Part shown: positions 1 to 64,000 of the stretch, one piece after another | How positions within the stretch are numbered: position 1 is the stretch's first letter | Layout of the letters: every line of letters begins with the position of its first letter | Virus record (IMG/VR): IMGVR_UViG_3300045988_184134 | Direction: 5' to 3' (one strand) | DNA length: 64,000 bases | Origin: a virus | The notes under the pieces: model-generated | What the model was told of the DNA's origin: nothing | The model's database searches: none | The model's input: only the letters and a program-made list of their open reading frames with translations | Program-made: the position numbers and the translations under genes

Positions 1-313
1 TGTCATCACATCAGAATCCCGCTGGCAGGTATAATTCGGGTCTACCTGTTTGATGACGCTATAAATCGTCGCGCGGTTCATGTTGTATTCTTTCGCCAGC
101 TCAACGGCCGTCACACCCTTGCTGTACTTGCGAGCAATTTCTTTGTCTCGTTGTTTCTTCCATTTATGGAAGTCCATAGAATGTTCTTTACGACTTGCTT
201 CACGAGATACCCTGTAGCAGATGTGGTTTGATACATGATGCTTTGCGGCAGCGTCTTTGATAGACATACCACTCTTCAAGTCCTCGACAATGAGCCGATT
301 CCTTTCTAACATT
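1..313 (-). CDS. HTH DNA-binding protein (tandem helix-turn-helix repeats), 5'-part only; ORF runs off window start
   Basis: Minus-strand ORF with ATG at 313, absent from the ORF track because it is truncated by the window edge. Translation MLERNRLIVEDLKSGMSIKDAAAKHHV...IARKYSKGVTAVELAKEYNMNRATIYSV shows two Y..G.S...IA.KY.V-type HTH units like those in 8883..9683. Confidence 0.45.
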
Positions 314-423
314 GCCTCTCTATCAATCAATGTTCTGTCCTCCTTGCATATAAAAAAGCAGGCTCGTAAAAGAACCTGCTTTAGTGGTCGTTAATGCACT
401 TTTTGGTTTACAATACCCAGTTT

Positions 424-450
424 ACTCAATTCGCACAAACGTGCAAGAAG
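424..450 (-). promoter_or_regulatory. promoter-like element TTGCAC-GTTTGTGCGAATTG for the HTH gene ending at 313
   Basis: -35 and spacer motif are clear; -10 is weak (TAAACT). Confidence 0.35.
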
Positions 451-466
451 GCAACATAAAACGGTT

Positions 467-943
467 TTATTTCCATTCCATATATGGAATATGTGCCAGC
501 ATAAGCAAACACACTTCAAGATTTGATTCGATGTAACGAGCAATTGTATCGAATCGTTGATTCAGACTCAATGACTCAAAAGTGTAGCCGGATTCAGAAA
601 GAAGCATTTCCTCGCTGCTGGTATACAAAACATTGAGCATTGCCGTCAATGCTTGCAGAATTTCCGTATCGCAGTTCTTCTTTGTGAAGAAGAAATATCG
701 TGTTGAGTTCCCATCGGTGATGCCGATTTTGCCTTCATAGTCATCAAAATTTGCAAGGTCACCAAATAGGCTGCAAGCAATATAGCCAAGCTTTTCTTCA
801 ACCGGCACAGTGACCCACAAAGGATAACGCTCGTTTGGCTGAAAATCAGTCTTGCCACAGTTATACTCCCACTCGATGAAAGCACGAATACTGATAACTT
901 CTCCGTACGGCGTAATAATTTTGACGTTTTCCAATTTACTCAC
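467..943 (-). CDS. hypothetical protein (158 aa)
   Basis: ORF-track ORF with a GTG/TTG start region and a GAGGTGA RBS; no recognisable motif. Confidence 0.45.
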   Translation of the reverse strand: MSKLENVKIITPYGEVISIRAFIEWEYNCGKTDFQPNERYPLWVTVPVEEKLGYIACSLFGDLANFDDYEGKIGITDGNSTRYFFFTKKNCDTEILQALTAMLNVLYTSSEEMLLSESGYTFESLSLNQRFDTIARYIESNLEVCLLMLAHIPYMEWK

Positions 944-963
944 CTCACTTGTGCGTCACATGA

Positions 964-1027
964 CTTTATTGTATTCAATTCGCAATGAAAAGCAAAAAGA
1001 GGGGCCGCCTGACGGCAGTCCCTCTTA
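964..1027 (-). promoter_or_regulatory. terminator of 1038..1547 followed by a promoter (TTGCTT-N16-TACAAT, spacer TTGCGAATTG) for 467..943
   Basis: Hairpin AAGAGGGACTGCCGTCAGGCGGCCCCTCTT plus U-run, then the promoter. Confidence 0.45.
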
Positions 1028-1037
1028 TGCAATGTGA

Positions 1038-1547
1038 TTAGTATTTTCCGGCTTGTACACCGGGAATGGCTTCGATTTTCTTGAGGATGTTCTCGAAGTT
1101 GTGCATGACATACGAAGAAATCTCGCACATCTTCTCCTCGTGGTTCAGGGTGTCGAATTTGGCAAAAGCGCCGTTTTCCTCATAAGCAGCTTTCACCTCT
1201 GCGTAAACACGCTTGAAAACATTCGCGCTTTCGATGGCAACCTTGTCTGCGTAAAACGGGCACCAGACCTCTTTGGTGGTGTTGGCGGTTTTGATGAGGA
1301 TAGGCTCTCCCCTGTCGTCGCCATTGCCCAGCATTTGGAACAATGACATAGACATAGCCTGCATCATCTGGGACGGAGTCAACTCCTCCCATTTGGTGTC
1401 GGGCTCGGCAATCTTGCAGCTGTTGAACTTGGCGTATGCACAGCCGGTCTCGGCCTGGTAGTTCTTGTCGCGGGTTTCTGCATAGAGAAATTCGGCAACA
1501 TCTTTGGTCGGCATGGATTTGCCCATCAGAATAACAGTTTTGCTCAT
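1038..1547 (-). CDS. hypothetical protein (169 aa)
   Basis: Intact ORF followed by an intrinsic terminator at 994..1027. Confidence 0.5.
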   Translation of the reverse strand: MSKTVILMGKSMPTKDVAEFLYAETRDKNYQAETGCAYAKFNSCKIAEPDTKWEELTPSQMMQAMSMSLFQMLGNGDDRGEPILIKTANTTKEVWCPFYADKVAIESANVFKRVYAEVKAAYEENGAFAKFDTLNHEEKMCEISSYVMHNFENILKKIEAIPGVQAGKY

Positions 1548-1571
1548 GGTGGTATTCTCCTTTTTGAAAAA

Positions 1572-3005
1572 TTACATCGTCGGACTTTGCGGCAGCCACT
1601 GCTGCGGATAAGAACGAAGCAGATTCTTCGGCACACAATCATTCAGTGCAGAGTTCTCAGCAAGTGCCATGTCGATGATGTAGTAATCATCACCGTTGCG
1701 CATCACATCAACACTCCACTGCCCTGTCAGCTCTACGTGCGGGATAACCTTCTTCAGCTCATCCAGAACAATCTGGACACTCTCCTTGTAGCGCTTTTCC
1801 AGCACATCCTCGTGCATCTGGTAGATAACGTAGTCGTGCCGTTCCTGCGGACTGCTCACTTCCTGGAATTTGCCCTTCATCACATCGCTGCGCCAGTAAG
1901 GACTCACTCCGAGAATTGTCTTGGCATCGAAGTCCACAAACACGCGGTATTCAGTGTGCAGCGGCAGACCGTTATAGATAGTCGGGTTTCCTTCCTTGTC
2001 TTTGATATACTCTCTGACAACCCATTCATTGGTCGTATTTGCCCCATAGAAGCAATGTCCATTGGTGGGCGCTGCCATAGAACAGGTCAGGTGGTTCAGA
2101 AACAAGAAATACTCGCCTATCTCACGGACCTCTTGCGGTTCCTGGACATGAGCATTGCGAAACTCGTACTTGGAAGAGTAGGTGCCGGTTTTGATAAAGT
2201 AGTCGCCGTCATCGTTCAGATGGAAGATTCTCTTGCAGTAACGGTTCACAATCGCCTTCGTCACGGGATTCAGCGTCTCAAAGCCGAGTCTCGTGAGTTG
2301 GAGCATCGTGATGGGCACATGTAGGAGTTTCGTCTCCGGCACCTTGAAGAACTTATTACCGTCTAAGCCTTTAACCAACGGCGGCAGCCAGTAGCTCATG
2401 GTGTTCGGATTCATTTCGAGCATCTGATATGTGATGTCATCGAGGTCCAGAATATCGAGGCCCTGGCGGAACATGTGATACTGCATCGCCTTGTTTCGGT
2501 CATTTCTCGCATCGAGATACGCCTTGTAGTGGCTGAGCAGCACCTTGTAAGATGGCTCAGAAATGTCAATCTTCATCAGATTGCCGGTCAGCTGCGGCCG
2601 AAGTTCTTCCGGGAACTTCTTGAGGTCCTCATTCGTAACCGGCGGAAGGATATGCTGGTTTGCGGAATATCGAACGTAGTAACCACCGCGTTTCGGCTCA
2701 TAGATGTACAGTCTGGTGTCATCCATCAGCTCGGCAACGATTTGGTCAATGAGATTGTCCAGCTCTTTCGTAAAAGGCACGCTCTTATCGAGCATTGCCT
2801 TTACGGTTGCGGTATCCCACTGGAGAAGATTGTCAGACAGTGTCCCACTTTCCAGCACTTGGGTTTTGTAGACATCCTCAAAGGTTTTAAGAGCATCAGG
2901 GCTTGTTTTCAGCATCGATGCAAGCTCTTCATAGGAAAACAGCTTATTTTCTTTCTTAGATAGCATTGCACCGATTTGAGCAAGCATGTCATTGAACTGA
3001 GCCAT
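1572..3005 (-). CDS. ATP-grasp-like domain protein (477 aa)
   Basis: C-terminal half has an ATP-grasp-like pattern (…TGTYSSKYEF…VREIGEYFLFLNH…WSVDVMRNGDDYYIIDMALAENS). Start overlaps the stop of 3005..3337 (ATGA). Confidence 0.45.
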   Translation of the reverse strand: MAQFNDMLAQIGAMLSKKENKLFSYEELASMLKTSPDALKTFEDVYKTQVLESGTLSDNLLQWDTATVKAMLDKSVPFTKELDNLIDQIVAELMDDTRLYIYEPKRGGYYVRYSANQHILPPVTNEDLKKFPEELRPQLTGNLMKIDISEPSYKVLLSHYKAYLDARNDRNKAMQYHMFRQGLDILDLDDITYQMLEMNPNTMSYWLPPLVKGLDGNKFFKVPETKLLHVPITMLQLTRLGFETLNPVTKAIVNRYCKRIFHLNDDGDYFIKTGTYSSKYEFRNAHVQEPQEVREIGEYFLFLNHLTCSMAAPTNGHCFYGANTTNEWVVREYIKDKEGNPTIYNGLPLHTEYRVFVDFDAKTILGVSPYWRSDVMKGKFQEVSSPQERHDYVIYQMHEDVLEKRYKESVQIVLDELKKVIPHVELTGQWSVDVMRNGDDYYIIDMALAENSALNDCVPKNLLRSYPQQWLPQSPTM

Positions 3006-3337
3006 CAGTAGCCCTCCTCATCGGGAATCTCATCTGCCGTCAGGTCTTCGTTGAAGTCCACGGTCAAATCAGCAACCGGCGCGTCCAGCTTTTTAAGGCC
3101 GAACGACTCATAGAAGCCATCAGGAATCTCGGCCGCATCACCCCAGTTGAAGTAGCCACTGTTGAGTCGCAGCGTCTTTTTGCCTTCTTCGGTATCCAGA
3201 TAAGACTTTACGGCGTTGCGTACTTGCGTGAGAACGTCATACGCTTTTTCAGAGTCATACTCAAACTGCAACATGGTCGTCTCGGTGCTGAATGGGCCGA
3301 TGATTTCGTTTGCTGCGATAGTAAAAATTTTAGTCAT
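3005..3337 (-). CDS. hypothetical acidic protein (110 aa)
   Basis: AAAGGAG RBS 8 nt before the ATG; first gene after leader/terminator module copy 1. Confidence 0.55.
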   Translation of the reverse strand: MTKIFTIAANEIIGPFSTETTMLQFEYDSEKAYDVLTQVRNAVKSYLDTEEGKKTLRLNSGYFNWGDAAEIPDGFYESFGLKKLDAPVADLTVDFNEDLTADEIPDEEGY

Positions 3338-3364
3338 GGTAAATACACTCCTTTGTTTTGACGC

Positions 3365-3494
3365 AAAAAGAGCGGGCCTCCCGCGTGGGAAGTCCGCTCT
3401 TCAAGCGAAATTGTGAATACGAAGGGCAAGTCGCCTTTTCGATTATGTTATCTATCGTACACTTTTATCTTACGCAATTCGCATATTTTGACAA
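3365..3494 (-). promoter_or_regulatory. module copy 1 (TTGTCA-N16-TAAGAT promoter, leader, terminator) upstream of 3005..3337
   Basis: Same P1, P2 and conserved CGTATTCACAATTTCGCTT box as copy 4; terminator AGAGCGGAC…GCCCGCTCT plus U5 at 3365..3400. Confidence 0.55.
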
Positions 3495-3666
3495 CCGGGT
3501 GCTTTTGTTGGATGAATGACTGGATACGAGTGGCATCGTCATATTCGAGATGAAGGGTCGCGTTTACCATATTAGTAATAGATTGGATTGGTTATTGGAT
3601 AGAATTGGATAGATTTTGTATTGCTATGAGTTAATATCTAATCAAGAACGGAACAGTTGATACCCT

Positions 3667-4824
3667 TTACGGCTTGCAATACCCGCAAGGTGTATAGCCC
3701 TGCTCGATTAGGTCATCGCGGGAACCTGTATAGTCTTTGCGGTTTGCATCGCTCATTTGAGCTACGGCGGAGCAGTCAGGCTTATGAAATTTCATAGAGT
3801 TTGTGTTCAGGACATAGGTACTGACCGTCGTATCCTTTTGCTGTGACTCCTCGACCTCGACTGTATCGGTGGTAGTGCTTTCTGCCGCCTGGTGATATTC
3901 GCCATAAGTGAAAGTGACGTCCTTACCGTCCGATGTGCAGTAGATGTCTCCCATCTCGTCAGTTCTGAAAACCTCAATGTCTTTGCTCTGGAGCTTTGCC
4001 AAAGTGATGTCGTGTGGATGACCATAGCTGTTGTCCTTGCCACAGGAAATAACAGCATAGGCTGGATTCACTGTGTCGAGGAATGCTTCGGATGTGGAGG
4101 TTCGAGAACCATGATGCCCTACCTTCAGAACAGTAGATTGGATGTCTTGTCCAGACTGTAGGATAACATCTTCGGCAGGCTCTTCTGCATCACCCGTAAA
4201 CAAGAATGAGGTTTCTCCATATACGATGCGTAGGACAATGGAGGTATTGTTGGTATCATCCGGCACTGAGTTCACGGCGATAACAGTCACTTCGGCATCG
4301 CCAAGGGAGAATGTATCCCCTACCGACGGAATCGTAAGGCCGTTGCCTCTTTCTTCCGCTCGCTGCTTGAAGTTCCGAAAAGCTTTACTGTCGTACTCTG
4401 TGACAGGGCAATACGTGACATCAGCCGTCACGGCTTCGAATGCACCGGAAAGACCTCCGATATGGTCTTCATGGGCGTGCGTGCCAACAACATAATCCAG
4501 ATGTCCGTCTGTCTCACGTTCCAGAACAGAATATACGAGGTCAGAATCATCAACATTGCCACCGTCAATGAGCATCGAATGCCCATCACAGGTAACAAGA
4601 GCAGAGTCCGCCTGCCCCACATCAATGAAGTGGATAGTAAAGCTGCCGTCTTCCGTTACGCCAGCCGTCTGCTCGCTGTCAGAGACAGGACTTTCTGAGA
4701 CGACCCCGGATACAGGAAGACTACCCGAATCAATCGGGGTCTGACCGCAGCCTGCGAAGCTGAGGGTGAAGAGTGCCGCAATCGCTGCCGCTGCTCTCCG
4801 CAAGAATGTGTTTTTGCTTTGCAT
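3667..4824 (-). CDS. MBL-fold metallo-hydrolase lipoprotein with C-terminal Cys/His zinc-ribbon-like tail
   Basis: Lipobox LSFAGC after the signal peptide; HAHEDHIGG (HxHxDH) metallo-beta-lactamase motif; C-terminal H-K-P-x-C…C-G-Y-C-K-P motif. Confidence 0.7.
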   Translation of the reverse strand: MQSKNTFLRRAAAAIAALFTLSFAGCGQTPIDSGSLPVSGVVSESPVSDSEQTAGVTEDGSFTIHFIDVGQADSALVTCDGHSMLIDGGNVDDSDLVYSVLERETDGHLDYVVGTHAHEDHIGGLSGAFEAVTADVTYCPVTEYDSKAFRNFKQRAEERGNGLTIPSVGDTFSLGDAEVTVIAVNSVPDDTNNTSIVLRIVYGETSFLFTGDAEEPAEDVILQSGQDIQSTVLKVGHHGSRTSTSEAFLDTVNPAYAVISCGKDNSYGHPHDITLAKLQSKDIEVFRTDEMGDIYCTSDGKDVTFTYGEYHQAAESTTTDTVEVEESQQKDTTVSTYVLNTNSMKFHKPDCSAVAQMSDANRKDYTGSRDDLIEQGYTPCGYCKP

Positions 4825-4844
4825 TGGAAATTTCTCCTTTCAAA

Positions 4845-4983
4845 TAAAAAAGAGCGGGCCTACCCCGGAATGGGATAAGTCCGCTCTTAAAACAGATTGT
4901 GAACGATAGAAAATCGTAACATCTTTATGTGTTTGGTATCTATCGCACAATCAATATTGTAGTCAATTCGAAAGGAATGGCAA
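4845..4983 (-). promoter_or_regulatory. module copy 2 (TTGCCA-N16-TACAAT promoter, leader, terminator) upstream of 3667..4824
   Basis: Divergent leader that keeps P1 (GCGATAGA…TCTATCG) and CGTTCACAATCT; terminator AGAGCGGAC…GCCCGCTCT plus U6. Confidence 0.5.
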
Positions 4984-4988
4984 GGCCT

Positions 4989-5210
4989 TCACTTTTGGTT
5001 ATGGGACACTTTAAGGTCAGCATAAATGCAGCACCCAATAAGACCCAGGCTGCAGATACATCCAAGTGCTATATGGCGAGGATAAAGAATAAGCCAAGTG
5101 GGGTCAGTCATCGCCTTTGCCCAAAAAAGAACGTCCGCCAAAGCAATGGTGAGCGGAATGATAATGGTCTTTGTGACCTTCCAGATTTTCAGTAGTTTTT
5201 CCTTTGACAT
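4989..5210 (-). CDS. small membrane protein (73 aa)
   Basis: Two hydrophobic segments; AGGAG-like RBS; lies immediately downstream of the sortase-like gene. Confidence 0.4.
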   Translation of the reverse strand: MSKEKLLKIWKVTKTIIIPLTIALADVLFWAKAMTDPTWLILYPRHIALGCICSLGLIGCCIYADLKVSHNQK

Positions 5211-5222
5211 CTTTTGGCACTC

Positions 5223-5996
5223 CTAAGCAGACAGCGTGGCTCTGACGACATAGCGTTGGTTTGTGGTTTGGTAGTATCCGAACGGATAGCAGGTATACAT
5301 CACGAGCCGGTCGGTGGTGTCCGAAAGGTCCACAAGAATGGTTCCATCATCGGCCACCACAGTGCCCGCGTCTGCCGTTACCGTTCCCGGCCTGGCAGAA
5401 TCTACCGTATATACGTATTGTCCGTAGTCTGTAGTGACCACAAATTCGTCACCAATACTTACGTATTGAAGCAAAGCCAAAGTGCTGTCGTTATGGGAGC
5501 AAAGAAGATGACAACCACCGTAGCCTACCTGATAGGAGCCTGCGTACTGATATACACCGCTGCGGCTGTCGAGGAGAGCTTGGTCATCGCCCCAGATAAG
5601 GGAAGCGTTGATACCTACGCTGCTGCATGAGACTGTCCCGTAGGAAGCGCCATACGTGGCAGGCACCACATCACCCCATACGCTGGTCGTGAGTGGAGCC
5701 GGAGTATCTGTAGGGACCGGTATTGGTGCTTCTGTCGGTTCAGGCGTCTGTGTAGGAGTAGGCTCTGGTGCAGCTGTTGGTTTCGACAAAGGAGCATGAG
5801 GTGTGGGTTCCGGGATGCTGTCGGTGCTTAGATAAATCGCATCATTCGCTGTCTCAGCCGTTGCCGCTGATTCCGTTGTGCTGGCAAAAGAGTCTGGTGG
5901 TACTGATACGGGAGTAGATGCACTACTCGCGCAAGCTGTGGCAAAGGTCAGTACGCCTACTGCCACAGCAGTTATCACTGCTTTTGTCCGTCTCAT
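5223..5996 (-). CDS. sortase-family protein (secreted/lipoprotein, Pro/Thr-rich linker)
   Basis: N-terminal signal/lipobox (FATAC); PT-rich linker. C-terminal domain carries the sortase signature order: His (GGCHLL), Y.Y.V, TLxTC-like LVMYTCYPF, and Arg in RYVVRA. Confidence 0.5.
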   Translation of the reverse strand: MRRTKAVITAVAVGVLTFATACASSASTPVSVPPDSFASTTESAATAETANDAIYLSTDSIPEPTPHAPLSKPTAAPEPTPTQTPEPTEAPIPVPTDTPAPLTTSVWGDVVPATYGASYGTVSCSSVGINASLIWGDDQALLDSRSGVYQYAGSYQVGYGGCHLLCSHNDSTLALLQYVSIGDEFVVTTDYGQYVYTVDSARPGTVTADAGTVVADDGTILVDLSDTTDRLVMYTCYPFGYYQTTNQRYVVRATLSA

Positions 5997-6038
5997 ATAA
6001 CAAGTCCTTTCTGGTCGTTAGTAAAAATCAAAGCTGCC

Positions 6039-6704
6039 TCAATGCTTAACGAATCGAGGCAGCTTTTTGGCAACGGACATGATAAGCCATTTTTGCGTTT
6101 CTTCTGAGAGTTGGTGCGGTTTGCACTCTACCTTCTTGCGGATACCATAGGTGCTTTCACCGTCATAGTAAATCAGGACACCGATGCCATCGGGAATTTC
6201 GCCTTTCACTTTTTTATAGAGAGCCGTCGGCATAGCATAGTAGTTGCAATGCCCTACAAAGTTGTGCCCGTGGTCAGAGTGAAAGTCCCCTACTGAGATT
6301 TTAATTTCTACACAGGTGATGACGGTATCAATCGTGTAGAGATGCTGTGTCTTATACAACCTACAGAACCGCTCGGTGCAAGGTTCGTTGCGAAAATTCC
6401 AGTTGGAGATGTCCTTCGGACAATTCACTTCCTGCGTCCATTGTTCGATAGACGGCATAACGAGGTCTTTATCCTCGTCGGAGTACATCGACAATTTGCA
6501 AGTTCCACACTTTGTCTCAGAAGTAAAACACTCCTGCACACGGACGAAATCTACAAGCCCAGAGCGTGTCGTGCCGCACTCCACAGGCACTTCAAGAGCA
6601 TCGAAGCCCTGGCGGAATGTATCCGTTCTATACCCGCCGTAGTTGGTTGGATTCCAGTTATGGAGCGCCACCTCAATTTCGCGGGTCAATTGTGTTTTAG
6701 CCAC
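6039..6704 (-). CDS. Cys-rich hypothetical protein, possible PD-(D/E)xK-like nuclease
   Basis: Candidate D…E-x-K arrangement (LVDFVRV … VITCVEIKIS) and several CxxC pairs; weak. Confidence 0.35.
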   Translation of the reverse strand: MAKTQLTREIEVALHNWNPTNYGGYRTDTFRQGFDALEVPVECGTTRSGLVDFVRVQECFTSETKCGTCKLSMYSDEDKDLVMPSIEQWTQEVNCPKDISNWNFRNEPCTERFCRLYKTQHLYTIDTVITCVEIKISVGDFHSDHGHNFVGHCNYYAMPTALYKKVKGEIPDGIGVLIYYDGESTYGIRKKVECKPHQLSEETQKWLIMSVAKKLPRFVKH

Positions 6705-6710
6705 TTGTGT

Positions 6711-6830
6711 TTACCTCAGAATATCATGGCCCAGCTGAATCATCTTTTTACGCTTTTTGTGCAAAGAGACAAGATGCGCAACGGCAGCTGCGATACCGGC
6801 TACCATTACCATTTTCAGAAACTTCTTCAT
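6711..6830 (-). CDS. small hydrophobic peptide (39 aa), below the ORF-track cutoff
   Basis: Strong RBS AAAGGAGAACCCCC-ATG. Translation MKKFLKMVMVAGIAAAVAHLVSLHKKRKKMIQLGHDILR. Sits between the ParB-like gene and 6039..6704. Confidence 0.4.
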   Translation of the reverse strand: MKKFLKMVMVAGIAAAVAHLVSLHKKRKKMIQLGHDILR

Positions 6831-6848
6831 GGGGGTTCTCCTTTCAGG

Positions 6849-7715
6849 TTACGCCTTTTTCTTGGCTTTTTTGGCTTCAGGCTTTACGATACGTCCCGTG
6901 GCGTCGTAGATGTTGTACGGGAAATCACCGTCATTGATGCGCTTTGCGACACGCTGGCCGGTGGCAGTCTTATAATACTGGTTCAGTCGGTTCGCAGTAC
7001 GGTAGAAGGCATACTTCGCATACTGTGTGCCGGTTTTGGAAGTGTTGTTGCGAATCAGGTCATCACGCAGCATGACGGCATAGTGCTCGGCTTCATTGGT
7101 CGTGAAACCGCTATAGAAAACTTCGAGAAACTTGGCGATATAGGCTTCGGGCACATCGTTTATCGCTGCCACAATCATGGCGGCGGTGATACCGGCGGAA
7201 GACAGGCCACGCATCGAACCACGCTTAATATGGCTCGTGACCATCTCAATCTGAGGCCGATACTTGGCGAGCCACTCGGTCAGGTCTTCCTCATGGCTTA
7301 AATTGGAGCCGGAAAACATACGGCCGATAAGGTTGGCTGCCGAGAGAATTGTTTTGTCGGTCCAACTCATGTCGTAGTCTGACATCTGGACACGGTTCGC
7401 CATCGAGCGGCTGTTGCCGGAATCGATGTGCTGAGACTTGGGCGCATTGAAGGTCACGTTCATGCGTACTGTAACGCCGGACTCTACTACCGCCATCAGA
7501 CGGTGCTGACCATCGACCAACGTGCCATCGGTGGCAATCGCAATGCCCTGATGAGTCGTGTCCCAGTGACCCTCGCGCATATCCTTTGCCATTTTCTTGA
7601 CCTTGGCAAAGTTCACATTGCGGTTGTTGGTGTTCTTCTCAAGCCACTGCTTTGCAAGCGCCGGAGTGACGACATAGCCGTCACGAGTATGCTGTTCAAA
7701 ATTATAACGTCCCAT
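6849..7715 (-). CDS. ParB-like nuclease domain protein
   Basis: LVDGQHRLMAV matches the ParB/sulfiredoxin-fold DGxHR signature; basic C-terminal tail. Confidence 0.65.
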   Translation of the reverse strand: MGRYNFEQHTRDGYVVTPALAKQWLEKNTNNRNVNFAKVKKMAKDMREGHWDTTHQGIAIATDGTLVDGQHRLMAVVESGVTVRMNVTFNAPKSQHIDSGNSRSMANRVQMSDYDMSWTDKTILSAANLIGRMFSGSNLSHEEDLTEWLAKYRPQIEMVTSHIKRGSMRGLSSAGITAAMIVAAINDVPEAYIAKFLEVFYSGFTTNEAEHYAVMLRDDLIRNNTSKTGTQYAKYAFYRTANRLNQYYKTATGQRVAKRINDGDFPYNIYDATGRIVKPEAKKAKKKA

Positions 7716-7793
7716 TGTGATTTCCTTCCTGTTTGATAGGCATGTAATATGACTGATTTGTATTTACTGTGATTTGCCGATAAATGAGATAGA

Positions 7794-8345
7794 TTAGATG
7801 ACGGGCTTTTCCGCAGAATACTGCCGATTGACCAGTTCCTGTGTACTCATGGCGCAGAACCCTGCATCAGCGGCCGCGTCAACCGCCTTGAAGTAGTCAT
7901 CCACAAAGAGAATTTGGGAAGGCTCTAAGCCGTAGACTTTGGCAAACATCTGCATAACGGTCACTTTGCGTTCCGGGCTGGATGTGCCAAGCATGTCATG
8001 GAACTGGCCCGGAAAGTGCATTTCAAGCCATTGTTTTTTGAACGGCAGCGTGATGCTGTCCTGCACAAAAGAGATACAGTATTTCGGAATGTCGGGGCAG
8101 CTCTCAAGGAAGTGCTGGATGAGGTCATTGGGCTCACCGATTTCATCAAAGACTCGGTAGCCGTCCTTCGTTTCTTTTTCCCGGCGCAGGAGCCGTTCCC
8201 TGTGGGCCTCTCCCGTAGCATCGAGCCGATGTTCCCGATAGTGGATAAGCAGTGTATCATCAAAATCGAAGAACATCATCTTGATTTTTGAAAGGTTCAT
8301 GTCGTTTTCTCCTTTATTTGTAGGCAATTTCATGGTTTGTGACAT
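7794..8345 (-). CDS. HAD-superfamily phosphatase
   Basis: Motif I FFDFDDTLL (DxDxT) and motif IV LFVDD. Confidence 0.65.
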   Translation of the reverse strand: MSQTMKLPTNKGENDMNLSKIKMMFFDFDDTLLIHYREHRLDATGEAHRERLLRREKETKDGYRVFDEIGEPNDLIQHFLESCPDIPKYCISFVQDSITLPFKKQWLEMHFPGQFHDMLGTSSPERKVTVMQMFAKVYGLEPSQILFVDDYFKAVDAAADAGFCAMSTQELVNRQYSAEKPVI

Positions 8346-8607
8346 CAGATTCTGTCAGGAAAACATCACTATAGTCGTCCTCATCCGTTCCAGCGCAAAC
8401 ATGGTGTTCATAAGGCATAGAGCCTTCTTGCTCCACATCAATGCGCCAGATACCGTCGGTGTAGTGGACGAACAAAACCGTGTCATCTTCCAGAAAGAGC
8501 CAGACACCGGCCACATCATAGCAGCCGATTTCATCCACTGCATAATTTGAATTGTCCAAGCAGACGAGGTCGTCGCTCGAACCGTAGATTTTAACCATCA
8601 TATACAT
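8314..8607 (-). CDS. hypothetical acidic protein (97 aa)
   Basis: ORF-track ORF overlapping the start of the HAD gene by about 30 nt. Confidence 0.4.
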   Translation of the reverse strand: MYMMVKIYGSSDDLVCLDNSNYAVDEIGCYDVAGVWLFLEDDTVLFVHYTDGIWRIDVEQEGSMPYEHHVCAGTDEDDYSDVFLTESDVTNHEIAYK

Positions 8608-8698
8608 CCCTGCTTTACTTCACGATGCAATCTTTTACCGCAGCTTCTGACTCTGCGTACTGCCGAGCATGACTTTTGGCTGCCACCAGCAGAGCATC

Positions 8699-8899
8699 CT
8701 ACTCAACCTGAAGCACTGCCTGCATTGAGGTGTGCTGTTTCCGCTTTGCACGTGAAACGGCATGCTGCCTGACCGCCTGGCGGATGGCTGCGTTTGTGTG
8801 TTGGATGCTGGCGGTTTCCTCACGCGAAAAGTTTTTGTCCGTATTTCCTTGAAGATTAGACTCAGTTACAGCCTTTGCAAACTTAATAGATGTCGTCAT
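8699..8899 (-). CDS. small basic protein (66 aa)
   Basis: Internal ATG at 8899 preceded by GGAGG-CAGCT; trimmed from ORF-track 8699..8935. Confidence 0.3.
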   Translation of the reverse strand: MTTSIKFAKAVTESNLQGNTDKNFSREETASIQHTNAAIRQAVRQHAVSRAKRKQHTSMQAVLQVE

Positions 8900-9683
8900 A
8901 GCTGCCTCCGATTCCGGCCCAAAGAGCTTCATCACTCAAGTCGTTGCGAGGGCACTTGATAATGCCCGCTTCTCTTAAAATTTGTCTTGCTTCCTTTGGC
9001 GTTAAGCCGTATTGCTTGGCGAGATTCGATAGAGACTGATTTGGGATAGCTCTGGCTTGTGTAATCAATCGCCTTTTCTTTTCTGTCCAATCGATTGCTA
9101 AGCTCTTGTTTTTTGGAGCTGAGAGAGCGGTTCTTTCAAGGTCTTTTTCGAGGTCTTTTTGGTATTTTTTTGCGGCCGCCTGAATGCCGCTGACCGTCAT
9201 TCCCCATTTATCAGCAATCTTTTTATAAGACATGCCACTGATGTAGTCTTCATATATTTGTTTGTTTCTGGCGTGCTTTTCCTGAACATCTTTCTGGCGA
9301 TAGAGGCGCGTCTTCGCCAAACCTTCACGCTCTTTTTGATACTTTTTCACGATTGACCGAACGCAGCTACTGGTAACGCCCCATTTCTCCGCTATTTTGA
9401 TGCAAGACGCACCACTTATAAACTCTTCATAAATTTGCTTGTTTCTGGTATGTTTTGCCTGTGCATTTTTCTGCCAGTCAAGGCGTGTCTTCGTTAAACC
9501 ATATTTGGGGTCAGAACGTAGAATTTCGACAATTCTATAGCAAGAAAGGCTATATTTGTCCGCCAACTCCAAGACACATACACCATCCATATAATCTCTG
9601 TAAATGGCGTCATTGCGTTCTTTCAAAGATTCATAGACGCCGTTATTCTTTGCCTTCATCATAGTATCGCTGCTTCTCATCAC
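8883..9683 (-). CDS. transcription regulator with four tandem HTH repeats (sigma-70 region-4 / HTH_23-like)
   Basis: Repeated units YRDYMDGVCVLELADKYSLS / YEEFISGASCIKIAEKWGVTSS / YEDYISGMSYKKIADKWGMTVS / SLSNLAKQYGLTPKEARQIL. Confidence 0.55.
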   Translation of the reverse strand: MMRSSDTMMKAKNNGVYESLKERNDAIYRDYMDGVCVLELADKYSLSCYRIVEILRSDPKYGLTKTRLDWQKNAQAKHTRNKQIYEEFISGASCIKIAEKWGVTSSCVRSIVKKYQKEREGLAKTRLYRQKDVQEKHARNKQIYEDYISGMSYKKIADKWGMTVSGIQAAAKKYQKDLEKDLERTALSAPKNKSLAIDWTEKKRRLITQARAIPNQSLSNLAKQYGLTPKEARQILREAGIIKCPRNDLSDEALWAGIGGSYDDIY

Positions 9684-12508
9684 AGACCTCCAAACGAAAG
9701 TTGCTCGCCCGTTGTCTGAGGCTTTGCTTCACTCTTTTCTTTCTTCTTGGAACCAAAGCTGCCACCATTACGCCGCTTGTAGCCGTACCCCTTATGCGCA
9801 GCCTGGACGGATTTGTACCCATACCCGTTTGCATCATCCAGCACAGTGTTGGAATCCTCTTCCATGATGACATAGCGTACATCACCGGGTTTAGATAGCT
9901 TGGAGGAGCGAATAACTCGATATTCGGCCGGAAACGCTTCTTTTTCTTTCTTATACTGCTCTTCTCCGTCCTTCCACCAGCCGACAGGTTCAGAGTCATA
10001 CGTCTGACGCTCCGGCGGCAGACGCTTGTACTGGGAGAAGTCATAGGGTTCGGTTGCGGTTTCTTCTGCAACTTTGACATCCACACCCATGCTCTGCAAG
10101 CTGTTCAGCATTTGCTCGAAACTATCAGCCGGATTCAAAACCACCTGTTTCGAGGCTTGAGCCGGGCTGTACTGGGTAACAGGCTTTGGACGCTTCTTCT
10201 CGCGGACTTTCCAGACCTTGAGAAGCTGACGCTCATTGAAGTCGATGACCAAGCCGCAGTCTTTAAGCATCTTGCGAACCACATAAGTAGAGAAGTTCGA
10301 ATAACCCGAATAGGGGCCGACATGGTTCTCAATATCGACTGCCACGCAAGACATCTGATGTTCGAACTCTGCATGGTCATCAAGCCACTGTTCAATGACA
10401 TGGAGAAGTTCTTTCTTATTGACCGATTCTTCCGTAGCTTTCTTATTCTGTTTCACGTATGCTTCGCAGGCGGCCAGAATTGTGTCATAGCCGTTTACTG
10501 CCGTACCGCCCACGATAGAGCGAGTTCCCGCATCCAGGATGACATACTGCTCACCCTGCTTGATAATAGCAACACCTTCGTCCTGCGGCTTTTCCTCAAC
10601 AATGTTGCCGCCGGTATCAAATTCAGGCAGCGAAGTGTCGGACATAACACGGTCGAGAATCGTGTCAAGGCTCTGGGAGTAGTCTTTCTCCAGATTGTAG
10701 GCGAGAGCTTCCGTATAGACGCCCTTGGTGATGCACTTCACTACCGCATTCAGAAAAGCCGTGCGGTCCGGAATTTCGACTTCATACATCGTGTTATCCC
10801 GGATGTTCCAAAGAACGCCGGTAGGAAGGCCTGTGGCGAGCATATAGCAGGCGCACTGGATGAAGTGCTTGTGTGCGAGGTTTGATACGAACTTCAGATA
10901 ATAGACCTTGTTGTCCTTGACTACATCGGCCATACCGCTAACGATAAGCGATGTGACAGGCTGCTTCAGTTCATCCTGTTCTACCACAATGTTTAGTTCT
11001 GCGCGTTCCTGAACCTCTTCATCATGGGTAAACATCGTAGAGAGGCGGTCAGTCAGCGCTTTTGCCTGTTCCGGCGTGATGAAAGGCAGTTCAACCTGCT
11101 TGATGTAACGGTCCTGACTCGTCATCAGCATCGTCAGGAACAGGACTTTTTGCTCCACTGATTTCCAAGAGGTCGGGACCTTCGCCATCTTGTCCTTGTG
11201 TAGGTACATGAAGAAGGCGATGGCGCTGTCGATGTCGTAAAAATCGAAGAAGTTTGCCTGCTGGTAGATACCGATGCAGGGAGACAGGTCAATCATCGCA
11301 TCGGAGTGCTTGATTTCGATTTCCGTCTGGTCTTTCTGGAATACCTGCTTGGTTGTGATAAGGTTGTAGCACGCATCCACATCCTCATCAAACTTGAAAT
11401 CGAACATTTCACTGATGTCGAATTTGTCCTTAAAGGTGGTGCGAGTCTTGACAGGGGTCATCAGTGTCTTGTCACTCACGAGGCTACGCTTATCAGGCTT
11501 AACGAAGATGACTTCTTGCTTGCCACGGCTCGCAGCTACGCAAAAGAGGTTGCGCATGATTTCGTAGCGAGTCAGAGGCTGGCGCATACGGGTCGCCCAG
11601 TAATCCTCGGTAAAATCGAAGACCACGCAGATAGGACGTTCCATGCCCTTGCTGCCGTCGAATGTCGTGAAGATGCCCACATTGCTGTTCGGAGCTACGC
11701 TTTTTTCGCCGTCGTTGTCCTTGATGCTGGCATAAACATGTTTTTTGTCGTAAAGGTTATCGGGGCGCTCTTCCAAGGCATTCAAAACTGCGGCCATCTG
11801 GCCGGTACGAGCGCCAAGGCATAGGACGTTCTTCGGGTCCAAATCGTTGAGGTACTCGATGACCTCATCCTTCGTCATGGACTTGACTTTGCAGTTCTCG
11901 TTGACTCCGTTGATTTCCTTATTCCAGATAGTGCCAAGGCGCTCGGCCAAGTCGTGGGACAAGCGGAAGCATTGGGTAAAGTTGACCTGCGTGTGTTTGC
12001 CGAGGAACTTGTTGATGAAGTTCCAGATGTCCAAGGATGTGGTGTCGTAGATTTTCTGCGCCATATCCCCCACCGCAATAATTTGCATGGTGGGGTTTTC
12101 TTCCTTGATATATTCAAGCATTCGAGAGATTTCTTCGTTAATATCTTGGTACTCATCGATGATGAGCACGTCATAGCGACCGACCGGAACATGCAAATCG
12201 AGCGCCTTCTTAATTTGCTCGCCCTGTCCAATATTACGAACTCCGTGCCGATAGAGGAGTTTTGAAGCAAAGCCGTGGTAGTTCTGGACGACAACATTGT
12301 CGTTTAGGATTTTTTCTTGCGCGTCGAGTTTTAGCAGACGGTTATAGGTCAGGTACAGAATCTGTTTGGAGGCGTCAAACTCGTTACACAACACGTTGAT
12401 GGTCGATGTTTTACCGCTGCCGATGCAAGCGTCACAGAGTATATTTCTGCCTGCGAGAGCCAGGCGTACAAGGTCCTGTTGCTCAGTAGACAGGTTAGCG
12501 AGAGTCAT
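9680..12508 (-). CDS. UvrD/PcrA-like superfamily-1 DNA helicase (942 aa) with long C-terminal extension
   Basis: Motif I GSGKTS, motif II IIDEYQD, FTTFDGSKGME, motif VI VAASRGKQEV; preceded by leader/terminator module copy 6. Confidence 0.8.
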   Translation of the reverse strand: MTLANLSTEQQDLVRLALAGRNILCDACIGSGKTSTINVLCNEFDASKQILYLTYNRLLKLDAQEKILNDNVVVQNYHGFASKLLYRHGVRNIGQGEQIKKALDLHVPVGRYDVLIIDEYQDINEEISRMLEYIKEENPTMQIIAVGDMAQKIYDTTSLDIWNFINKFLGKHTQVNFTQCFRLSHDLAERLGTIWNKEINGVNENCKVKSMTKDEVIEYLNDLDPKNVLCLGARTGQMAAVLNALEERPDNLYDKKHVYASIKDNDGEKSVAPNSNVGIFTTFDGSKGMERPICVVFDFTEDYWATRMRQPLTRYEIMRNLFCVAASRGKQEVIFVKPDKRSLVSDKTLMTPVKTRTTFKDKFDISEMFDFKFDEDVDACYNLITTKQVFQKDQTEIEIKHSDAMIDLSPCIGIYQQANFFDFYDIDSAIAFFMYLHKDKMAKVPTSWKSVEQKVLFLTMLMTSQDRYIKQVELPFITPEQAKALTDRLSTMFTHDEEVQERAELNIVVEQDELKQPVTSLIVSGMADVVKDNKVYYLKFVSNLAHKHFIQCACYMLATGLPTGVLWNIRDNTMYEVEIPDRTAFLNAVVKCITKGVYTEALAYNLEKDYSQSLDTILDRVMSDTSLPEFDTGGNIVEEKPQDEGVAIIKQGEQYVILDAGTRSIVGGTAVNGYDTILAACEAYVKQNKKATEESVNKKELLHVIEQWLDDHAEFEHQMSCVAVDIENHVGPYSGYSNFSTYVVRKMLKDCGLVIDFNERQLLKVWKVREKKRPKPVTQYSPAQASKQVVLNPADSFEQMLNSLQSMGVDVKVAEETATEPYDFSQYKRLPPERQTYDSEPVGWWKDGEEQYKKEKEAFPAEYRVIRSSKLSKPGDVRYVIMEEDSNTVLDDANGYGYKSVQAAHKGYGYKRRNGGSFGSKKKEKSEAKPQTTGEQLSFGGL

Positions 12509-12540
12509 GGTTTGAATCCTCCAGAATACGTATTAACGCA

Positions 12541-12634
12541 AAAAGAATACCCCGGCAGGCACGCATGGTGTTCCGCCGGGGTACAATTATTTATCTTACA
12601 ATATCAATTGTAGGCAATTCGCACAGATGGTCAA
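12541..12634 (-). promoter_or_regulatory. module copy 6, short form (TTGACC-N16-TACAAT promoter, then terminator, then RBS of the helicase)
   Basis: TGTGCGAATTG spacer motif; hairpin TACCCCGGCGG…CCGCCGGGGTA plus UUCUUUUU. Confidence 0.5.
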
Positions 12635-12914
12635 GCGCTTTTTATCGTATTTTGTTTTGAGTTTTGCGAGCACAAAAACAACGTCCACCCGTGATTTACG
12701 GATGGACGTTCAATCTTACGCAGCTACATGTGCTGCTACGATGCTTTCGGACGACATGTAGTCGATACCGTCCTCGTTTCAATCTTACGCAGTCACACGG
12801 GCTGCTACGGCAAAATTACATAACAAAGAATTTTGCATATATTCAGCATTGTATATTCTGCCACTATTGGTTCTACGTTATTTTTGTTTGCTATCACCGC
12901 ATCTCTTTGCGGTT

Positions 12915-13922
12915 TTACATAATTCGATGCAGATAGGATTTGTTGATTTCTACGAGCAACTCCTCGATTTTCGCAAAATCGGGTTTTGCCGGGAGTTCCG
13001 TTTTCTTCACGTCACGCTGGAATTTCGTTTCGAGCTGGTCCACAGACTCGAAGAATTCGGGTGCATACGACCCATCCTCACGCATATACTTGCCGTTGCG
13101 GATAGCCAGCAGTTCTTCGTGCTCCTTGTCCCGGCGGGTGATGATGCGTCCTTGCTCCAGAATGTCAAATGCTGTGTAATACAGTCTCACAAGGTGCATG
13201 GCGTGCTTATTGATATGGGCAGCATCCTTTTGCGCTTTCGGATGCTGCGGCTGTTCATACTGGTCGATAGTCGTTGTCAGACCTCGAAGCAGGGACTTGA
13301 GAGAGTTGACAGGATAGTTACTCAGATTTCCAGAAATCAAGAGAGGATGTTTGCCTTCAGAATCGACATCTTCACTGATGCTGATTTTGAAAACGTCATC
13401 TTTCCCTTGGCCTGCAACCAGGCGTTCAAGACTTCTCTTCTCAAACTTGTTTTTGAGTGCTTCCGGTGAAGTGCCATTACGAAGGAGACCCATCTGCAAG
13501 CGTCTGAGCTGGTCGTTTGCAAAGCCACCATAGCTATAGGCAACGCGCCGAGTCAGAAAAAGCTCCTTATTATCGAGCAGCATCTGTCCTTCAGAGGTCA
13601 TATTCACATACAGCTCCGGGTCGTTGCCAAGAAGCTCGATGACATTAGGATTGCATTGGACAAGCAAGTTTACGAACTTATTGATAACGTAGATAACTGT
13701 GTCTGTCTGATTATTGATAACTTGCTCAAAGCGGTTAAATCCCAAGATTTCAGGCGAACCGGCCGCACCACGGATGTCAACATCCGAGCCCTCGATATTC
13801 GTGCCGTAGGCGTGGCTGCCTCCGACGGTCAAAAACAGGATATTGTCTCCCAGATGCTTGATGGTACGTAAAAAATCGTATTCTTCGCGCTGGAGGATTG
13901 CTTTCAATTCTTCGTTGGTCAC
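12915..13922 (-). CDS. Pol-beta-superfamily nucleotidyltransferase with helical C-terminal domain
   Basis: GGSHAYGTNIEGSDVDIRG, the [GS]x9-SDxD NTase signature, followed by a third acidic position in TDTVIYV. Confidence 0.55.
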   Translation of the reverse strand: MTNEELKAILQREEYDFLRTIKHLGDNILFLTVGGSHAYGTNIEGSDVDIRGAAGSPEILGFNRFEQVINNQTDTVIYVINKFVNLLVQCNPNVIELLGNDPELYVNMTSEGQMLLDNKELFLTRRVAYSYGGFANDQLRRLQMGLLRNGTSPEALKNKFEKRSLERLVAGQGKDDVFKISISEDVDSEGKHPLLISGNLSNYPVNSLKSLLRGLTTTIDQYEQPQHPKAQKDAAHINKHAMHLVRLYYTAFDILEQGRIITRRDKEHEELLAIRNGKYMREDGSYAPEFFESVDQLETKFQRDVKKTELPAKPDFAKIEELLVEINKSYLHRIM

Positions 13923-13942
13923 TAAATCACTTCCTTACTACT

Positions 13943-14362
13943 TTATGTCAGCGCGGTGCATTCGGATTCAACCCGAATCAACTTTTCAGTCCGCCAATCA
14001 TATTCCAGCACGTCTTTGGCAACCACTGTGCTTCCCTCGATATATTCCAGAATTTGCCGCACACGCATGGGACGTTTCGCATCCTGTGCTATCCGTAGCG
14101 CTGCATCTCTGTACTCAACTGTGTATGCAGGCTCGTAGGTTACATACGGGCAGCCATCGGGTTGTGTCTGACGACTCAGCTCAAAGCGCGACCGGACGTA
14201 GCCGTTGTGCAGGGCATTACGGATGGCGCAAGCACTTTTTCTTTCGCCACTCTGTTCAAAGGTTTGTGCAATTTCCTCCACACACCGACAAAAATGCGTG
14301 GCATCTTGGCTGTGTTTTGCGAAAATCAGTTTTCGAATCAGCAGTGCTTCATCTTGACTCAC
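13943..14362 (-). CDS. hypothetical protein (139 aa)
   Basis: Intact ORF in operon arrangement downstream of the NTase. Confidence 0.45.
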   Translation of the reverse strand: MSQDEALLIRKLIFAKHSQDATHFCRCVEEIAQTFEQSGERKSACAIRNALHNGYVRSRFELSRQTQPDGCPYVTYEPAYTVEYRDAALRIAQDAKRPMRVRQILEYIEGSTVVAKDVLEYDWRTEKLIRVESECTALT

Positions 14363-14374
14363 GGCTCTCTCCTT

Positions 14375-14710
14375 TCACTTCTTCGTCGAGACCAAGAAGA
14401 CTCTTTTGGAGAAAGTTCCCTTCTCTGCTGCCTTCTGGCTTCTGACCTGTTCCACTTCCCTCTTAGAGACAGCGCAAGTCTTGCCCATAGCGTACAGAAC
14501 CTCCATGACGTCTGATATTTCCTCTGCAAAGTCCAGAACGCTCCGTTGCTTGGCGGTGTAGGCTTCCAGCAGTTCGGCAACCTCTTCTTTCAGTTTCTCA
14601 GCCAGAGCATCTTCGTACTCCTTATCAGACAGCTTACGGGTCACGCAGGTTTCTCCGTTTTTCTCAATAATAGCCGGGATATTATCCCGAACCAGCTTTT
14701 GAAACATCAT
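14375..14710 (-). CDS. MazG/HisE-like all-alpha NTP pyrophosphohydrolase
   Basis: KLVRDNIPAIIEKNG…EEVAELLEA…DFAEEISDVMEVLYAMG pattern. Start trimmed to the internal ATG so the gene abuts the upstream stop. Confidence 0.55.
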   Translation of the reverse strand: MMFQKLVRDNIPAIIEKNGETCVTRKLSDKEYEDALAEKLKEEVAELLEAYTAKQRSVLDFAEEISDVMEVLYAMGKTCAVSKREVEQVRSQKAAEKGTFSKRVFLVSTKK

Positions 14711-14714
14711 AGTT

Positions 14715-15131
14715 TTATCTTTCCTCCAGTTTACAGCGCCGCAGCGGTATGCGCAGCTCATGACAGGTGTATGCGGTTTCTCGTTCATCATCGGTTCCTT
14801 CAAAGACTACACAGCCTTTCTGCTGTTGCTTGGAAAGGTATGCGGGTAAATCATCGTTTGTGACAGATACAAATAGGTATCCACGCTCACTGGCGTACAT
14901 CGCAGCCAAGGCCGCAATCTTCTGCCCTGATTCTGCTACAATGACAACCTTATCTCGTTTTGCCAGCATCTTGTCGAGATACTCAGCTACCTGTTGGCGG
15001 TGCTTCCCCATCGCTTGCTGCGTGGCAGTAACACCACAAAAGAACCAATCCTTTTCGCAGATTCTGGCATCGCATTCCTTGCACTGAAGGTGGACCACGT
15101 TGCCATCTGTATAGGGGCAATAGCTGCTCAT
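14715..15131 (-). CDS. Cys-rich hypothetical protein (138 aa)
   Basis: C-x-x-C pairs CPYTDG…CKEC and ICEKDWFFC. Confidence 0.45.
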   Translation of the reverse strand: MSSYCPYTDGNVVHLQCKECDARICEKDWFFCGVTATQQAMGKHRQQVAEYLDKMLAKRDKVVIVAESGQKIAALAAMYASERGYLFVSVTNDDLPAYLSKQQQKGCVVFEGTDDERETAYTCHELRIPLRRCKLEER

Positions 15132-15390
15132 TTAACACCATCACACCTTTTGACACAATTTATTTACTACCTATATTTTCTCATAAGCAAGAAGAAATTG
15201 CGATTGTATGTTCTATTTGTTTACGGATTGTACATATTCCGGTTTGCCGCAAAAAGAAACACCCAAGCACCTGTTAAAGTGATAGGGTGTTCTCAATCTT
15301 ACGCAGCACGAAGCTGCTTCATTTTTATCTTGGCAGACGGTAACGTGTCGGTCTTCATTAGTGACGTTTTAATCTTATACTCGTTTCTTT

Positions 15391-15603
15391 TTACACTTTT
15401 TTGAAGTATTTCTCGACATATTCATCCGGCAGCTCCATGCGCATCTTATCCGGTCCAGTGAATTCCTTGAAGCTATATTGCCCGCCGCACCATACCAGAT
15501 GCCAGATGTTCCTGCGTTTGACACGGTATGGCTTCTTTTTGCCATCTGGACCATCATACCATAGTGTCAGCGGCTTGACGCATTTGTAATTTGTGTTATA
15601 CAT
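15391..15603 (-). CDS. small protein (70 aa)
   Basis: AAGGAG-CGAT-ATG RBS at the internal Met; the longer ORF-track version 15391..15897 overlaps the macro gene and is rejected. Confidence 0.45.
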   Translation of the reverse strand: MYNTNYKCVKPLTLWYDGPDGKKKPYRVKRRNIWHLVWCGGQYSFKEFTGPDKMRMELPDEYVEKYFKKV

Positions 15604-15652
15604 ATCGCTCCTTGTTTTTGTTGGTGGATTCTCCAACCCGTATTCATTTGTC

Positions 15653-16132
15653 TTATCTCTTATTCGGCGACAAAACCCAAATCTCCACATTAGCGTTCCA
15701 CGCCTCAGCAGCTTCAGCAATGAGAGAAAAGACAGTGTCCCAATCACCGCCCGCCAGGCCGCAGCCGATGCTGCTCGGAATACGGATAGTTGCTTCCGGC
15801 GCAATTCTCGAACAATCTCGCATAAACGTAAACAATGCCGTTGCAAAGGCCGCATAGTTCGTCTGGCGTTCACCAATTCCATAGTTGTTTTGCCCAAACA
15901 GGTTCACCACATGAATGTTTGGCTCAACCTGGACTTTCTGGTAACTGCCAAGGAACTCCTTCCATGCCGGAATTTCCATATATTGCTGATACACAACGGG
16001 CCACTTACGGCGAATTTTGAGAGCAAGCCCCGCGCCCATCACGCCTCGACAATTCACCTGTTGACAGATGTAGACATCCTTGTTAGTAGGAAGATTCGTC
16101 AGGATGTCGCCGGAGATAATCTTGATGCTCAT
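15653..16132 (-). CDS. macro-domain protein (ADP-ribose binding / ADP-ribosylhydrolase-like)
   Basis: IISGDILT…DVYICQQVNCRGVMGAGLALKI fits the macro-domain N-terminal glycine-rich signature. Confidence 0.7.
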   Translation of the reverse strand: MSIKIISGDILTNLPTNKDVYICQQVNCRGVMGAGLALKIRRKWPVVYQQYMEIPAWKEFLGSYQKVQVEPNIHVVNLFGQNNYGIGERQTNYAAFATALFTFMRDCSRIAPEATIRIPSSIGCGLAGGDWDTVFSLIAEAAEAWNANVEIWVLSPNKR

Positions 16133-16136
16133 GTCC

Positions 16137-16736
16137 TCACTCCTTTATGACGGTATAGTTGCCCGTGGCAAAGCCCAGCAGCTTGTTGTAAAGTTCCGCA
16201 GCAATTTCAATGAATGTCTCGCTGCAAGGGCTTATCCTGTGCAGGAATCGCTTGTCTTGCTGCATAGACGATGCCATGTTAAAGGCAATGGCAAGAACCT
16301 TTTTCTGCATACGGCCGAAAGTCACGCCTCTCATTTCCACACTGTCAGGCGTCGCTGCCCACACGGATGCCTGTACTGTAATGGCCCACAGGTCCGCATC
16401 CCAGAATCGAGCGTTTTCGTTGCCCATCAAAGGCCGCATAATGCGCCAGGCGTTCGCATAGCTTTTGCCTTCGACATTATCAATGGCAGGGCCAAAGAAA
16501 CCGTCGGTTTTGTTGCTGAGTTCAATGAGACGCTCAGCCATCTTGGTGGCAGCGTAGGCCAGAGACTTGGCATCGGTGTCGTTCATTTCGATAGTCAGCT
16601 CTTCCCCATCGGGCTTGATGTACTTATACTTGTTCTCACCGATGGCTGCACTCTCCCACAGGATGCAGGGCAGTTCCTTCAGCACGGTCTTGCTTGCACC
16701 AGCCTTCGCTTTTTCAATATAACTGCTGTTTGACAT
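16137..16736 (-). CDS. hypothetical protein (199 aa) translationally coupled to the macro gene
   Basis: Stop is 4 nt from the macro start codon. Confidence 0.5.
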   Translation of the reverse strand: MSNSSYIEKAKAGASKTVLKELPCILWESAAIGENKYKYIKPDGEELTIEMNDTDAKSLAYAATKMAERLIELSNKTDGFFGPAIDNVEGKSYANAWRIMRPLMGNENARFWDADLWAITVQASVWAATPDSVEMRGVTFGRMQKKVLAIAFNMASSMQQDKRFLHRISPCSETFIEIAAELYNKLLGFATGNYTVIKE

Positions 16737-16774
16737 GTTGTGTTCCTCTCAGCTCAAATGACAGATGCTTTGAC

Positions 16775-17173
16775 TCAGTTCAGCTTGTTTCCCGGATAGA
16801 GCGCATAGTCATTGCGGGATGCACGCTCCTCGCTATGTATCAGCATTACGTTTGCCATGCTGGTGTAGTAGTCCTTGTCTCCGCTCATCGTGTCTTCGAC
16901 CTCAAATTTGATGTTCAGACCACCATCGATAATCTCGTACTTTACGAGCTTGGCTATGACCCACTGATTATTATGCCGGTAGTAGATGTAATCATAGTCC
17001 GTCTCTGCTGATTCTGCCGTACTGGGCTCGGCTGTTTCACTCGTAGCAAACAGCTGTGACGGAATGTCCTTCAGTTCTTCCAGCGTCTGGTCTGCTACTT
17101 CACCGCAGCCCTCGAAGGCTACTGCAACGACCAAAATCACGCACACGACCAGTGCTTTCTTTGCAAATCGCAT
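16775..17173 (-). CDS. lipoprotein (about 132 aa)
   Basis: MRFAKKALVVCVILVVAVAFEGCG signal peptide and lipobox; start trimmed to this Met. Confidence 0.45.
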   Translation of the reverse strand: MRFAKKALVVCVILVVAVAFEGCGEVADQTLEELKDIPSQLFATSETAEPSTAESAETDYDYIYYRHNNQWVIAKLVKYEIIDGGLNIKFEVEDTMSGDKDYYTSMANVMLIHSEERASRNDYALYPGNKLN

Positions 17174-17499
17174 AATCTGTTTCAAGTGAATCACCACCAT
17201 TTTTGTGGATGCAATGTGCTTTTTTCCTTCTTTATTTATAATTTTACCTGTAAAAACAGAAAAACACAACGATAGTAGCTTGTTTTTAATTTTCTGTACA
17301 CATTTTGAAAGAAAGTCTTTGCCATCGAATAGAAAAGAAAAGACCCGCCTGTTAGCAGCAGGCAGGCCGTTCTCGCAGTGAGCGTTTTAGGTCCGCTCAA
17401 GACCCTATTCGTCTCTACCGAAGCAACACTATCAGCGCCGTTCAGTATCTATTAGTATACGGTGGTCGCATATCGTGTCAACTGGATATCGCGGCAATG

Positions 17500-17545
17500 C
17501 AACAGAAAAAGGAGCCTCGCCCGTTTTTGCAGGTAAGACTCCTCG
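17500..17545 (-). terminator. terminator of paralogue cassette 17556..17876
   Basis: Hairpin plus U5; a near-identical sister terminator lies at 18010..18060. Confidence 0.45.
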
Positions 17546-17555
17546 TTCGTTTGGC

Positions 17556-17876
17556 TTAGCCTTCGATATCGAAAGTGTAGCCCTTCACGGTCATAGTGAC
17601 CAGGCCGCTGCAAGACTTGCACTTTACGCCGTCCAGGCTGACATCGAGAGTCAGGCTGGAATCTTCGTTGTCCAGCCAGCTGGGCCGCATGTAGGCAGCG
17701 AGGTCGTGCAGCGCACCGATGACGTAAGCAACCAGGTCCTCATCATCCAGAGTCTGAGCAATCACGTCGTTTTCCTTGTCAGCGGGAAAGCCGATGGAAG
17801 CGGTGATGCTGTCAAGGGTGTTGTCGCCCTTGGAACGGAAAGCGGTGGCGCTGAACTCAATCAGGTTGGTACTCAT
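17556..17876 (-). CDS. hypothetical protein (106 aa), paralogue of 18065..18385
   Basis: Shares FSATAFRS…WLDNEDSSLTLD… with the neighbouring cassette; has its own promoter and terminator. Confidence 0.5.
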   Translation of the reverse strand: MSTNLIEFSATAFRSKGDNTLDSITASIGFPADKENDVIAQTLDDEDLVAYVIGALHDLAAYMRPSWLDNEDSSLTLDVSLDGVKCKSCSGLVTMTVKGYTFDIEG

Positions 17877-17919
17877 AATGGTATTCTCCTTTGTATTTCT
17901 TATTATTTCCTATGGTACT

Positions 17920-17955
17920 TTTATTGTATTCAGTTCGCATATTGCGTCAACTATC
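17920..17955 (-). promoter_or_regulatory. promoter TTGACG-N16-TACAAT (spacer ATGCGAACTG) for 17556..17876
   Basis: Sequence match. Confidence 0.5.
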
Positions 17956-17958
17956 GCA

Positions 17959-18012
17959 CCTATGGTTCGTTGCAGCTACGCTCCCTCCCCTGTTCTTGGC
18001 TGCAGCTACGCA
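17959..18012 (+). repeat. two or three further RGCTACGSY copies, 30 nt apart
   Basis: agctacgct at 17974 and agctacgca at 18004, plus variant acctatggt at 17959; in the spacer between the paralogue cassettes. Confidence 0.45.
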
Positions 18013-18060
18013 ACAAAAAAGGCCTCACCTGTTTTTGGCAGGTAAGGCTCCTAACTGGCT
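18010..18060 (-). terminator. terminator of paralogue cassette 18065..18385
   Basis: GCCTTACCTG-CCAAAAA-CAGGTGAGGC plus U6. Confidence 0.5.
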
Positions 18061-18064
18061 TCGT

Positions 18065-18385
18065 TTAGTCTTCGAAATTGAAGGTGAAGCCACTTTCTTT
18101 CATAGCGACAAGGCCGCCGCGCGTCTGACATTTGTTTCTATCGAGAAAGGTTTCAAGCGTCAGGCTGGTGTCCTCATTGTCCAGCCATTTGGGGCGCAGG
18201 TCGCTGATAAGGTTGTACAGTGCTGCGACAGCATGGACAATCAGTTTCTCTTCGCCCAGCATGTTTCCAATCACTTCGTCGTCGTTCTCCACAGGGACGC
18301 TGATGGAAGCCGAGAGACTTTCGAGGTTGTTGTTGTCATCGTTGCGGAATGCGGTAGCTTCGAATTTGAGAGTACAAGTGTTCAT
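18065..18385 (-). CDS. hypothetical protein (106 aa), paralogue of 17556..17876
   Basis: AAAGGAGAA RBS before the internal Met MNTCTLKFEATAF; similar terminator to the sister cassette. Confidence 0.5.
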   Translation of the reverse strand: MNTCTLKFEATAFRNDDNNNLESLSASISVPVENDDEVIGNMLGEEKLIVHAVAALYNLISDLRPKWLDNEDTSLTLETFLDRNKCQTRGGLVAMKESGFTFNFED

Positions 18386-18435
18386 TTTTGATGTTCTCCT
18401 TTGTATGTTATTTGGTTTTCCTTGCACTTTAAATT

Positions 18436-18470
18436 GTACGCAGTTCGCAAGGGTAGTCAATCGGTCCAAT
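18436..18470 (-). promoter_or_regulatory. promoter TTGACT-N16-TACAAT (spacer TTGCGAACTG) for 18065..18385
   Basis: Sequence match. Confidence 0.5.
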
Positions 18471-18551
18471 AGCGCAGAATCCGGCTGGGTCGGATTTTGC
18501 AAAAAAAAATTTTGCGCAGTTAATTTTTCCTTTTACATATTTTTTATAAAT

Positions 18552-19403
18552 TTAGTCTTTAATGGCGTAGTATATATTTACTTCGTTATTTCGGCAAACA
18601 GTTTTGACATTTGTTATACTTTTGGATTTATTGAGCCTGAAAGTATCACATATTGCTATGTTTTGCCTTTTACATACCTTTTCTAAATTGATTGTATTAA
18701 AATACAGTACCTTTTCGTTCGAAGTTCCCCATGTATCGTGCATAACCAAAAAAACGTCTTCAATTCCACTAGACGCAGCTTCTCTTAGAACTGAAATAAA
18801 ATCTTTTGTAATTGGAAAATGATTATGGTCCACTATTTTACGTTTGTCGTTGTTGACTTCCCATTCTGCTGAGCATGGAATTGTTAACTCAATTAAGAAG
18901 CAGATTTTATTAGGGGCGCAACCAATCCTTTCGCAATATGAATTCACTTTTCGAAGGTGCTTTCCAATGATTCTCTCGAATTGTTTGATAAACTCATCAT
19001 AGTCGAAAGCATTAACGCTTTGCACATCGTCCAATGCCACTTTGAATAGAGCTTCGGGTGCATCTCCTTCATTTCCTTCCAAATTGTTATGGTACTGATT
19101 ATAGGTTTCTTTCCCCTTTTCTTCTTGTAGCTTTGAAGAAATCCTGATTGCGCCGTCGTTGGAGTAAATAAGACCGATTGCGAAATGCTCTATGCCACCC
19201 ATTGCCATTTTTGTTTTTGGCTCGACTATTGTAAAATCGAGCGGCAAACATGAAGCGCCGGGAACGACATCATAGCTTCCATTATTGGTTATTTTTGCAA
19301 GTGCCGATTTTACAGCTGGTGTTTGATTATCCTTCTTCAGAACAATGTTTAAACAATCGCTTTCTGCTTTATATTGCGATTCCGGACCATTGACGTCTAC
19401 CAT
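18552..19403 (-). CDS. hypothetical protein (283 aa) in AT-rich island
   Basis: Visibly lower GC than surrounding DNA. Confidence 0.45.
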   Translation of the reverse strand: MVDVNGPESQYKAESDCLNIVLKKDNQTPAVKSALAKITNNGSYDVVPGASCLPLDFTIVEPKTKMAMGGIEHFAIGLIYSNDGAIRISSKLQEEKGKETYNQYHNNLEGNEGDAPEALFKVALDDVQSVNAFDYDEFIKQFERIIGKHLRKVNSYCERIGCAPNKICFLIELTIPCSAEWEVNNDKRKIVDHNHFPITKDFISVLREAASSGIEDVFLVMHDTWGTSNEKVLYFNTINLEKVCKRQNIAICDTFRLNKSKSITNVKTVCRNNEVNIYYAIKD

Positions 19404-19521
19404 AGTGGCTCCTTTCTACAAAACAAAAAGGCCTCCCACCGCAGTCAGTATGATACTGATTACGATAGGAGGCTGTGAACCTGTTGCTATGTCTGTATTA
19501 TATCATGATTTGCGTTGCGAT

Positions 19522-20967
19522 TCAACCGCCAACCAAAAAGGCGCTGTCCAGCCTGGCAATGCTCTCCATCTCTTCTCGCAACTCCCTGTTTGCCTCCGCA
19601 TCCCCTACCATATCTCTCAGCACCACAAACAAAGCTCTCACCACAATGCAAGAGCCATGATAACGCCCAACGCGCTGGTGCTTTTCAGAGTCGCAACTGT
19701 CATGCAGTATCGGTGCTTGCCTAAATGCAATAGCTGCGTTAAGCGCCATTGCAATGGGCGCTCCGATGGTAAACTCGCCATCTGAGACCAATGCAAGCTT
19801 TGCAAGCCAGATATAGGAGCGGAAAATAAAGAGTATCTCCTCAAGGGATAGAAGGCTCCAGTCGGGGATGGAGTCGTTTCCTTGGATGGCGACAATGGCT
19901 TTCTTGAAGCCATCCTTCGCCTGCTGATACTTCCTTTCGACCGCATCCAGCCATGCAATTTGAAACATAGCCTTGTAGTAGGTACTATCCAGATGTAGAG
20001 CTTTCTGGAAGCATTGCAAGGCCCTCTCGCTATCCGCGTACATCTGCTTTTCAGACAGGCCGTATTTCAGGAATATCTCAGCTGTAAAAGGCATCGTCTC
20101 TTTGGAGGCATGCTCTATAGCATCACGCAGGTACGGTCGCGCATCAAGAGCGAACTGTGGTTGCCCTTCGCACAGTGCGGCGGCCAGGTGGTACATGGAT
20201 ATGAAGTCTGGCTCGACGCGGTGGATTTTGTTCAGTTCCGAAAGTAGTTTCTCTACCGGCTCAAGGACCGAGAGTAGTCTTATCCTCAACGGAGAGTAAG
20301 TCTCCAACGCGGCCGTAAGCTCTCTTAGATGTCTCTGCGCGTTCACATAAGCGTACACGGAATAGACGCTCTGAGGCCCTATTCGGCATTGCTTTTCCAG
20401 CTCAATGAAAGAATCTGCCATCTCGTTGAGGTAGCCGTCATCTGGCAACTTGTAATCACTTCTTGGGTTAAGAGCTTTTAGTTCGCTCATTTTCAGAGCC
20501 TGAAACGTACTCTTGATTTGCAAGTGCGCGAACATGTCAAACCGCCAGAAGGTCTCATTGATGTGCTGGAGACTCGCTACTGCCATCGCATCTTCTCGCC
20601 AAACGTGACGAATGATGTCATTAAGCGCTTCCTTCTCAAACCGCATCACAGAGGAACGGCCTTGTATAGCATCAGCACCATTGATAATCAGTTTCTGTTC
20701 CTTGATGCTGAAAACGCACCACAATTCATTCTCAGCCGGTTCTGAATCACCGGGATAGCAGTCAGTGAGAAACAGATACGCTGTCTGTTTATTCTCAGGA
20801 TGCGCCAATATCTTATGTTGCTTTGACATGTCTTCGGCCGACATCCTGGTTGTTCTGACCAGGCAGCCAACGAAGGTAAAGAATGTTCTCAAGACTTCTT
20901 TTTCTGCTCCGGCTTGCGGTTCGTAGCAAATCTTGATAGCCATAATTGGCTTGATTGCATTGCTCAT
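19522..20967 (-). CDS. TPR-like repeat protein (481 aa)
   Basis: Helical repeat segments such as YYKAMFQIAWLDAVERKYQQAKDGFKKAI. Confidence 0.5.
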   Translation of the reverse strand: MSNAIKPIMAIKICYEPQAGAEKEVLRTFFTFVGCLVRTTRMSAEDMSKQHKILAHPENKQTAYLFLTDCYPGDSEPAENELWCVFSIKEQKLIINGADAIQGRSSVMRFEKEALNDIIRHVWREDAMAVASLQHINETFWRFDMFAHLQIKSTFQALKMSELKALNPRSDYKLPDDGYLNEMADSFIELEKQCRIGPQSVYSVYAYVNAQRHLRELTAALETYSPLRIRLLSVLEPVEKLLSELNKIHRVEPDFISMYHLAAALCEGQPQFALDARPYLRDAIEHASKETMPFTAEIFLKYGLSEKQMYADSERALQCFQKALHLDSTYYKAMFQIAWLDAVERKYQQAKDGFKKAIVAIQGNDSIPDWSLLSLEEILFIFRSYIWLAKLALVSDGEFTIGAPIAMALNAAIAFRQAPILHDSCDSEKHQRVGRYHGSCIVVRALFVVLRDMVGDAEANRELREEMESIARLDSAFLVGG

Positions 20968-21029
20968 GATTGCTTTTTATAACAAGAAACGCACGCGTGC
21001 GTTCAAAATCACATGCGTGCGTTTTAAGA

Positions 21030-21647
21030 TTATTTCGTTTCTTTCTTCGGATAGACACCGCTCGTTGTAGCCGTAAACAGCTTTTGGAAGATTGCTACAG
21101 CTACCAGGCAGAACCTCTCTGATTTTGTTCTTCCTTCTACTTGCAGGCAGCCGCTTTCCTGAATTTGTAGCAGCGCCTTATAGATGGCTCCATAGATGGT
21201 CTTTCGGAGGTCTGCATCTTCTTTGAGTACAACCACGATGTCTTTCGATGCCCAGGTGCAGACGCACATGAGTTCTGAAAACTTTTCGTCTTCTCCTTCA
21301 AAGGCCAGCTTCCCGCCGGGTGCGAAAGCTGCAAGTGCCAGTTTGTAAAGCTCCTCGTCATCTTTTGGCGTTTCGAGTTTGTCAGACTCTTTTGTGGCAT
21401 CCCATACTTTAAGGATGCCGTCAGCATATTTTGCCGACATGAAAGCAAGTCTGGTTCGCGTAAAATCGTTTGCCTTTACACGCTGCTCAGTTTCGGGATT
21501 GTAACAGGTCGTACTATCTACAATGTACTGCTGCTTCATCGTCGTCTCGATAGCTCGAACTGCAGGCATCAGACTTTTTGTATAGCTTTCAAGGGCTTGA
21601 AAGCCTTTATCCCCTTCGCTATTGCGATTCTTGTAATTGCACTTCAT
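21030..21647 (-). CDS. hypothetical protein (205 aa)
   Basis: Intact ORF in operon spacing. Confidence 0.45.
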   Translation of the reverse strand: MKCNYKNRNSEGDKGFQALESYTKSLMPAVRAIETTMKQQYIVDSTTCYNPETEQRVKANDFTRTRLAFMSAKYADGILKVWDATKESDKLETPKDDEELYKLALAAFAPGGKLAFEGEDEKFSELMCVCTWASKDIVVVLKEDADLRKTIYGAIYKALLQIQESGCLQVEGRTKSERFCLVAVAIFQKLFTATTSGVYPKKETK

Positions 21648-21658
21648 AGATGACTCCG

Positions 21659-22270
21659 TTACGCAATAGAATTAACCATATCCAGCTCCATACAGAAAAG
21701 TACGAAGGCCAGGTTGGTGATTTTATCGGCATCTGTATCGAGATGCCTGCCGAGTTCCTTGACCGCGCCGCCGTCCTTGAGGCTCTTGGCCGCCTGGTAG
21801 ATGAGCATGTAGGTGTTGACGTAGATAGCCTGCTGTTTCACGCGGTCCTTGGTAATGTGCTCCGGCATGCAATCCTCTGACAGCGACTTAATGAGCGGAT
21901 ACCAGCAGGAAAGGTACAAAGCACCATCCTCATCGTTCATCGCCTGCTGAATCTTGACCTGATACTTCGGGTAGTTGCCATTCACGACCTCAATGAACTC
22001 GGTATCTTTGAACTCATCGCGGTGGCAGTGAAGCCACAGGATAGCGTTGGCAAGGTCCATGCAGATAAGCGCCAGCTTTTCGGCTTTGGAATCATCCAGC
22101 TGAACCGTATCGAAGCTGTCAGCATCGATGTCATACTGCTTGTAAATGTTCACCAGCTTGTAGCTGTTCTCCCCTGCGCGTACCTTCTTCTTGATGAAGT
22201 CGGTAAAGTCGTGCGCCAAGGCCTCATAGGCTTTCTGCTGCTCTTCGGCAATCGTATTCTGTTCGCTCAT
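21659..22270 (-). CDS. hypothetical protein (203 aa), paralogue of 23498..24109
   Basis: Start trimmed to the Met with AAAGGAGAA-CTCAAC-ATG. Shares YKLVNIY and EDCMP…KSLK.GG…DADKI.NLAF with the paralogue. Confidence 0.5.
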   Translation of the reverse strand: MSEQNTIAEEQQKAYEALAHDFTDFIKKKVRAGENSYKLVNIYKQYDIDADSFDTVQLDDSKAEKLALICMDLANAILWLHCHRDEFKDTEFIEVVNGNYPKYQVKIQQAMNDEDGALYLSCWYPLIKSLSEDCMPEHITKDRVKQQAIYVNTYMLIYQAAKSLKDGGAVKELGRHLDTDADKITNLAFVLFCMELDMVNSIA

Positions 22271-22284
22271 GTTGAGTTCTCCTT

Positions 22285-22728
22285 TTATCTTAATTTGGTC
22301 CTGATTTCTTCGAGCATCATGCCCAGTTTGTTCTGACCGTGAACGCCCTTGCATCTGGGACACTGGCAGTCGCCCCAATAGTTATCGTGCCAGCCTGTCG
22401 TGTCCTCAATAATGTGCCGGTCGCCTGTAGCGAGCAGTCGCTGTTTGAACTCTTCGTTCTGGTTGAACTTGGCATACAGCACCCGGCGCATCGCTTCGTC
22501 TCGAACTTTGTCCCAATCTGGAGAAAGTTGGACCCGGCGGCCGAGTCGCTTAGCCTCGTTCGGCATGAGACAGGCAAACTGGCGTCTTTCCTCCGGCGGG
22601 ACCTTTTGTGCCTGGAACGCTGCCTCCGCGTTGAGGTAGTAGATTCCATCTAGCACAAAGGAGCAAGGATAATAATTGCTCAGAAACCCGTAGGTCGGGT
22701 CGTCTTTCTTAAACCGCAGCAGATTCAA
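22285..22728 (-). CDS. NADAR-domain protein (YbiA-like N-glycosidase / ADP-ribose processing)
   Basis: YGFLSNYYPCSFVLDGIYYLNAEAAFQAQK…EAKRLGRRV…DWDKVRDEAMRRVLYAKFNQNEEFKQRLLATGDRHIIEDTT matches the NADAR signature. TTG start with GGAGGG RBS, overlapping the upstream stop. Confidence 0.65.
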   Translation of the reverse strand: MNLLRFKKDDPTYGFLSNYYPCSFVLDGIYYLNAEAAFQAQKVPPEERRQFACLMPNEAKRLGRRVQLSPDWDKVRDEAMRRVLYAKFNQNEEFKQRLLATGDRHIIEDTTGWHDNYWGDCQCPRCKGVHGQNKLGMMLEEIRTKLR

Positions 22729-23371
22729 TGTGCATTCCCTCCATAACCCCGGCGGGCGTATCTTTGAGAACCTTGTAGCGCATCGTCGTGGCACCAAGCA
22801 GACCGTTGAAGACGGTCACGGCGGTATGCACGAACAGAGGGTTCTGCAAGGTCATCTTGCCGTTTGTATCCCACTGGCCTTTGAGTTCAGCGGCCGCATC
22901 GTACACAACCATCATCATGGCTTCATACATGTCGGACATCAGCTGTCGGTCGTACTTCTTCAAAGCATAGTAGCTTGGTAGGTTGTAAACGCGGCCGAGG
23001 AGCGGCTCGTCATACAAGGGCGAACCTTTCGCAACCATCGTATTGTAGACTTTGGGCCAGGCAGCTTCTTTCGGCTTGCCGGTGGTTGCCTGCATCTCGA
23101 TGTTCTTGAAACCAGCCGTCATGTTGTACAGCACCATGAGCCGCTCGGCAAGCAAGACGGAAGATTCAGCCAGGTGCTTTGCTTCCTCATTGGTCATCGC
23201 AACCTGCATGGCCGTGCTGTCCGAGTCGTTGCCATAATAGAAATACTGCTTGCGCCCGGCGGCAGCTTTCTGTACGAGCTTCTTTGCCAGCTGGCTTTCG
23301 ATGTAATTGTAGATGTCGTTTTCCAACTCACAGGTGATGTGCGTTGCGGTATAATGGATATTTTTGTTCAT
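22709..23371 (-). CDS. hypothetical protein (220 aa) co-transcribed with NADAR
   Basis: Stop overlaps the NADAR start; preceded by leader/terminator module copy 7. Confidence 0.5.
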   Translation of the reverse strand: MNKNIHYTATHITCELENDIYNYIESQLAKKLVQKAAAGRKQYFYYGNDSDSTAMQVAMTNEEAKHLAESSVLLAERLMVLYNMTAGFKNIEMQATTGKPKEAAWPKVYNTMVAKGSPLYDEPLLGRVYNLPSYYALKKYDRQLMSDMYEAMMMVVYDAAAELKGQWDTNGKMTLQNPLFVHTAVTVFNGLLGATTMRYKVLKDTPAGVMEGMHIESAAV

Positions 23372-23403
23372 TGGTTTACCTCTTTGTGTATAATAAAAAG
23401 AAA

Positions 23404-23490
23404 GAGCGGTCGAGCCGCTCTCCTCAAAACACTTATTTAGCTTACAATTTTCATTCTATGCAATTCGCACAGACACGCAAGGCAAAATGG
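23404..23490 (-). promoter_or_regulatory. module copy 7, short form (TTGCGT-N16-TAGAAT promoter, then terminator, then RBS of 22709..23371)
   Basis: TGTGCGAATTG spacer motif; hairpin GAGAGCGGCTCGACCGCTCTTTC plus U5. Confidence 0.5.
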
Positions 23491-23497
23491 CGACGCC

Positions 23498-24109
23498 TCA
23501 CGGATTCATCTCGTAGGCAATCAGTGCATCGTTGAAATACTTGAAAGCAAGATTTCCGATTTTATCTGCGTCTTTCGGCAGCTTGTCCACCATGCGTTTG
23601 ATGGAACCACCTGTCTTGAGAGACTTCATTGCCAGGTGAACATTCCAGTACATGTTGGTGTATACCAGCTGCCACTTCTTTTTGTCTCCAACATAGGCAT
23701 CCGGCATACAGTCTTCTGCCACAAGGCGAATAAGCATGTCCCACGCATCCAGGTAGAGAGGACTTGTATCATCGTTCAGCTTATGGATGATTTGCTTCAG
23801 ATAGGAAGTGTAGTCTTCCCCACTGATGTCAACAAGCTCGATGTCTGCGAACTTGTCGCGGAAGTAATACAGCCAAAGCGTTGCTTTCGCAAGGTCACAG
23901 CTGGCCGCAGCAAGCAGCTGAGCTTTCTGGTCCTGCAAAGTCACAATCTTGGCATCAGGGTCATCCAAGCCCTTCTCACCATAGAGATTGACCAGCTTGT
24001 ACTGGTCTTTGCCGACTCTATCCTCTCTGCGGATAAACTCTTTGAAGTCTTCCACGAAGGCAATGTATGCCTGGACCTGTGGGTCGTTTTTCGGGTTGAA
24101 CTCACTCAT
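23498..24109 (-). CDS. hypothetical protein (203 aa), paralogue of 21659..22270
   Basis: AAAGGAGAAGCGCAC-ATG; promoter with CGTTCGAATTG spacer at 24133..24165. Confidence 0.5.
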   Translation of the reverse strand: MSEFNPKNDPQVQAYIAFVEDFKEFIRREDRVGKDQYKLVNLYGEKGLDDPDAKIVTLQDQKAQLLAAASCDLAKATLWLYYFRDKFADIELVDISGEDYTSYLKQIIHKLNDDTSPLYLDAWDMLIRLVAEDCMPDAYVGDKKKWQLVYTNMYWNVHLAMKSLKTGGSIKRMVDKLPKDADKIGNLAFKYFNDALIAYEMNP

Positions 24110-24132
24110 GTGCGCTTCTCCTTTACTTTAGT

Positions 24133-24165
24133 CTACCTACAATGATACTCAATTCGAACGGATGA
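24133..24165 (-). promoter_or_regulatory. promoter TTGTTC-N17-TATCAT (spacer CGTTCGAATTG) for 23498..24109
   Basis: Sequence match. Confidence 0.4.
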
Positions 24166-24299
24166 ACAAGGAACCTTACGACATGTACATGGTTTCTTTA
24201 GAAATTGTTATCACGCTTTTAATAAACAGCGTCAAATCTCGCATTTTTGTATTCCATGTGTTATAAATGCAAGTAGAAAAGAAGGATGAGGCGTTTTTT

Positions 24300-24734
24300 A
24301 TGACACAAACTGATACTAAGACCCGTATCACTGGTTTTGGCTTTTACCTGGATGAAATCGAAAAGCTGATATTTTACATTTTCCTTGAGAATCATCATCA
24401 GACTACAGATGCAATGACCGCTTCGGATAATGTTCGGGTGTTCCTTGACCGTATTTGTCTCGATAACGGCCGCATTAACTACGATGAAGCGGATAGGCTT
24501 TTGGCAAAGGATGACGATTGTGCCTTGATGGGCGAATGCCTTACTGCTATCCTCAATTATGAGTTTGGAGAAGAGCTACTCTCTTGCCACTGTAGTGGTT
24601 CGACCGCCATGAACCGCCCGTGCCTTATACTTTCATCTGAAAAAGACCATGATGAGTCGGCTGCGGCGTATATGAAGAAAGCTACGAAGGAACTTCTCGT
24701 GGATTTTGAGCATGCGTGTCACTATATCCTGTAA
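24300..24734 (+). CDS. hypothetical Cys/His-rich protein on plus strand
   Basis: One of the few plus-strand genes; followed by a bidirectional terminator at 24737..24795. Confidence 0.4.
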   Translation: MTQTDTKTRITGFGFYLDEIEKLIFYIFLENHHQTTDAMTASDNVRVFLDRICLDNGRINYDEADRLLAKDDDCALMGECLTAILNYEFGEELLSCHCSGSTAMNRPCLILSSEKDHDESAAAYMKKATKELLVDFEHACHYIL

Positions 24735-24736
24735 AA

Positions 24737-24795
24737 TAAAAAAGAAGGCTGCCACACCGGAGTTTGAGGTAACAGCCTATTTTTATTTTGCTCGG
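24737..24795. terminator. bidirectional intrinsic terminator between convergent genes
   Basis: Hairpin AGGCTGCC…CAGCCT with A-run on one side and T-run on the other. Confidence 0.5.
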
Positions 24796-24980
24796 CCATT
24801 GTAAAGCGCCGCAACCATATCCAATGCTTCTTCCGGTGATTTGCACTTGTAGCTGATGACGGTCCCGTTGCCCACGAGCATCGAGCCGCAGCGCCAGAAG
24901 GCTTTGCCATCGGAGGTATAGATTGTGTTGCCATTAGATACTCGAAGCGTTACTCCGCTATTGGTTCTGATTTCATCCAT
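24783..24980 (-). CDS. small protein (65 aa), tandem paralogue of 24973..25173
   Basis: GGAAGGAGA RBS at the internal Met; shares SGV[ST]LR[IV]…NG…F with the neighbour. Confidence 0.4.
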   Translation of the reverse strand: MDEIRTNSGVTLRVSNGNTIYTSDGKAFWRCGSMLVGNGTVISYKCKSPEEALDMVAALYNGRAK

Positions 24981-25173
24981 TGATTGTCTCCTTCCTGCCA
25001 CCATACTTTGCAAGTACGATTGCAACTGCGTCTTTCATGGTTGTGGCTTCTCCTTCGATTTCGCCATCACTCCGAATTAGGCGGCCATTGATGAACCAGT
25101 AGGATACATTATTGGAAGCAAAGATGACCGTACCATTGATACGAAGGCTGACGCCTGATTTCGTTTCAATCAT
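24973..25173 (-). CDS. small protein (66 aa), tandem paralogue
   Basis: MIETKSGVSLRINGTVIFASNNVSYWFINGRLI; paralogue of 24783..24980. Confidence 0.4.
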   Translation of the reverse strand: MIETKSGVSLRINGTVIFASNNVSYWFINGRLIRSDGEIEGEATTMKDAVAIVLAKYGGRKETING

Positions 25174-25366
25174 AACAAATTACGCCTCCTCCCCTTATAA
25201 CTTTTTAGGAGTTGCTTTTGCTACAATACGTCCCGTTTCCGAAACATTGTGTTCCAACTGGAACGAATTGCGTTTATGACTAACAATAGCACTTGGTTTA
25301 GGTGTATAAGCTCTGACTCGATTGGCATTTGCTCTATTTAGCATTTCAAAGCATGTAGGGCAGATT

Positions 25367-26257
25367 TTATACATGGTTCACCTCCAGGCATTCATTACAG
25401 ACAGTGCGGTAATAATCTGCCGTAGGCTGCTCGCCTTTAGGAAGCGGCATGATGGGCTTGACATGAAGGCTCACACCCTCCGTCGGTGAGCGGCCGCAGA
25501 GAGTGCAGCGGAACCCATCACGCTGCAGGACTGAGTGACGAAGCTCGGCAGATGCTGCTTTGCGAGCTGCTGCCCGTCTTTGCTTTTCTGCCTCATGTTC
25601 CTTTGCCAGCCTGACAAACTCCTTGGCCTCTGCCATAGAATATGTACGTGTCTCAGAGAGTGTCTTCCCTCTTGTGGGAGTATACTGCTTGACAGCATGG
25701 AAGACCGGCTGCGTGACAGGCGTGCCATATACCGCATCATTCACGAGTTTCTGTTCCCACTTGTGATAGAGGCAAAACGGCACTCGGCGGCCACAATCGT
25801 CATCTTTCTCCGTCCAGTTGGGCAGGTCTTCGAGTTCTTTTTTGTACATTCCAAACTGGACGTTGTTGCTATTGGCCCAACCGAAGACCTCTTCAAACGC
25901 ATCAATTTTCTTCTGGACGGTGCTCATAAAGAGCCGGTCAAAAGAAGCGTTTTCATAGTCTTCCTTCGTATCTTGAGGATACTCCAGCGTGATTTCCGCA
26001 TCGACATCATAGAACTCATAGCCTTGATTGATTTCTCGTAGCCCATCGAGGATGTTACTCGTCTGTTCTACATTCTTCTTGGCATGACGTGTGACCAGAA
26101 ACCAGATGAGCCCGATAATTCCCAGCAAGCCTGCTGCCACCAGCACAATATCCAAGGGCGTTATCATTGCCATTTGGTCCTCAATCCAGAACGAAAACTC
26201 GTCCGGCATGTCAATCAGCCAATCACCAAAGTCAATTGGCTTACCGTAGTTGTACAT
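25367..26257 (-). CDS. membrane protein with C-terminal degenerate HNH-like zinc finger
   Basis: TM helix near the N-terminus. C-terminal FRCTLCGRS…LHVKPIMP…TVCNECLEVNH resembles HNH, with the D-H pair replaced by K-P. Confidence 0.45.
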   Translation of the reverse strand: MYNYGKPIDFGDWLIDMPDEFSFWIEDQMAMITPLDIVLVAAGLLGIIGLIWFLVTRHAKKNVEQTSNILDGLREINQGYEFYDVDAEITLEYPQDTKEDYENASFDRLFMSTVQKKIDAFEEVFGWANSNNVQFGMYKKELEDLPNWTEKDDDCGRRVPFCLYHKWEQKLVNDAVYGTPVTQPVFHAVKQYTPTRGKTLSETRTYSMAEAKEFVRLAKEHEAEKQRRAAARKAASAELRHSVLQRDGFRCTLCGRSPTEGVSLHVKPIMPLPKGEQPTADYYRTVCNECLEVNHV

Positions 26258-26359
26258 GTTTCACCTCTTTCAGTTCAAGCCATTTTCATCATACTTGTCG
26301 CTCTTGCCAAGATTACAGATGCTGCAAAGAGTCCGCAGGTTGAATAGCCTGAAAGTCCT

Positions 26360-26785
26360 TTATGCAAATATAGATAGAATTCGATATACGATGCCGACTG
26401 CAACAAGCATAAGCACCGGAATCCAGCTACCGAATGTCATGGGCTGGTCTTCCCTGCAGCAAAATGCTCTTTTTGGGTTCCCGCTCGGAAAATAGAACAT
26501 CCTTGGCTCCGGGTAGTCATTCTGTTGGCGGCGCTTTGTATATATCCTGCCTTCAAACTCAAATTGATATGTGACGGAATAGTTGTGGCTCTTATAGGCA
26601 GGTTCATTGGAGTTATACGGCTTGTCTTGGATTTTGACAGGCGTTGCCATAGCGCAGTAGCCTTTGTCTTTTGCCGAATGTATTTTCTCTTCATAGGTTT
26701 TAAACCAACGAGGGTGGGTAGCAACCGGAATACCAATACAGATGATGACGATAAATGTTGAGATTGCGAATAAAGCGATATTCAT
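26360..26785 (-). CDS. two-TM membrane protein (DUF3592-like topology)
   Basis: N- and C-terminal hydrophobic helices flank a beta-rich middle. Confidence 0.45.
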   Translation of the reverse strand: MNIALFAISTFIVIICIGIPVATHPRWFKTYEEKIHSAKDKGYCAMATPVKIQDKPYNSNEPAYKSHNYSVTYQFEFEGRIYTKRRQQNDYPEPRMFYFPSGNPKRAFCCREDQPMTFGSWIPVLMLVAVGIVYRILSIFA

Positions 26786-28056
26786 TGCCAGTCTCTCCCA
26801 TAAACTCTGATATCAGGAGGATATTCGGTAAGCGTTTTGTATTCTTCTTCGCTCGCATCTACCCGTCCCCAAATGAATTTACCGTCAGCCAAAATATAGA
26901 CTTGAGCAATAGTAAGGTCAGAAATGAGCTCCGCCTGTTTCTTGGTAAGATGGCATACTTTTGCCACCTCTGGAACTAGATGGCTCCAAATGTGGTGATA
27001 TACCTGAACATCGGCATCAAGCATAATTTCGTGAAGAAACGCAAGGTCTTCGTCATAGTTAAAGACGCTGGTTGCGGAAATTACTGTGCAGTTGTTCAGC
27101 ATTGCGTTCTGGCAAATATATTTACTCCAGCCCAGCGTGGTGTCTTGCTCCAGCATATAAGGACCATACTTCATAACGTCTTGACTTTCGCCAAAAAACA
27201 CATCGCACAACAAGATGGCTTTTTTGTCTGCATCGTTTTGCATCCGTTCACTCAGGATTTCAAAACAGTAAGCCATCATAAATTCTTTGGCGCTGTTATC
27301 TTTGTTGATTTTGCCTTTATACTCCATAAAGTCCAAAACAAGGAATGGACTGTCCCAATCAATATCTGTCTTGTAGTTGAACCAGCCATAGGGACCGTCA
27401 ACGAAAAGCGAAAGCCGGTCAGCAAATTCTTCAAGCTCTTTCACTTTTGAAAGTTTAATGGTCATGTACAGGTCTTTGATGGTAGGAAACTCTTTGTACT
27501 GGTTTGTCCCTTCTACAAACAGGCTCGCGTTGTCAAGCGTAATGCCTTTCTTTTTGTAAACCTCATGCAGCATCATGTCCAAAAGAGCAGTTTGCTTTGG
27601 TATAATGCCGGGCATCAGAGTCTTAAACACAGCCAGCAATTCACGAATTTTTCTCTCCAGCACAGAACCTTTACATCTATCCTCGTTTGGTTTACGTATA
27701 TCGAACAAATTGATGTGAGCGTTTTCGCCAAGGAAAACGGTTTTACCGCCCAACAGGTCGCACATATATCCATATTTCTGTCGGCTCAACCCGCTCACAA
27801 GAACTGTTGCCTGCGCCCCTTCTTTGCAAAGCCGATAGAGAATAAGCTTGCTGGTGAAATTCTTGCCTGTACCGTGGCTCCCCACGATAGAAATGACCGA
27901 GCTCCTGTGCTTAGAAGAATCTGTCATATTGAAGGACAGTTCTCCTATTTCCGGCTCAAACCACCAGCGATTGGCAATGCAAATGCCACCATCTTCGTGA
28001 ATAACGTCTGGTTCAGGCGCTTTGACCGGCTCCTTTTTCTTAAAAAATGGAAACAT
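26782..28056 (-). CDS. P-loop NTPase (HerA/FtsK/VirB4-like ATPase domain)
   Basis: Walker A SIVGSHGTGKNFTSK; Walker-B-like ILLCDVFFGES. Confidence 0.5.
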   Translation of the reverse strand: MFPFFKKKEPVKAPEPDVIHEDGGICIANRWWFEPEIGELSFNMTDSSKHRSSVISIVGSHGTGKNFTSKLILYRLCKEGAQATVLVSGLSRQKYGYMCDLLGGKTVFLGENAHINLFDIRKPNEDRCKGSVLERKIRELLAVFKTLMPGIIPKQTALLDMMLHEVYKKKGITLDNASLFVEGTNQYKEFPTIKDLYMTIKLSKVKELEEFADRLSLFVDGPYGWFNYKTDIDWDSPFLVLDFMEYKGKINKDNSAKEFMMAYCFEILSERMQNDADKKAILLCDVFFGESQDVMKYGPYMLEQDTTLGWSKYICQNAMLNNCTVISATSVFNYDEDLAFLHEIMLDADVQVYHHIWSHLVPEVAKVCHLTKKQAELISDLTIAQVYILADGKFIWGRVDASEEEYKTLTEYPPDIRVYGRDWQ

Positions 28057-28094
28057 GTTCTTTTCCCTCCCAATGTGTATCGCTTTCTATTATC

Positions 28095-28130
28095 TGCAAT
28101 TCGCACAATTCATCAAATTTTCGCAGATAC
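28095..28130 (-). promoter_or_regulatory. promoter TTGATG-N17-ATAATA (spacer TGTGCGAATTG) for 26782..28056
   Basis: Sequence match; conventional terminator, then promoter order here. Confidence 0.45.
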
Positions 28131-28131
28131 G

Positions 28132-28165
28132 AAAAAAGCAGCCACCTCCCGAAGGAAGCGGCTGC
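28132..28165 (-). terminator. intrinsic terminator of 28182..29066
   Basis: GCAGCCGCTTCCTTCGGGAGGTGGCTGC plus U6 on the minus strand. Confidence 0.6.
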
Positions 28166-28181
28166 ATATCACTAATCCGAA

Positions 28182-29066
28182 TTAGAACTTGAAGAATCGA
28201 GGCACAATACCATCTTTGTCCATGTCCAGAATCATGGCAGCGAAAGTATCCATCTGAATCGGCACAAACTCAGCCGTATAGCTGAGCGAGCCGCCGGACT
28301 CCTCCGCAATGTCGAGCATCGTCTTGAGGAATGCTGTAAAATCCTGAATCTCGTTAGGCTTGAGGGTGACGCTCGTGCAGATGGAAAGGCAACTCTCATC
28401 CACGTCTGCCACATCGCCTTCCTTGCGGCCAAAGACGCTCCAGACAGACTGAACTGCAGCCAGCATCTTATCGACCTGCTGAACGGTGAAGGTATCTCCC
28501 GCTTCCAGCTCCATCTCGAAGGTGTAGCAGAACCAGAAAGGAATATCCTTTACCGCTTCTTCCGACACATAATCGGGACTGTCGCACAGCGTCTTGCCAT
28601 CAAATGTCAGCATCGACACATGGCTGTCCACGTCGTAGTATTCAAGGCCCTGATACCGAACAGATTCAGCCCCGCAATCCTGCAAAATATCGCTCCAGAA
28701 TGCAGAGCCGTAGAAGATGCTGTGGCTGAAGTAGTGAATCATGCCGTAAGACAGAAACGCTTCAACGTCCACATCTTCGAGGATACGCGAAACGGCATCC
28801 TCCACTTCCGGCGTGCTCTGCCAGCTGGTATCGAGACCATCAAGCCCCTTCCCGCCGGTCTTGTTGTGAATGTCCAGAGCAGTTTTCCCGTCAAGTTTGA
28901 TGACCATTGCGCTAAGACTCATGGACTCGATGCTGGCGGTATCGAGGAACTGGCGCAAATACCGCGCCAAATCTTTACGTACCTGCTCGGCACCCTTCTC
29001 ACCTTTCCCGATAATGATGCGCTCAATAGCGACCAATTCAGTGCTCATAGTATCTCCTTTACTCAA
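28182..29066 (-). CDS. hypothetical protein (294 aa)
   Basis: Intact ORF with an intrinsic terminator at 28132..28165 downstream. Confidence 0.5.
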   Translation of the reverse strand: MSKGDTMSTELVAIERIIIGKGEKGAEQVRKDLARYLRQFLDTASIESMSLSAMVIKLDGKTALDIHNKTGGKGLDGLDTSWQSTPEVEDAVSRILEDVDVEAFLSYGMIHYFSHSIFYGSAFWSDILQDCGAESVRYQGLEYYDVDSHVSMLTFDGKTLCDSPDYVSEEAVKDIPFWFCYTFEMELEAGDTFTVQQVDKMLAAVQSVWSVFGRKEGDVADVDESCLSICTSVTLKPNEIQDFTAFLKTMLDIAEESGGSLSYTAEFVPIQMDTFAAMILDMDKDGIVPRFFKF

Positions 29067-29233
29067 TATGGACAGGCAGCTTGATTTCTGTCTCGCTCTG
29101 TTTCAGAGGCGGCAAATCCTGTACGTACTCAGCAATCTTCTCAGCCAGTTCGGCAGCGCTCAGCATTTTGATTTCCGGCGGAACAATGCAGCGGTCATCA
29201 ACGACATAGTTCTTAGTGCCCATAGGCATTCAC

Positions 29234-29734
29234 TCACAGTGCAGCCAGATAGTGAATCGCCATCTTTGCAAACCCGATAGCAGATACAAGGCACCATCCT
29301 GCTTTTCCAGCCCAGATAACCTTTGTATAGATGGGTAATACCTTTCGGACCGGCTCCAATTTCCCGAATGCAAGAGGAATTGCAGATACCATCAGCAGCG
29401 AAATATCAAACGCTAAACAAACAAATACAGTTAAACAGTAGTTCAGCATGAGTTGAGCTTCGACCTTATTGACTTCAATTAAGCGCAAAGCCAACAAAGC
29501 AAATGCCGTTGAAATCACACAGCTAATGACAAGGATTCGTACCGTATGGTTCAGAGTATCCTCGGGTGATAGGTATTTTCTTTTGCCGCAGCAATAGGTT
29601 ACTTCTTGGAAGGCTTTACGCCCAAAATACAAGTTATAAACACCACTTGCGGCAAAAAGGATAGCAGTCACAAAGAACAGCGCCGCTCTGCAAATATCAA
29701 CGATACCCATAGGAATCAGAAGGAGAACTTGCAC
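29234..29734 (-). CDS. multi-pass membrane protein (166 aa)
   Basis: Four or five hydrophobic segments. Confidence 0.45.
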   Translation of the reverse strand: MQVLLLIPMGIVDICRAALFFVTAILFAASGVYNLYFGRKAFQEVTYCCGKRKYLSPEDTLNHTVRILVISCVISTAFALLALRLIEVNKVEAQLMLNYCLTVFVCLAFDISLLMVSAIPLAFGKLEPVRKVLPIYTKVIWAGKAGWCLVSAIGFAKMAIHYLAAL

Positions 29735-30603
29735 TCACGGCGCTCGCGGCCATTGCCGCACCAATAGTGCCGCCAGGTGGGAGCCTTACCGTTCGCTTCC
29801 TTCTTGTAACGCTCCATCAGATAATGGCCCACCACAAAGGTCTTGATATTGACTTTCTTGGTCTGGCCCTTGAACGTAAAGACAGGACGTTCGTCCTTTT
29901 TCGGGCTGTCCAGACGAATCTCCACGCCTTTGCTGGCAAGGTAGTAGGCACACAGCATTGCGAGACGGACATAGGGCGTGCCTTCGCCGTAAACAGACGG
30001 GATAGCGTCCAGCGTTTCAGGAATAGTGATGTCATCTTTATCGCGGGTCGAAGATGCCTTTTCGATGTACTGTTTCGTGCTGCGAGTCGCCTCCGTCAAG
30101 CTCTGACCCTCCTTAATCCAAGCGGGAAGGGACAGGAACGCGAAGTTCTCCTTCTCGTTCTGGACGGGGCCGACAAGGACGATGCCAACGAAGGTGTCAT
30201 CCGTCTTTGTATCGAACTCGATATGCACGAACATGCCGCAGTAGTCCACGCTGTTGTACAGAGGCACATAGAAGTTCTTGAACGGCAGGCGCTCCAGCAC
30301 CTCGCGATGGAGAGTGAGGTCATCGGTATCCATCAGCAGTTCCAGAAAATCCTTGCCGAAATCGTAGATGACCTTGGTCTTGTTCCAGTTGGCGATGGTG
30401 TAGCACGGGAAAATCTGGGCAGCCAGCACCTTTTCAAATCCAGGCTGCTGCATCTGCTGGGCAACACGCAGGCACTGAAGCGTAGCGCTCTTGGTGAATT
30501 CGTCCAGCGTCTTGCCGCAGGGGTCCTCAAAATCGAAGCCGGTACGGGTCGAGCGAGTAACGGCATTGGCGGTGAGTGCGATACGAACCTGTTCAGAAGT
30601 CAT
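29716..30603 (-). CDS. hypothetical protein (295 aa)
   Basis: GGAGGA RBS. Confidence 0.5.
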   Translation of the reverse strand: MTSEQVRIALTANAVTRSTRTGFDFEDPCGKTLDEFTKSATLQCLRVAQQMQQPGFEKVLAAQIFPCYTIANWNKTKVIYDFGKDFLELLMDTDDLTLHREVLERLPFKNFYVPLYNSVDYCGMFVHIEFDTKTDDTFVGIVLVGPVQNEKENFAFLSLPAWIKEGQSLTEATRSTKQYIEKASSTRDKDDITIPETLDAIPSVYGEGTPYVRLAMLCAYYLASKGVEIRLDSPKKDERPVFTFKGQTKKVNIKTFVVGHYLMERYKKEANGKAPTWRHYWCGNGRERRECKFSF

Positions 30604-30663
30604 AAATATCCTCCAAAATATGTTATTTGTTTTCGGTTTCCCGATGGTTTGTTAGAAAGCAAA

Positions 30664-30746
30664 GTTGTCTGCCAGCCGTAGCTGTTGCCCGCTGCCCGCC
30701 TCGTGGAGGCCTCTTTGCGTAAAGGCAGCTGCGGGGAGAACCCCGC
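30664..30746. other. conserved intergenic structured element, copy A
   Basis: GTTGCCCGCYGC…GCC(Y)CGTGGAGGC…GGCAGC plus terminal hairpin GCGGGGAGAACCCCGC; abuts the stop codon of 30747..31343; no U-run. Confidence 0.4.
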
Positions 30747-31343
30747 TCAAGATTTGATGTTTAGGCGTCTATTGATTTCTTTCACGCCGAGTTTCCGAGA
30801 TGTAAATACAGGCTTTACCTCTTGCCCGTGCTGTTTCACAAACCGTTCGAGCACTGTCCATGACGGCTCGCTTCCATCCTCAAAGGAATACGGGTCAAGG
30901 TTCAGAAAGAGCCAGGTCTTGGTGTGTTCCCTGCCGGCCAGATAGTGAATGAGTGATGCCGTAATGGCAAGAACCCCCTTATGCCATGTGTAGGTCATAG
31001 TTCGGCTCACATCATGGACAATAAGTTGGGGCTGCTTTCCCATCGCCATATCGACTTCGATGGTATGCGCCACAACGGGCTTATCGTCCGTAATCTTATA
31101 TTGATGCAGAATCATCGGAATGCGGCCCGGAACGATACGGTCATGGTCCAGTACAAAGTCCGCGTACTCCCCTGTCACATCAAAGACAATGATTCGGTCT
31201 GATATGGTACGCAGCGTCTTGGCAATCTGACGCTTACACCAGAACGTCTTCCCTACCCCTTCATTGGCAGATACGAGAGTATAGTAGCTGGTTTCAATGA
31301 TATTAGGTTCTATCCTTTTCATTCCTTGATGTACTCCTCGCAA
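30747..31343 (-). CDS. small P-loop NTPase (198 aa)
   Basis: Walker A SANEGVGKT; hhhhD Walker B IIVFDVTGE. Confidence 0.45.
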   Translation of the reverse strand: MRGVHQGMKRIEPNIIETSYYTLVSANEGVGKTFWCKRQIAKTLRTISDRIIVFDVTGEYADFVLDHDRIVPGRIPMILHQYKITDDKPVVAHTIEVDMAMGKQPQLIVHDVSRTMTYTWHKGVLAITASLIHYLAGREHTKTWLFLNLDPYSFEDGSEPSWTVLERFVKQHGQEVKPVFTSRKLGVKEINRRLNIKS

Positions 31344-31849
31344 AACTCCAGTTTGCGTTCTGCATAACTCTCATCACCCGTAACATTGACCAGAAATTCT
31401 TGCAATTCCGCTTCGAGCTTCTTCTCGGTCAGAGTGGCGAGCTTTTCGTTATACTCTTTCGGCGGCCAATCAATGGCGCAGAAAACCATCGTGTTGCCAT
31501 CGTAATCAAACGTACTGAAAAAGCTCCCGGAGGGATAGCCGTAACACTTTTCAAAAACGAGACACAGGGCGTTTGCATAGATGATATGGGCTTCTTCCTT
31601 CAAGCAGTCACTTCCGTAGTCCTTAGCCCGGTGCAGATTATACCAATCACCGGCTGCCGCAACGAATTTCATGCCCAGCGGCCAGGATTCATACCCTTCG
31701 AGGTCTTCGTTTTTGAAAGACGGCACTAAGGCAAGAACTTCTTCTTTAGTCGGAACATATCTCGCCAGAAAGTCCTCGTTGTAATGGACTTCCTCACCGT
31801 CTCCAAGGTTAATACCTTTCCCGGTGTTGTTTACGTGATACCACCCCAT
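31319..31849 (-). CDS. hypothetical protein (176 aa)
   Basis: Intact ORF. Confidence 0.45.
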   Translation of the reverse strand: MGWYHVNNTGKGINLGDGEEVHYNEDFLARYVPTKEEVLALVPSFKNEDLEGYESWPLGMKFVAAAGDWYNLHRAKDYGSDCLKEEAHIIYANALCLVFEKCYGYPSGSFFSTFDYDGNTMVFCAIDWPPKEYNEKLATLTEKKLEAELQEFLVNVTGDESYAERKLEFCEEYIKE

Positions 31850-32423
31850 TAGTTGTTTGCCCCTCCATTTGCATTTTGATTAGCAGAACTGCGCTTGTTG
31901 CAGACAGCAGTGAAAGAAATCCGCACAGAAACGATGCCCAAAAATTCTCGGCGTCGGAGCTGCTGTCTACGCTGATATAGTACGGATATGCGTTCATGTC
32001 TCCAATTGCTTCCTGATATTCCTCCAGGTGTTCTGCCGGTACAGCCAGGATATTGCCTTTAATAGGAGCATGGCTATAGATATAGGAGCCTTTTTCGCTA
32101 TCATCAAACTCGGCCGCGATGATATAATCATCACCACTTTTGGTGTATACCTTTATCGGGTAGAAGGCTGTTACGTAGTCGCCGGACGGCTCATCACTTG
32201 CGGCCTGATGCCGTTCCCACATGATGATGTTGGATACAATGTTATAGTCTTCCGAATCCAGCGCAATGGATTTTTTCTCATACTGCTCCAATTGAGAAGG
32301 CTCAACCGTAGCCAGGTTCGTTCTGATAACCTGCTGCATGTAGGAAATCGGTACGAATGCAAACAGTACCGCCATCACCAACATAAGAAGTATCTGCATA
32401 ATGGCTTTCGTTTTCTTTTTCAT
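31809..32423 (-). CDS. membrane/secreted protein
   Basis: MKKKTKAIMQILLMLVMAVLFAF signal anchor; C-terminal second hydrophobic helix. Confidence 0.4.
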   Translation of the reverse strand: MKKKTKAIMQILLMLVMAVLFAFVPISYMQQVIRTNLATVEPSQLEQYEKKSIALDSEDYNIVSNIIMWERHQAASDEPSGDYVTAFYPIKVYTKSGDDYIIAAEFDDSEKGSYIYSHAPIKGNILAVPAEHLEEYQEAIGDMNAYPYYISVDSSSDAENFWASFLCGFLSLLSATSAVLLIKMQMEGQTTNGVVSRKQHRERY

Positions 32424-32509
32424 AGTTATCTCCCGTGTGCTGCATACCAAGCATAGAAGCCATCGTATTGCTCCCGCCCTGGTCTGCCTTCGCTCAAACT
32501 CGCGGGTAT

Positions 32510-32773
32510 CTACAAATGACTATACCGTCCGGCGTGCAAGCCTCTACCACAGGCTTCTTTTTCGGCTTCTTTGAGTTTCTCAGGAAATTCCCGTTCTTCC
32601 TTCTCGTTTTCTCGGAAGGCTTCCGCAAACGCTTTGTACAAGTCGTAAGTATCTTTTTCAGGATTAAAAGGCACGGTCCTATAATACTCCGTTATGAACC
32701 ATTTTTTACCATCGATGCTTGTCAGATAAAATCTTGTATTTGGGATTGGGATACTTCCTATCATGTTACTCAC
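32510..32773 (-). CDS. hypothetical protein (about 88 aa)
   Basis: Trimmed to the internal Met so it does not overlap the upstream gene. Confidence 0.3.
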   Translation of the reverse strand: MSNMIGSIPIPNTRFYLTSIDGKKWFITEYYRTVPFNPEKDTYDLYKAFAEAFRENEKEEREFPEKLKEAEKEACGRGLHAGRYSHL

Positions 32774-33162
32774 CATCCTCCACGAGATAAGCGAACCCAC
32801 TCTGTCCTTGTCCCGCTGTAATACGGAGTATGAGTATACGCTTCGTAGGCCCATTTGCGCTCTTGCTCTTCCCTCAATGCTTGCTCCTCCTTCAGTTCCT
32901 TGACTGTGGCGATGAGCTTGTTTTCTTTGCCTTCCGCTTCACCTTTGGCAAAAGCGGCTTTTTGGGCTTCGTCAATACGCTGGTATCTGTTCTTTCGTTC
33001 TTTCTCGATATAGAGTAGTCCATTGGCTACTGCATCGAGAAATGCTTGTGTCTCAAAGGCAGAAATAGGTTCTTTTCCATCCTTATCTTTGGATACACAG
33101 AAAAAGCCGTTTTCGTCATAGCAGATGAAATAGGGAGAGTTTGGGACCTGTTGTGTTTTCAT
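32770..33162 (-). CDS. hypothetical protein (130 aa)
   Basis: Glu/Lys-rich; GGAGAAAGCC-ATG RBS. Confidence 0.45.
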   Translation of the reverse strand: MKTQQVPNSPYFICYDENGFFCVSKDKDGKEPISAFETQAFLDAVANGLLYIEKERKNRYQRIDEAQKAAFAKGEAEGKENKLIATVKELKEEQALREEQERKWAYEAYTHTPYYSGTRTEWVRLSRGGW

Positions 33163-33196
33163 GGCTTTCTCCCCTTCTTTTTCGTTCTGAAGACTA

Positions 33197-33293
33197 TTTG
33201 CCAGGAGCCTTTCCCGTTGCCCGCCGCTTGCCCCGTGGAGGCTGTCTTCGTTGAGCGGCAGCAGCCCTCAATGGGCTGCGTGATGAACCTCAA
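33197..33293. other. conserved intergenic structured element, copy B
   Basis: Same conserved blocks with covarying stems (CCGC/GCGG instead of GCTGCC/GGCAGC; terminal hairpin CAGCCCTCAATGGGCTG); abuts the stop of 33294..34688. Confidence 0.4.
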
Positions 33294-34978
33294 TTATTTG
33301 TTGGGGCCCGTCTTCTTTTTATACGGATTGGTTTTGTTGGTGGTAGCATGCTTCTCAGCTGCCTTGGCGTGAGCATCCATGATGGCCTTTTCCTCGTCCG
33401 TAAAATCGGGACGGAAAGAAGTTTTATCTTCGCCGGTGATAGGGTCTTTCTCATGGAACATCCAACCATCTTCGACACGCTCGGAGGTGATGTGAGATTT
33501 TGGCTCGTCCAACTCCACACCATCGATATGGATGTTGCGGTCCGTCTTAGCCTGGATGCTATTGGCACGAACAATCTCACCCATGTCGATACCGGTTGCC
33601 TCCTTCACCGTCTGCATGGTCTGGGCCATGAGCACCGGGACGTTACCAGACACACCGGATACGCCGGAAGCATCACCACCGATGATAGACACCTTGTCGA
33701 TGCTGGACAGGGGCTGGGCCACGCTCTTGGCGATGTCAGGCAGAACCTTGATAAGCATTTCGGCAACAGCTGCGTCGTTGTACTGTTTGTAGGCTTCGGC
33801 TTTCTGCTTCATAGCCTCTGCCTCAGCCAGACCTTTCTGGCGAATGGCTTCAGCCTCAGCCTTACCGACCATCTCGATGCCTTCTGCTTCCTGCTGCTTA
33901 GCGAACTTTTGCGCTTCGGCTGCACGCTCCGCCTCGTATTTTTTGGCTTCTGCTTCTTTCTGACGGCGATAAAGGTCTGCATCAGCCTGTTTACGGACTT
34001 CTGCGTCCAGTTTACGCTGCTGGACTTCGGCTTCCTGCGCAGCAAGGTCAACCATCTTCTTCTGCTTGGCAATCTCTGCGTCAGCCTCAGCTTCTTTGAT
34101 TTCCTTGGCACGGAGGTTCATCTGGATACGACCGGCAGCATCTGCGTCGGCCGCAGCCTTGTCAGCTTCTGCCTTCAGCTTTGCCTTGGCAAGCTGCAAC
34201 TCGTTGTTGCGCTGTGCGATAGCGGTCTGGGCTTCAACTTCCTTGGCGTTCGCTGCCATCTCAGCATCTGCTTTGGCACATGCCACATCGCGAGCAGCCT
34301 GGGCACGGGCAATCTCAGCCTGCTTCTTCACCAGTTCTTCCTGCTCGATACCGATAGCTTCGATGACACCGTGATTGTGGCCCTGTGCATCAATCGCGTC
34401 CCTAATGTCTTGAACATTGAAGGTCACGACCTCAAGGCCCATCTTGGCGAGGTCTGGACGAGCGTTCTCAATGACGCTCAGTGCCATCTGCTTGCGGTTT
34501 GTCAGAATCTGGTCAACGGTCATGTCGGAGACAATCTCACGCAGGTTGCCCTGCAGAACGTCATTGACCTTGTCGTTGATGCCCTGCTCGTTCATGCCAA
34601 GAAAGTTTGAGATAGCTGCCTGCTGGCGGGACATGATATACGCCTTGGCGTCCTTCAGACCAGATGCTTTGACCTCATCGTCCAGCACAGTGGAGTTCTC
34701 ACTGTAGACCTGAATCGTTACGACAGAATCAGCGACACGCCATTCTGAGTCTTAACGCCTGTTTCCGGGGTCTTGACATCAATCTTCAGAAGCCGCATGT
34801 TCAGTTTGTCTGCTCGTTGCAAGACAGGAAGCACAAACGTGCCTTTACCGGATACTACTTTTGGCTTTGACAACCCAAAGCCGGTCACGACGATAGCCTC
34901 CGTCGGAGGGGCCTTCTTGTAGCACAGAAAGCCGAAGATGATAATAAGGACTGCTACAATCCCGATGATAAGCGCCAT
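33294..34978 (-). pseudogene. flotillin/SPFH (YqiK/FloA-like) gene interrupted by a 1-nt frameshift near 34735
   Basis: N-terminal fragment 34718..34978 (TM helix plus …VVSGKGTFVLPVLQRADKLNMRLLKIDVKTPETGVKTQNGVS) and C-terminal ORF 33294..34688 (SPFH core …TFNVQDIRD… plus long Ala/Glu/Lys coiled coil) are in different frames. Reading across them, …NGVS|ADSVVTIQVYSENSTVLDDEVKAS… is continuous apart from one missing base. Confidence 0.65.
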
Positions 34979-35040
34979 ATTCATACTCCTTTCGCTCATC
35001 ACAACCAATGCCTGTCTTTTGTGCAGGCGCGAATACAAAC

Positions 35041-35073
35041 AAAAAAGCTGCGGAAGCAAAAGCAACCACAGCC
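35041..35073 (-). terminator. intrinsic terminator inside the flotillin leader, about 60 nt before its RBS
   Basis: Minus strand GGCTGTGGTTGCTTTTGCTTCCGCAGC plus UUUUUUG. Confidence 0.5.
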
Positions 35074-35220
35074 TTTTATATGAACCACCGGCCCAGGAAA
35101 AAGCCGATGGGGTGAATACAAGCGGAAAGCAAACATGTCAAAGTGAGAGGAAACCACGTCGTACACACCGGCAGGAAGAGGTTAAGACCCGCCGGAACCC
35201 AATTCCGCTTGTACAATTCT

Positions 35221-35260
35221 AATTCTACGCAATTCGCACAAATGCACAAGACATTATTTC
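35221..35260 (-). promoter_or_regulatory. promoter TTGTGC-N16-TAGAAT with TGTGCGAATTG spacer motif; heads the about 230-nt leader of the flotillin gene
   Basis: Sequence match; an upstream intrinsic terminator at 35271..35310 insulates it. Confidence 0.5.
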
Positions 35261-35474
35261 GATAAGCAAAAAGAATCCCCGCTGCTCTTTGCGGGGAAAG
35301 CAGCGGGGTCCGTAAGAAAGGATGTAAGGAACGAGGTGACTGCATGAAAGCAGATAGAACCGTCGGAGAGGGACGGCAAATGTTGTGAGAACTCAGGCAC
35401 TGTACCCTGCCCCGGTTTGCATGGCTGCCATCGACAGCACCGTCGGGTCTTTGTCCTTGCCCTCTATATTGTAT

Positions 35475-35492
35475 TATACCACATGTGGTATA
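35475..35492. promoter_or_regulatory. 18-bp perfect palindrome TATACCACATGTGGTATA (candidate operator)
   Basis: Exact inverted repeat in the non-coding region 35261..35640, next to a TGTATAAT -10-like sequence at 35541..35548. Confidence 0.4.
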
Positions 35493-35642
35493 CAAAATCA
35501 AGATGCAATCCGAAAATATGGCACATTTAGTGCTTTGTCTGTATAATGAGTTGAACTTTTTTGCCTCTGTTTGTGGAGCTCAATCCAAAAAGATAGCCGT
35601 TTTCCAACCTTTTGGGAAATGAGATACACTTTTAACTTTAAC

Positions 35643-36153
35643 TCATTCCTGAAGCAGAGTAATGATGACGGTTCTGGCATTGGAGTAGTCCGAGGCACAG
35701 GTCGTCAGTGCCAACACCTTATAAGCTCCAGCATCTTTTTTGTAGGCTGCGAGTACATCCTGATTTACGTTCTCTGCATTTTCTTCTACATGTCTCGGCA
35801 GCAAAGCCAAACGGTGCGTAGACGCTTTCCAGCTGTTCAGCCGTTAGATAGTAGCGTTCCCGGCCAGCCAGGTGTTCGGGTCCTTGCAGGTCTGTGGTAC
35901 TGCCCACCTTTGCCCAGTCACCATTGATGCAAGCAAAGAAACCGGCAGCCGAGCCGTCCTCGCTTTCAAGTTTGATGTCTGCTTCTTTGTCTTCTTCAAG
36001 GCTGCTTTGCATTGCTATTTCGGAGGTCGCAATTGATGTTGTATTCTGTCCCTTCTTATCATCTGCGTAAGCCGCCGGTATGAAAGGAGTAAACAACTGC
36101 GCGGCGAGCAAAATGGCAGCCGATAAGCTTGTGATTCTTTTTGCGTCTGTCAC
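35643..36153 (-). pseudogene. secreted protein with probable frameshift about 35825 (or assembly indel)
   Basis: GTG start with signal peptide TDAKRITSLSAAILLAAQLFTPFIPAAYA. After …YAPFGFAAET the annotated frame becomes Arg/Cys/Lys-rich junk, while an alternative frame reads protein-like (HVEENAENVNQDVLAAYKKDAGAYKVLALTTCASDYSNARTVIITLLQE-stop). Confidence 0.3.
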
Positions 36154-36380
36154 TGTATCACACCTTTGCTGATATTTTGCGAAAAAGTTATAATGTGACA
36201 ACCATTGCAATGGATATTGTTGCCAATTCGCACGTTTTGGCAACAAAAAGGCCCGACCGCTTTGGGTCGAGCTTAATGCTTCTTATTATATGTTGCTGGT
36301 TTTGCGTTTTCTTTTGGGACAGTGAAGTGTTTGCAAACAATTCATCACACACTGTCGAGATTTATTATGATATGGTATAA

Positions 36381-36389
36381 TGGGTATAG
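36381..36389 (+). promoter_or_regulatory. extended -10 (TGgTATAAT) for the GNAT-like gene
   Basis: Sequence match 23 nt upstream of the RBS. Confidence 0.35.
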
Positions 36390-36411
36390 AAAATGAGAGG
36401 AATGATGTGTA

Positions 36412-36825
36412 ATGCAAACCTCAATGCAGAGACTGTGTCTTTCAAACGAGCAGATTGAACGGCTTCAAGCTATCATAGAGTCAAAGCAAAACTGCAAGTG
36501 CCAGGCGGATGTATCGTTTGGCACTGTATGGATTACATCGGATGATGAACTCAATGAGCTGCGAGTCTCTTTTCTGGGTGATTTCGAGCTTGTCGTGTCC
36601 CGCGTTGGCTTTACTCATAAGCGTCGTGGTACGATGACTTCTGTTCTGGAAGAACTGAAGAAGATATGCACCGAGGTCGGCGTTCCCAGGATTGTGATAC
36701 AGTCTGTTCTGACACCTGAGATGCAGGCATTCTGCCAGGCGCATCATATTGAGCCTGACAAGAACACAACCATGCAGGTTGGTGATGTCTTGGTAGGCGA
36801 CTATTATCTTATGCTGGATACCTGA
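36412..36825 (+). CDS. GNAT-family acetyltransferase-like protein (plus strand)
   Basis: FTHKRRGTMTSVLEELKKICTEVG resembles GNAT motif A; extended -10 (TGgTATAAT) at 36381..36389. Confidence 0.45.
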   Translation: MQTSMQRLCLSNEQIERLQAIIESKQNCKCQADVSFGTVWITSDDELNELRVSFLGDFELVVSRVGFTHKRRGTMTSVLEELKKICTEVGVPRIVIQSVLTPEMQAFCQAHHIEPDKNTTMQVGDVLVGDYYLMLDT

Positions 36826-36831
36826 ACCTTT

Positions 36832-37221
36832 TCAGCATTCGAGAACTTCCGGGTCTCCATCGAAATTCTCTCCCCTGTCGAGGCGCTGCCCCACAGAGAA
36901 GTTGATGACAAGGGGGTCCTTGTCATATTCAGAATAGTCGAAGTCTTCCCTCTCACCGTCACTCAACGCTGGGTCATACTCAATTGTTGCGAGCCAAGCA
37001 TCGAACGGCATTTCATCATGGGTTGCGATGTATTTGGCGTACTGCCCAAACAGTTCGCAGCATCTGGGCCACGGCAGAGGATTGTCAAGATAAAACTCAA
37101 GCTGCCAGTCCTCATACGGAGTCAGGTCGTTCACGCCGTAACGCTGGAGCCCCTTGAGTGCTTCCTGGCCTTCCTTGCTGGTAAAGAGATAATCGTATCC
37201 GTTCATGTTCATTTCCGTCAT
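36832..37221 (-). CDS. hypothetical acidic protein (129 aa)
   Basis: Converges on the GNAT-like gene. Confidence 0.45.
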   Translation of the reverse strand: MTEMNMNGYDYLFTSKEGQEALKGLQRYGVNDLTPYEDWQLEFYLDNPLPWPRCCELFGQYAKYIATHDEMPFDAWLATIEYDPALSDGEREDFDYSEYDKDPLVINFSVGQRLDRGENFDGDPEVLEC

Positions 37222-37380
37222 CTTTTACAGGTCCTTTCTTTATTTGTGTTTCTTCCAAGTTCGTGGTGGTCGGCCGAGTCCCTGCCCCCTTTCTTTGTGG
37301 GGTCACTCTATAAAGAGATATTTTCTATAAAAATGTAAACCGCTATATACAAAAAGCCTCCAAAATTCTGGCGGCTGCTG

Positions 37381-37905
37381 TTATTTGTGATGGAGAGGTG
37401 CTGCTCCGAGTAATGCTGTCACATCAAACGACGATGCGTTATAGACTGTCAGCTGTTTCTCAAGCGCGTATTTCACAGTATAAGCTGTGCCGCCTGTCTG
37501 CTTCGTGCAGTAAGAAATGCAATAGTCTGAGCAATCGACCAGATGCCTGTCACGGGTCAAGTAAGCACTCTTGCTCGGCTCTTTACTGACATAGACGATT
37601 TTGTCCATCTTTTTGTCTAAGTTCTTAGCATGGAGCTGCTGTTCTGGAGTCCATCGGTCGCGGTAGCCTTCAAAAGGAAGCACCTCGATGATGCGCAGGC
37701 GGCCGTTTTCTTTCTTCAGCTCAATGAGCATCTCCGCTACGAGGGTATCGAATCCTAAAGCACCGCCTACTCCATAGTAGATAATTCCGCTCTGGATGAG
37801 TGGGATAAGCCGATGCCTTACTCTGGTTAGAATCTTTGTTTGCTCTCCCGGCGGGATGTTTCGATGCCCCGTAAAGCAGCATGTTTGCTTCTTAAATTTT
37901 CCCAT
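37381..37905 (-). CDS. SLOG-superfamily protein (DUF1273/YpsA-like)
   Basis: CCFTGHRN…GGALGFD pattern typical of YpsA/DprA-like SLOG Rossmann domains. Confidence 0.4.
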   Translation of the reverse strand: MGKFKKQTCCFTGHRNIPPGEQTKILTRVRHRLIPLIQSGIIYYGVGGALGFDTLVAEMLIELKKENGRLRIIEVLPFEGYRDRWTPEQQLHAKNLDKKMDKIVYVSKEPSKSAYLTRDRHLVDCSDYCISYCTKQTGGTAYTVKYALEKQLTVYNASSFDVTALLGAAPLHHK

Positions 37906-37975
37906 ACCGGCTCCTTTCTGTCAATTGGACAATTTATCATCTTTTGTCAATTCCGCTCACAAATAAAGTGACGAT

Positions 37976-38003
37976 ATTGACGAATTAGCGCAATTCCGTA
38001 TAA
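37976..38003 (+). promoter_or_regulatory. plus-strand promoter TTGACG-N16-TATAAT for the BlaI-like / XRE regulator pair
   Basis: Near-consensus hexamers; spacer contains CGAATTAGCGCAATTCCG. Confidence 0.5.
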
Positions 38004-38035
38004 TTGAAATCAGCATTACAGAATAACAATGAAAG

Positions 38036-38431
38036 TTGGTGTTTTCTATGGCAGCTTCCAGCCATGCGCCCCGTCCGTATCATCTGACTCCCGCAGAGGA
38101 AACCGTTATGAAAGCTTTCTGGAACAGCAAAAAGCCGCTGTGCCAGCAGGATATCCTTGACCATGTGAAAGAGAATGGTGACCTGTTCTGGAAAGAGCGT
38201 TCCATCTTCGCCATCATCAATTCTCTGATGAAGAAAGGCTGTATCAAGGAGGATGGGATGGTTCGCGCCGGTAAAACCTATGCCAGAACTTTTGCTCCCG
38301 CAATGAGCCGTGCAGAGTTCTATGCGGGCATGGTGACGAACGCGCTGACGAAGAAAGAGCTGGTCGAGTTCCGTCGCGCTATGCGTCAGTTAGCGAACGA
38401 AGATTCTGAATCTTCCGATGAGGAGGCTTGA
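38036..38431 (+). CDS. BlaI/MecI/CopY-family winged-helix transcriptional repressor
   Basis: LTPAEETVMKAFW…QQDILDHV…ERSIFAIINSLMKKGCIKEDGMVRAGKTYARTFAP matches the penicillinase-repressor family. Confidence 0.6.
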   Translation: MVFSMAASSHAPRPYHLTPAEETVMKAFWNSKKPLCQQDILDHVKENGDLFWKERSIFAIINSLMKKGCIKEDGMVRAGKTYARTFAPAMSRAEFYAGMVTNALTKKELVEFRRAMRQLANEDSESSDEEA

Positions 38432-38437
38432 CTTCAT

Positions 38438-38746
38438 TTGGAGGTGACTCTTATGCCGAATGCACGGATATTAGGTGCTTATATCAGGCAGAGGATGAAA
38501 GAGAAAAATCTTTCCGTAAGTGCTGTTGCCTCTATGCTTAGTTGTAGCGAGGTGGATGTGCAGAGGCTTTTATGTGGCCGGGCACTTGCTTCATACCCAC
38601 AGATGCAGCGCCTGGCGGAAGGCTTAGGTTTATCTGTGCCTGCACTGCTGCGGAATGCCTCCAGAATTGAGACAAACGCTTCCAGAGAAAAGATTCTTGA
38701 CATTATCTGGGACTACATGGATGTCCGAGATGCGGTACTATGTTGA
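38438..38746 (+). CDS. XRE-family HTH regulator
   Basis: LGAYIRQRMKEKNLSVSAVASMLSCSEVDVQRLLCG helix-turn-helix. Confidence 0.55.
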   Translation: MEVTLMPNARILGAYIRQRMKEKNLSVSAVASMLSCSEVDVQRLLCGRALASYPQMQRLAEGLGLSVPALLRNASRIETNASREKILDIIWDYMDVRDAVLC

Positions 38747-38768
38747 CTACACGCCACAGTGGTGGGCC

Positions 38769-39041
38769 TTAACAAGGGTCTGCTGCCGTGGCGTTTTTTC
38801 TTGCTTCCACGAACCATTTATCTACTTCATAATAGAGGTATGTTCTGGCCCTTCCAATCTGGCATGTATAGCGGACTCCCACTCCGCCAGTCTTGGAGTA
38901 TTTGCGCGGCATCACCTCTGAGATGTTGGTGATGTCGAAGCGTTGGCCCGTATCCCAGATAACGGTCTGTGGCATGAGCGTTCCGTCCGGCTGAAAGTCA
39001 GCGATGACCTCAACATATTTCTTGATTCTCTGTTCTGGCAT
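38769..39041 (-). CDS. small protein immediately downstream of the Y-family polymerase (YolD-like by position)
   Basis: In SPbeta-type elements the uvrX-like Y-polymerase is followed by yolD; positional inference only. Confidence 0.3.
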   Translation of the reverse strand: MPEQRIKKYVEVIADFQPDGTLMPQTVIWDTGQRFDITNISEVMPRKYSKTGGVGVRYTCQIGRARTYLYYEVDKWFVEARKNATAADPC

Positions 39042-39044
39042 GGA

Positions 39045-40313
39045 TTATATGCTCCCTTGTAAGTATCCGTGTGGGTGAATCGTATGGTCTGCCCTCGCGT
39101 CGCAATGCGAGAGGAGTCGGTCCTTATACATCACAGCTCGCTGTACAGAATAGTATCCAAATCGGTTTCTGACCCCATCAATGGCAGATTCTAAGCGTTC
39201 CATCTCTTCTTGCTTTTCGGCACTGAAGTCGAACGAGATTTGGCAAGGCTCCGTATCCGGCTGTAGGTCTATGGCCCGCACGCCAATGGAACGAAGATGC
39301 TCGCTCCAATGATAGTGCTTTTTATATAACGTGAACGCGGCGGTCGCTATCTCTTGCTCTTGCATTGTCGGCAGGGACAGTTTCATCTGGCGCTCGAAGC
39401 TGAATAGGTTGGAGTCCCTCAAACTCACCTCCACGCCTCGGCATCGGAAATGGTTCTCTCGGAGGCGTGCCGCGACACTCTCTGCGAGTAGGTAAAGCAC
39501 TATCCAAACATCCTGGTCGGTCTTTAAGTCCCGTGGTGTCGTCCAGCTATTTCCGATGCTCTTGATGGGAGCAAGCACCTCCCGCTGCTCGTACTTCGCC
39601 ACCGGGTCAGAGTCCAGGCCGTTGGCAAACCTCCAGAGCAAGAGTCCTACCTTGCCGAGCTTCTCCTGCAAGAACTGAGGTCTGGTCTTTGCCAAGTCTC
39701 CAATGGTATGTATAGCATAGCTATCTAACTTAGCAGCCGTTTTCTTTCCTACATATAGCAAATCCGAAGCAGGCAGCGGAAAGACTATCTTCTCGAAATT
39801 CTGTCTATTGATGACCGTAATGGCATCTGGCTTTTTGTAGTCCGAGCCGAGCTTTGCCATCGTTTTATTCCAACTGACTCCGACCGAGCAGGTAATGCCG
39901 AGTTCGTCCTTGACGGTGTCGGAGATTTTCTTTGCTATCTCCTCCCCTGTCCCAAAGAGAGACTGACTCGCGGTACAATCGAGCCAGGCTTCGTCCAAGC
40001 CAAACGGTTCGACCTGGTCGGTATAGCGCAGGAAGATTTCTCTGGTATAGCCGCTGAATCGGGTGTATAGGTCATAGTGAGCCGGAACAAAGGTGATGTC
40101 TCTGCAATGTTGCTGTGCCTCCCAAAGCGGCATACCAGTTTTCACGCCCATCCGCTTGGCCGGATACGAAGCTGTCAATACGATGCCGCTCCGCCGTTCT
40201 GGGTCACCGCATACTGCAATCGGCTTGTCCCGTAATTCAGGATGGTAGGCCATCTCACAGCTGGCATAGAAGCAGTTCATATCGCAATGAAGGACGGCTC
40301 GTTCTTTTGCCAT
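39045..40313 (-). CDS. Y-family DNA polymerase (DinB/UmuC/UvrX-like)
   Basis: MAKERAVLHCDMNCFYASCEMAYHPELRDKPIAVCGD… N-terminal signature. Start trimmed to MAK because the TGYGCGAATTG promoter motifs at 40326..40365 lie inside the longer ORF-track version. Confidence 0.85.
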   Translation of the reverse strand: MAKERAVLHCDMNCFYASCEMAYHPELRDKPIAVCGDPERRSGIVLTASYPAKRMGVKTGMPLWEAQQHCRDITFVPAHYDLYTRFSGYTREIFLRYTDQVEPFGLDEAWLDCTASQSLFGTGEEIAKKISDTVKDELGITCSVGVSWNKTMAKLGSDYKKPDAITVINRQNFEKIVFPLPASDLLYVGKKTAAKLDSYAIHTIGDLAKTRPQFLQEKLGKVGLLLWRFANGLDSDPVAKYEQREVLAPIKSIGNSWTTPRDLKTDQDVWIVLYLLAESVAARLRENHFRCRGVEVSLRDSNLFSFERQMKLSLPTMQEQEIATAAFTLYKKHYHWSEHLRSIGVRAIDLQPDTEPCQISFDFSAEKQEEMERLESAIDGVRNRFGYYSVQRAVMYKDRLLSHCDARADHTIHPHGYLQGSI

Positions 40314-40325
40314 AATATACAACCT

Positions 40326-40365
40326 CAATTCGTACAGATGGTTCCTAATTCGCATATAACAACCG
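40326..40365 (-). promoter_or_regulatory. two tandem TGYRCGAATTR motifs immediately upstream of the Y-family polymerase start
   Basis: TATGCGAATTAG and TGTACGAATTGAGG on the minus strand; -10 TATATT abuts the ATG. Confidence 0.35.
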
Positions 40366-40508
40366 ACTGTTGTTATTATAGCCTATCAAGTGGTGGGATG
40401 CAAGGGGTATGGAAGAATTTGCCGTTTGCAATCCCATTAGTTACTCTACAACTGTGGAAGACCTTGACAAAAGAAAGAGAGGAGCTTGTTTAGCTCCCCT
40501 CTTTTACT

Positions 40509-42218
40509 TTATTCTGTGATATTCAGTTTTTTGAGTTCCTCGTACACGCTCTGCTCTACAAGACTTAGCGATGTGACATCACGGATATAGCCTACTGGAA
40601 CGCCTTTTCGTCCGGCAAGGTCTTTGATTGGCGTATACTCTTTATGGCCCATGCTGTCAGTCTTGAAGAGTACGGCGGCCGCACCGTCCAATTGCCTATC
40701 GGCCGTCATTGCTTTATCTTTCTCGACGACAGCGGCTTCCGGGTATTTCTGAGCGAATTTGCCCATGATGTTTGGATGCCCACCAACGAAGACGATTTTC
40801 TTAGCCGAGAAGATTTTTGAAAGTTCCTCCTCATAGTTGATGTCTGTTTCCGCCGGGGCAGCCTCTACTCTTTCTTCGGTCGGTTGAGCTGGAAGCTGCT
40901 GACGCAGCCTGGCGTTCTCTTCCCGCAGGGCTTTGAGTTGTTCCTCAAGGTCTGTGATTTGCTTTTGCTGGGACTCGACCTTGGATTGGATGCCTGCATA
41001 GCGATTCCTGGCATCCTCGGCCGCACGCTCTGCCGCATCGGCGCGGACCTTGTATTCCTTCAGAGACTCTTTCTGCTGTTTCAGCAGCTCACCGTCCCGT
41101 TCCATCTGTCGCTTGCACTTCTTCAGTTCATTGTTTAGGCGGGTCCCCTGCGGATTGAAGAAGTAGTCCTGTAATCCTTCCAGCACAGTTTTCTTCGTTT
41201 GCTCGCAAAGCATCGTATAGTAAGTAGCATTAAAGAGTGCAGTACGGAATATTTTCACTTTCTCTTTTGCTATCTGTATGGTTTCGTCATCGTAAGCAGA
41301 TTCGTTTTCTGCGTCAATCGCTTCCCATACCTTCTCAAGCGGTGCATCTACTTTATCGATACTGGCGGCCGTATAAGCAGCAACTGCCATGTGCATCAGC
41401 ATTTCCTTGGACAGCACCTGCTTATCCATTCTTTGCTGGTTCATTACGCCACTGGCCGTGAGTGTCGCGATAAGAGGCATCTGAAGAGCGTTTTCTTCAT
41501 CGCGTTCTATACCTGTTTTCCGGCGCATCGTATTGGAGTCGTTAATCCAGGTGGCACCGAAGCTTTTAGCAGCAAATCGCGGCCGTACTATGGTTCGATA
41601 CAAATAGTCGTAGCGTTCCATGTAGCGAACCTTGGCAGTGGTATTGATATTACCCAACAGCATCATCGCCAAGAGTGCATTGGTGTAGATGTCATTGCTG
41701 CAAGAATCGAAATTCTTGTATCGCGGTGCATATACCGCAAAGAAGGCTCTGGATGGCGGATTCAGTTTATGTTCTGTAAAAGCGTCATACGCTATGGTTT
41801 GCTTGCTCTTGTCGTCATCAGGGGTTGACTCTATCTTACTGTATACTGCTTCGAGCGCCTTCTCGTTAATCGCAGGCAATTTTTCTTTCTTTGTGTTTTT
41901 CAGATAGGTTGATAGGAGGTCTTCGGTAAACTGCGGCTTATCATCTTCGTCGCTGCTTAGAATACATGCCAGGCATAGGACTGCATTGCGGCTCTGCACT
42001 GTATCTAAGCCTAATATGTACTGGAGCGTTTTCTCTCCGTGGCAGATTGCTTTGATATGCTTATCTACCTTATCCTGATGCTCACTGTAGTATTTGCCGG
42101 ACAACTCTATGCACGCTTTGCTTCGGCTCGCAAATAGCGCCATGCGTTCGGCGTACTTATCGTACAATGCGCCCACTGTCATGGTTTTTGGAATTTTGTT
42201 CTTTGCCACGTCATTCAC
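40509..42218 (-). CDS. coiled-coil protein with conserved C-terminal VFVGGHP domain (569 aa)
   Basis: Long Glu/Lys/Arg coiled coil at about aa 370..460. C-terminal KKIVFVGGHPNIMGKF… is paralogous to the C-terminus of 43808..44452. Confidence 0.5.
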   Translation of the reverse strand: MNDVAKNKIPKTMTVGALYDKYAERMALFASRSKACIELSGKYYSEHQDKVDKHIKAICHGEKTLQYILGLDTVQSRNAVLCLACILSSDEDDKPQFTEDLLSTYLKNTKKEKLPAINEKALEAVYSKIESTPDDDKSKQTIAYDAFTEHKLNPPSRAFFAVYAPRYKNFDSCSNDIYTNALLAMMLLGNINTTAKVRYMERYDYLYRTIVRPRFAAKSFGATWINDSNTMRRKTGIERDEENALQMPLIATLTASGVMNQQRMDKQVLSKEMLMHMAVAAYTAASIDKVDAPLEKVWEAIDAENESAYDDETIQIAKEKVKIFRTALFNATYYTMLCEQTKKTVLEGLQDYFFNPQGTRLNNELKKCKRQMERDGELLKQQKESLKEYKVRADAAERAAEDARNRYAGIQSKVESQQKQITDLEEQLKALREENARLRQQLPAQPTEERVEAAPAETDINYEEELSKIFSAKKIVFVGGHPNIMGKFAQKYPEAAVVEKDKAMTADRQLDGAAAVLFKTDSMGHKEYTPIKDLAGRKGVPVGYIRDVTSLSLVEQSVYEELKKLNITE

Positions 42219-42279
42219 TCCTTTTCTATCTGTATTATACCAAGAGCGGTATCAACAACCAATGTTGGCGGTAAGAATG

Positions 42280-42744
42280 TTACAGATTCTTCAGTTCTTC
42301 TTTGATAAACGCCCATAAGTCAGGAAGGTGAAGAGCTGTGCGGAGGTAATCTGAAAGTTCTTTGTACTGGCTAAGGCCTACTCGGCCGCGATAAAGATAC
42401 TGCTCCCCTGCATCGTTTGTCAGGGTCAGATACCAGCGGTCGGTATGATGGCTGTCCTCCGTCTGCAGGAGCATCGGCAAATCATGTTTTACTTTCTCGA
42501 ACACGGAATGTATTGCATCAGCCGGTAGATGATGAATGGTGTAGTGGTCTCGGACCGGTTCGTCTTCATCCAGATATTCGAGCTGTTCGAGATATACATG
42601 ACCTCCCTGTTCTGCCACAATGAGCCGCTGCTCTGATTCTTTGTTCGGTTCTGCATCGAGACTTAGTTTCGTACAGGTGGTACGAAGCTGCAATCTGATG
42701 ATGTTTTCCTCGAACCGCTTCGAGTTATGGTCTGTAAGTGCCAT
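42280..42744 (-). CDS. hypothetical protein (154 aa)
   Basis: Intact ORF. Confidence 0.45.
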   Translation of the reverse strand: MALTDHNSKRFEENIIRLQLRTTCTKLSLDAEPNKESEQRLIVAEQGGHVYLEQLEYLDEDEPVRDHYTIHHLPADAIHSVFEKVKHDLPMLLQTEDSHHTDRWYLTLTNDAGEQYLYRGRVGLSQYKELSDYLRTALHLPDLWAFIKEELKNL

Positions 42745-42855
42745 GAAGATGCCTCTTTCTGAGTACGATGTGTCTCTGTATAGTTTATCGCCCTATGCAC
42801 AACTCGTTTTCATTTTCCGCATGACGATGTTTGTATTTATAGCACGTAGCGTGCT

Positions 42856-43662
42856 TTATGGTTTGCGGCTCTCAAGGTTTTCCTTCTCACGCTGATAAGC
42901 AGAATCAAACTCTCTTTGTTTCTTCTCTCTCATAACATCTGAAAAGAGAATCAAGTTCTTGCGTTGCCCCATCTGTTCATCGTCTTGGAAGCCCTCAAAG
43001 GTCAGTTTGCAGTCGAGGGCCATCTCTAAGCTGACGATACGGGAATAGTCCTTATTGAGTGGAAGCTCGTGCTCTTCGTCATCCAAAAGCAGGATACTAT
43101 AGAGCCATCTGGCTGGTCCTTCGATAAAGTCAAGGTCAATCTTTGTGTCGAACAGTTCTTCGCCTGGGAACAGCGGTGATTTGACTTTCGGACATTCTTC
43201 ATCGAAGCCGAAATTATAAATCAGCTCGCAGTAAGGTGATGCGGGTGTTATCGTGCAGCGGTATTTTTCAGTCGGAAAGGCAATGCACTGTGTTAGAGTG
43301 TAGGCAAATGGCCCGGCGCTGCGAGTTGCAAGGTTGAAGTATTCCGCCCAGGCATTGAGGTCTGTTGTTAGATAGGAAATCGCTGCTTCCTGTATTTGCT
43401 TGATAGCATCCTTTCGGTTCGCATTCAGAAGCCCGCCTTCCGGGGCCTCTTTGCCCTGCTGCATCTGGAAGCCTTCTGCTTCGTCGTAGGATGCTTTCAC
43501 CTTTCCGGCTTTGATTTCAAGACGAGAGAATCCAAAGGCTCCATCATAGTGCAGAAAGCTGTACTTCCGTGTGTCGATATAAAGTGTTCCTTTGATGATA
43601 AACTCTGTGTCATAGAAGCCTATATGGTGGTAGCCGGAAACTTCCGTACGGATGATACTCAT
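42856..43662 (-). CDS. hypothetical protein (268 aa)
   Basis: Intact ORF. Confidence 0.45.
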   Translation of the reverse strand: MSIIRTEVSGYHHIGFYDTEFIIKGTLYIDTRKYSFLHYDGAFGFSRLEIKAGKVKASYDEAEGFQMQQGKEAPEGGLLNANRKDAIKQIQEAAISYLTTDLNAWAEYFNLATRSAGPFAYTLTQCIAFPTEKYRCTITPASPYCELIYNFGFDEECPKVKSPLFPGEELFDTKIDLDFIEGPARWLYSILLLDDEEHELPLNKDYSRIVSLEMALDCKLTFEGFQDDEQMGQRKNLILFSDVMREKKQREFDSAYQREKENLESRKP

Positions 43663-43807
43663 ACCAATACCCTCTTTTGATTTTTAGGAAACAGAGATTT
43701 TTTCAGAGAAAATTTTCAAAATTGCGAAAGCGGCTTGTAGCAAAGATTTAGCAAGTATTAGCAAGCTGCGTAGATAGTTTGCTCTGAGCTGAAGCAAGTA
43801 CCAGCTC

Positions 43808-44452
43808 TTATTGATGCAGGTCCGCGTCGACCACCTGTTCTGCGCATTTCGTTGCGGAAGCCGAAGTGAAATAGCGCAGTGGGATGTTCTTGCTGCGGAC
43901 AATGTCGATGATTTTGTAGAAAGCCTTATGGGAAAGGTAGTTCGTCTGCAGCCACACAATTTCAGCGCCCTTGATTTGTTCAGTGCTCGGTACACCATCC
44001 ACGAATTTCACATCAGGAATCATCGGCCGTATTGCTTTCAGCCAAGAAGGATGCCCGCCAAATACGATATGCTTCATGGTAGTGTGGTACGGGAACTCTA
44101 CCTGCGTTTTGGTATCTTTCCCGGCGGCAGAGTCTGCGTCGTTGGTCAGCGCAAACACCAGCTCACGAAGGTCGTTCAGTTCTTGCTTTTCTTTCTCGTG
44201 TTCTACAGAAGCCTTCTCTATGGCAGTAGTTAGTTCACCGATTGTCTTTTCAGCTTTATAGAGTGCCTGCTTATTCTTTTCGTGCGTATTCTTGAGTTTC
44301 TCAATCTCTGCTTCATACGTATCGCATTTGGCGCGTAAAGCATCGCACTCATCTTTTGTGTCGTTTGGAAAGTCGATACGGTCTTTCAAGTTGGACAGTA
44401 GAGATATGTATGCGGCGTATACAGCTCTACCTTCCGGCGCGGTTACGCCCAA
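43808..44452 (-). CDS. coiled-coil protein with C-terminal VFGGHP domain (paralogue of the 40509..42218 C-terminus), possibly a fragment
   Basis: HIVFGGHPSWLKAI…VDGVPS… domain after a coiled coil. Preceded by two further ORFs in other frames with only small gaps or overlaps. Confidence 0.45.
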   Translation of the reverse strand: MGVTAPEGRAVYAAYISLLSNLKDRIDFPNDTKDECDALRAKCDTYEAEIEKLKNTHEKNKQALYKAEKTIGELTTAIEKASVEHEKEKQELNDLRELVFALTNDADSAAGKDTKTQVEFPYHTTMKHIVFGGHPSWLKAIRPMIPDVKFVDGVPSTEQIKGAEIVWLQTNYLSHKAFYKIIDIVRSKNIPLRYFTSASATKCAEQVVDADLHQ

Positions 44453-44478
44453 ATCGGTAAGGGCTGTTTCTACTGGGT

Positions 44479-44817
44479 CTACGCTGGCTGTGTTACGTGG
44501 AACGAGGACTCCATCGGTATAGGTGTATACGGCACTGGAGTCTTTGCATCTGCACCTTCTTGTTGTACCAAGGACATTGTATCCCAGCAGATTGGCACAA
44601 CACTGCTATCTCTTGTCAGGTTGTCTTCCATTAGATGGAGCTTGGCTGTATTTGCATCGATATAGGAAGCGGACTGACCTGTTGCATCCAAGCATTGTTT
44701 GACTGCTCCTCCACACCACGGTAGTTGCGCCGCTGCGTAGGAGAGAAGCACACAGGATGGATAGTAAAGCCACGGAAGATTATCGCCGTTATCTATCATG
44801 TAATAGAATGCGAGCAC
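44479..44817 (-). CDS. ORF fragment (112 aa), possibly part of a frameshifted larger gene
   Basis: Separated from the flanking ORFs by a 26-nt gap (44453..44478) and a 22-nt overlap (44796..44817), in different frames. Confidence 0.25.
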   Translation of the reverse strand: MLAFYYMIDNGDNLPWLYYPSCVLLSYAAAQLPWCGGAVKQCLDATGQSASYIDANTAKLHLMEDNLTRDSSVVPICWDTMSLVQQEGADAKTPVPYTPIPMESSFHVTQPA

Positions 44818-45938
44818 ACTGCATACGGGTCCATGACTTCAAACATCACCGCACGCTTTGCTACTGCTGCCGAATATTTCTTTGTCCATGTCTCTTCTGT
44901 CCAATAGACACATTCGGCACTGTCATAAGCAAAGTCTCGTTCCAACTCGTTGAGCTTTTTGAGTTTGGTTTGCATTGCCTCTAACTTTGCAACGATAGTT
45001 TCTCCGCGTTCTGCAATAGAATGGAGCCCGATTGTCATTTCTGTTTTTGTACCGACTCCAGGCATATTATTTTTAGCAAGCGGCAGGGCTTTTGCTTTGA
45101 CCATAGAATGCGTCTTTTGGGAAAAAGCATTTGCTTCATCGCTCACTTTATTAAGCTCGTCATCAAGGCGATGAATTTCATCCAGACATTTCTTCTCTTC
45201 CTTGACCCACTTGGAGCGGCAACAGAAATAACGACTTATGGCTCCTCTTACCTGTATTGCATACGTATTTACAGCATTATCGACCTTATCCTCCGGGAGC
45301 AAACCAATAATGGCATCAAACACATTTCTGGACAGTACATTCTGATGCTGCTTACCCGCAACGGTATAGCTATCAGTGACAGGATACTTGAGTGGAGGCT
45401 TCTCCGGGTTATTGATGCCAACACAGTCCTCGTTTCGATGCAGAATGATATAAACCATACTGCGAATCACAGCTTCACTATAGCAAGGAGATACACAAGA
45501 CGGTAGTTCGATAGATGCGAGCTGTTCCTCGTCTTTTGGCAACAAAGCGAGTGCTTCATCCATCTTGTGGTTCGCTCTGATGGCATCCAGCATCCAGATA
45601 GCAGCGGCGAGCGAGTAATTGAACTGTCGCTCACCTATGTTGAACGGAGGAGTCATCACCATATTCAGGCGGACCCATTCGTCCTCGTATCGCACCTCAA
45701 GGTCTTCCGGTATATATTCTTTGGCAATAGCTACTGCCATATCTCGTGTTTCGGCAATGGCTTCTACTCGCCTATCTATTGTTTTGTTGTCAATGTCAAA
45801 CTCAAAGGCAACGCTTGGGTCCTTCTCCATCTCGCCGCCGAATCCGGCTATGTTTTTAAGCAACGCCCGTTTGCATCGTTCTTTGAAGCTGCTGGTTGGC
45901 TTCTTGCTATTGCGTTTTGCCTTGCCTTTGCCCATCGT
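44796..45938 (-). CDS. hypothetical protein (about 380 aa)
   Basis: AAAGGAGAACACG-ATG at the internal Met MGKGKAKRNS…; the longer ORF-track N-terminus is unsupported. Confidence 0.4.
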   Translation of the reverse strand, partial: TMGKGKAKRNSKKPTSSFKERCKRALLKNIAGFGGEMEKDPSVAFEFDIDNKTIDRRVEAIAETRDMAVAIAKEYIPEDLEVRYEDEWVRLNMVMTPPFNIGERQFNYSLAAAIWMLDAIRANHKMDEALALLPKDEEQLASIELPSCVSPCYSEAVIRSMVYIILHRNEDCVGINNPEKPPLKYPVTDSYTVAGKQHQNVLSRNVFDAIIGLLPEDKVDNAVNTYAIQVRGAISRYFCCRSKWVKEEKKCLDEIHRLDDELNKVSDEANAFSQKTHSMVKAKALPLAKNNMPGVGTKTEMTIGLHSIAERGETIVAKLEAMQTKLKKLNELERDFAYDSAECVYWTEETWTKKYSAAVAKRAVMFEVMDPYAVCSHSIT

Positions 45939-46453
45939 GTTCTCCTTTGTCTGGGTTGCGCCAGATTTCTCTAATATAACATTATACGACATGTTGCGGT
46001 ATTTATCAATCACCACACTTTTCCGTGTACGGCAAGCTTCACATTTTCCCGACGAGTTTTTGCTGATTCCGGCACTTTTTACAACGAGTTCCGTTCTACT
46101 GTTTGTGGTTTGCGTGAACGCCGCACTCGGCTCCCACATAGAGTTGCTTGCCAACTGTGTCATGGTTGGCTGCTCTGATATGATGTCTGGCAGCGCTTGC
46201 TCGCTATGAAGCGCGTGCCGGATGTACTGGACCGTGCCCCTTGCCGTGGTTCATCCAGCACAAAGAGAACTTACACGCCGTGCAACAGAATTCGTCTATA
46301 GCTTACACGCGTGTAACTATCCGTGTAAGTTATTCACAGCGCCACAAGGCCGCCTGCCACGAGGTATTTCATGCTTAGACCGATATTGTTCCTATACAAC
46401 AAGAAAAGCACGCCACAGAAGCCCGTAGGCCCCTATGACGTGCGTATCGTTAT

Positions 46454-47296
46454 TTAGAGATAGTTAGATAGCTTAATGACGGATACTCCGTATGGAGATG
46501 TATCAATGTCGAGGTATGTGCAGCCGGAGTTGGGTCTATCCATCCGAGTGATTTCTTTATGAGGGATATGGCCGAAAACATAGAGCGTATCCCGATGGCC
46601 GGTCAGCATTTCATCTTTATCATAGTCAAAGACTCTGCCGAACGGATTGTTGTGTGTCACCACGACTTGTTTGAATCGAGAGCCAGGCGGAGGTGTGATA
46701 TTGAGTTCCTGCGTTTGATTCTCAAAGACGGCTTCAAAGCTTTCCCTTGTCCTTTTCGTGCCAGACAGGTACTCGTAGATGGTATGCTCTGCTTCATACG
46801 GTGTGCCACACATATTGTCGAGCAAGTATACGACCATCTGCCAAAGCCCATCATTCTCCCACGAGAGAGTATAAGTGATGAAGAGCTTCTGCCACCCGGC
46901 GAATGTATGAGGTCTTGCGGCGAGAATCTTCTTTCTTTCCTCCATGCTGCATCTGAGCGTTTCGAGTTCTTCTTTTGTTCTGAAGATGTGCTCTCCTTGC
47001 TTGTAGTGTAGGAAGACCCAGGCTGCGAGCTTTCTGACGGTCGGAGACTGTGCGAGTGCTTTATAGTATCGAAGCATCTGCCTATGTTCGTATTCGTGGT
47101 TGCCAAGAACGAGATGGACTGTATCTGGATGTTCCGTAATGAAGTTGACGACCTTTGCGTTTTCCTTGCCACGGTCTACTACATCACCAACGAAGACGAG
47201 CTTGTCGGTTCCTTCATTCCATCCGGCGGCCATGAGGGATTCGATGAGACCTTTGTAGTTCCCATGCACATCTCCTGCCACATAGATGTCGCTCAT
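46454..47296 (-). CDS. calcineurin-like metallophosphoesterase (Ser/Thr phosphatase / ApaH-like)
   Basis: GDVHGN, GDVVDRG and GNHE motifs in the canonical order. Confidence 0.75.
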   Translation of the reverse strand: MSDIYVAGDVHGNYKGLIESLMAAGWNEGTDKLVFVGDVVDRGKENAKVVNFITEHPDTVHLVLGNHEYEHRQMLRYYKALAQSPTVRKLAAWVFLHYKQGEHIFRTKEELETLRCSMEERKKILAARPHTFAGWQKLFITYTLSWENDGLWQMVVYLLDNMCGTPYEAEHTIYEYLSGTKRTRESFEAVFENQTQELNITPPPGSRFKQVVVTHNNPFGRVFDYDKDEMLTGHRDTLYVFGHIPHKEITRMDRPNSGCTYLDIDTSPYGVSVIKLSNYL

Positions 47297-48081
47297 TGGT
47301 TATCACCTTCTTTCCCAAAGTCGTCCGTGTTTATTTCCGCAATCTGGTTGTACAGCACTCTGAGCTTGTACATCGGTTTATCGATGTCTTGGTGCATGTG
47401 GCCGCAACACCATTGTTTAAACTTCACCCGGCGGTAAATTTCATCAAGGTATACGCCAGTCGGGTCGTGAATCGGGCTGATGTCTCTGAAATAGATTGGC
47501 ATGAGCATCTGTGGAAGCATGTGCGTCAGGATGATGTCTACTTTATTCCCATGCTCATCCAATGCGTCAAGACCGTGCCACATCTCTTTCTGAGATGGGA
47601 CTTCTTCCCTCCACCAAGTGACGCCTTCTGTACGGTATGCTTTATCGATAGACTCTGCACCTCCCATACACCATACAGTCATACCATCAATCGTGTAGTA
47701 TTCGCCGCGCATCAGGTGGATGACATTCGGTGCTTCCGGCAGGCGTTGAATCAAGCCGCCATTCCACCGTTCAGTAGGCTGCTCTGCCCAGAAGGTGTGG
47801 TTATCGTGGTTACCATCGATGAAGAGGATATTGCAAGGAAAAGACTTCATCCAGTCGGTGTACATCTGGTACGCTCGCGCTGACTTGATACAGTGTTGCG
47901 GCATGTCCAGTGTCTTGAGGTCGTCCGCCGGGATGCGGTCTGTCGGAAAGAACGGAAATCCGAAGTCTCCGCAAACAACAATCGCATCATCTTTTGTGAT
48001 GTCACGGTTAAGGAACCGTTTCGGATTGATTTTGGAAATCTCATCCGGTCCATGTGTATCGCCAAAAATATGAAGAAGCAT
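47293..48081 (-). CDS. second calcineurin-like metallophosphoesterase
   Basis: GDTHG, GDFG and GNHD motifs; start overlaps the stop of the first phosphoesterase. Confidence 0.7.
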   Translation of the reverse strand: MLLHIFGDTHGPDEISKINPKRFLNRDITKDDAIVVCGDFGFPFFPTDRIPADDLKTLDMPQHCIKSARAYQMYTDWMKSFPCNILFIDGNHDNHTFWAEQPTERWNGGLIQRLPEAPNVIHLMRGEYYTIDGMTVWCMGGAESIDKAYRTEGVTWWREEVPSQKEMWHGLDALDEHGNKVDIILTHMLPQMLMPIYFRDISPIHDPTGVYLDEIYRRVKFKQWCCGHMHQDIDKPMYKLRVLYNQIAEINTDDFGKEGDNQ

Positions 48082-48140
48082 CCGTCGTCATCTCCTTTCT
48101 GTTCTGCGTTGATTTTGTTCTGGATGGATTATAGGGTGCC

Positions 48141-48899
48141 TCACAGCATCGCGAGCAGTTTCTCTGCTTCATGGTTTTCCTTGTAGGCCGCAATCGCCAT
48201 ATTCCGCCGGTCTCTCTCCTGCTCTTCTTCGGGATACCAGTCTTCGGTATAGTCGTCGCCCAGCAGCTTCTTTACGACATCCTCAAACGGAATGCCCTTG
48301 CTGGGTTCGCCGCTTTCAGCAAGGTCTTTCTTTTCTTCCTCAAGGTTCGCATCGATTTCAGCTTTGGCGTTCTCCATACCTTCAGGTTCGATGCCAAAAA
48401 AGGTCATCTCCCACAACACGCGGGAAAGGCACCACTCAAGGCCGTAGATATAGATACTGGACGGTGCCAGTTTCCAGCTGAGAATCTCTTCCCAACTGCA
48501 AAACTCAAAGGCGTATTGTGTCGGCAAGTCCTGCTTCATTACGGCGGCCATGATGTCGTCGGTGCTCATAAAGGTAAGCATCTCGTCGCTGATGGTTTCC
48601 GCTTCAGGAACTTTTGTGTGCTTCTCTTTCCACTCGCGAAGGTCACTAGCTTCAATGCAGACGGTGTCATCTCCTACATTGCCAAAGCCCTTGCAGACGA
48701 AGAGCAGTTTCTGCTCCGGCTCTACTTTCAGGGTGAGTGTCTTCATGCGCATGAATGCAGCATTGACCTCTTCTTTGGCATCTGCAAGCCTGTCGCGTTC
48801 TTCGCCGCCACTGTGATACATAGCTGCAAACTCCGCAGCCAGCTTGTCTACGTCACAGTGCATGAATGCCTGATAGGTGTTCTCAAAGTTCGTGGTCAT
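48141..48899 (-). CDS. hypothetical acidic protein (252 aa)
   Basis: Intact ORF. Confidence 0.45.
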   Translation of the reverse strand: MTTNFENTYQAFMHCDVDKLAAEFAAMYHSGGEERDRLADAKEEVNAAFMRMKTLTLKVEPEQKLLFVCKGFGNVGDDTVCIEASDLREWKEKHTKVPEAETISDEMLTFMSTDDIMAAVMKQDLPTQYAFEFCSWEEILSWKLAPSSIYIYGLEWCLSRVLWEMTFFGIEPEGMENAKAEIDANLEEEKKDLAESGEPSKGIPFEDVVKKLLGDDYTEDWYPEEEQERDRRNMAIAAYKENHEAEKLLAML

Positions 48900-49004
48900 A
48901 ATTGCCTTTCCGGCTGTTCACTTCAGCCCAATTCTTGTGTATTCCAAAGTGCTGCTTCATAGTTCTTGATGAACTTATATCAGGCAACAGCTTCATCATA
49001 TCTC

Positions 49005-49238
49005 TTATTTCTTCGTTTTCTTCCCGGCTTCTTTCAAAATAGTCACCTTCGTCTTCGGATGCAGCTTATCCTTTACAGCTTCATATTCTTCTGTCGTCCC
49101 CTCAAAGGTGATTTTACTACCTCCTGCTACCATCGCTTTTTGCATATCAAGAGAGTCAATGCACTGTGCGGATTCCGTATGAACTCCAATGATAGTTCCT
49201 GTTCCGCGTCCTCTCGGACTTATCACTTCATATACCAT
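49005..49238 (-). CDS. small protein (77 aa)
   Basis: Intact ORF just downstream of 9-mer repeat cluster A. Confidence 0.4.
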   Translation of the reverse strand: MVYEVISPRGRGTGTIIGVHTESAQCIDSLDMQKAMVAGGSKITFEGTTEEYEAVKDKLHPKTKVTILKEAGKKTKK

Positions 49239-49243
49239 GTTTG

Positions 49244-49416
49244 GCTACGCCTCCTAAAAAGAAAAAGAACGACGGCTACGCAACCAGCGACCAGTTTCAT
49301 GGTGGCAGCTACGCTTCCGTCGTTCATAAGCTCCTTTGCTATTGGCAGCGATGCTTTCATCCTCTGCCTACGGTTCGTTCCACGCGCACCTACGGTTTCA
49401 CCCGCCGGGCTACGCT
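49244..49416 (+). repeat. 9-mer repeat cluster A: six copies of RGCTACGSY in 173 nt
   Basis: Copies start at 49244, 49274, 49308, 49366, 49388 and 49408, all in the same orientation; the first three are spaced about 30 to 34 nt apart. Confidence 0.6.
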
Positions 49417-49605
49417 TTAATCATCGTCGTCTTTGAGTGCGTTATAGGCAAAGAACCCATAAAGGCCAAAGAAGTACAGCGTAATAACCCAAGTGGGAAG
49501 GTATTCAGTCACGCCGGTCAGCGTGAAGACAACAGCCATAATACAAGCCGTTACCAGGAACTGCGAATCGACGTACAGCACCAATCCGATGTTAAAGCCT
49601 TTCAT
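49417..49605 (-). CDS. small two-TM membrane protein (62 aa)
   Basis: Two hydrophobic helices; acidic DDDD C-terminus. Confidence 0.4.
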   Translation of the reverse strand: MKGFNIGLVLYVDSQFLVTACIMAVVFTLTGVTEYLPTWVITLYFFGLYGFFAYNALKDDDD

Positions 49606-49607
49606 CT

Positions 49608-50273
49608 TTATGCCTCCTCAAAGTAGTCTCTCAGCGAGTCAGAGACTTTAACTCGTACAGTGTCATCCCACGAGTCGTATTTGTTCTCCGGGTACGAAAC
49701 ATCTTCGACAGAACTCAGCTTCCAGGTAGAAACAGGCTCACCGTCTTCGATGCGAACAATGGTAGGAGCGCCGATACGCTTCTCTCCAATCTCGTACTTG
49801 TTCTTGTCCTTATCACTTACCGTGTAATCTGCCAGGTAGTCTTGCAGCCAATTGAGAAGTTCATCATACCCTTCCCCTGCTGCTTTTGTCATCACAGGAG
49901 CACCAGCATTCTCGTCGTATGCGTAGATGTCGCGGTACTCATCGATTTGGCAGTAGTAAACGGTCTGGTTCTTTTCTTTGGCAATACCGGTAAGTTCAGG
50001 AATCAGGTTGCGGCAGTAAGGGCAGCGAGGATACGCAAAGATAACGATGCCATCTTTGATTTCTCTCGCCTGTGTCGCAGTCACTTCAACATAAGTGTTA
50101 TTCCAGGGAATGCCTACGGTTTGATAGGTATAGTCAGCAGCTACGCTCGGCTTCTGGTTGTTGTATCCAGAGTAGCTTCTTGCAACTACGGCTCCATCAC
50201 TACTGGCTACGCTAATTGCAGCAGCCATTGCCAGCGATGCAACTACGTAAGGAACAATGAATTTCTTAGTCAT
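49608..50273 (-). CDS. secreted thioredoxin/glutaredoxin-fold protein (CPYC active site)
   Basis: Signal peptide MTKKFIVPYVVASLAMAAAISVASS; IVIFAYPRCPYCRNLIPEL CxxC motif. Its first 55 codons carry five copies of the RGCTACGSY 9-mer. Confidence 0.6.
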   Translation of the reverse strand: MTKKFIVPYVVASLAMAAAISVASSDGAVVARSYSGYNNQKPSVAADYTYQTVGIPWNNTYVEVTATQAREIKDGIVIFAYPRCPYCRNLIPELTGIAKEKNQTVYYCQIDEYRDIYAYDENAGAPVMTKAAGEGYDELLNWLQDYLADYTVSDKDKNKYEIGEKRIGAPTIVRIEDGEPVSTWKLSSVEDVSYPENKYDSWDDTVRVKVSDSLRDYFEEA

Positions 50274-50490
50274 TTCTCAAAACCTCAAGTGCCTACGGTC
50301 AGGAGCTACGCTTTGAGGTTTGTAGTTCTTCGGCTACGCTTCGGCAGCTACGCTCCTTCCGTGTTTCGTCTTCTTTATTTTCATCGCCATTATACCACGA
50401 ATTCGTAATTGTCTCAATTGTGGTCCTTCGATGTTCATAAAATAGTAATATTTGCTTTTGAGGTTTTTGACGTGCGCTATCAGCTACGCT
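50112..50490 (+). repeat. 9-mer repeat cluster B: ten copies of RGCTACGSY spanning the 5' end of the thioredoxin-like gene and its upstream region
   Basis: Copies at 50112, 50138, 50183, 50205, 50240, 50291, 50304, 50332, 50346 and 50482. Two of them sit in the loop of the inverted repeat AAACCTCAA…TTGAGGTTT (50281..50322). Confidence 0.6.
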
Positions 50491-50505
50491 TCTTTTGAAT
50501 GAGAC

Positions 50506-51708
50506 TTAAAAGAGACTCTTCTGTTCAGCGGTGTTTGCCGCTTCCATCGCTCGCGCCTCACTCTCTTTAGCAGCATCCAACTGTTTCTGCAACTGTTCAA
50601 TTTGCTTGACCAGTGCATCCTCATTGGAGTTCTTCGTGCCGCCAAATAGCTCATTGGAGATAGAGCCTTTCAGTTCATCGTTGTATGCTTCGCCGAGACT
50701 GCGAATTGCGATGTACATAGGCAGCATCGTGTTATAGAGATTGACGATAGCAGCCACAGCAAGACTTGATGTTTCATCCGCCAGGATTCGGCCATTGTCA
50801 TCAATTTTGATGTGCTCATCGTCCATCAAGGAGAAGAAATCGCCGCGCACCACTTTGCCATCTTCACCGACCTTGGTAAAGTATAAGCTCTTGGCAACAG
50901 CACGCTGAGCTTCGGTGAATTTTTGCTTCGTAATGGTACGGTCATAAGCCGGGCTATTTGCAACACCGGCATCCAACAGGGCCAGCGTGCTCAGCATTTC
51001 GGCGGAACAAGACACGCCGTAGTTAGAGAAAGAGAACCAGTCAAAATGACCAATATCTCCATCGTCATCTTCTAACATGAGGTCATTCGTTCCAGATACC
51101 AGAACTGCATTCGTCACGAGGTCAGAGAAGTTCTTCTGGTTTGTCATACCATATTGGACAAAGAATTTCTCTTGCTCAGACAAAGGCTTTTCTGCATCTG
51201 TCTTTCGGGTCATCTGAGATAATGTGTTGCAAAGACGCGAAAAGCCCATTCGGTTCTGTTCCAGATAGCTTTCAGGACTCGCAAGCAGGAAAATGGCAAA
51301 GACTGCCACATTCCCAATCTCGCTTCCATAAAGGCCAGACATACGCTTTGCCAATTTCAGCATGCCATCTTTTTCGTTTTTATAAATTTCACTGACAAGA
51401 GAAGCGACAGAGCCATATTCTTTGCCAAACAGCATTACCAACTTTGTGTATTTGGGTGCCTTATCCGCATACAGCAAATAATAAAGGACAGCTGCGATTT
51501 TTAGTCCCTCCGTGCGCTTGGCACAAGGCAGCACAGTAACGCCATAGAAATTCCCGTCTGCAATAAGTTCTTTTGCGCAGCGACGATAGCAAAGGTTGCT
51601 CTCGTATTCTTCGATGAACCGTTTGCGAGGACCGCCCGTGTGCGTCAGGTCAGCAGCGATAATGCTGCACCACATTGGGTCAAATGGGATAGATTCGTTA
51701 TATTTCAT
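50506..51708 (-). CDS. hypothetical protein (400 aa)
   Basis: Intact ORF with a C-terminal coiled coil. Confidence 0.45.
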   Translation of the reverse strand: MKYNESIPFDPMWCSIIAADLTHTGGPRKRFIEEYESNLCYRRCAKELIADGNFYGVTVLPCAKRTEGLKIAAVLYYLLYADKAPKYTKLVMLFGKEYGSVASLVSEIYKNEKDGMLKLAKRMSGLYGSEIGNVAVFAIFLLASPESYLEQNRMGFSRLCNTLSQMTRKTDAEKPLSEQEKFFVQYGMTNQKNFSDLVTNAVLVSGTNDLMLEDDDGDIGHFDWFSFSNYGVSCSAEMLSTLALLDAGVANSPAYDRTITKQKFTEAQRAVAKSLYFTKVGEDGKVVRGDFFSLMDDEHIKIDDNGRILADETSSLAVAAIVNLYNTMLPMYIAIRSLGEAYNDELKGSISNELFGGTKNSNEDALVKQIEQLQKQLDAAKESEARAMEAANTAEQKSLF

Positions 51709-51876
51709 AAAGAGTTTTCTCCTTTCAAAAGAAAAACCGCTCGGTGTAGCAACCGAACGGCAGGAATTGTGAATTATATAAAGGAATAGTATCTATGCTA
51801 CATTCATAATTGTACGCATATCGCACAGTCGTGCAATAGAAAAAGCCGCCCTCTTGAAAGAGGACGGCAGTTAATG

Positions 51877-52827
51877 TTATTTGTTTTCCAGGGCTACAGT
51901 TACGCGCTTAGAAACCTCGCTCCGAATATCTTCGGGGACCCCGAGCGTATCCAATGCCTTATCAAGCGTAAGATTCAAAGAGTGCATTAGGCTCTCGATG
52001 TTTTTCACCGTAGCCTCAATACGTCCCTGCTCGACGCCTTTTTTGATGCCCTTTGCTTCCACAAGGTCACTATAGTTGCACATGCTATCAACTCCTTGTC
52101 GGATGTTATTTGTGATTTTAATTCCGCAATTGCGGACGGTTTCAAGTTTTTCTGCGATAGGCACATCAGAACTATACACTGTAGAGAAAAGACGTACCAA
52201 ATCGTTATCAGAAGTAATGTCACCAAGACACGCCATTACTACACAAAGTTTATCATATTGCTGCTTGGGGAAACGATATTCTTTGGTAAGGCATTCCTCG
52301 GTAAGTTCATAGCGATTGATTACTCCACTCGCCTTCTCGTTCGGAGAGATGCACAGCCAGATGCTGTATACTTTGCGAATCTTTCCGTATTGCGAGTTGT
52401 GGAAGACAGTCTCTTTCTGGGAAGAGAGAAGCCTGCCACAATAGAATACAGCGCGAGTAAGTAAGGGGTAGCCGGGGTAGTAATTGTTCTGAGCTTCAAT
52501 GTCGATGATGACCTTTGCCTTATTGCTGTCTGGAAGATGGATGTCAAAGAGGACATCGTAATAAAGGGTTCCTTCGTTTACACTCTTTGACTCAACATTT
52601 TTATCATCGATTCTTTCGGGCAGGTCATCGACATTATGAAGTCCAATTTCCGGTGTTCCAACAATTCGATTTGCAATTTCATCAACAGACATGCCTTCAA
52701 ATTCTGCAATGCAGTTCTTTACCACAAAGGCCGCAATAGCCTTGCAGCCAAGAAGCGCTTTACATCCGGCATCCAAATTGCTCTTGTCATTGCTCACGGC
52801 ATGGCCGACGGAATTGAGAGATTCCAT
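51877..52827 (-). CDS. Rpn-family (transposase_31 / PD-(D/E)xK) recombination-promoting nuclease-like protein
   Basis: YYDVLFDIHLP…VIIDIEAQN core. C-terminal AKGIKKGVEQGRIEATVKNIESLMHSLNLTLDKALDTLGVPE resembles the Rpn C-terminal tail. Confidence 0.5.
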   Translation of the reverse strand: MESLNSVGHAVSNDKSNLDAGCKALLGCKAIAAFVVKNCIAEFEGMSVDEIANRIVGTPEIGLHNVDDLPERIDDKNVESKSVNEGTLYYDVLFDIHLPDSNKAKVIIDIEAQNNYYPGYPLLTRAVFYCGRLLSSQKETVFHNSQYGKIRKVYSIWLCISPNEKASGVINRYELTEECLTKEYRFPKQQYDKLCVVMACLGDITSDNDLVRLFSTVYSSDVPIAEKLETVRNCGIKITNNIRQGVDSMCNYSDLVEAKGIKKGVEQGRIEATVKNIESLMHSLNLTLDKALDTLGVPEDIRSEVSKRVTVALENK

Positions 52828-52971
52828 TGGGTTTTGCCTCCTATATTATATCACGTGACGCATACGCCTGCAACTGTTCACTGGTATCCACCTCCTTTAA
52901 CGTGAACATTGCGATAAATAAAAAATGGCCCACCCGAAGGGGTGAGCCATCCGCCAAAGGAGAATAAGCTG

Positions 52972-53271
52972 TTACTGCTTTTCCTCCTTCTTCTTCTCGA
53001 ACGCCTTGGTAGCCCGTTCGTAGCCAGCCTTGAAGTGCTTGGTGCGCTTCACAAGCTGGTACGGCAGGAAGATACCGAAGAGGCCAGAGAACGTCAGCCC
53101 AAAAGCTGCCTTAGCGAGAGACCACAGCACATTGAGTGCCACGAAACCAATCGCCTTGACAGCCAGGATGACGGCCAATACGGCAACGGTAGCGGCGGCA
53201 ACGACCACGAAGGTCTTACCGGCTATGTTGCCAATGGATTTGACGGACTGGGACATTTTCTGCTTGTTCAT
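52972..53271 (-). CDS. membrane protein (99 aa)
   Basis: Two or three hydrophobic helices. Confidence 0.4.
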   Translation of the reverse strand: MNKQKMSQSVKSIGNIAGKTFVVVAAATVAVLAVILAVKAIGFVALNVLWSLAKAAFGLTFSGLFGIFLPYQLVKRTKHFKAGYERATKAFEKKKEEKQ

Positions 53272-53471
53272 TTTTGCTACCTCCTAATGGTGCTGAACAA
53301 GATAGCCTTGGACGTATTCCAAGACTATTGTGATTAAAACTGGATGTAACGGTTACATCCAGTGCAGGGAAACAACGGGTAAGCAAGCCTAAAAGGAATC
53401 AGTTCAAATGAAGTTATCAATCAAGTGCTCGCGAGTCACTCGAAATCATCTTCGCTATCACGTCAAACCTC

Positions 53472-53795
53472 TTAACGGCAGTAATGGATGAAACCATCAC
53501 TTACGCCTGCATCGATGTCATGCCAAGCGGGCGCAACATTGCGCCACTGGTAGACACCGTCGTCAATCTCCTCGAATACGGGAACTTCCTCTTCGCCCTC
53601 GTCACGAACGCGGCTCGGGTAGAGGATTTCTTCCGCAAACTTAGCGAAGGAAACTCGATGGGTAGGGACATCATCAGGCCGGTCGAATAGACTGACAAGA
53701 CGATTTTTGAGACTGACATAAACAATATCGTCAGCCTCGATGGATAGGTGTGGGTCCAGCGCATTGCGGACCGTGGATATGCAATTGACGTTCAT
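53472..53795 (-). CDS. hypothetical protein (107 aa)
   Basis: First gene after module copy 3 and its long leader. Confidence 0.4.
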   Translation of the reverse strand: MNVNCISTVRNALDPHLSIEADDIVYVSLKNRLVSLFDRPDDVPTHRVSFAKFAEEILYPSRVRDEGEEEVPVFEEIDDGVYQWRNVAPAWHDIDAGVSDGFIHYCR

Positions 53796-53930
53796 TTTTT
53801 CGTTCTCCCTTCCAAGAGACAGTTAATTAGTGAGCAGAAAACCATATAGGCTTCTGTATCGCAAGATAGCGATTCGGTCAATTTATTCAAAACAGCACCT
53901 AAGGGCAAGGTACTGGTAGTCCGCCAAATA

Positions 53931-54112
53931 AAAAAGAGCGGGCCTCCTGACGAATCAGGAAGTCCGCTCTTGGCAGTTTGTTAAGGGTCAAAGCTCAAGC
54001 AGCCGGATTGGTTCCGGTGGACAACTTACAACATAGTAAGTTTCCAAATTGCTTGCGATAAATGGTATCCATTAACTGCTTTTTATTATAGGCAGTTCGC
54101 AAGCAGCGTCAA
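53931..54112 (-). promoter_or_regulatory. module copy 3 (TTGACG-N16-TATAAT promoter, different leader, same terminator hairpin) upstream of 53472..53795
   Basis: Terminator AGAGCGGACTTCC…GGAGGCCCGCTCT plus U6 at 53931..53970; about 130 nt more of leader before the RBS. Confidence 0.45.
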
Positions 54113-54136
54113 CATCATAACAGAAGATTTTTCTAG

Positions 54137-55318
54137 TTACTTTTTTGAGGCCTTTACACTAAAGCTGCGACTCGTTTCTCGCTGCGGAATCAGGCAGTCG
54201 TTAAAAGCCTTGGGATACAAAGCCTCCAGCTTTTTCATGTCAACGGAAGTGCGGCTCATGCGAGGCGTGTACTTGATAAGCCATGTAGTGCCATCAACGC
54301 CCGTGGCTTCGCCAGCAACATTCGCACCGAGCGCAGCAGCGAACGGGACAACCATATCCTTGCACTGCTCGTCCAGCAGCTCATACGCCTTTTTAGTGGC
54401 ATCACGTTTGGCCTTCAGGTCGCTGTACTCCTTGCACATCTGAGCAAACTCAGAGCCAAGCAGCATGGCAGGAGCCTTTTTGTTCGCATCCCCCGCGTAC
54501 TTGTGAATCGTGTCCAGCACAGCCTCCGCGTTGCCAATCGGCTCAGGCGGGTTCATAGGAAGAACATGATTCAGCCAGAAGTCATCAATTCCTTCAATGA
54601 TGCGCATTTCCTCGTCGAGGTCACGCTTAATGGTGTTAGCCACGATAGTATCGCGGTCAAACATGCAGACAACAACACATTCCCAGACACCCAGGATTGC
54701 CATATATGTGCGCACCTGATAAATGTAAGGAAGAGGGATGTTGCCGTTCTCCCATTCAGACTTCTTGAAAGAACTCGCCGTTTTGATTTCGACAAGGCAG
54801 TAGGAGCCGTCGGGTTTGCGCATCATACGGTCGATGTTGGCCGTAATATAAGGCTTGCCTGGCATGGCGTAAATGTTCGTATCCGTGATAATTTGGTTGT
54901 ACGGATAGCGCTCAGACAGCCACGCATCCACATACTCCTCGGAGATGTGGCCCCACAGCTTGTTTAATCTCGACTGGGATGTTTCCTGCTCAACGACCAG
55001 AGGCTTCTTGCCCGTCTTGGCATAGTACAGGTCAAGGTTCGTCTTATAGGCATTCGCGCCAAAGATGGCAGAAATGTCAGAGCCTCCAAGGTGAGTGGCA
55101 CGGCGGTCCTGCCACTGGGTATCCGTCAGCGTGCTGGCATCAACCTCAACTTCGGGGCCATTGTAACCATCCGGGTCACAGAACTTGATAGCTTCGGGCG
55201 AAGCCTGGCCCATTGCCTCATTGTAAAGGCTGCGGGTGTACTCCGTCCGAATTTCCCAGTACGGAAGGTGCTGAGCGCACCCCGCGCTGGATTTGTTAGT
55301 ACCGTCATAGCTTGCCAT
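54137..55318 (-). CDS. YqaJ/lambda-Exo-like 5'-3' exonuclease (PD-(D/E)xK)
   Basis: LGGSDISAIFG…, RKPDGSYCLVEIKT (D…E-x-K) and a C-terminal extension. Confidence 0.65.
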   Translation of the reverse strand: MASYDGTNKSSAGCAQHLPYWEIRTEYTRSLYNEAMGQASPEAIKFCDPDGYNGPEVEVDASTLTDTQWQDRRATHLGGSDISAIFGANAYKTNLDLYYAKTGKKPLVVEQETSQSRLNKLWGHISEEYVDAWLSERYPYNQIITDTNIYAMPGKPYITANIDRMMRKPDGSYCLVEIKTASSFKKSEWENGNIPLPYIYQVRTYMAILGVWECVVVCMFDRDTIVANTIKRDLDEEMRIIEGIDDFWLNHVLPMNPPEPIGNAEAVLDTIHKYAGDANKKAPAMLLGSEFAQMCKEYSDLKAKRDATKKAYELLDEQCKDMVVPFAAALGANVAGEATGVDGTTWLIKYTPRMSRTSVDMKKLEALYPKAFNDCLIPQRETSRSFSVKASKK

Positions 55319-55414
55319 AGAGCAAACTCCTTTCTTGTGATGAGATTCAGCGAGTTAAGCCGTAAATCAATACGGCTGCGATAAGAAGCATCAAGAAATT
55401 GCGAGGCTTTACCA

Positions 55415-56560
55415 TCACAGTTCCTCCTTGCCGGGCAGGTCCACATCGCTCCAGCGAACGCGGGCGCAACGTGCAACGCAATCGGCCGCAGCAAAGAGTT
55501 TCTTGGCATCCTTTGCATGATTCCGTACCACACTGCCGTACGCATCGCAAACGGACAGATAGATGTCTGCCGCCGTGACAGACGCATTGCCGAAGATAGA
55601 GTCGTAAGCTGCAAATGCTTCTGCTGCTTCAGCTTTCGGCATGCCGCCGCTCTTCAAAACGCGGACGAGAGCAGCTTTGCCGTTCTTCACCTCGATGGTT
55701 TGAAGCTTGCTGATGTCAGTGCTCGCATCATCGAAGTAGGCCAGCAGCGCGGTAAACGCATTGGTAACGCGCCCTTTGATGTCTTCGCCGATATGAGGGA
55801 TAGCAACATCCTTCGCCATAGGCACAACGATACCGCCGCCCATATCAAGGCACGGAATCAGGCGCACAGCGGACGCCGCGACATCCGAGCTAATCATTTG
55901 CACCGCAGGGCTGTATCCGCTGCAGAATTCAGCGGGCAACTTGCGGAAGAACTGGGCCTTGTACGCATCAAGACCGACTACGACGCTCATCATCTCATGG
56001 GACACATACCCGCTCACCATCTCGCGTTCGGGCCAGTTGGTCCGCATGTAGCTGTTCATAATCTCCAGCAGCTCGGCGTTGCTGATGTCGGCGTAGCGGG
56101 CAGAATGCACTGCGCGAATCTTTTCGTGGCTGAATTTGACACGAATCGAGCCCTGGCGTTCTGCCAGAATCAGGTTCAGGACTTCTTTGAGGCTGCCGCG
56201 ATTGTTCTTTCGCAGCAGTTCATAGCAGTTGAGACCAATCATGCCACGGTCGCAGATGCTCCGAATAGCGCTGTCCCCTACCGGCTTGGTTCCGATAGAA
56301 GTCGTGAGATTCAGCCCGGCATGTTCCTGTGTGTCGATGACCGCATCAGTGCTGACCTTCAGGTGCTTTGCATACTCGGGAGCGCAGAGCGGCTCATCAT
56401 AGCTTGCTTCGAAGCGAACATCACGGATGCCCTCATCGAGCCACTGGGTTTGGTTTGCATCCTCTTTGCAGAACTCAACAAGCTCATCAAGCTGGCCGAA
56501 ATCAAAGAACTTCTCGGCACCATCGAGGACGAAATTGGGGGTTTTAGCTGTGTTGGACAT
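55415..56560 (-). CDS. hypothetical protein (381 aa); candidate recombination partner of the exonuclease
   Basis: AAAAAGGAGAA-TGTAAT-ATG; directly upstream of the YqaJ-like gene; driven by module copy 4. Confidence 0.45.
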   Translation of the reverse strand: MSNTAKTPNFVLDGAEKFFDFGQLDELVEFCKEDANQTQWLDEGIRDVRFEASYDEPLCAPEYAKHLKVSTDAVIDTQEHAGLNLTTSIGTKPVGDSAIRSICDRGMIGLNCYELLRKNNRGSLKEVLNLILAERQGSIRVKFSHEKIRAVHSARYADISNAELLEIMNSYMRTNWPEREMVSGYVSHEMMSVVVGLDAYKAQFFRKLPAEFCSGYSPAVQMISSDVAASAVRLIPCLDMGGGIVVPMAKDVAIPHIGEDIKGRVTNAFTALLAYFDDASTDISKLQTIEVKNGKAALVRVLKSGGMPKAEAAEAFAAYDSIFGNASVTAADIYLSVCDAYGSVVRNHAKDAKKLFAAADCVARCARVRWSDVDLPGKEEL

Positions 56561-56584
56561 ATTACATTCTCCTTTTTTAGACGC

Positions 56585-56719
56585 AAAAAGGCGGACCCCC
56601 GAAAATTTCGGAAGGTCCGCCTAAAAGCGAAATTGTGAATACGAAGGGCGCTTTGCCTTTTCGATAACTGTTATCTATCGTACAACTACCATTGTATTCA
56701 CTTCGCACAGCTGTGCAAG
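56585..56719 (-). promoter_or_regulatory. module copy 4: promoter (TTGCAC-N17-TACAAT), conserved structured leader, intrinsic terminator, then RBS of 55415..56560
   Basis: On the minus strand: TTGCACAGCTGTGCGAAGTGAATACAAT; P1 CGATAGATAAC…ATCG; P2 AAGGC-AAAGC-GCCCTT; box CGTATTCACAATTTCGCTT; hairpin GGCGGACC…GGTCCGCC plus U5; AAAAAGGAGAA; ATG. Confidence 0.55.
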
Positions 56720-56722
56720 CAA

Positions 56723-57172
56723 TTATTCGGCAGCCGTTTCGGCGGTAGCCGCTTCACTGCTCTGCATAACGATTACTTGACAAGTATCCGATAAAGCCCC
56801 ATCCTTCGTTGAAAGAGTCAAAGTAGTAGTCCCGGCGGATACGCCACGCAAAACGCCAGCCTGTTCATCATAAACAGCAACCGATTCATTGGCCGTTGTC
56901 CATACAAGGTCGAGCTTATTGACTGCCGCTATCACCAGGTCGTTATCCTGCACTTTAGCAGTTGCCACATTAAAGCCGACCGCTTGGGCCTCGCCTACAT
57001 TCAGCTCAACTGTACCATTCAAGACAAGTTGGGTGATTTCCACCTTGTTTGCCTTAGATACCTGATAACTGAAAGCCAGAATGAGTGCCAAGATAGCAGC
57101 AATGACTGCAACGATAAAAGCGGGCTTTTTGAAAATCGGTTTTGATTTCTGCGTGGATTTGCTATTTTTCAC
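56723..57172 (-). CDS. membrane-anchored Big_2 (bacterial Ig-like) domain protein
   Basis: N-terminal TM helix; …AVYDEQAGVLRGVSAGTTTLTLSTKDGALSDTCQVIV Big_2 pattern. Confidence 0.5.
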   Translation of the reverse strand: MKNSKSTQKSKPIFKKPAFIVAVIAAILALILAFSYQVSKANKVEITQLVLNGTVELNVGEAQAVGFNVATAKVQDNDLVIAAVNKLDLVWTTANESVAVYDEQAGVLRGVSAGTTTLTLSTKDGALSDTCQVIVMQSSEAATAETAAE

Positions 57173-57175
57173 GAT

Positions 57176-57751
57176 TTATTGTCCTTTCTGCTGTGCTATA
57201 TCATTGTCTGTGGTTTCGGGAGTTCCAATCGGGATACTATAGTAGACCTTTGAAAGAATGTTATCTCTCGGCACAAAATGTTCATCCCAATAACGTGAAT
57301 CGTATGAGTTATTTCGATTGTCCCCCATCATAAAGTAGCATCCACTGGGTATCTGAAAGGGACCAAAATCCAAATCTTCTGGAGTTTCTCTCAAGTACGG
57401 CTCATCATAGATTTCACCATTGATATAGGTTTGCCCGTGCTTGATTTCAAGAGTGTCTCCCGGCATTCCAACAATACGCTTGGCATATATCTTTGAATTG
57501 CCATCTGCTCTTTTGAAAAGCACGATGTCTCCCCTTTCAGGTTCTTCAAACCAGTAAGTGGCTCTTGCGCTGAAGGAGAAACACGGAGAGGGCAATGTCG
57601 GATACATAGATGCGGTAGGGATAATAGCAGTCAGGAAAACGAACTTGAATAAGATAAATGCAACTGCGAAGCAGATAACGGGGAATCTCCATTCCCGCCA
57701 GAACTGTTTCACCCTTGCGGTGTGCGACTGCACATTGTTATTTTCGTCCAA
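57176..57751 (-). CDS. signal peptidase I (S26 family)
   Basis: Box B ASMYPTL (catalytic Ser), box D KRIVGMPGDT (catalytic Lys), box E GDNRNNSYDSRYW. Confidence 0.8.
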   Translation of the reverse strand: MDENNNVQSHTARVKQFWREWRFPVICFAVAFILFKFVFLTAIIPTASMYPTLPSPCFSFSARATYWFEEPERGDIVLFKRADGNSKIYAKRIVGMPGDTLEIKHGQTYINGEIYDEPYLRETPEDLDFGPFQIPSGCYFMMGDNRNNSYDSRYWDEHFVPRDNILSKVYYSIPIGTPETTDNDIAQQKGQ

Positions 57752-57758
57752 AATAAGT

Positions 57759-58133
57759 TCACCTCGGTAAATTAGAATTCACAAAAGCTATAAGCTGCTG
57801 TAGGTAATAGGAAACCTGGGTCAGGATTGCTTGATAGTCAACCTCGATGCCAAGATACTGCATAAGATGATACACCGCATATAGCGTGATGCCACCCAGT
57901 ACGATTGTCTCAAACACTCGACTGACACCGCGAGCAACAAACCAAACCACCATAACAATCAAAGCAATATCGACTACAACTCGAATATCACCAGACTGCA
58001 CAAGAGAATTGATGCTGTTCGCCACATCGTTCATGGCAGACATAAAAATCGCCTCCTTTGCGTTGATGCTACCATTTTTTATCCTACGCCGTTCGCACAT
58101 TTCCGCAATGAAACGGCATAACTCGTAAAACAT
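57759..58133 (-). CDS. membrane protein (124 aa)
   Basis: Central hydrophobic helices IVMVVWFVARGV… and GGITLYAVYHL. Confidence 0.4.
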   Translation of the reverse strand: MFYELCRFIAEMCERRRIKNGSINAKEAIFMSAMNDVANSINSLVQSGDIRVVVDIALIVMVVWFVARGVSRVFETIVLGGITLYAVYHLMQYLGIEVDYQAILTQVSYYLQQLIAFVNSNLPR

Positions 58134-58183
58134 TCATAATAAAAAAGGGCAGCACCACGAGGATGCTGCCGATATGTGTGGGA

Positions 58184-59152
58184 TTACTTAATAGCCTTGC
58201 AGTTTGCAACGTACAGGTACGCAGATTCGTCGCCGCGATACAAGGTTACCACGAAAATACCACGGTTGCCGTTAAGGATGTTCTCCTTTGCGGCCTCATA
58301 GTCCTTGTTGTCACGACGGACCCAGTTGCCATTTTTCCTCATATCCGTGATTTGCCGCTGGAGGGTCTCCAGGGCTTTCGCAGAGGTGATAGCAACTTCC
58401 ATAGCGCTGCCAATAGAGTCGTACACGACGTAGACCCTATCGGGGACGCTGCTGGCAGCCGGTGCAGCCGGAGCCTGAGGAGCAGGCAAAGCCGAGGTTG
58501 CAGCAGGCTTCGGAGCAGCGGGTGCATTGTCGGTCACACCCGGAATCTTGCGGCCGTGAATCTCAAGGTAGCCCGCCGGGTTTGCAATGTATGCAGCCCA
58601 GTGCATCTTGATGGCGCTTGCCATAGCGACCAGTTCCTGGCTGGTGCATCCAACCGTAATGAACGTAGCCTTTGCACCCTGTTTCTTCTGATAGCCACCA
58701 AGATTGTTCTTCTCGCCTTCAGCTTCCGTAACCGAGATTGCATAGTCCATCTTAGAGCCAGGGGCAAGAGCAATCTGACGCCACATGACGGGGCGGTCGC
58801 CTTTGGCATCACTGCCGCCATTGTACGTAAAAATAGCCTGCGGGTACTTTTCTCCTGCTGCTTTTGCATCATTCAGAGCCTTCTGACGGCGTTTGTGCAT
58901 CACACCACTCAGAATTGCCTCGCAGAAATACAAGGCACCGTCGCCTCCATTGATGCGCAGAGCGCCCTCAACGTGGGCAATCGGGGAGCAGCCATTTGCG
59001 CGGCCCGTGTGCGACACGAACGAAAGATGAACTTTGTCAATATTGGCCCAATCCATCTTGACCTTGAGGAAACTCTTCGGCCCCTGGATTTGGTAAATGA
59101 CGCTATCATCTTTTTCCTTTACCTTTGTGTTGCGTGCGTTGCTGTTTTCCAT
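58184..59152 (-). CDS. hypothetical protein with Pro/Ala-rich linker (322 aa)
   Basis: Two globular parts joined by …PAAPKPAATSALPAPQAPAAPAAS…. Confidence 0.45.
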   Translation of the reverse strand: MENSNARNTKVKEKDDSVIYQIQGPKSFLKVKMDWANIDKVHLSFVSHTGRANGCSPIAHVEGALRINGGDGALYFCEAILSGVMHKRRQKALNDAKAAGEKYPQAIFTYNGGSDAKGDRPVMWRQIALAPGSKMDYAISVTEAEGEKNNLGGYQKKQGAKATFITVGCTSQELVAMASAIKMHWAAYIANPAGYLEIHGRKIPGVTDNAPAAPKPAATSALPAPQAPAAPAASSVPDRVYVVYDSIGSAMEVAITSAKALETLQRQITDMRKNGNWVRRDNKDYEAAKENILNGNRGIFVVTLYRGDESAYLYVANCKAIK

Positions 59153-59168
59153 TTTCTTAGTTCCTTTC

Positions 59169-60386
59169 TTATGCAGTTACATTTAAATCACGAGGAATAA
59201 ACGGGATATACTTGAATTCCTGTTTTTCCGCGCATTTTACGATACTTTGATTGGCGGGAATGAATGGTCGTAAAGCCTTTCCCTGCGATACTGCAAGGAA
59301 GTAATCATCCACGCCTTTGTAAGCCGTGCCCCAGTTGAAGCGCGTCATAGTGATGCCATAACGAGCTGCAATCGCATAGAGCTTTTTCAGCGCATTGCGA
59401 ACATGCTCATTGCTTTCTCGGTCCGAATCGAAGGCATCAGCCACATGAGTAACGCCCAACGCTTTGAGGTGCTCACAAGTCGCTTCCCATTGGTTAAAGC
59501 AGTTGACTCCAGCAAGGGCAATGTACGGATTCGAGTTACCACTCAGCGTGCAGGCAATGTGAGCTTTCAAAGCTCCTTCCGTGATGTACACGGTCTTGTC
59601 CTTTGCGCATTTGGGCATAACTCCCGGAATACCATAGCTTGCGATGTTTTTGGCGCTACACCCGTTCTCATAACCTGGAGATGAGAACCAACGATAACGC
59701 TTGTCACCATCATCGAACCGAATCTGCATACCAACAATCTGATTATCGGCATTAAAGTACGGGATGAAGAATCCGGGCTTCGTACAAGCAGAGAAGGCTT
59801 TTCCGTTTTTCTCATAGAAGCCGGGAATTCCAATAAAGGAAATCTTCAGCTTCTTGAGTCTCACGAATACGCCAGCCCAGTGTTCAGGAACAGAACGATA
59901 CAGGCATCGGTCGATGACCTCGTCCGTCAAACCTCGCTTGCGCAGATTTTCTCGATGCTCAGGATTCAGAGTCAGCTCATTCAGAACCGCTCTATACACC
60001 TTATCGAGTTCTGCATCAGGACGTGCCTGTAAGCTGAGGTCAATGTCCGATTCCGGCCTCATCACAATTTTACATTTTGTGTGCGCTGGTTTGCCGCTGA
60101 GGTCCATCGAAATGGCATGCTTGGCGAACTGTCTGTCGTTAGGGTCAATTCCCGTAAACATGCAGTAAAGGTCAATCATGCCGCCACTGTATGGGCATCC
60201 GCTGCAACAATGGAAGCAGTTGTACTGTCCCTTTGCAACATTGACGCTGAAATAGACTGGTTGCTTATTGCGCCCGCATACGCCATGCGGGCACTGCACC
60301 TCTATTTCACCGGCACGCGTAACCTTTCCACGGGTCTTGGCCCCCACAAGGTCCAAAACCGTGTCCATAGAAAAGCTCCATGCCAC
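59169..60386 (-). CDS. DnaG-type DNA primase (CHC2 zinc finger + TOPRIM)
   Basis: CPHGVCGRN…YNCFHCCSGCPYSGG zinc finger; TOPRIM Glu (TVYITEGALKAHIA) and DxD (ADAFDSDRESNEH). Confidence 0.8.
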   Translation of the reverse strand: MAWSFSMDTVLDLVGAKTRGKVTRAGEIEVQCPHGVCGRNKQPVYFSVNVAKGQYNCFHCCSGCPYSGGMIDLYCMFTGIDPNDRQFAKHAISMDLSGKPAHTKCKIVMRPESDIDLSLQARPDAELDKVYRAVLNELTLNPEHRENLRKRGLTDEVIDRCLYRSVPEHWAGVFVRLKKLKISFIGIPGFYEKNGKAFSACTKPGFFIPYFNADNQIVGMQIRFDDGDKRYRWFSSPGYENGCSAKNIASYGIPGVMPKCAKDKTVYITEGALKAHIACTLSGNSNPYIALAGVNCFNQWEATCEHLKALGVTHVADAFDSDRESNEHVRNALKKLYAIAARYGITMTRFNWGTAYKGVDDYFLAVSQGKALRPFIPANQSIVKCAEKQEFKYIPFIPRDLNVTA

Positions 60387-60428
60387 TGAGGTATCCCCCT
60401 TTCATTGAAATTTTGTAGGAAAATGCGA

Positions 60429-61331
60429 TTAGAGGTTGTACTGTCCCGCAATCAGGCGAGCGGCAGCCTGAATCGGTTTACCGTTGTACTGAGGCCGCAG
60501 GAAGTAGGTGATGGCCCCACCGTTACCGGAGTCCATCATTTCCTTCATGGTCTGCCCAGCAAAACGACCAGCCATAACTTTGAACGCCAGAGCTTTTTCA
60601 AGCGTCATAGGCTCATTGTCGGGAGTCGGATTTGCAGCCGGGACAGGCGGAACAGGGAAAGTGTTCTGAACAGGCGCAGCGACAGGCTTTACAGGTTCAT
60701 CCACTTTTTCTTCAACCTGAGTCGGAGCCGCTTTCGGTGCAGCTTTTTTGACGGTCTTCTTTGCAGCAGGTACATCAGTCTTGGGGTCGGTCTCTTTTTC
60801 CTTCTCCTTGACCTTGTCCTGAAGCTGCTGCGGCACAGGTGGCACCGGGAAATTCGTCAAAACGCCGCCGTCAACGGGGGCATCCGGCAAATCGGCCGTT
60901 GTCTTGTACACGGTAGTGACATCTTCGATGTACTCAGCGTCCGCCGGGGTGCCAAATCCGCAGTTGCCGAGGGCTTTGCGAATCGCGGCCGTACCGGCGT
61001 TCTGGATGTAGTCCTTGCCGAACTGGTCATCGCTGTGATAGCGGGTGGCGAAAGCGTTCGCCAAAAGGTTGCCATTTTCGTCGATGACGCGGCCCTCGAC
61101 CGTTGCCATCTGGTCATTGGCCCGATAGACAATCTGTTCCAAGCGCCCGCCGGGGTGCTTCAGTCGGAACCACAGCATAGCAGGCTCTGCCTGGAGATAC
61201 ATGCGGTTGTTACCTTCCGCATCCTGAAAGCAGGACGTTACCAGGCGGGGGTCAAAACCATCTACTGCATTGACATTAGCCATTGCCGTGAGAGTCTTCT
61301 TCTGGGCATCTTTGATTGTTTCTTTGGTCAT
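60429..61331 (-). CDS. possible Rad52/Sak-like single-strand annealing protein with Pro/Lys-rich linker
   Basis: …GRVIDENGNLLANAFATRY…QNAGTAAIRKALGNCGFG resembles the Rad52 …[20 protein letters not shown] region; weak. Confidence 0.4.
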   Translation of the reverse strand: MTKETIKDAQKKTLTAMANVNAVDGFDPRLVTSCFQDAEGNNRMYLQAEPAMLWFRLKHPGGRLEQIVYRANDQMATVEGRVIDENGNLLANAFATRYHSDDQFGKDYIQNAGTAAIRKALGNCGFGTPADAEYIEDVTTVYKTTADLPDAPVDGGVLTNFPVPPVPQQLQDKVKEKEKETDPKTDVPAAKKTVKKAAPKAAPTQVEEKVDEPVKPVAAPVQNTFPVPPVPAANPTPDNEPMTLEKALAFKVMAGRFAGQTMKEMMDSGNGGAITYFLRPQYNGKPIQAAARLIAGQYNL

Positions 61332-61370
61332 TTCGATTTACTCCTTTTGTTTTTTTGTTGGTTACAAATA

Positions 61371-61505
61371 CAAAAAGAGCGAACCTCCCATAATAGGAAG
61401 TCTGCTCTTTAAGCGAAATTGTGAATACGCAGGGCTTTCGCCTTTTCGATTGTTATGGTATCTATCGTACAACTATCATTGTATCCACTTCGCACAAATG
61501 TGCAA
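61371..61505 (-). promoter_or_regulatory. module copy 5 (TTGCAC-N16-TACAAT promoter, leader, terminator) upstream of 60429..61331
   Basis: P1; P2 with a GAAA loop (AAGGC-GAAA-GCCCTG); conserved box; terminator AGAGCAGAC…GTTCGCTCT plus U5. Confidence 0.55.
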
Positions 61506-61558
61506 GCAACCTATGACACAAAAAATGCCGCCTACCCGAAGGCAGACGGCAAATGGTA

Positions 61559-63283
61559 TCAGAGGAGATTCTTCTTGACGATGTTGCAAAGTACACGAGG
61601 CATCGTTTCAAGATTGCTGATGTCGATGAAATTGTCACCAAATTCATGTTCAACGCTGCCACGGGAAGAACCGATACCTGCACCAATGACGATGATGTTG
61701 TACTTCTTCCTCAGGTCTTTGATAACCTGCTGGATGCTTTCGCGGCCACCGTCAGAGCAACCATCCGTACTAACAATCAGCAGGCGCTTCTCTGCCTGTT
61801 CGCGTCTGAGCTTTTCGCCCATATAGCGCATAGCAGGCATAGTAGGCGTGCCGCCGCGAGATGCCATACCGGTGATGCGGTACTTGTCCTTGCCATCAAT
61901 GTCCTGGTCAACATACTCAAGAATCTGCGTTCCGCCATAGTTGCTTGCTGTAGTGTATCCGCAGATATAACACGGCAACTCCATGCGTTCACAGAGGTCC
62001 TGAATGATGATGCCGGTACGAACCGAAGCCTGAATTGCAGACCCGCTCATAGAACCGGATTCGTCACAAAGGTAGCCAACTGCAAGGCGAGGGTTGTCTC
62101 TGGGGAAATTCTTGCGGCTGAAGATTTTTCCGTCCTGATGATAGGCAAGCCGAGCCTCTACGCGGCTGCCCATAGGCAAACCGGCAACAGCATCGTCATT
62201 CTCTTCATCACGGATTACGGTCTTCAGTCGGCGTTCGAGATTCTTTGTGACACCGAGCAAATCGCTGGACAGCCTTTTGTAGGTTGCCACATTGGAGTCA
62301 CTTACCTTCTCTGCCCGAGTGACTTCGAGTCTCGTACCAACAGTCTTCCTCATTTCCGCAGCTTCTTTTTTGAGCTGTGCATTGAGTTCTTCGTTAGCCT
62401 GCTCAGTAGCTGCCTCAATCTTGCGCTGGTTTTCGATGCTCTTCAAGTCCATCGTTGCAGCGCCCAAATCAGGTTGACCAATAGAAGAACCTTTCTCGTG
62501 AGACACATTGTTATGGTCAGTACGGCCAGTGTCGGATTCACTCGCTGCCTGTTTTCCGTTGCTATAATCCTTAGCTTCCTTAGAACGAGCGCCTTTGTCT
62601 GTAATGCTCTGGGAGTCACGGTCGCCCTCTTTGGTTGCGCCAGCGCGGTTAGCAGCCTTTTGGGCGGCTTTTGCTGCCTTTTGAAGTGCTTTCTGCAGGA
62701 CACTCTGAGGAATGTTCTGGATAGAATCATTCTGGCCCTGCTGACTGCTGTTGTTTCCGTTCTGGCTCTGCTGGTTATTGCTATTGCCATTTTGGCTTTG
62801 GCTCTTATCGCCGGAGGAACCGTTCTGCCCAGAAGGGCCGCTGTTTCCCATACCACCAGAAGGTGAGCCGGAATCTCCACCGCCTGCGCTCTGGTCCATC
62901 TTTGTTTCCTTCTTGATGAAGTCTTTCAAAAGCGGATACAGGGCGCAGCACAGTTCGTTGACGCCTTTGAGTCTTTTTAACGAGTCGCGTTCGTATTTGC
63001 AGTCGTCAATAAGTTCGATGCACTCGTCGAAGATGTCATCGTATTCTGACGGCATATCTTCGGTCATAGTAAAATCGAACTTTGCATACAGCAAAACTTG
63101 CTCCATCATAGCCTCAAACGGAGAGCTCTTCTTCAGCGTTTCGCCAAAGCTCTGGCTCTTGGAAATGAGTGCGTCATTGATAGTAGCCAGTTCGGTAGAA
63201 GCCAGGCCGCCGTACATGGAACGAATCTCACGCTCAATGAAGCCGTCTTCGATGGAATTCTCAATGTTCTTAGCAATGCTCAT
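61559..63283 (-). CDS. von Willebrand factor A (vWA) domain protein with Ser/Gly/Asn/Gln-rich low-complexity centre
   Basis: MIDAS motif LCDESGSMSG (DxSxS) plus downstream IVSTDGCSDGG; about 90-aa low-complexity stretch (GGGDSGSPSGG…QNGNSNNQQSQNGNN). Confidence 0.65.
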   Translation of the reverse strand: MSIAKNIENSIEDGFIEREIRSMYGGLASTELATINDALISKSQSFGETLKKSSPFEAMMEQVLLYAKFDFTMTEDMPSEYDDIFDECIELIDDCKYERDSLKRLKGVNELCCALYPLLKDFIKKETKMDQSAGGGDSGSPSGGMGNSGPSGQNGSSGDKSQSQNGNSNNQQSQNGNNSSQQGQNDSIQNIPQSVLQKALQKAAKAAQKAANRAGATKEGDRDSQSITDKGARSKEAKDYSNGKQAASESDTGRTDHNNVSHEKGSSIGQPDLGAATMDLKSIENQRKIEAATEQANEELNAQLKKEAAEMRKTVGTRLEVTRAEKVSDSNVATYKRLSSDLLGVTKNLERRLKTVIRDEENDDAVAGLPMGSRVEARLAYHQDGKIFSRKNFPRDNPRLAVGYLCDESGSMSGSAIQASVRTGIIIQDLCERMELPCYICGYTTASNYGGTQILEYVDQDIDGKDKYRITGMASRGGTPTMPAMRYMGEKLRREQAEKRLLIVSTDGCSDGGRESIQQVIKDLRKKYNIIVIGAGIGSSRGSVEHEFGDNFIDISNLETMPRVLCNIVKKNLL

Positions 63284-63341
63284 ATAGCATCATCACTTTC
63301 TGCCACAACTTTATAAACCTTATCGTCATCCAATACAAATC

Positions 63342-63740
63342 TTACCATTTCAGTAATTCGTCCCCCATCACAATCTTCCAGTCATCTACTTGACCTTTCC
63401 AGTAGCGGCGAGAAATTTCCAATTGCTCAATAGATGCTTTCTTCTCAAGATTTTCCCGAGTTTCGACCTCGACAATCACAATGCGTTCATCTATCAAATA
63501 AATCATAAAATCTGTTTTCCATCCAATTGTAAGGTAGGCATCTCTGAGTCCTGTGGCATCTATCTTTTCAGCCACTTTTTCAAGCGGAACATCTGTATCG
63601 TAATGCTCTACTCTATCATCGTTTTCAAGTAATCTCGCCACTTCACGAGCAATAACGGAATGCACCATAATAACCCTTCCGTTCTTTTTACTCATAAATG
63701 AAATATCGCGTATGTTTTTTCGATTTTTGTTCATATTCAA
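63342..63740 (-). CDS. hypothetical protein (132 aa), possible PD-(D/E)xK-like fold
   Basis: DFMIYLIDERIVIVEVETRE arrangement; sits next to an AT-rich repeat region. Confidence 0.35.
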   Translation of the reverse strand: MNMNKNRKNIRDISFMSKKNGRVIMVHSVIAREVARLLENDDRVEHYDTDVPLEKVAEKIDATGLRDAYLTIGWKTDFMIYLIDERIVIVEVETRENLEKKASIEQLEISRRYWKGQVDDWKIVMGDELLKW

Positions 63741-64000
63741 ATTCCTTTCTATGATTTATTTCAAAAAATCGCATTACATATTCCATAAAATGGAAATTAT
63801 TGGCGATTTTTTACGATATAATTTTTTAATTTCAAATAATTTCAAACATTTTTTATTAAAATTTTCGTTGCTGTTTGAAATTCATCGCATCATCGTCGAT
63901 TACCGCTCTAAAATTTTAGAATAAATAATTTCGGAATAAAACTATATGTAATCACCTCTCGTGCCGTGTCCAATGGAACCAATATAATGTCCGTATTGGT
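63741..64000. repeat. AT-rich region with direct and inverted AATTTCAAA-type repeats
   Basis: atttcaaaaaatcg, taatttcaaataatttcaaacat and inverted gtttgaaattcat; a sharp GC drop compared with the rest of the window. Confidence 0.4.

What the first reader, a model, noticed from the sequence alone, without database searches (positions are those of the whole stretch)
3365..3494. Module copy 1 (long form) upstream of 3005..3337 and the ATP-grasp-like gene
TTGTCA-N16-TAAGAT promoter with ATGCGAATTG spacer, then P1, P2 (loop GACTT) and the CGTATTCACAATTTCGCTT box. The terminator AGAGCGGACTTCCCACGCGGGAGGCCCGCTCT plus U5 ends 8 nt before AAAGGAG-N8-ATG. The terminator is almost fully palindromic (14 bp with one mismatch and one wobble).
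Basis: seen in the sequence. Interest (0 to 1): 0.6.

Follow-up and report, generated by a model that had tools for sequence, protein, structure and literature searches.

The report
Repeated promoter-leader-terminator gene cassette
This 130-base stretch is one copy of a control cassette (a promoter, a small folded leader RNA, then a strong transcription stop just before the gene) that a large uncultured gut phage-like element places in front of many genes, which implies those genes are expressed only when the stop is overridden.

Summary
On the minus strand, 3494→3365 holds TTGTCA-N16-TAAGAT, a leader starting GUACGAUAGAUA, a small hairpin, the UUCACAAU box and a 14-bp GC-rich hairpin plus T-run, then an RBS and the ATG at 3337.

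It is not chance. A covariance model finds four strong copies in the window (62-91 bits) and two diverged ones. More than 100 distinct copies precede unrelated genes in 30-390 kb human-gut contigs. No Rfam family matches.

Across copies the RNA keeps:
- a helix that pairs its very 5' end, with compensatory variants;
- a covarying inner hairpin;
- an invariant single-stranded box;
- a linker complementary to the terminator's 5' strand.

The cassettes also sit at mosaic boundaries, as T4 PeSL elements do.

Best reading (about 0.5): an antitermination-gated start site for delayed-early genes of a probable jumbo phage, with the leader RNA as the recognition element. The override factor is unidentified and read-through is inferred, not shown.

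Rivals are a leaky insulator plus 5' stabiliser, a Q-like mechanism, and an abundant small RNA. I rate it a new variant of a known kind, of moderate interest.

The parts
3489..3494 (-). -35 hexamer TTGTCA
   Evidence: TTG is conserved in 76 unique upstream regions.
3478..3483 (-). TGCGAA block in the promoter spacer (about -23 to -18). It is shared by about 15 minus-strand promoters of the window.
   Evidence: 1.2-1.5 bits per position.
3467..3472 (-). -10 hexamer TAAGAT, 16 nt after the -35
   Evidence: The family consensus is TAnAAT.
3449..3460 (-). Near-invariant start of the leader, GUACGAUAGAUA. G3460 is the 7th base after the -10, so it is the predicted transcription start (inferred).
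   Evidence: The sequence is exact in 129 of 149 module-type promoters found through a promoter-anchored scan.
3455..3460 (-). P1 5' strand, GUACGA. This is the very 5' end of the predicted RNA.
   Evidence: Pairs with 3417-3422. P1 forms in the minimum-energy fold of 92% of 102 unique copies. Compensatory variants are listed.
3417..3422 (-). P1 3' strand, UCGUAU (5 Watson-Crick pairs plus G3460.U3417). Most relatives have UCGUAC.
3421..3440 (-).
   Evidence: The equivalent helix in relatives has compensatory changes at 3 of 4 pairs, and different sequences in other subfamilies.
3410..3417 (-). Box core UUCACAAU, predicted single-stranded.
   Evidence: Exact conservation was partly imposed by the search pattern. 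Promoter-anchored variants show UUUACAAU, AUUACAAU and UUCACAUU.
3403..3409 (-). Linker UUCGCUU. It is complementary to the first bases of the terminator's 5' strand, so it is a candidate antiterminator strand.
3369..3400 (-). Intrinsic terminator hairpin: 14 pairs, loop ACGC
   Evidence: It covaries in relatives. The family median hairpin energy is -20.7 kcal/mol.
3365..3369 (-). T-run of 5. The first T also pairs with A3400.
3348..3354 (-). Ribosome-binding site AAAGGAG, 10 nt after the T-run and 10 nt before the ATG
3005..3337 (-). First gene served by the cassette (110 aa, no known family), followed by 1572..3005 (477 aa)
56569..56718 (-). Long-form copy before gene 55415..56560. Its promoter starts right after the stop codon of the upstream gene.
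   Evidence: 90.2 bits.
61356..61505 (-). Long-form copy before gene 60429..61331
   Evidence: 79.9 bits.
4832..4983 (-). Short-form copy before the MBL lipoprotein gene 3667..4824. Here the 5' helix is CGAUAGA/UCUAUCG.
   Evidence: (62.5 bits).
51715..51840 (-). Diverged copy before gene 50506..51708. Its 5' end GUAGCA is complementary to UGCUAC in its terminator loop.
   Evidence: 26.3 bits.

Best explanation
Copy 1 is one instance of a portable transcription-start cassette used many times by a roughly 200-240 kb uncultured element of human-gut Clostridia, most likely a jumbo phage.

Proposed mechanism:
1. A host sigma-A-type promoter carrying an element-specific TGCGAA spacer block starts an RNA at about G3460.
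2. The first 60 nt or so fold into a compact domain. In this domain the RNA's own 5' end is paired (P1) around one or two small hairpins.
3. A conserved single-stranded box (UUCACAAU) follows.
4. A short linker follows the box. It can pair with the beginning of the terminator's 5' strand.
5. A strong intrinsic terminator then stops transcription about 30 nt before the start codon.

By default, both transcripts begun here and transcripts arriving from the upstream gene end at this hairpin, giving a roughly 95-nt leader RNA. The downstream genes (3005..3337 and 1572..3005) are made only when the terminator is overridden.

The conserved leader is proposed to be the recognition element for that override. 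This could happen in either of two ways:
- An element-encoded or host factor binds the leader and stabilises the linker:terminator alternative hairpin (RAT- or nut-like).
- The leader modifies RNA polymerase in cis (put-, canT- or EAR-like).

Promoters of the same family that lack a leader and terminator would then be immediate-early promoters, and cassette promoters would be delayed.

The roughly 170-bp cassette also acts as a homology patch at which gene cargo is exchanged.

What is shown and what is inferred:
- Shown: the anatomy, the repetition, the conservation of RNA structure, and the mosaic boundaries.
- Inferred: the start site, termination, its relief, and the factor.
For: Anatomy and repetition:
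- establish the layout and the copies in the window.
- More than 120 loci in IMG/VR carry it, with up to 4 copies per 14 kb, in front of different genes.
- In reference genomes it occurs only in gut Clostridia MAGs.

Promoter:
- The -35, TGCGAA and -10 are conserved in 76 unique upstream regions.

RNA-level structure on this strand:
- The 5' domain is more stable than shuffles in 71 unique sequences (mean z = -2.5, 72% below -2).
- 96.8% of cells are paired, and compensatory changes occur at 3 of 4 pairs of the inner hairpin, with 0 of 500 shuffles reaching the observed score.
- G.U is the commonest closing pair of the inner hairpin, and a U.G pair is conserved in the terminator. Both are valid only in the sense RNA.
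- Variants with a changed 5' end carry matching changes in a partner: GUAUG/CAUAC, ACUA/UAGU, UACC/GGUA, GAUAG/CUAUC, GUAGCA/UGCUAC, GUAUAA/UUAUAC.

Terminator:
- Median hairpin energy is -20.7 kcal/mol and the T-run is mostly 5-7.
- The terminator is present in the minimum-energy fold of 102 of 102 unique copies. An override is therefore needed for expression.

Alternative hairpin:
- In the nascent RNA lacking the terminator's 3' strand, the linker pairs with the terminator's 5' strand (at least 4 bp) in 85% of copies.
- Linker:terminator complementarity exceeds that of permuted partners (6.38 against 5.98 +/- 0.10).

Coupling to genes:
- 79 of 90 copies have an RBS and start codon within 45 nt.

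Two promoter classes:
- Of 67 non-cassette promoters of the same type, 49 lead straight to an RBS.
- In the window, about 10 of 15 promoters have a terminator before the gene.

Precedents:
- Cis-acting RNA antitermination is known in mobile elements: Tn916 canT (PMC11658703) and pLS20 conAn2 (PMC8191782).
Against: - There are no expression, 5'-end or 3'-end data of any kind.
- No antiterminator was found. About 75 window proteins scanned gave no NusG-like, Q, N, ANTAR or CAT/PRD domain. There was only a sub-threshold Q hit inside a Mor/CD3324 helix-turn-helix protein. Only about 84 kb of a roughly 200-kb element was inspected.
- The linker:terminator hairpin is only 5-6 bp, against a terminator of about -20 kcal/mol.
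- Its excess over permuted partners is small and could reflect shared ancestry.
- A constitutive cis-acting antiterminator would make the adjacent terminator pointless. Polymerases arriving from upstream also transcribe the leader, so the cassette does not obviously tell the two sources apart.
- P1 and P2 do not vary within the main subfamily, so their support comes from rarer variants.
- The window's own three long copies have a 2-nt shorter P1 3' strand and weak fold z-scores for the 5' domain (-0.4 to -0.9).
- Exact conservation of CGATAGATA and TTCACAAT was partly imposed by the search pattern.
Confidence: 0.5

Rival explanations
1. PeSL-like insulator with a leaky terminator and no dedicated antitermination. 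The hairpin mainly ends upstream transcripts and damps read-through. A fixed fraction of polymerases pass it. The 5'-terminal helix simply protects the read-through mRNA against 5'-end-dependent decay (RNase J/Y in Firmicutes). The cassette is conserved mostly because it is a recombination patch that moves genes together with their own signals.
For: - The cassettes are enriched at homology breakpoints: 40% discordant flanks, against 8-24% at control junctions 400-600 nt away.
- They sit in a region of unknown and anti-defence-type genes, like PeSLs in T4-type hyperplastic regions (PMC2839356, PMC4122927).
- Conservation extends through the RBS.
- No terminator lies between the end of gene 3667..4824 and this promoter, so the hairpin does end that transcript.
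- Protection of mRNA by a 5'-terminal stem-loop is established in Bacillus (my own knowledge).
Against: - In PeSLs the stem-loop lies upstream of, or within, the promoter, so new transcripts avoid it (PMC2839356). Here it lies inside the new transcript.
- With about -20 kcal/mol and 5-7 U, it should stop most of them.
- A stabiliser needs any 5' hairpin. It does not need an invariant 12-nt start, an invariant single-stranded box and a linker matched to the terminator.
Confidence: 0.25
2. Q-like, DNA-level antitermination. A factor binds the TGCGAA block between -35 and -10. It loads onto polymerase held at a sigma-dependent pause caused by the -10-like TACGAT at +2 to +7. It then carries the polymerase through the nearby terminator, as at lambda pR'-qut-tR'.
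For: - The layout matches: a conserved block in the spacer, a TAnnnT hexamer just after the start and a strong terminator about 90-100 nt downstream.
- Several 5' variants keep or improve the -10-like pattern: TATAAT, TACAAT, TATGAT, AACGAT.
- Among non-cassette promoters, TGTA just after the -10 is associated with a downstream terminator (9 of 15 against 9 of 52, Fisher p = 0.002; the sequences are not independent).
- A Mor/CD3324 multi-HTH protein with a faint Q-family hit is encoded at 8883-9683.
Against: - TGCGAA is equally present at promoters that have no terminator.
- This model does not explain the covarying hairpin, the compensated 5' helix or the G.U pairs, all of which are RNA-level features.
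- Five of 13 variant types break the critical A or T of the hexamer.
- The Q hit is below threshold and lies in a generic HTH.
Confidence: 0.1
3. The terminated leader, about 95 nt, is itself the product. It would be an abundant small RNA made from many strong early promoters and acting in trans, for example as a decoy for a host protein or defence system. Downstream gene expression would be a by-product of leakage.
For: - It has a defined promoter and terminator.
- It has invariant single-stranded motifs (AUAGAUA, ACAAU repeats).
- Many copies occur per genome.
- The neighbourhood is rich in anti-defence-like genes: NADAR, an AcrVA2-like gene and a faint Apyc1 match in relatives.
Against: - 79 of 90 copies are followed within 45 nt by an RBS and start codon, and none was seen standing alone.
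- The downstream genes have no other promoter.
- No target is known.
Confidence: 0.08
4. A metabolite- or ion-sensing riboswitch with a terminator expression platform.
For: The layout is aptamer-like: a three-helix domain followed by a terminator with a competing hairpin.
Against: - No Rfam family matches, even at E up to 10.
- The inner hairpin is dispensable in short forms.
- Helix registers differ between subfamilies.
- The conserved bases are helix strands and a linear box rather than a junction core.
- It controls dozens of unrelated genes of a mobile element.
Confidence: 0.03
5. The hairpin is only the terminator of the upstream gene 3667..4824, and the promoter-like hexamers at 3494-3467 are not functional.
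For: - TAAGAT is a weak -10, and the scan score is 9 of 12, which shuffled sequence reaches about as often (3 found against 2.7 +/- 1.4 expected).
Against: - The same -35, TGCGAA, -10 and start arrangement is conserved at fixed spacing in 76 unique upstream regions.
- It occurs even where a separate terminator already precedes it.
- The genes behind the cassettes have no other promoter.
Confidence: 0.02

Closest known systems
PeSL (promoter-early stem-loop) cassettes of T4-type phages (PMC2839356, PMC4122927)
   Same: [quoted passage not shown]
- Dense in a region of small genes of unknown function.
- Located at insertion, deletion and replacement boundaries. Here 40% of flank pairs are discordant, against 8-24% in controls.
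   Different: - PeSL stem-loops lie upstream of, within or just before the promoter, so new transcripts do not contain them.
- Here the terminator lies about 60-95 nt inside the new transcript.
- It is preceded by a conserved, structured leader RNA, which PeSLs lack.
- The host lineage differs (gut Clostridia) and there is no sequence similarity.
Cis-acting RNA antiterminators: HK022 put, Bacillus EAR, Tn916 canT (PMC11658703), pLS20 conAn2 (PMC8191782)
   Same: - A structured RNA encoded just downstream of a promoter of a mobile element and upstream of intrinsic terminators.
- Two small stem-loops, as in put.
- A role in letting element-initiated transcription pass terminators is plausible.
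   Different: - Those elements occur once or twice per element and act processively over kilobases. Here there is one per operon, each immediately followed by its own terminator.
- conAn2 is 260-600 nt and works with the ConAn1 protein.
- There is no sequence or Rfam similarity.
- Antitermination activity is untested here.
Lambda N/nut and lambda Q/qut (pR'-6S RNA-tR') antitermination
   Same: - A promoter-proximal recognition element followed by a strong terminator that gates later genes.
- A short terminated leader RNA, like the 6S RNA of pR'.
- A conserved block between -35 and -10 and a -10-like hexamer at the start, as at qut.
   Different: - No N- or Q-family protein was found.
- The spacer block also occurs at promoters without terminators.
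- There are many sites per genome rather than one or two.
- The leader structure covaries, which qut does not require.
Protein-dependent terminator/antiterminator leaders (LicT/SacY RAT, ANTAR targets)
   Same: A short alternative hairpin overlaps the 5' strand of a terminator and is too weak to win unless stabilised by a bound protein.
   Different: - There is no RAT or ANTAR consensus, such as two hexaloop hairpins.
- No CAT/PRD or ANTAR protein was detected.
- These are mobile-element early genes, not catabolic operons.

Membership tests
Sigma-70/sigma-A type promoter | -35 TTGACA-like and -10 TATAAT-like hexamers 16-18 bp apart, with the start about 7 nt downstream | tested here: met
   TTGTCA-16-TAAGAT, with G3460 the 7th base after the -10. 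The hexamers are conserved in 76 unique copies. Activity was not tested.
Intrinsic (Rho-independent) terminator | GC-rich hairpin immediately followed by a U-run | tested here: met
   A 14-pair hairpin plus T5. It covaries in relatives. The family median is -20.7 kcal/mol, with a T-run mostly of 5-7. Termination itself was not tested.
Any Rfam 15 family | Score at or above the family's gathering threshold | tested here: not met
   No hit on the window at gathering thresholds. Only junk hairpin hits far below threshold appear at E up to 10.
PeSL cassettes | [quoted passage not shown] | tested here: met
PeSL cassettes | Stem-loop placed upstream of, within or just before the promoter, so it ends upstream transcripts only | tested here: not met
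   The hairpin starts about 60 nt downstream of the predicted start, after a conserved leader.
PeSL cassettes | Association with insertion, deletion and replacement boundaries | tested here: met
   Discordant flank homology is 40% at the cassette, against 8-24% at control junctions. The pairs are not independent.
put/EAR/canT-type cis-acting antiterminator RNA | The RNA element is sufficient in cis for read-through of heterologous terminators | not testable with these tools
   This needs reporter or in vitro transcription assays.
put/EAR/canT-type cis-acting antiterminator RNA | Conserved RNA secondary structure downstream of a promoter and upstream of terminators | tested here: met
Lambda Q/qut system | A Q-family protein is encoded by the element | tested here: inconclusive
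   Only a sub-threshold PF06530 hit was found (E = 5e-3, 17 bits against a cutoff of 26), inside a Mor/CD3324 HTH protein. Less than half of the element was seen.
Lambda Q/qut system | A -10-like pause-inducing hexamer in the initially transcribed region and a binding element near the promoter | tested here: inconclusive
   TACGAT lies at +2 to +7 and TGCGAA lies in the spacer. However, TGCGAA also occurs at terminator-less promoters, and pausing was not tested.
Lambda N/nut system | boxA plus a boxB hairpin recognised by an arginine-rich N protein | tested here: not met
   No boxA or boxB consensus is present. No small arginine-rich candidate stands out among the basic proteins of the window.
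Riboswitch | Conserved ligand-binding core with covarying helices, controlling genes related to the ligand | tested here: not met
   No Rfam match. The inner hairpin is dispensable and helix registers shift. The downstream genes are unrelated.
pLS20-type ConAn system | A conAn2 RNA region of 260-600 nt next to a conAn1 gene | tested here: not met
   The leader is about 60 nt and there are many copies. Each is followed by a different gene. The comparison paper is PMC8191782.

The most novel reading that the evidence does not exclude
The leader is a new kind of RNA licence for terminator passage, deployed at dozens of sites per genome. The helix that ties up the RNA's own 5' end, together with the invariant GUACGAUAGAUA and ACAAU-repeat box, would let polymerase (alone or with an unknown phage factor) ignore the adjacent strong terminator. 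This would give a jumbo phage a genome-wide, cassette-borne immediate-early to delayed-early switch. The cassettes would also double as the recombination patches that shuffle its anti-defence cargo. A variant of this reading is that the mass-produced roughly 95-nt terminated leader is in addition a trans-acting decoy RNA.
Probability: 0.25. Interest if true: 0.75.

Novelty: new variant of a known kind. Interest (0 to 1): 0.55.

Why it matters
- If the gate model holds, it would be the first antitermination-type control described for large uncultured phages or elements of gut Clostridia.
- It would be unusual in using one conserved RNA leader per operon, many times per genome, rather than one or two sites.
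- The cassette gives a compact, sequence-defined handle for finding early and delayed transcription units in about 200-kb gut elements whose proteins are almost all unknown.
- It offers a ready set of natural promoter, leader and terminator variants for testing how a leader overrides an intrinsic terminator.
- It extends the PeSL idea of regulatory cassettes as vehicles of gene shuffling from T4-type phages to a different lineage, with a different internal layout.

Tried and rejected
- Known RNA family: no Rfam hit at gathering thresholds, none of use at permissive E-values on the window, and none on the isolated cassette or a main-type relative.
- Relatives in annotated collections: nothing useful in PLSDB (only a ComEC-like match inside the MBL gene) or in INPHARED.
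- The box as an anti-Shine-Dalgarno sequence: box:translation-start duplexes (-4.27 kcal/mol) are no stronger than permuted (-4.54) or shuffled (-5.05) partners. Rejected.
- An antisense promoter in the reverse complement of the box: it resembles the spacer and -10 of the family promoters, but it has no valid -10 (TACGAA) and no -35. Dropped on reading the sequence.
- Single-strand (Frpo-like) promoter of a conjugative leading region: the promoter is not part of an inverted repeat. Dropped.
- Search for an antiterminator protein: eleven family scans covering about 75 window proteins found none. A screen for small basic N-like proteins gave no convincing candidate.
- 'ATP-grasp-like' for 1572..3005: no support.
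- The 477-aa and 481-aa proteins as paralogues that would explain a 20-kb indel: they are not similar.
- Conjugative plasmid or ICE as the element type: sortase, signal peptidase and a DUF3854 primase first suggested it. No type IV secretion or relaxase hit appeared. An 8-tRNA array, gp30.3/NADAR, HNH, MazG and the IMG/VR calls favour a jumbo phage. This remains unproven, because no structural gene was seen.
- MAFFT plus RNAalifold on all subfamilies recovers only P1 and the terminator. The inner helices needed a subfamily alignment and per-sequence folding.
Full report
**1. What is there**

Nearly all genes of the window lie on the minus strand. Read on that strand, 3494→3335 contains the following:
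- TTGTCA at 3494-3489.
- A 16-nt spacer, AAATATGCGAATTGCG.
- TAAGAT at 3472-3467.
- Six bases, then GTACGATAGATA at 3460-3449.
- A small interrupted hairpin with loop GACTT at 3440-3421.
- The stretch CGTATTCACAATTTCGCTT at 3421-3403.
- A 32-nt hairpin at 3400-3369: 14 pairs, one A.C mismatch, one U.G wobble, loop ACGC.
- Five T in a row at 3369-3365. The first is also the last base of the stem.
- Ten bases, then AAAGGAG at 3354-3348.
- Ten bases, then the ATG of ORF 3005..3337.

The predicted 97-nt RNA folds at -31.9 kcal/mol, z = -3.5.

**2. It is a repeated unit, not chance**

- A 56-nt piece (3388-3443) recurs at 56610 and 61396.
- A covariance model built from 38 diverse copies scores four full copies in the window with filters off. 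These four were among or close to its training sequences:
  - 3349-3460: 90.7 bits.
  - 56569-56683: 90.2 bits.
  - 61356-61470: 79.9 bits.
  - 4832-4948: 62.5 bits (the short form).
- Two weak matches also appear: 53916-54022 (terminator only) and 51715-51801 (a diverged copy).
- An exact 16-mer of the box found near-identical copies in IMG/VR.
Most are human-gut contigs of 30-390 kb, with up to four copies per 14 kb, in front of different genes.
- In 185,579 reference genomes, true copies occur only in a few gut Clostridia MAGs, chiefly a 224-kb contig with at least eight copies.
- No Rfam family matches at any threshold tried.
- Nothing similar exists in the annotated phage or plasmid collections.
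- A full-text search for the two motifs found only unrelated papers.

**3. The promoter**

About 15 minus-strand promoters of the window share TTGnnn-N5-TGCGAA-N5-TAnAAT. Across 76 unique upstream regions of cassette copies the consensus is:
- a T-rich stretch;
- cTTGcca;
- N5;
- TGCGAA;
- N5;
- TAnAAT;
- seven bases ending in aAtT;
- GTACGA.

The information content is 1.1-1.9 bits at the named positions. This is a canonical sigma-A layout plus an element-specific spacer block. The G of GTACGA is the 7th or 8th base after the -10, so it is the likely start (inferred).

**4. The leader RNA**

Folding 96 unique copies one by one gives the same architecture:
- The first six bases, GUACGA, pair with UCGUAC (P1).
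- P1 encloses a hairpin built on the invariant AUAGAUA (P2: UAGAU/AUCUA, UAGA/UCUA or GAUA/UAUC, depending on subfamily).
- Then comes a single-stranded (AC)AAUUCACAAU.

Evidence that this is selected at the RNA level:
1. With the 12 invariant bases fixed and only the variable part shuffled, 71 unique 5' domains have a mean z of -2.5, and 72% fall below -2.
2. On a subfamily alignment, 96.8% of cells pair, and P3 has changes on both sides at 3 of 4 pairs. No shuffle in 500 reaches the observed score, and slid controls collapse. Other subfamilies have unrelated P3 sequences that still pair: AAAGGC/GCCUUU, CCGAA/UUCGG, GACAAG/CUUGUG.
3. Promoter-anchored searching found copies whose 5' end differs, each with a matching partner:
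   - Partner before the box: GUAUG/CAUAC, ACUA/UAGU, UACC/GGUA, GAUAG/CUAUC, and CGAUAGA/UCUAUCG in the window's short copy.
   - Partner after the box or in the terminator loop: GUAUAA/UUAUAC, GUGCAU/AUGUGC, GUAUGA/UCAUAU, and GUAGCA/UGCUAC in the window's fifth copy.
4. G.U is the commonest closing pair of P3, and a U.G is conserved in the terminator. These are pairs only in the sense RNA.

Caveats:
- P1 and P2 never vary within the main subfamily.
- The two anchors of the search pattern are conserved by construction.
- The window's three long copies have a 2-nt shorter P1 3' strand (UCGUAU) and weak z-scores for the 5' domain alone.

**5. The terminator and its competitor**

- The hairpins are strong: median -20.7 kcal/mol, T-run mostly 5-7.
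- They covary.
- They are present in the minimum-energy fold of all 102 unique copies.
- The 5-7 bases after the box (UUCGC, UCUGC, CUGC) are complementary to the first bases of the terminator's 5' strand (GCGGA, GCAGA).
- In a nascent RNA lacking the terminator's 3' strand, this hairpin forms (at least 4 bp) in 85% of copies.
- Own-partner complementarity is modestly above that of permuted partners (6.38 against 5.98 +/- 0.10).
- The same linker also matches bases just after the T-run (UCUGCA/UGCAGA, CUGUA/UACAG, UGCAAA/UUUGCA; 3.60 against 3.17 +/- 0.10). Read-through RNA could therefore form a longer duplex.
- These excesses are small and could partly reflect shared ancestry.

**6. Context**

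- 79 of 90 unique copies are followed by an RBS and a start codon within 45 nt, at a median of 24 nt.
- In family loci, 145 of 212 unique TGCGA-type promoters carry the cassette.
- Of the other 67, 49 run straight into an RBS with no terminator.
- In the window, about 10 of 15 such promoters have a terminator before the gene. Five of these use the cassette, and the others use different short leaders.
- So the element has two promoter classes: ungated and terminator-gated.

The window's proteins are mostly of unknown function. Those with a match are:
- an MBL/ComEC-like lipoprotein, a sortase, signal peptidase S26 and a DUF3854 primase-like protein;
- a YqaJ exonuclease, a UvrD-like helicase, a Y-family polymerase and a flotillin;
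- NADAR/gp30.3, a MazG-like protein and an HNH endonuclease;
- a protein of three Mor/CD3324 HTH repeats.

The same genes lie on 198-237 kb contigs in many human-gut metagenomes. Relatives there carry an AcrVA2-like gene. An array of eight tRNAs lies 5-10 kb beyond window position 1. I read the element as a probable jumbo phage and the window as its early, hyperplastic region. No structural gene was seen, so this is not proven.

**7. Mosaic boundaries**

I compared 150-nt flanks of all pairs of 117 cassette instances. In 40% of pairs with any flank homology, the homology lies on one side only. At control junctions shifted by +/-400-600 nt the figure is 8-24%. Examples include identical cassettes followed by different genes, and the same downstream gene behind different leaders joined within the terminator. 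This is the behaviour described for the PeSL promoter/terminator cassettes of T4-type phages (PMC2839356, PMC4122927).

**8. Mechanism**

The default thermodynamic state is 'terminator formed', and the genes behind the cassettes have no other promoter. Expression therefore requires passage of a strong terminator that lies inside the transcript. Three conserved features are what one expects of a recognition element for that passage:
- the sequence-specific leader, with its invariant 12-nt start;
- the single-stranded box, which contains two ACAAU repeats;
- the linker matched to the terminator.

My best explanation (about 0.5) is an antitermination gate. Either a factor stabilises the linker:terminator hairpin, or the leader acts on polymerase in cis as put, EAR, canT or conAn2 do (PMC11658703, PMC8191782). 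Ungated promoters would then be immediate-early and gated ones delayed.

Against this reading:
- There are no expression data.
- No antiterminator was found in the 84 kb inspected.
- The competing hairpin is weak.
- There is no evident way to distinguish polymerases arriving from upstream.

**9. Rivals**

- **Leaky PeSL-like insulator whose 5' helix merely stabilises the mRNA (0.25).** It fits the mosaic data, but not the invariant sequences or the position of the terminator inside the transcript.
- **Q-like DNA/pause mechanism (0.1).** It matches the layout (spacer block, TACGAT at +2 to +7, nearby terminator). However, the block also occurs at ungated promoters, and the model ignores the RNA covariation.
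- **The terminated leader as a trans-acting small RNA (0.08).**
- **A riboswitch (0.03).**
- **A plain upstream terminator with a spurious promoter (0.02).**

The idea that the box masks the ribosome-binding site was tested and rejected.

**10. Verdict**

- The finding is a genuine copy of a widespread, undescribed promoter-leader-terminator cassette.
- It works like known gated leaders, and it shuffles like PeSLs.
- It is a member of no described family. The PeSL defining layout is not met, there is no Rfam match, and no N, Q, ConAn or RAT features are present.
- I rate it a new variant of a known kind, with interest 0.55.
- As one copy of a module reported elsewhere, it adds mainly the confirmation of the anatomy and a weaker-than-typical P1.

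Noticed in passing
window 33188-33259 (-) and 30659-30729 (-): Two near-threshold, full-length matches to the HDV-like ribozyme family RF02682 (HDV-F-prausnitzii): 43.0 bits against a gathering score of 44 (E = 1.3e-4), and 35.9 bits (E = 5.7e-3). They lie inside the long minus-strand transcription unit. They may be self-cleaving ribozymes that process the polycistronic RNA.
   Followed up: no
window, minus strand, TGCGAA blocks at about 61493, 56706, 54100, 51825, 36231, 35237, 28104, 23468, 18448, 17938, 12622, 4975, 3482, 983, 434: A family of about 15 promoters with the same TTGnnn-N5-TGCGAA-N5-TAnAAT layout. The conserved spacer block suggests an element-specific promoter factor. About 10 are followed by a terminator before the gene and 5 are not.
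   Followed up: partly
window about 12520-12600 (-), 23385-23445 (-), 345-410 (-): Other short leader classes after the same promoter type (GTAAGATAAATAA..., GTAAGCTAAATAAG..., GTAAACC...). Each ends in a hairpin plus T-run just before an RBS. Terminator gating is therefore not limited to the cassette studied.
   Followed up: no
window 53916-54075 (-): A different, well-folded leader of about 130 nt after promoter TTGACG-N16-TATAAT. It ends in the same AGAGCGGACTTCC...GGAGGCCCGCTCT terminator, but no RBS follows directly. It may be a separate small RNA gene. It is conserved in L001.
   Followed up: no
window about 35020-35215 (-): After the promoter at about 35237, the RNA would form a roughly 100-nt long hairpin (GUACAAGCGGAA...UUCCGCUUGUAU), followed by two more hairpins with T-runs. 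It may be a structured non-coding RNA.
   Followed up: no
window 8883-9683 (-); DNA repeat 9147-9500: A protein made of three Mor/CD3324-type helix-turn-helix repeats, annotated as a 'late transcriptional activator' in PHROGs. It is encoded by a 177-nt tandem DNA repeat. It is a candidate binder of the TGCGAA block or of other repeated promoter elements. A similar 174-aa protein lies just beyond the window start.
   Followed up: partly
L172 16083-20134 (5-10 kb beyond window position 1): An array of eight tRNA genes (Thr x2, Asn, Met, Asp, Gly, Ala, Ser) on the same 237-kb contig. This points to a jumbo phage rather than a plasmid.
   Followed up: partly
window 17556-17876 (-) and 18065-18391 (-): Two paralogous small acidic proteins (106 and 108 aa), each with its own strong promoter and no terminator. 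Homologues in relatives have the same ungated arrangement. They may be immediate-early products, such as DNA-mimic anti-restriction proteins.
   Followed up: no
window 3570-3615 (-): Short ATCCAAT-type direct repeats (ctatccaattctatccaataaccaatccaatc) in the AT-rich spacer upstream of the copy 1 promoter. They are not seen at other copies.
   Followed up: no
L031 and L061 (promoter TTGACGCATTATGCGAGTTGCGTAAACT): The promoter that carries a cassette in L073 is here joined directly to ...CTGCTTTTTGTTTTGCAGAC, the 3' half of a terminator, and then to the RBS. It is a natural derivative with the leader and the terminator's 5' half deleted, which would be useful as an 'always open' comparison.
   Followed up: no
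window 3667-4824 (-): The gene between copies 2 and 1 is a lipoprotein-type metallo-beta-lactamase-fold protein, closest to the ComEC/Rec2 nuclease domain (NCBIfam 8.3e-40, below its cutoff). On relatives it has a faint precomputed match to anti-Pycsar Apyc1. It may be an anti-defence or DNA-degrading function.
   Followed up: no
main-type cassettes, e.g. L056 3703-3817: The P2 hairpin UAGAU-ACC-AUCUAC superficially recalls the Cas12a repeat stem (UCUAC/GUAGA), but with the strands in the opposite order. A relative carries an AcrVA2-like gene (L173 1-464). This is probably coincidence, and an RNA-decoy role was not tested.
   Followed up: no

Follow-up and report, generated by a model that had tools for sequence, protein, structure and literature searches.

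The nut sites of phage lambda consist of a linear boxA and a boxB hairpin, located shortly after the early promoters and ahead of the first terminators, and the element bound by lambda Q lies between the -35 and -10 hexamers. Self-sufficient processive antiterminator RNAs include put of phage HK022 and EAR of the B. subtilis eps operon, and RAT and ANTAR leaders are protein-dependent attenuators that alternate between an antiterminator and a terminator. Stoperators of mycobacteriophage L5 and the conserved inverted repeats of phiC31 are repeated operators of a master repressor, and master repressors of the MrpR type have a tyrosine-recombinase fold. In SPbeta, MrpR binds the 15-bp SPBRE at about ten promoter regions (PMC10516654). 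The canT RNA of Tn916 needs 341–452 nt (PMC11658703), and conAn of pLS20, described as a large RNA, also requires the ConAn1 protein (PMC8191782). In the zipper-type cATT of pLS20, the terminator pairs with a sequence that precedes a long stem, which is thereby lengthened into an antiterminator (PMC13401043).

The window, a 64,000-nt stretch of viral DNA, holds at least five copies of a cassette, and two more that are degenerate, in which a sigma-A-type promoter with a TGCGAA spacer motif is followed by UGUACGAUAGAUA, helices P1 and P3, the box UUCACAAU, a linker, a terminator, a ribosome-binding site and a gene (Table 1). Like lambda N/nut, the cassette belongs to a mobile element, is repeated from one transcription unit to the next, and joins a hairpin domain to a conserved, predicted single-stranded box between a promoter and a terminator. 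It has, however, no visible similarity to boxA or boxB and occurs in tens of copies rather than two; its RNA is predicted to start at +1 with a paired 5' end, and its terminator, which is complementary to the linker, follows within 8–16 nt. SPBRE/MrpR is comparable in that an element is repeated at about ten promoter/leader regions, often between start site and ribosome-binding site, with one regulator acting over many operons of a large temperate phage, but SPBRE is a partly palindromic 15-bp DNA operator (ATACA-N7-TGTAT) with neither hairpin covariation nor a terminator, and its sequence is unrelated to that of the cassette. Also comparable are canT and conAn, cis-acting RNAs of Firmicute mobile elements that pass intrinsic terminators by which element genes are silenced by default; each occurs once per element and acts processively along a long operon, whereas the cassette domain is ~55 nt long and stands before each operon with its own terminator. 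With cATT and classical attenuators the cassette shares a terminator 5' arm that can alternatively pair with an upstream segment. Unlike in cATT, P1 has no sequence upstream of it, and the alternative structure is a hairpin of 5–6 bp formed locally; zipper-type pairing was absent from the minimum-free-energy and centroid folds of copy 2, whose RNA starts with the closing helix, and pairing with the terminator arm is open only to the linker that follows the box. The RAT and ANTAR consensus motifs are both lacking. Rfam 15 at gathering thresholds gave zero matches in the whole window, sub-threshold matches to copies 2 and C were noise (WLE3, and L20_leader, whose 23.1 bits fall below its threshold of 58.7), and a literature search with the motif sequence gave no match, so that an equivalent system is absent from Rfam and the literature searched.

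Table 1. Positions of the parts of copy 2 and of related cassettes in the window
Feature	Position	Strand	Basis or remarks
Copy 2, all parts	4983..4822	-	sequence inspection
Copy 2 promoter	4956..4983	-	-35 TTGCCA 4983-4978; -10 TACAAT 4961-4956; 16-nt spacer
Copy 2 spacer motif TTCGAA	4972-4967	-	one mismatch to family TGCGAA
Copy 2 5' motif UGUGCGAUAGAUACC	4935..4949	-	predicted transcript start
Copy 2 re-registered closing hairpin	4903..4946	-	RNA folding; R1 and R2 alignment to family P1 positions
Copy 2 stretch CGTTCACAATCT	4905-4894	-	sequence
Copy 2 box UUCACAAU	4896..4903	-	intact, 8/8 match; predicted largely single-stranded
Copy 2 linker CUGUUUUA	4888..4895	-	between box and terminator
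Copy 2 intrinsic terminator AGAGCGGACUUAUCCC-AUUCC-GGGGUAGGCCCGCUCU + U6	4846..4887	-	dG -22.6 kcal/mol
Copy 2 ribosome-binding region GAAAGGAG / GAAAGGAGAAATTTCCAATG	4822..4841	-	AAGGAG 4839-4834; ATG 4824-4822
MBL-fold predicted lipoprotein gene	3667..4824	-	385 aa; downstream of copy 2; ATG at 4824
Canonical copy A	3366..3494	-	upstream of 110-aa ORF 3005-3337; R1 53.8, R2 37.8 bits
Canonical copy C	56585..56718	-	upstream of 381-aa ORF 55415-56560; R1 53.7, R2 41.5 bits
Canonical copy D	61373..61505	-	upstream of 300-aa ORF 60429-61331; R1 40.0, R2 27.5 bits
Short-form copy E	51732..51836	-	lacks P3; upstream of 400-aa ORF 50506-51708; R2 16.1 bits
Derived relative	53932..54112	-	R1 32.8 bits, E 6.6e-5

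Copy 2 is a genuine but rearranged member of this repeated promoter-leader-terminator cassette. A covariance model of the whole leader (R1), trained on 18 sequences from other contigs and none from the window, scored it at 43.4 bits (E 3.4e-7), the third-best match in the window, and a second model restricted to the 5' domain (R2) gave 22.9 bits (E ~0.007) where the background is 15 bits or less, which bears out the first-pass annotation of the locus as a divergent copy of a repeated module. The predicted fold of the leader has an energy of -37.5 kcal/mol (z = -5.45), a value equalled by 0 of 200 shuffles; for the 5' hairpin alone (-12.1, z = -3.1) one shuffle in 200 was as good. The promoter named in the annotation was also picked up by a consensus promoter scan of the window, and its layout, TTGCCA-N5-TTCGAA-N5-TACAAT-N6-TGTGCG, agrees exactly in spacing with that of the family, with a single mismatch in the spacer motif. 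The 5' motif agrees with the family sequence UGUACGAUAGAUA(A/C)C at 14 of 15 positions, the exception being G for A at base 4; this G is a minor allele, A being present in five of six near-identical metagenome copies. Eight nucleotides past the box begins the terminator AGAGCGGACUU...CCGCUCU + U6 (as DNA, AGAGCGGAC...GCCCGCTCT + T6), which has the GCRGACU type of 5' arm expected for the family, and AAGGAG and ATG come next, so the terminator family and the gene start had been recognised correctly. The downstream ORF was likewise correctly called an MBL-fold lipoprotein gene: it matches Pfam Lactamase_B (E 4e-20), and its translation has the lipobox LSFAGC.

In the wider family, the cassette keeps a constant position relative to promoter and gene. 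A position matrix of 97 unique upstream regions puts each of the three promoter motifs (TTGcc, TGCGAA and TAnAAT) at a set distance from the leader. Among 101 distinct top covariance-model matches the leading 13 nt do not vary, and the box is 88–100% identical per column. A hairpin with a U-tract lies 8–16 nt past the box in 114 of 114 unique copies (-14 to -26 kcal/mol, U5-7), with a ribosome-binding site and then a start codon beyond it. Because many units carry their own upstream terminator, the leader terminator is not just that of the preceding operon. Searched with the two-box pattern ATTGTGAA-N10-40-TATCTATSSYACA, the window gave five matches and 100 shuffles of it gave none, and more than 120 loci were found in viral contigs; R1 found 249 matches in 864 kb of searched sequence, and more than 250 copies are present in public contigs of 30–390 kb that IMG/VR classes as viral. 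The derived relative in Table 1 has the same promoter type and terminator family with a longer leader, and the canonical 5' motif is absent from it. The genes downstream of the copies are functionally unrelated to one another.

Where copy 2 departs from the canonical form is in its closing helix. Canonical P1 (UGUACGA/UCGUACA) begins at base 1, the predicted first transcribed base, and its 3' strand, UCGUACA(A), normally adjoins the box; copy 2 has neither this 3' strand nor P3. The first-pass annotation had P1 retained and the box degenerate, and both points must be reversed: the box core TTCACAAT is intact, the missing part is the canonical P1 3' strand before it, and a new helix takes the place of P1. 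In this helix GCGATAGA (4946-4939) pairs with TCTATCGT (4910-4903) over 8 bp with a G-U pair outermost (GCGAUAGA/UCUAUCGU in RNA form), in a register shifted by 3 nt that takes up the usual P2 5' strand. RNA folding places a small hairpin, ACAU-AAAG-AUGU (4930-4919), inside it, and U1 and G2 of the transcript could pair additionally with the CA of the box. The helix arose through replacement of a 13-nt segment of short orthologous leaders by 31 nt. The label of long form holds against the 36-nt form found before MBL genes of related elements and fails against canonical copies, since the distance from first base to box is 54 nt in copy 2 and 52–59 nt in those. Copy 2 had also been proposed as an outgroup for covariation analysis; its value here is limited, all close relatives being nearly identical and varying at only one stem position (base 4, A or G, giving A-U or G-U), and it is still informative on the closing helix. 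Judged from its sequence, copy 2 shows that a predicted helix sealing the 5' end beside the box was retained although the sequence forming it was replaced. It is a natural experiment in which the closing helix was rebuilt while 5' motif, box and terminator stayed unchanged, and it points to the features under selection.

The structural covariation whose absence was to count against the module was found in the family. A covariance-model alignment gave compensatory changes at four of four P3 pairs (e.g., CG 60, AU 20 and GU 7), and at 7 of 12 pairs of the terminator helix; P3 was missed by MAFFT with RNAalifold alone, which misaligned the variable region. Overall, 95.9% of cells are paired, against 40–50% when partners are slid by 1–3 columns. 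G-U pairs are frequent on the sense strand (GU in 47 of 101 sequences at pair 33-62, UG in 84 of 101 at pair 106-130), and because they would be A-C mismatches on the opposite strand, the sense strand is the structured one. Within P1 itself, one lineage (L037) has swapped a C-G for a U-A pair, and two independent lineages without the P1 3' strand have rebuilt other closing helices, one being copy 2 and the second using GAUAG/CUAUC and UGAA/UUCA. On this comparative evidence the constraint is one that acts on RNA and not on DNA only. The canonical 5' domain is predicted to form a three-way junction of P1, P2 and P3, but P2 was rejected as a fixed helix: two of its pairs are unpaired in 37 and 17 of 101 sequences in the aligned register, AUAGAUA pairs in differing registers among subtypes, and P2 is real only loosely. 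Readings as a single-stranded-DNA promoter, an attC-like site or a MITE were set aside, the promoter being an ordinary duplex one, the cassette always gene-oriented and the G-U pairs indicative of RNA. A leader peptide was also rejected: the ATG...TAA frame of copy 2 (MLRFSIVHNLF) has no ribosome-binding site, and canonical leaders have no start codon.

P1, the 5' motif and the box are nearly invariant, and such conservation fits recognition at the DNA level equally well. The invariant blocks may thus be operators through which a master repressor of the element silences dozens of promoters, with TGTACGATAGATA at +1 to +13 as the bound site, perhaps together with TTCACAAT and the TGCGAA spacer motif, and with hairpins and terminator secondary. 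An asymmetric 13-nt block that is invariant, sits exactly at the start site and is always oriented with transcription would suit such a protein, and protein-DNA contact would explain the near absence of variation in P1 and the boxes; operators repeated in this way are typical of large temperate phages, and SPBRE (CAAATACAAAnAATATGTAT) occupies the same promoter-relative position at yopV and yonX, a short way downstream of the promoter. Left unexplained are the compensatory changes in P3, the G-U pairs, the variable spacing of TGTACGA and TCGTACA (48–59 nt from first base to box end), the rebuilt closing helices of copy 2 and the second lineage, and the obligatory terminator, SPBRE leaders reaching the ribosome-binding site without one. 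We regard this reading, the main rival of the conditional attenuator proposed below, as unlikely, and the two are not mutually exclusive. A regulator of the Phage_integrase fold was not seen in the window. Kinship of the element with SPbeta was considered and rejected, only two window ORFs matching SPbeta, and the element is not called SPbeta-like; one window protein has homologues in Staphylococcus phages that are named 'SPbeta-like'.

Our preferred reading, which we hold at about even odds (probability roughly 0.5), is that copy 2 is a sense-strand, cis-acting leader that functions as a conditional transcription attenuator. The promoter would start the RNA at, or within ~2 nt of, UGUGCGAUAGAUA, a start site suggested by the 6-nt distance of the 5' motif from the -10 element. 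The 5' end would be sealed at once in a hairpin, the P1-P2-P3 junction in canonical copies, the 3' strand of which would adjoin the invariant single-stranded box UUCACAAU. The strong terminator 8–16 nt further on would then halt RNA polymerase, so that by default an RNA of ~100 nt is made and the MBL lipoprotein gene is off. Read-through would need a trans-acting factor that reads the invariant nucleotides, most plausibly a protein encoded by the element. This factor might stabilise the helix of 5–6 bp between the linker and the terminator 5' arm (GCRGA), or it might load onto polymerase in the manner of lambda N at nut sites. Unrelated operons would be switched on together because the same cassette precedes each. 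More generally, the cassette stands before many operons of an uncultivated mobile element of the human gut, one that is large and very common, and probably gates their transcription.

In copy 2 the candidate antiterminator helix would form between UCUGU (linker plus the last U of the box) and GCGGA of the terminator arm, 5 bp with two G-U pairs. Across the family, the longest linker-to-arm helix averages 5.2 bp, versus 4.0 bp with shuffled linkers, and linker-arm cells are paired in 86% of cases versus 17–58% when slid, with one pair varying between CG (37), UA (27) and UG (15). Linkers with UUCG occur 60 times with GCGGA arms and three times with GCAGA arms, and UCUG linkers occur with both. 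This amounts to one covarying position, and the pattern could reflect shared descent. Set against a terminator of -14 to -26 kcal/mol, the candidate helix is also short and weak, which counts against the attenuator reading.

An antiterminator/terminator pair of this kind could also serve as the expression platform of an ON-type small-molecule riboswitch, and unvarying nucleotides in junctions and loops between stems that covary or can be absent would be in keeping with one. A scan of 185,579 species representatives (one genome per species) found the motif in MAG contigs of Clostridiales/Eubacteriales, most in one MAG, and six further matches in unrelated taxa are assumed to be chance; on this assumption the cassette is found only in the element family and not in the chromosomes scanned, and this confinement argues against a general metabolite sensor. 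The many copies per element, the functionally unrelated downstream genes and the failure to match any Rfam family also speak against a riboswitch, and a P3 that is dispensable and a P1 that can be rebuilt in another register would be unusual for a ligand pocket, making this explanation extremely improbable.

If the attenuator reading is extended to the whole element, the cassette would be the cis element of a new, element-wide antitermination regulon, in which an element protein turns promoter-proximal termination into read-through by way of an RNA of ~55 nt at the transcript 5' end (UGUACGAUAGAUA, hairpin and UUCACAAU) before tens of operons of a ~240-kb element that is extremely prevalent in the human gut. 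Such a regulon would be a nut-like system built on a new RNA class, at a scale for which no phage or plasmid precedent is described. We put this forward tentatively, as a possibility with the odds somewhat against it. Pfam and PHROGs found no RNA-binding or antiterminator domain, including NGN/KOW by Pfam, in the ~70 window ORFs, in which the only candidate was a Mor/HTH protein (8883-9683). No N-like protein was identified: phmmer searches with NusG, RfaH, lambda N and lambda Q gave nothing among the 10,842 ORFs of the loci representing element fragments, with no NGN/KOW match to E. coli NusG or RfaH; N-like proteins are short and fast-evolving. A megablast search of positions 1–25000 of the window against plasmids and phages gave no match.

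The TGCGAA promoter type is also found before module-less leaders, some with a terminator and others, ~35 of 225 unique leaders, without any. Overcoming termination may therefore not depend on the cassette RNA. A further reading is that control is exerted on DNA by a protein like lambda Q that would bind at TGCGAA and engage a sigma-dependent paused polymerase, making it terminator-resistant, with the -10-like TACGAT (+3 to +8) as the cause of the pause. The conserved hexamer between -35 and -10 occupies the site of the lambda Q-binding element, the initially transcribed region contains a TAnnnT hexamer, and a terminator follows ~100 nt downstream; the module-less leaders that do have terminators fit as well. 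However, the same promoter also drives the leaders without a terminator, P1 and P3 are left unexplained, sigma-dependent pausing in this host is an assumption, and the search with lambda Q detected no homologue among the element-fragment ORFs. We consider Q-type control highly unlikely.

Alternatively, the folded 5' domain could itself be a processive antiterminator RNA that binds its own polymerase and makes it terminator-resistant, so that only transcripts from the cassette's own promoter pass the next and internal terminators. A structured RNA directly after the promoter and before a terminator is what would be expected, the variable distance from box to terminator would be tolerated by such a mechanism, and terminators without an obvious promoter occur inside the gene arrays of the window; canT (PMC11658703) and conAn (PMC8191782) are precedents from Gram-positive mobile elements. 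Against these precedents, which are long (341–452 nt for canT, conAn being large) and present once per element, the cassette domain is short and repeated per operon. If antitermination were constitutive, it would be hard to see what the terminator right after every promoter is for. The RNA would also be present in transcripts that read in from upstream, and the complementarity of linker and terminator arm would go unexplained. This possibility appears quite unlikely.

A cassette that is simply constitutive was weighed in the same way. Paired 5' ends are the classical 5' stabilisers against 5'-end-dependent decay in Firmicutes, and the extreme 5' end of the cassette RNA is always paired, so that the hairpin might stabilise the RNA while a leaky terminator sets a low, fixed level; the ~100-nt RNA might also be a trans-acting small RNA, as a promoter, ~100 nt and a terminator are the anatomy of a small-RNA gene too. 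Yet neither a stabiliser nor a dimmer needs an invariant single-stranded UUCACAAU or an invariant GAUAGAUAMC, the terminators are strong rather than leaky, and the dozens of copies differ in P3, which argues against one trans-acting small RNA. Both versions are, in our judgement, very unlikely.

Should the preferred attenuator reading be true, one short RNA signal would gate most transcription units of a large and very common mobile element, nearly all of whose proteins are of no assigned function. The cassette would then be a well-defined new candidate RNA family, represented by hundreds of sequences, in which the invariant positions are clear and stems covary. It would offer a handle for the search for its regulator and for reading the on/off state of the element in metatranscriptomes, and a compact promoter-leader-terminator part with which genes could be tightly controlled in Clostridia. 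The exact MBL-fold protein encoded after the leader of copy 2 has been recorded in 659 blocks of a public assembly collection, in contigs of ~210–245 kb.

Copy 2, the divergent promoter-leader-terminator cassette preceding the MBL-fold lipoprotein gene, is a structurally rebuilt member of the cassette family. Its sequence reads, in order, TTGCCA-N16-TACAAT, ATTGAT, UGUGCGAUAGAUACC..., UCUAUCGUUCACAAU and CUGUUUUA, followed by AGAGCGGACUUAUCCC-AUUCC-GGGGUAGGCCCGCUCU-U6 and then AUUUGAAAGGAGAAAUUUCCA-AUG, so that all of the features named for it in the first-pass annotation are found where that annotation had placed them, on the minus strand. From this AUG runs a 385-aa ORF that carries both a Lactamase_B domain and a signal for lipoproteins (...LSFAGC). 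Folding is far more stable than in shuffled versions, at -37.5 kcal/mol for the whole leader (z -5.45) and -12.1 kcal/mol for its 5' hairpin on its own (z -3.1). The annotation had also described helix P1 (UGUACGA paired with UCGUACA in canonical copies) as kept; strictly, the closing helix of copy 2 is a different one, CGAUAGA/UCUAUCG, with its register moved 3 nt into the 5' motif, the usual strand of the inner helix P2 absorbed, and both the canonical 3' strand UCGUACA and the P3 hairpin missing. Within it lies a mini-hairpin, ACAU-AAAG-AUGU. The leader also contains an 11-codon ORF (4922-4887, minus strand; AUG UUA CGA ... UUU UAA, MLRFSIVHNLF), which lacks a Shine-Dalgarno sequence, has no equivalent in the canonical copies and is probably fortuitous.

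Membership of copy 2 in the repeated module was borne out by two covariance models trained without the window, both of which place its closing helix at the P1 positions. The whole-leader model (18 seed copies, none from the window), which gave 249 matches at E <=0.01 in 864 kb of sequence, ranked copy 2 third in the window with 43.4 bits (E 3.4e-7). The model of the 5' domain only (25 non-window seeds) scored it at 22.9 bits (E about 0.007), lower than canonical copies C (41.5 bits), A (37.8 bits) and D (27.5 bits), with all background at 15 bits or less. The sister copies were located by a terminator-arm search and then by direct repeats; the two-box pattern alone matched five times in the window (copy 2 and its four sisters), as against none in shuffles. 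Two degenerate relatives were also noted on the minus strand: a short UGUA...UAC-UAAUCACAUU plus terminator at 1059-994, directly upstream of promoter 995 (19.6 bits with the whole-leader model), and a longer leader at 54112-53932 with the family terminator and no 5' motif (32.8 bits).

Cassette copies in the window and -35 starts of promoters of the TGCGAA type
Feature	Position	Strand
Copy 2, rebuilt cassette	4983..4822	-
Canonical cassette copy A	3494..3366	-
Canonical cassette copy C	56718..56585	-
Canonical cassette copy D	61505..61373	-
Short-form cassette copy E	51836..51732	-
TGCGAA-type promoters	61505, 58108, 56718, 54112, 51836, 35249, 24169, 23480, 18460, 17950, 17481, 12634, 4983, 3494, 995, 446; also 28116	-

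In related elements, MBL genes are preceded by a short form of 36 nt, UGUACGAUAGAUACC-AGAUAUCUUACAA-UUCACAAU. The terminator (AGCGGACUUAUCCC...) and ribosome-binding region (UUUUUUAUUUGAAAGGAGAA) of these 36-nt leaders are near-identical to those of copy 2, which therefore arose by substitution of 31 nt for 13 nt. This long form is common: contigs of 210-244 kb drawn from several studies carry it ahead of the identical MBL protein. Its base 4 is A in five of six such contigs and G in the window and one other contig, where an A-U pair thereby becomes G-U. This topology recurs in another, unrelated lineage (UGAACGAUAGAUACC...CUAUCAUUCACAUU), with a GAUAG/CUAUC pairing and a U-to-A change that allows UGAA to pair with UUCA of the box. 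Canonical, short and rebuilt forms all keep the promoter, the 5' motif, the box, the terminator and a helix adjoining the box that closes off the extreme 5' end.

In IMG/VR the two-box pattern occurs at 120 loci or more; the matches listed are on contigs of 30-390 kb, frequently as 2-4 copies inside a few kb, and yielded 78 distinct 5' domains after exclusion of a coding false-positive group. A search of one genome per species found matches in Clostridiales/Eubacteriales MAG contigs, mostly HRGM_Genome_2451; six more, in unrelated taxa, were assumed to be chance. Across 97 unique upstream regions the family promoter presents TTGcc, TGCGAA and TAnAAT at constant positions, and the -10 element ends 6 nt upstream of the leader, a spacing from which the transcript should start at, or about 2 nt from, U1 of UGUACGAUAGAUA. 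The first 13 leader nucleotides are invariant in 101 distinct top covariance-model matches. Because P1 almost never varies, covariation neither supports nor contradicts it; a C-G to U-A exchange occurs in one lineage. Inside P1, the partner of AUAGAUA is a 4-5-nt complement close by, in a register that differs by subtype, and P2 is thus described as a loose helix, partly supported in one fixed register. The P3 hairpin stacks on P1, and the box, (A)AUUCACAAU, lies immediately 3' of P1 with 88-100% identity per column. Structural covariation, on which the first-pass annotation had made its proposal depend, is present in the family, with compensatory changes in 4 of 4 P3 pairs and in 7 of 12 terminator pairs, and frequent G-U pairs mark the sense strand as the structured strand.

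An intrinsic terminator with a U-tract follows 8-16 nt past the box in all 114 of the 114 unique copies examined (-14 to -26 kcal/mol). In most copies the gene's ribosome-binding site and start codon lie 15-45 nt further 3'. Its 5' arm, GC(G/A)GACU, is conserved beyond the needs of pairing: one A (e.g., window position 4880, minus strand; column 104 of alignment A3, opposite column 132) is 98% conserved while facing U in 54% and C in 46% of cases. As the mismatch is tolerated while the A stays, this suggests that GCRGACU may be recognised as sequence and not as a stem alone. Nucleotides 1-5 of the linker between box and terminator (UUCGC, UCUGC or UCUGU) can base-pair with GCGGA or GCAGA in that arm. 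The longest linker-arm helix averages 5.2 bp versus 4.0 bp with shuffled linkers, and in the model alignment 86% of linker-arm cells are paired versus 17-58% when the partners are shifted by 1-3 columns. Variation is seen at one pair (CG 37, UA 27, UG 15), and UUCG linkers accompany GCGGA arms 60 times versus GCAGA arms 3 times. Competition between antiterminator and terminator would fit this pairing, which is suggestive only: the helix is weak and conserved on both strands, and common ancestry could account for the association.

The compensatory changes in P3 and terminator, the sense-strand G-U pairs, the variable spacing of the P1 strands, the rebuilding of closing helices from other sequence, and the obligatory strong terminator between a good promoter and a ribosome-binding site indicate that the cassette RNA would govern read-through at the terminator it carries. 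For the invariant blocks, a DNA operator is the strongest rival. There is good documentation of operators repeated at early promoters, among them SPBRE, to which MrpR binds in SPbeta (PMC10516654), and SPBRE is found at the equivalent position, downstream of some SPbeta promoters. An operator leaves the RNA-level signals and the terminator unexplained, however, and the two could coexist. Q-like, put/canT-like, stabiliser or small-RNA, and riboswitch readings were also weighed. Under RNA control, a factor belonging to the element is a likelier effector than a metabolite, since many unrelated operons are preceded by the cassette within one element family only; such a factor would either stabilise the short antiterminator helix or modify the polymerase in the manner of N at nut.

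No Rfam family matches the cassette, and the motif sequence was absent from the literature searched. The antitermination RNAs known from Gram-positive mobile elements, canT (341-452 nt; PMC11658703) and conAn (a large RNA by its description; PMC8191782), are much larger than the cassette and single-copy, and the pLS20 zipper attenuator differs in topology (PMC13401043). The cassette is best classed as a new family inside leader-terminator attenuation or antitermination, unusual in its number of copies per element, its anchoring at the transcript 5' end and its invariant boxes.

At least 16 promoters of the window share TTGnnn-N5/6-(G/T)TGCGAA-N5-TAnAAT, with the conserved hexamer within the spacer; this type may point to a specificity of the element for an activator, a repressor or a sigma factor. 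Behind it, 225 distinct leaders were found in the sequence examined: 139 have the 5' motif; in about 48 the motif is absent and there is a terminator-like signal within 200 nt (in part inside coding sequence, and with a divergent motif form in some of the leaders); and about 35 have no terminator. Real cases of the second kind in the window are the leaders from 12606, 23452 and 418, each of which reaches an intrinsic terminator within some 60 nt; termination close to the promoter thus looks like a general trait of the element. These leaders (12606-12540, 23452-23400 and 418-358, minus strand) begin with the 5' motif look-alikes UGUAAGAUAAAUAA, UGUAAGCUAAAUAA and UGUAAACCAAAAAG. Tandem paralogous 106-aa genes (18385-18065 and 17876-17556, minus strand), neither with a Pfam match, each have their own TGCGAA promoter, no leader terminator and their own terminator after the gene; because they escape attenuation, they are candidate early or regulatory products.

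The minus strand carries nearly all genes of the window, in a recurring order of terminator, promoter, leader, terminator and genes. Most of the proteins fall outside any known family; among those that could be recognised are a Y-family polymerase, a UvrD-like helicase, YqaJ, a sortase, a signal peptidase, YpsA-like SLOG, MazG-like and metallophosphatase proteins, and one Mor/HTH regulator. The latter (8883-9683, minus strand; 266 aa), with a Mor transcription-activator domain and a second HTH or sigma-70 region-4-like domain, is the sole regulator-like gene recognised in the window and a candidate for the factor that reads the conserved promoter or the 5' motif. The contigs are classed as viral by IMG/VR; no capsid or terminase gene was seen in the 64,000-nt window, and the element may be a phage, a plasmid or an integrative element. 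The exact MBL lipoprotein sequence (3667-4824, minus strand) occurs in 659 blocks of a public assembly collection, repeatedly on contigs of ~210-245 kb and, for three blocks, on contigs of >1 Mb; thus the element is very prevalent and may exist both free and integrated. This protein also shows a faint match to Anti-Pycsar_Apyc1 (precomputed Pfam) and a C-terminal Cys-rich motif, KPDC...CGYCKP. Only two window ORFs have SPbeta homologues, the YpsA-like YoqJ (37381-37905, minus strand) and the Y-family polymerase (39045-40355, minus strand), annotated yolE in the SPbeta record and otherwise known as UvrX. Homologues of a 477-aa ORF at 1572-3005 are found in "SPbeta-like" Staphylococcus phages and in a Clostridium innocuum phage.

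Follow-up and report, generated by a model that had tools for sequence, protein, structure and literature searches.

The helicase gene and its genomic setting

The window, by which we mean the whole 64-kb stretch of DNA analysed here (IMG/VR virus record IMGVR_UViG_3300045988_184134), carries on its minus strand an ORF of 942 aa (9680-12508) with AAA_19/UvrD-helicase matches and weak PD-(D/E)XK matches, and its product is predicted to be an SF1 UvrD/AddA/RecB-like helicase with a weak PD-(D/E)XK nuclease signature. All coding sequences and signals around the leader of this gene lie on the minus strand. The gene is followed by one for a tandem-HTH Mor/CD3324-like protein (8883-9683), whose match to PF06530, the Q21 family, lies below the cut-off (E = 0.005) and for which a PDB sequence search was uninformative. 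This protein follows the helicase only in the closest of the helicase clades described below and is absent from that place in the clades at 65% and 68% identity, and it was thus rejected as an integral partner of the leader module. Proteins of the Q-family, NusG/KOW, N-like, ANTAR and CAT/RAT types were not found among the ~60 of ~83 window ORFs that were scanned, the PF06530 match below the cut-off being the sole hint; the Q-lambda and Q82 families have the accessions PF03589 and PF06323.

A megablast search with positions 9000-14500 found nothing similar in phage and plasmid collections. The DNA polymerase encoded in the window shares 45% identity with its counterparts in gut Oscillospiraceae and Clostridia phages, a helicase orthologue at 65% identity occurs in a Clostridiales MAG, the DUF3854 primase is closest to those of large gut Clostridia plasmids (Vescimonas, Subdoligranulum, C. 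perfringens), a sortase and a signal peptidase are also encoded, and several independent assemblies yielded contigs of 370-389 kb. From these features the sequence is judged to belong to a ~370-kb element of human-gut Clostridia, which may be either a mobile element or plasmid, or a jumbo phage.

Upstream of the helicase leader, the NTase ORF stops at 12915 and a CRISPR-like mini-array with two repeats (12708-12809) lies directly ahead of an independent intrinsic terminator with a 13-bp stem and GUUUUUG (12710-12680, minus strand), which ends the mini-array unit and forms the upstream boundary of the module. For the spacers of the mini-array only self matches were obtained as protospacers, and a search with the 3' end of its repeat gave one unrelated partial match. 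The preliminary description had mentioned a separate terminator for the upstream NTase operon. Its independence holds, but it is situated at 12710-12680 and closes the mini-array rather than simply the NTase operon.

Anatomy of the helicase leader

The leader opens with a promoter that both sequence reading and a promoter scan place on the minus strand at 12634-12607, in agreement with the preliminary description except for its strand convention. It consists of a -35 hexamer TTGACC (12634-12629), a 16-nt spacer ATC-TGTGCGAATTG-CC (12628-12613) and a -10 hexamer TACAAT (12612-12607), and by its hexamers and spacing it is a predicted promoter of the sigma-A type. The spacer contains a conserved 11-mer, TGTGCGAATTG (12625-12615), at about -25 to -15. 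A Y-R step 7-8 nt after the -10 hexamer, with T at offset 6 and G or A at offset 7, is conserved in both promoter classes distinguished below, and transcription likely starts at about G12599.

Between the -10 hexamer and the hairpin lies a 22-nt A/T-rich stretch, tgatattgTAAGATaaataatt (12606-12585), most of which is taken up by a 5' box, TGTAAGATAAATAATT (12600-12585), that is predicted to be unpaired and is the short-form version of the TGTACGATAGATAAC of longer sibling leaders. The box includes a -10-like hexamer TAAGAT (12598-12593) exactly 8 nt past the real -10; with a start at G12599 this hexamer would occupy +2 to +7, where it is a candidate sigma-dependent pause element, and the terminated RNA would be ~59 nt long. 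The hairpin (12584-12547) begins 22 nt past the -10, which fits the distance of within about 25 nt given before, and its 12-bp GC-rich stem is formed by the 5' arm GUACCCCGGCGG (12584-12573) and the 3' arm CUGCCGGGGUAU (12558-12547), with 8 G-C and 2 G-U among the 12 pairs, an additional 3-bp apical stem and an invariant base TGTACCC. A U-tract, UCUUUUU (12546-12540), abuts the closing U12547 of the stem, so the cassette from the -35 through the U-tract measures ~95 bp. A 17-nt linker (12539-12523) leads to the Shine-Dalgarno sequence GGAGGA (12522-12517), and a linker of 8 nt (12516-12509) separates the latter from the ATG start codon (12508-12506). The absence of a long leader and the RBS ahead of the ATG were thus correctly described before; the distance between Shine-Dalgarno sequence and start codon is 8 nt and not the 6 nt given earlier, and the 25 nt stated for the way to GGAGGA corresponds to the 24 nt counted from the end of the stem but not to the 17 nt counted from the U-tract.

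The hairpin alone has a folding energy of about -24.8 kcal/mol. The 92-nt leader reaches an MFE of -30.8 kcal/mol (z = -2.9), with none of 200 shuffled sequences as stable, and neither the MFE nor the centroid structure pairs any of the 16 nt ahead of the stem. A GC-rich stem-loop with a U-tract has the form of an intrinsic (Rho-independent) terminator, and termination is predicted at this site, which a consensus terminator scan missed because the loop exceeds the 8-nt limit of the tool. Folding of the short leader gave no alternative antiterminator helix, and neither a leader peptide nor any ORF or RBS was found within it. Rfam searches returned no match for the whole window at gathering thresholds and only chance matches (DnaX, miRNA, Brucella sRNA) for 12450-12900 at E up to 10, and no tRNAs were found. 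On the plus strand, the leader contains TACAAT-like hexamers (complements of ATTGTA) that have no -35, and the scan reports no antisense promoter. Sequence reading and the promoter scan also found no promoter-like site between the hairpin and the helicase ATG; since the upstream unit ends at 12710-12680, every route to the start codon crosses a terminator.

Conservation across helicase clades

The helicase orthologues form four clades at 97-100%, ~68%, ~65% and 64% (the latter represented by L300) amino acid identity to the protein of the window. In each of them the gene has the promoter in front of it, with a leader that is short, a hairpin that ends in a T-run, and an RBS immediately ahead of the ATG; the T-run of at least five is kept in 4/4 clades, and the Shine-Dalgarno sequence is GGAGG in three of them and AGGAG in L300. 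The DNA upstream of the -35 and the upstream genes differ between clades, and the module is absent from helicase homologues with no more than 54% identity. In the clades at 68% and 65% identity, the stretch from the upstream gene to the promoter shows no terminator-like hairpin with U-tract, and there the leader hairpin would be expected to stop upstream transcription too. The earlier view that this hairpin is not needed to end the upstream transcript therefore holds for the window, with its independent terminator, but does not extend to these two clades.

In a 13-sequence alignment of the stem, 93.5% of the cells were paired and 4/13 pairs showed compensatory changes, compared with 39-50% paired cells in slid controls in which the partner was moved by 1-3 columns; with another evaluation included, the ranges are 92-93.5% of cells, 3-4 compensatory pairs and 37-50% in the controls. 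As there are only four clades, these changes represent few independent covariation events. The loop of the hairpin varies freely while the 5' box stays conserved, and the leader columns at which all four clades agree are T37, A38, T42, A43, A45, A47, A48 and T50 G51 T52. C54 C55 C56. The hexamer follows the pattern TAnnnT (TAAGAT, TAAACT, TAGACT and TAAGAT in the individual clades) and is followed by a run rich in A and, at the base of the hairpin, by TGT(A/G)CCC. Between the -10 and the hexamer the clades always have 8 nt, though with no similarity in sequence, which argues for a coupling of the hexamer to the promoter. The arrangement had been described as a minimal set of promoter, terminator and RBS; these parts are all present, but the leader is not bare, as it also holds the conserved box and the invariant TGT(A/G)CCC.

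A promoter family with and without terminators

A bare match to the -35 and -10 hexamers occurs in the window at background frequency (3 found versus 2.5 expected). The 28-nt promoter motif including TGTGCGAATTG, by comparison, has 12 matches at up to three mismatches versus 0.00 expected in the window, all of them on the minus (coding) strand and all intergenic. A relaxed search adds the copies at 994 and 58107, and sequence reading adds two variants, at 4983 (spacer TTTCGAATTG) and 51836 (spacer TGTGCGATATG), so that the family comprises at least 16 copies in the window, always on the coding strand. Many copies of the same promoter are also present in related human-gut contigs.

Ahead of the first start codon, a strong terminator comes after about ten of these promoters, namely those at 446, 3494, 4983, 12634, 23480, 51836, 54112, 56718 and 61505, and probably the one at 35249, but not after six others (994, 17950, 18460, 28116, 36243 and 58107). 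Terminator-class modules precede the helicase, a 381-aa protein with a YqaJ/RecE-like exonuclease, a 300-aa protein with the DUF3854 primase, and an MBL-fold hydrolase, whereas the terminator-less promoters precede small genes of unknown function, a P-loop protein and the signal-peptidase unit. This split would fit a division into immediate-early and delayed-early classes.

The helicase leader had previously been considered a short member of a module family, and the siblings, all on the minus strand, bear this out. Short forms lie at 446-349 (promoter 446-419, box TAAACC, terminator 382-355) and at 23480-23395 (box TAAGCTAAATAAGTGT, a 7-bp GC stem and UUUCUUUUU), and a module of intermediate length lies at 51836-51726 (spacer TGTGCGATATG, box TAGCATAGATAC, TTCACAATTCC, terminator 51761-51736). 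Long forms are found at 3494-3366, 4983-4843 (the copy with the variant spacer), 56718-56585 and 61505-61365; in the first of these the promoter is followed by TGTACGATAGATAAC, an internal hairpin, TTCACAATTTCGCTT and a terminator AGAGCGGACTTCC..GGAGGCCCGCTCT with a U-tract. A further module at 54112-53935 has a 5'-divergent, highly structured leader and the same terminator sequence. The siblings have the promoter and a 5' box in common, and in all of them the U-tract abuts a GC-rich stem.

Over many related loci the long forms share four parts: TGTACGATAGATA(A/C)C, a variable hairpin, CGTA..TTCACAATTTCGCTT, and a near-fixed terminator. The latter reads GGCGGACTTCC..GGGAGSCCGCC and keeps an unpaired A at one constant position of the stem; it is nearly identical at 3494, 4983, 54112 and 61505 and occurs in a more divergent version at 56718. 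RNAalifold applied to 15 long-form leaders recovered the terminator helix only, with covariation at 7/13 pairs. The closing stem P1 (GUACG/CGUAC), in which part of the box is paired, shows no covariation because it is nearly invariant in sequence, and its support comes only from variant copies that pair differently, such as GUGCGAUAG/CUAUCGUUCAC at 4983. The base of the short-form hairpin (UGUAC...GUAU-UC) resembles this closing stem, with the U-tract directly after it, and the helicase leader looks like the long-form design with its middle removed.

The spacer 11-mer

The 11-mer in the spacer is a hallmark of the promoter family by its recurrence, and it is a candidate protein-binding site, either similar to a Q-binding element or an operator. 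Since it is also present in promoters that have no terminator, it cannot alone be the antitermination signal, and a role as a repressor operator could apply equally well. We compared it with known consensus sequences. The Spo0A box (TGNCGAA) was rejected as TGTGCGAA has one base too many, a sigma-54, sigma-H or ECF -35/-10 pair was discarded on account of wrong spacing, and an extended -10 was dismissed because its TG is off by one position; a dispersed asymmetric operator of the P1-C1 kind is possible.

The 5' box accompanies the terminator

Promoter and leader sequences from the window and related loci were clustered into 54 groups, 29 terminator-bearing and 25 without terminator. The TTG of the -35 is kept in 29/29 terminator-bearing and 23-25/25 other clusters, a figure that the clustering filter has partly enforced. 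The two classes differ downstream of the -10, where a conserved box at offsets 6-18 (TGTAMRATARAWA) is found in the terminator-bearing groups only. Its hexamer, scored as [T/A]AnnnT at offset 7-8, is present in 20/29 terminator-bearing versus 3/25 other groups (Fisher p = 2.6e-5, with a sharp peak at offset 8), the terminator calls behind these counts being those of an in-house heuristic script that makes a few misclassifications; one of the three terminator-less exceptions is a module whose weaker terminator the script missed. Box positions 14-18 are as conserved as TAnnnT, which goes beyond what a pure sigma-pause element explains.

Apart from the leaders themselves, the window contains no complement of the 5' box, and the only complementary partner is the intramolecular one in the 4983 module.

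Discussion

The feature ahead of the helicase gene is genuine, is conserved and belongs to a large regulatory family. We hypothesize that this promoter-proximal intrinsic terminator cassette acts as a conditional gate on the helicase operon that is overridden by a factor, and that at least ten such cassettes operate in the 64-kb window; our confidence in this reading and our doubt about it are evenly balanced. The start, the termination, the pause and the factor, in its existence as well as its nature, are the conditional parts of the model. Host sigma-A RNA polymerase would start at ~G12599 from a strong promoter with the element-specific 11-mer in its spacer and would next transcribe the 16-nt A/U-rich 5' box with the -10-like hexamer. 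By default it would terminate at the 12-bp hairpin and U-tract and release an RNA of ~59 nt. The helicase and the rest of its operon would be expressed only once a factor encoded by the element renders the polymerase started at this promoter terminator-resistant. As the terminator sits downstream of the promoter, it would also stop polymerases arriving from upstream, so that the promoter and the factor would both be needed for expression. The placement of a terminator behind its own promoter makes sense if polymerases from that promoter can become terminator-resistant.

How the factor would be loaded can be envisaged in two ways. In a Q-like sub-model, which we consider the most likely and which takes about half of the weight within the gate explanation, the factor would bind the conserved element between the -35 and the -10, and sigma would re-bind the hexamer at +2 to +7 and make the polymerase pause around +15 to +17, close to where the invariant TGT lies. 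Alternatively, an RNA-binding factor or one of the NusG-paralogue type could recognise the 5' box and the hairpin base.

The closest parallel in layout is the Q cassette, in which a site for the factor between -35 and -10 and a -10-like element in the initial transcribed region, which causes a sigma-dependent pause, are followed by a terminator and then the genes (PMC6606751, PMC9388147). The likeness to the lambdoid late cassette (PR', QBE, pause element, tR') lies in the order and spacing of the parts and in a short RNA that here, too, is predicted to be terminated by default. It extends to the position of a conserved element between -35 and -10, with the QBE of phage 21 at about -21 to -13 and the 11-mer of the helicase leader, a candidate factor site, at -25 to -15. 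The differences are considerable. The Q cassette occurs once per genome and serves late genes, whereas here at least ten cassettes in 64 kb precede genes of DNA metabolism and of early type (replication, recombination). The lambda tR' terminator lies about 190 nt from the start, compared with ~60 nt in the helicase leader. The host belongs to the Clostridia, terminator-less promoters carry the spacer element as well, and no Q-family gene was detected among the ~60 of ~83 window ORFs scanned.

Two further systems are comparable in part. AlpA of Pseudomonas aeruginosa is reported to be a small HTH protein that binds a promoter element and enables the polymerase to bypass a downstream intrinsic terminator (PMC9371919); AlpA is unrelated to Q, which indicates that Q-like logic arose with different protein folds. 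AlpA acts at a single chromosomal locus in a different organism and on different sequences, and no AlpA-like gene was identified among the window ORFs scanned. In Bacillota, the NusG paralogue LoaP acts on the dfn leader, where a small RNA hairpin accompanies an intrinsic terminator and the factor gives read-through there and at later terminators (PMC12691694). LoaP leaders are longer and their recognition hairpin is separate from the terminator, whereas the helicase leader has a box at a fixed distance from the promoter; a NusG/KOW gene was not found among the ~60 window ORFs scanned. The part-for-part match in layout with the Q cassette, in which the 11-mer would be the putative factor site, and the precedents of AlpA and LoaP lead us to favour a factor-dependent read-through gate.

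The conserved 5' box in several terminator-bearing leaders also recalls systems of the RfaH and LoaP type, where its putative role would be recruitment. In RfaH/ops and in Bacteroides UpxY, a short leader element that is present in several operons recruits an elongation factor to the paused polymerase, thereby creating a multi-operon regulon (PMC12691694, PMC11685472), and RfaH is reported to counter mainly Rho and not an intrinsic terminator close to the promoter (PMC12691694). The 5' box bears no relation to the ops sequence, and no such paralogue was found among the window ORFs scanned. Classical attenuators (riboswitch, T-box, RAT/LicT, leader peptide) have the same order of promoter, intrinsic terminator, RBS and gene. 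The short form differs from them in that it has ~16 unpaired A/U-rich nt and lacks an antiterminator helix, an aptamer-sized domain, a leader ORF and an Rfam match.

The main rival of the gate is a constitutive attenuator or insulator, a possibility that we regard as real but rather improbable, in which a partly efficient terminator would bring the output of a near-consensus promoter down to a fixed low level suited to a helicase-nuclease and block read-through from upstream, no factor would be involved, and the box would set the start or promoter escape. The promoter and the terminator are both strong on paper, many units of the window are bracketed by terminators, and the scanned ~60 window ORFs yielded no factor gene, all of which such a device would accommodate; its insulating part is plausible because no terminator-like hairpin with U-tract is seen ahead of the promoter, up to the upstream gene, in the clades at 68% and 65% identity. 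An insulator, however, is normally placed upstream of a promoter, and a weaker promoter would be a simpler way to low expression. A fixed attenuator also leaves unexplained why only terminator-bearing leaders conserve a 13-nt box whose offset is always 8 nt, and why the 3494, 4983, 54112 and 61505 modules keep a near-identical terminator together with its unpaired A. Were it correct, the cassette would amount to ordinary tuning of gene expression.

The remaining explanations are less likely than the attenuator. Many bacterial small RNAs combine a conserved single-stranded 5' segment with a terminator hairpin, and the leader has this architecture, with a conserved box, a freely varying hairpin loop and multiple copies per genome. 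The ~59-nt terminated RNA could hence be the actual product, one of a set of sibling small RNAs with a single-stranded 5' seed (UGUAAGAUAAAUAAU / UGUACGAUAGAUAAC), and read-through into the helicase would be secondary. We consider this unlikely, as every copy lies directly before an RBS and a same-strand gene that has no other promoter, no complementary target was found in the window save the intramolecular partner in the long forms, and the box keeps a strictly constant spacing to the -10, which speaks for a function tied to the promoter or the 5' end and not for a seed.

Elements in the 5'-UTR that stabilise or process transcripts are common in Firmicute mRNAs, and long-form RNAs are predicted to start inside a stem (GUACG/CGUAC), as 5' stabilisers do. 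The hairpin could accordingly protect against RNase J/Y or serve as an RNase III site while being an inefficient terminator with an incidental U-run. This is a little less probable still than the small-RNA explanation, since ~16 nt separate the short-form stem from the predicted 5' end, more than a classical 5' stabiliser would allow, and a U-tract adjoins the GC-rich stem throughout the four clades and all siblings. Least credible, and in our view very improbable, is attenuation by a countertranscript or trans-acting RNA, as in plasmids of the pT181/pIP501 type or P4 immunity, in which an RNA complementary to the 5' box would decide on terminator formation: the plasmid-like genes (DUF3854 primase, sortase, signal peptidase) and the shared box as a possible common target would suit it, but the leader has no convincing antisense promoter, the window no complementary copy of the box outside leaders, and the short leader no alternative structure to switch.

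Returning to the factor-dependent gate, a promoter-proximal terminator gate as such is of a known kind, and the novelty lies in its use in multiple copies, in the particular elements of promoter and box, and in the group of hosts. A bolder version, which we offer tentatively and with considerable doubt, is that a multi-copy Q-like regulon of promoter-coupled antitermination runs much of the early and replication genes of the element, each unit having the same factor site in the spacer, a pause element at +2 to +7 that depends on sigma-A, and a promoter-proximal terminator of its own, and that the antiterminator belongs to a yet unrecognised family. If true, Bacillota would thereby gain their first Q-type system, which would also be the first to serve a whole genome instead of a single late promoter.

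The presence of at least ten such switches in the window suggests terminator override as the way in which many of the element's genes are activated. If the gate is true, large uncultivated elements of gut Clostridia would time or restrict their gene expression mainly in this way, by means of a compact modular cassette that is reused many times per genome. The short, intermediate and long leaders would then be natural variants for dissecting the requirements of an antitermination signal, and the cassette would be a candidate orthogonal promoter-terminator switch for the engineering of Bacillota. It would also offer a testable handle on regulation in gut mobile elements without a cultured host.

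Discussion

The promoter ahead of the helicase gene is one member of a family whose consensus reads TTGnnn-N3-(T)GTGCGAA(T/C)TG-NN-TA(C/G)AAT, and its members, all on the minus strand, are located at window positions 446, 994, 3494, 4983, 12634, 17950, 18460, 23480, 28116, 35249, 36243, 51836, 54112, 56718, 58107 and 61505. Conservation of the spacer is not usual in sigma-70/A promoters; here the spacer is strongly conserved, and it is present alike in units with and without a strong terminator between the promoter and the first start codon. As judged from the sequence, this points to a candidate regulator site in the spacer, either an operator or an activator site, that would be common to the whole element. 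Among the terminator-less units are those of two paralogous acidic proteins of 106 aa (17556-17876 and 18065-18385, minus strand), which lie about 500 bp apart, each with its own family promoter, at 17950 and 18460, respectively.

In the region 35085-35249 (minus strand), the family promoter at 35249 precedes an RNA some 140 nt long that is highly structured, with a folding MFE of -53.7 kcal/mol and z = -4.6. The structure is closed by UGUACAAGCGGAA/UUCCGCUUGUA, after which UUCAC follows, and no ORF starts close to it. The region is kept in the related contigs L071 and L074 and in others, and the RNA may be non-coding or may serve as a leader of unusual length.

In the related contig L055 (IMGVR_UViG_3300045988_183587), where the helicase ATG is at 3001, the module is broken about 60-75 nt upstream of this ATG, and unrelated GC-rich sequence takes the place of the promoter, the box and the start of the hairpin 5' arm. 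The breakpoint falls inside the hairpin stem, which makes the replacement either a rearrangement that occurred naturally or a chimera created in assembly. Downstream of the helicase gene, the window encodes a protein with four tandem Mor/CD3324-like (sigma region-4-like) HTH units (8883-9683, minus strand). Its counterpart in the close relatives L001 and L002 (5826-6446) appears from the alignments to lack one of the HTH units, the HSPs covering about 207 aa versus 266 aa, and the clades whose helicases share about 65% and 68% aa identity with that of the window have no such gene after the helicase.

The module is directly adjoined on its upstream side by a CRISPR-like mini-array (12708-12809, minus strand), in which repeat 1, CGTAGCAGCCCGTGTGACTGCGTAAGATTGAAAC (12809-12776), and a degenerate terminal repeat 2 (12740-12708) flank a 35-nt spacer (12775-12741), and which has its own terminator (12710-12680). 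A repeat that ends in ATTGAAAC, as here, is characteristic of type I-C and related systems. In the contig comparison, L002 carried the same spacer as the window, L045 a different one also of 35 nt, and L001 only a single repeat at this site. No accompanying cas genes, no further copies elsewhere in the window and, in a search for it, no protospacer were found. The mini-array is consistent with the mini-arrays that viruses carry or with solitary-repeat RNA anti-CRISPRs (PMC6858448, PMC10651486).

The window also carries a cluster of nucleotide- or signalling-molecule-related enzymes (ORFs 3667-4824, 22285-22797, 37381-37905, 46454-48081, 14375-14803 and 12915-13922), comprising an MBL-fold hydrolase, a NADAR domain protein, a YpsA/SLOG protein, two calcineurin-like phosphoesterases, a MazG-like protein and an RlaP-type nucleotidyltransferase, which is reminiscent, by resemblance, of counter-defence gene sets. 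Other genes encode a sortase (5223-5996), a type I signal peptidase (57176-57751), a DUF3854/Toprim primase (59169-60386) and a YqaJ/RecE-like exonuclease (54137-55318). The primase finds its best annotated relatives on gut Clostridia plasmids of 120-250 kb, and the Vescimonas homologue neighbours an integrase, an exonuclease, a RecD-like helicase, an AcrIIA9-family protein and PcfJ. Because of this gene set and the plasmid location of the primase relatives, the 'viral' label in IMG/VR may conceal a megaplasmid or a phage-plasmid.
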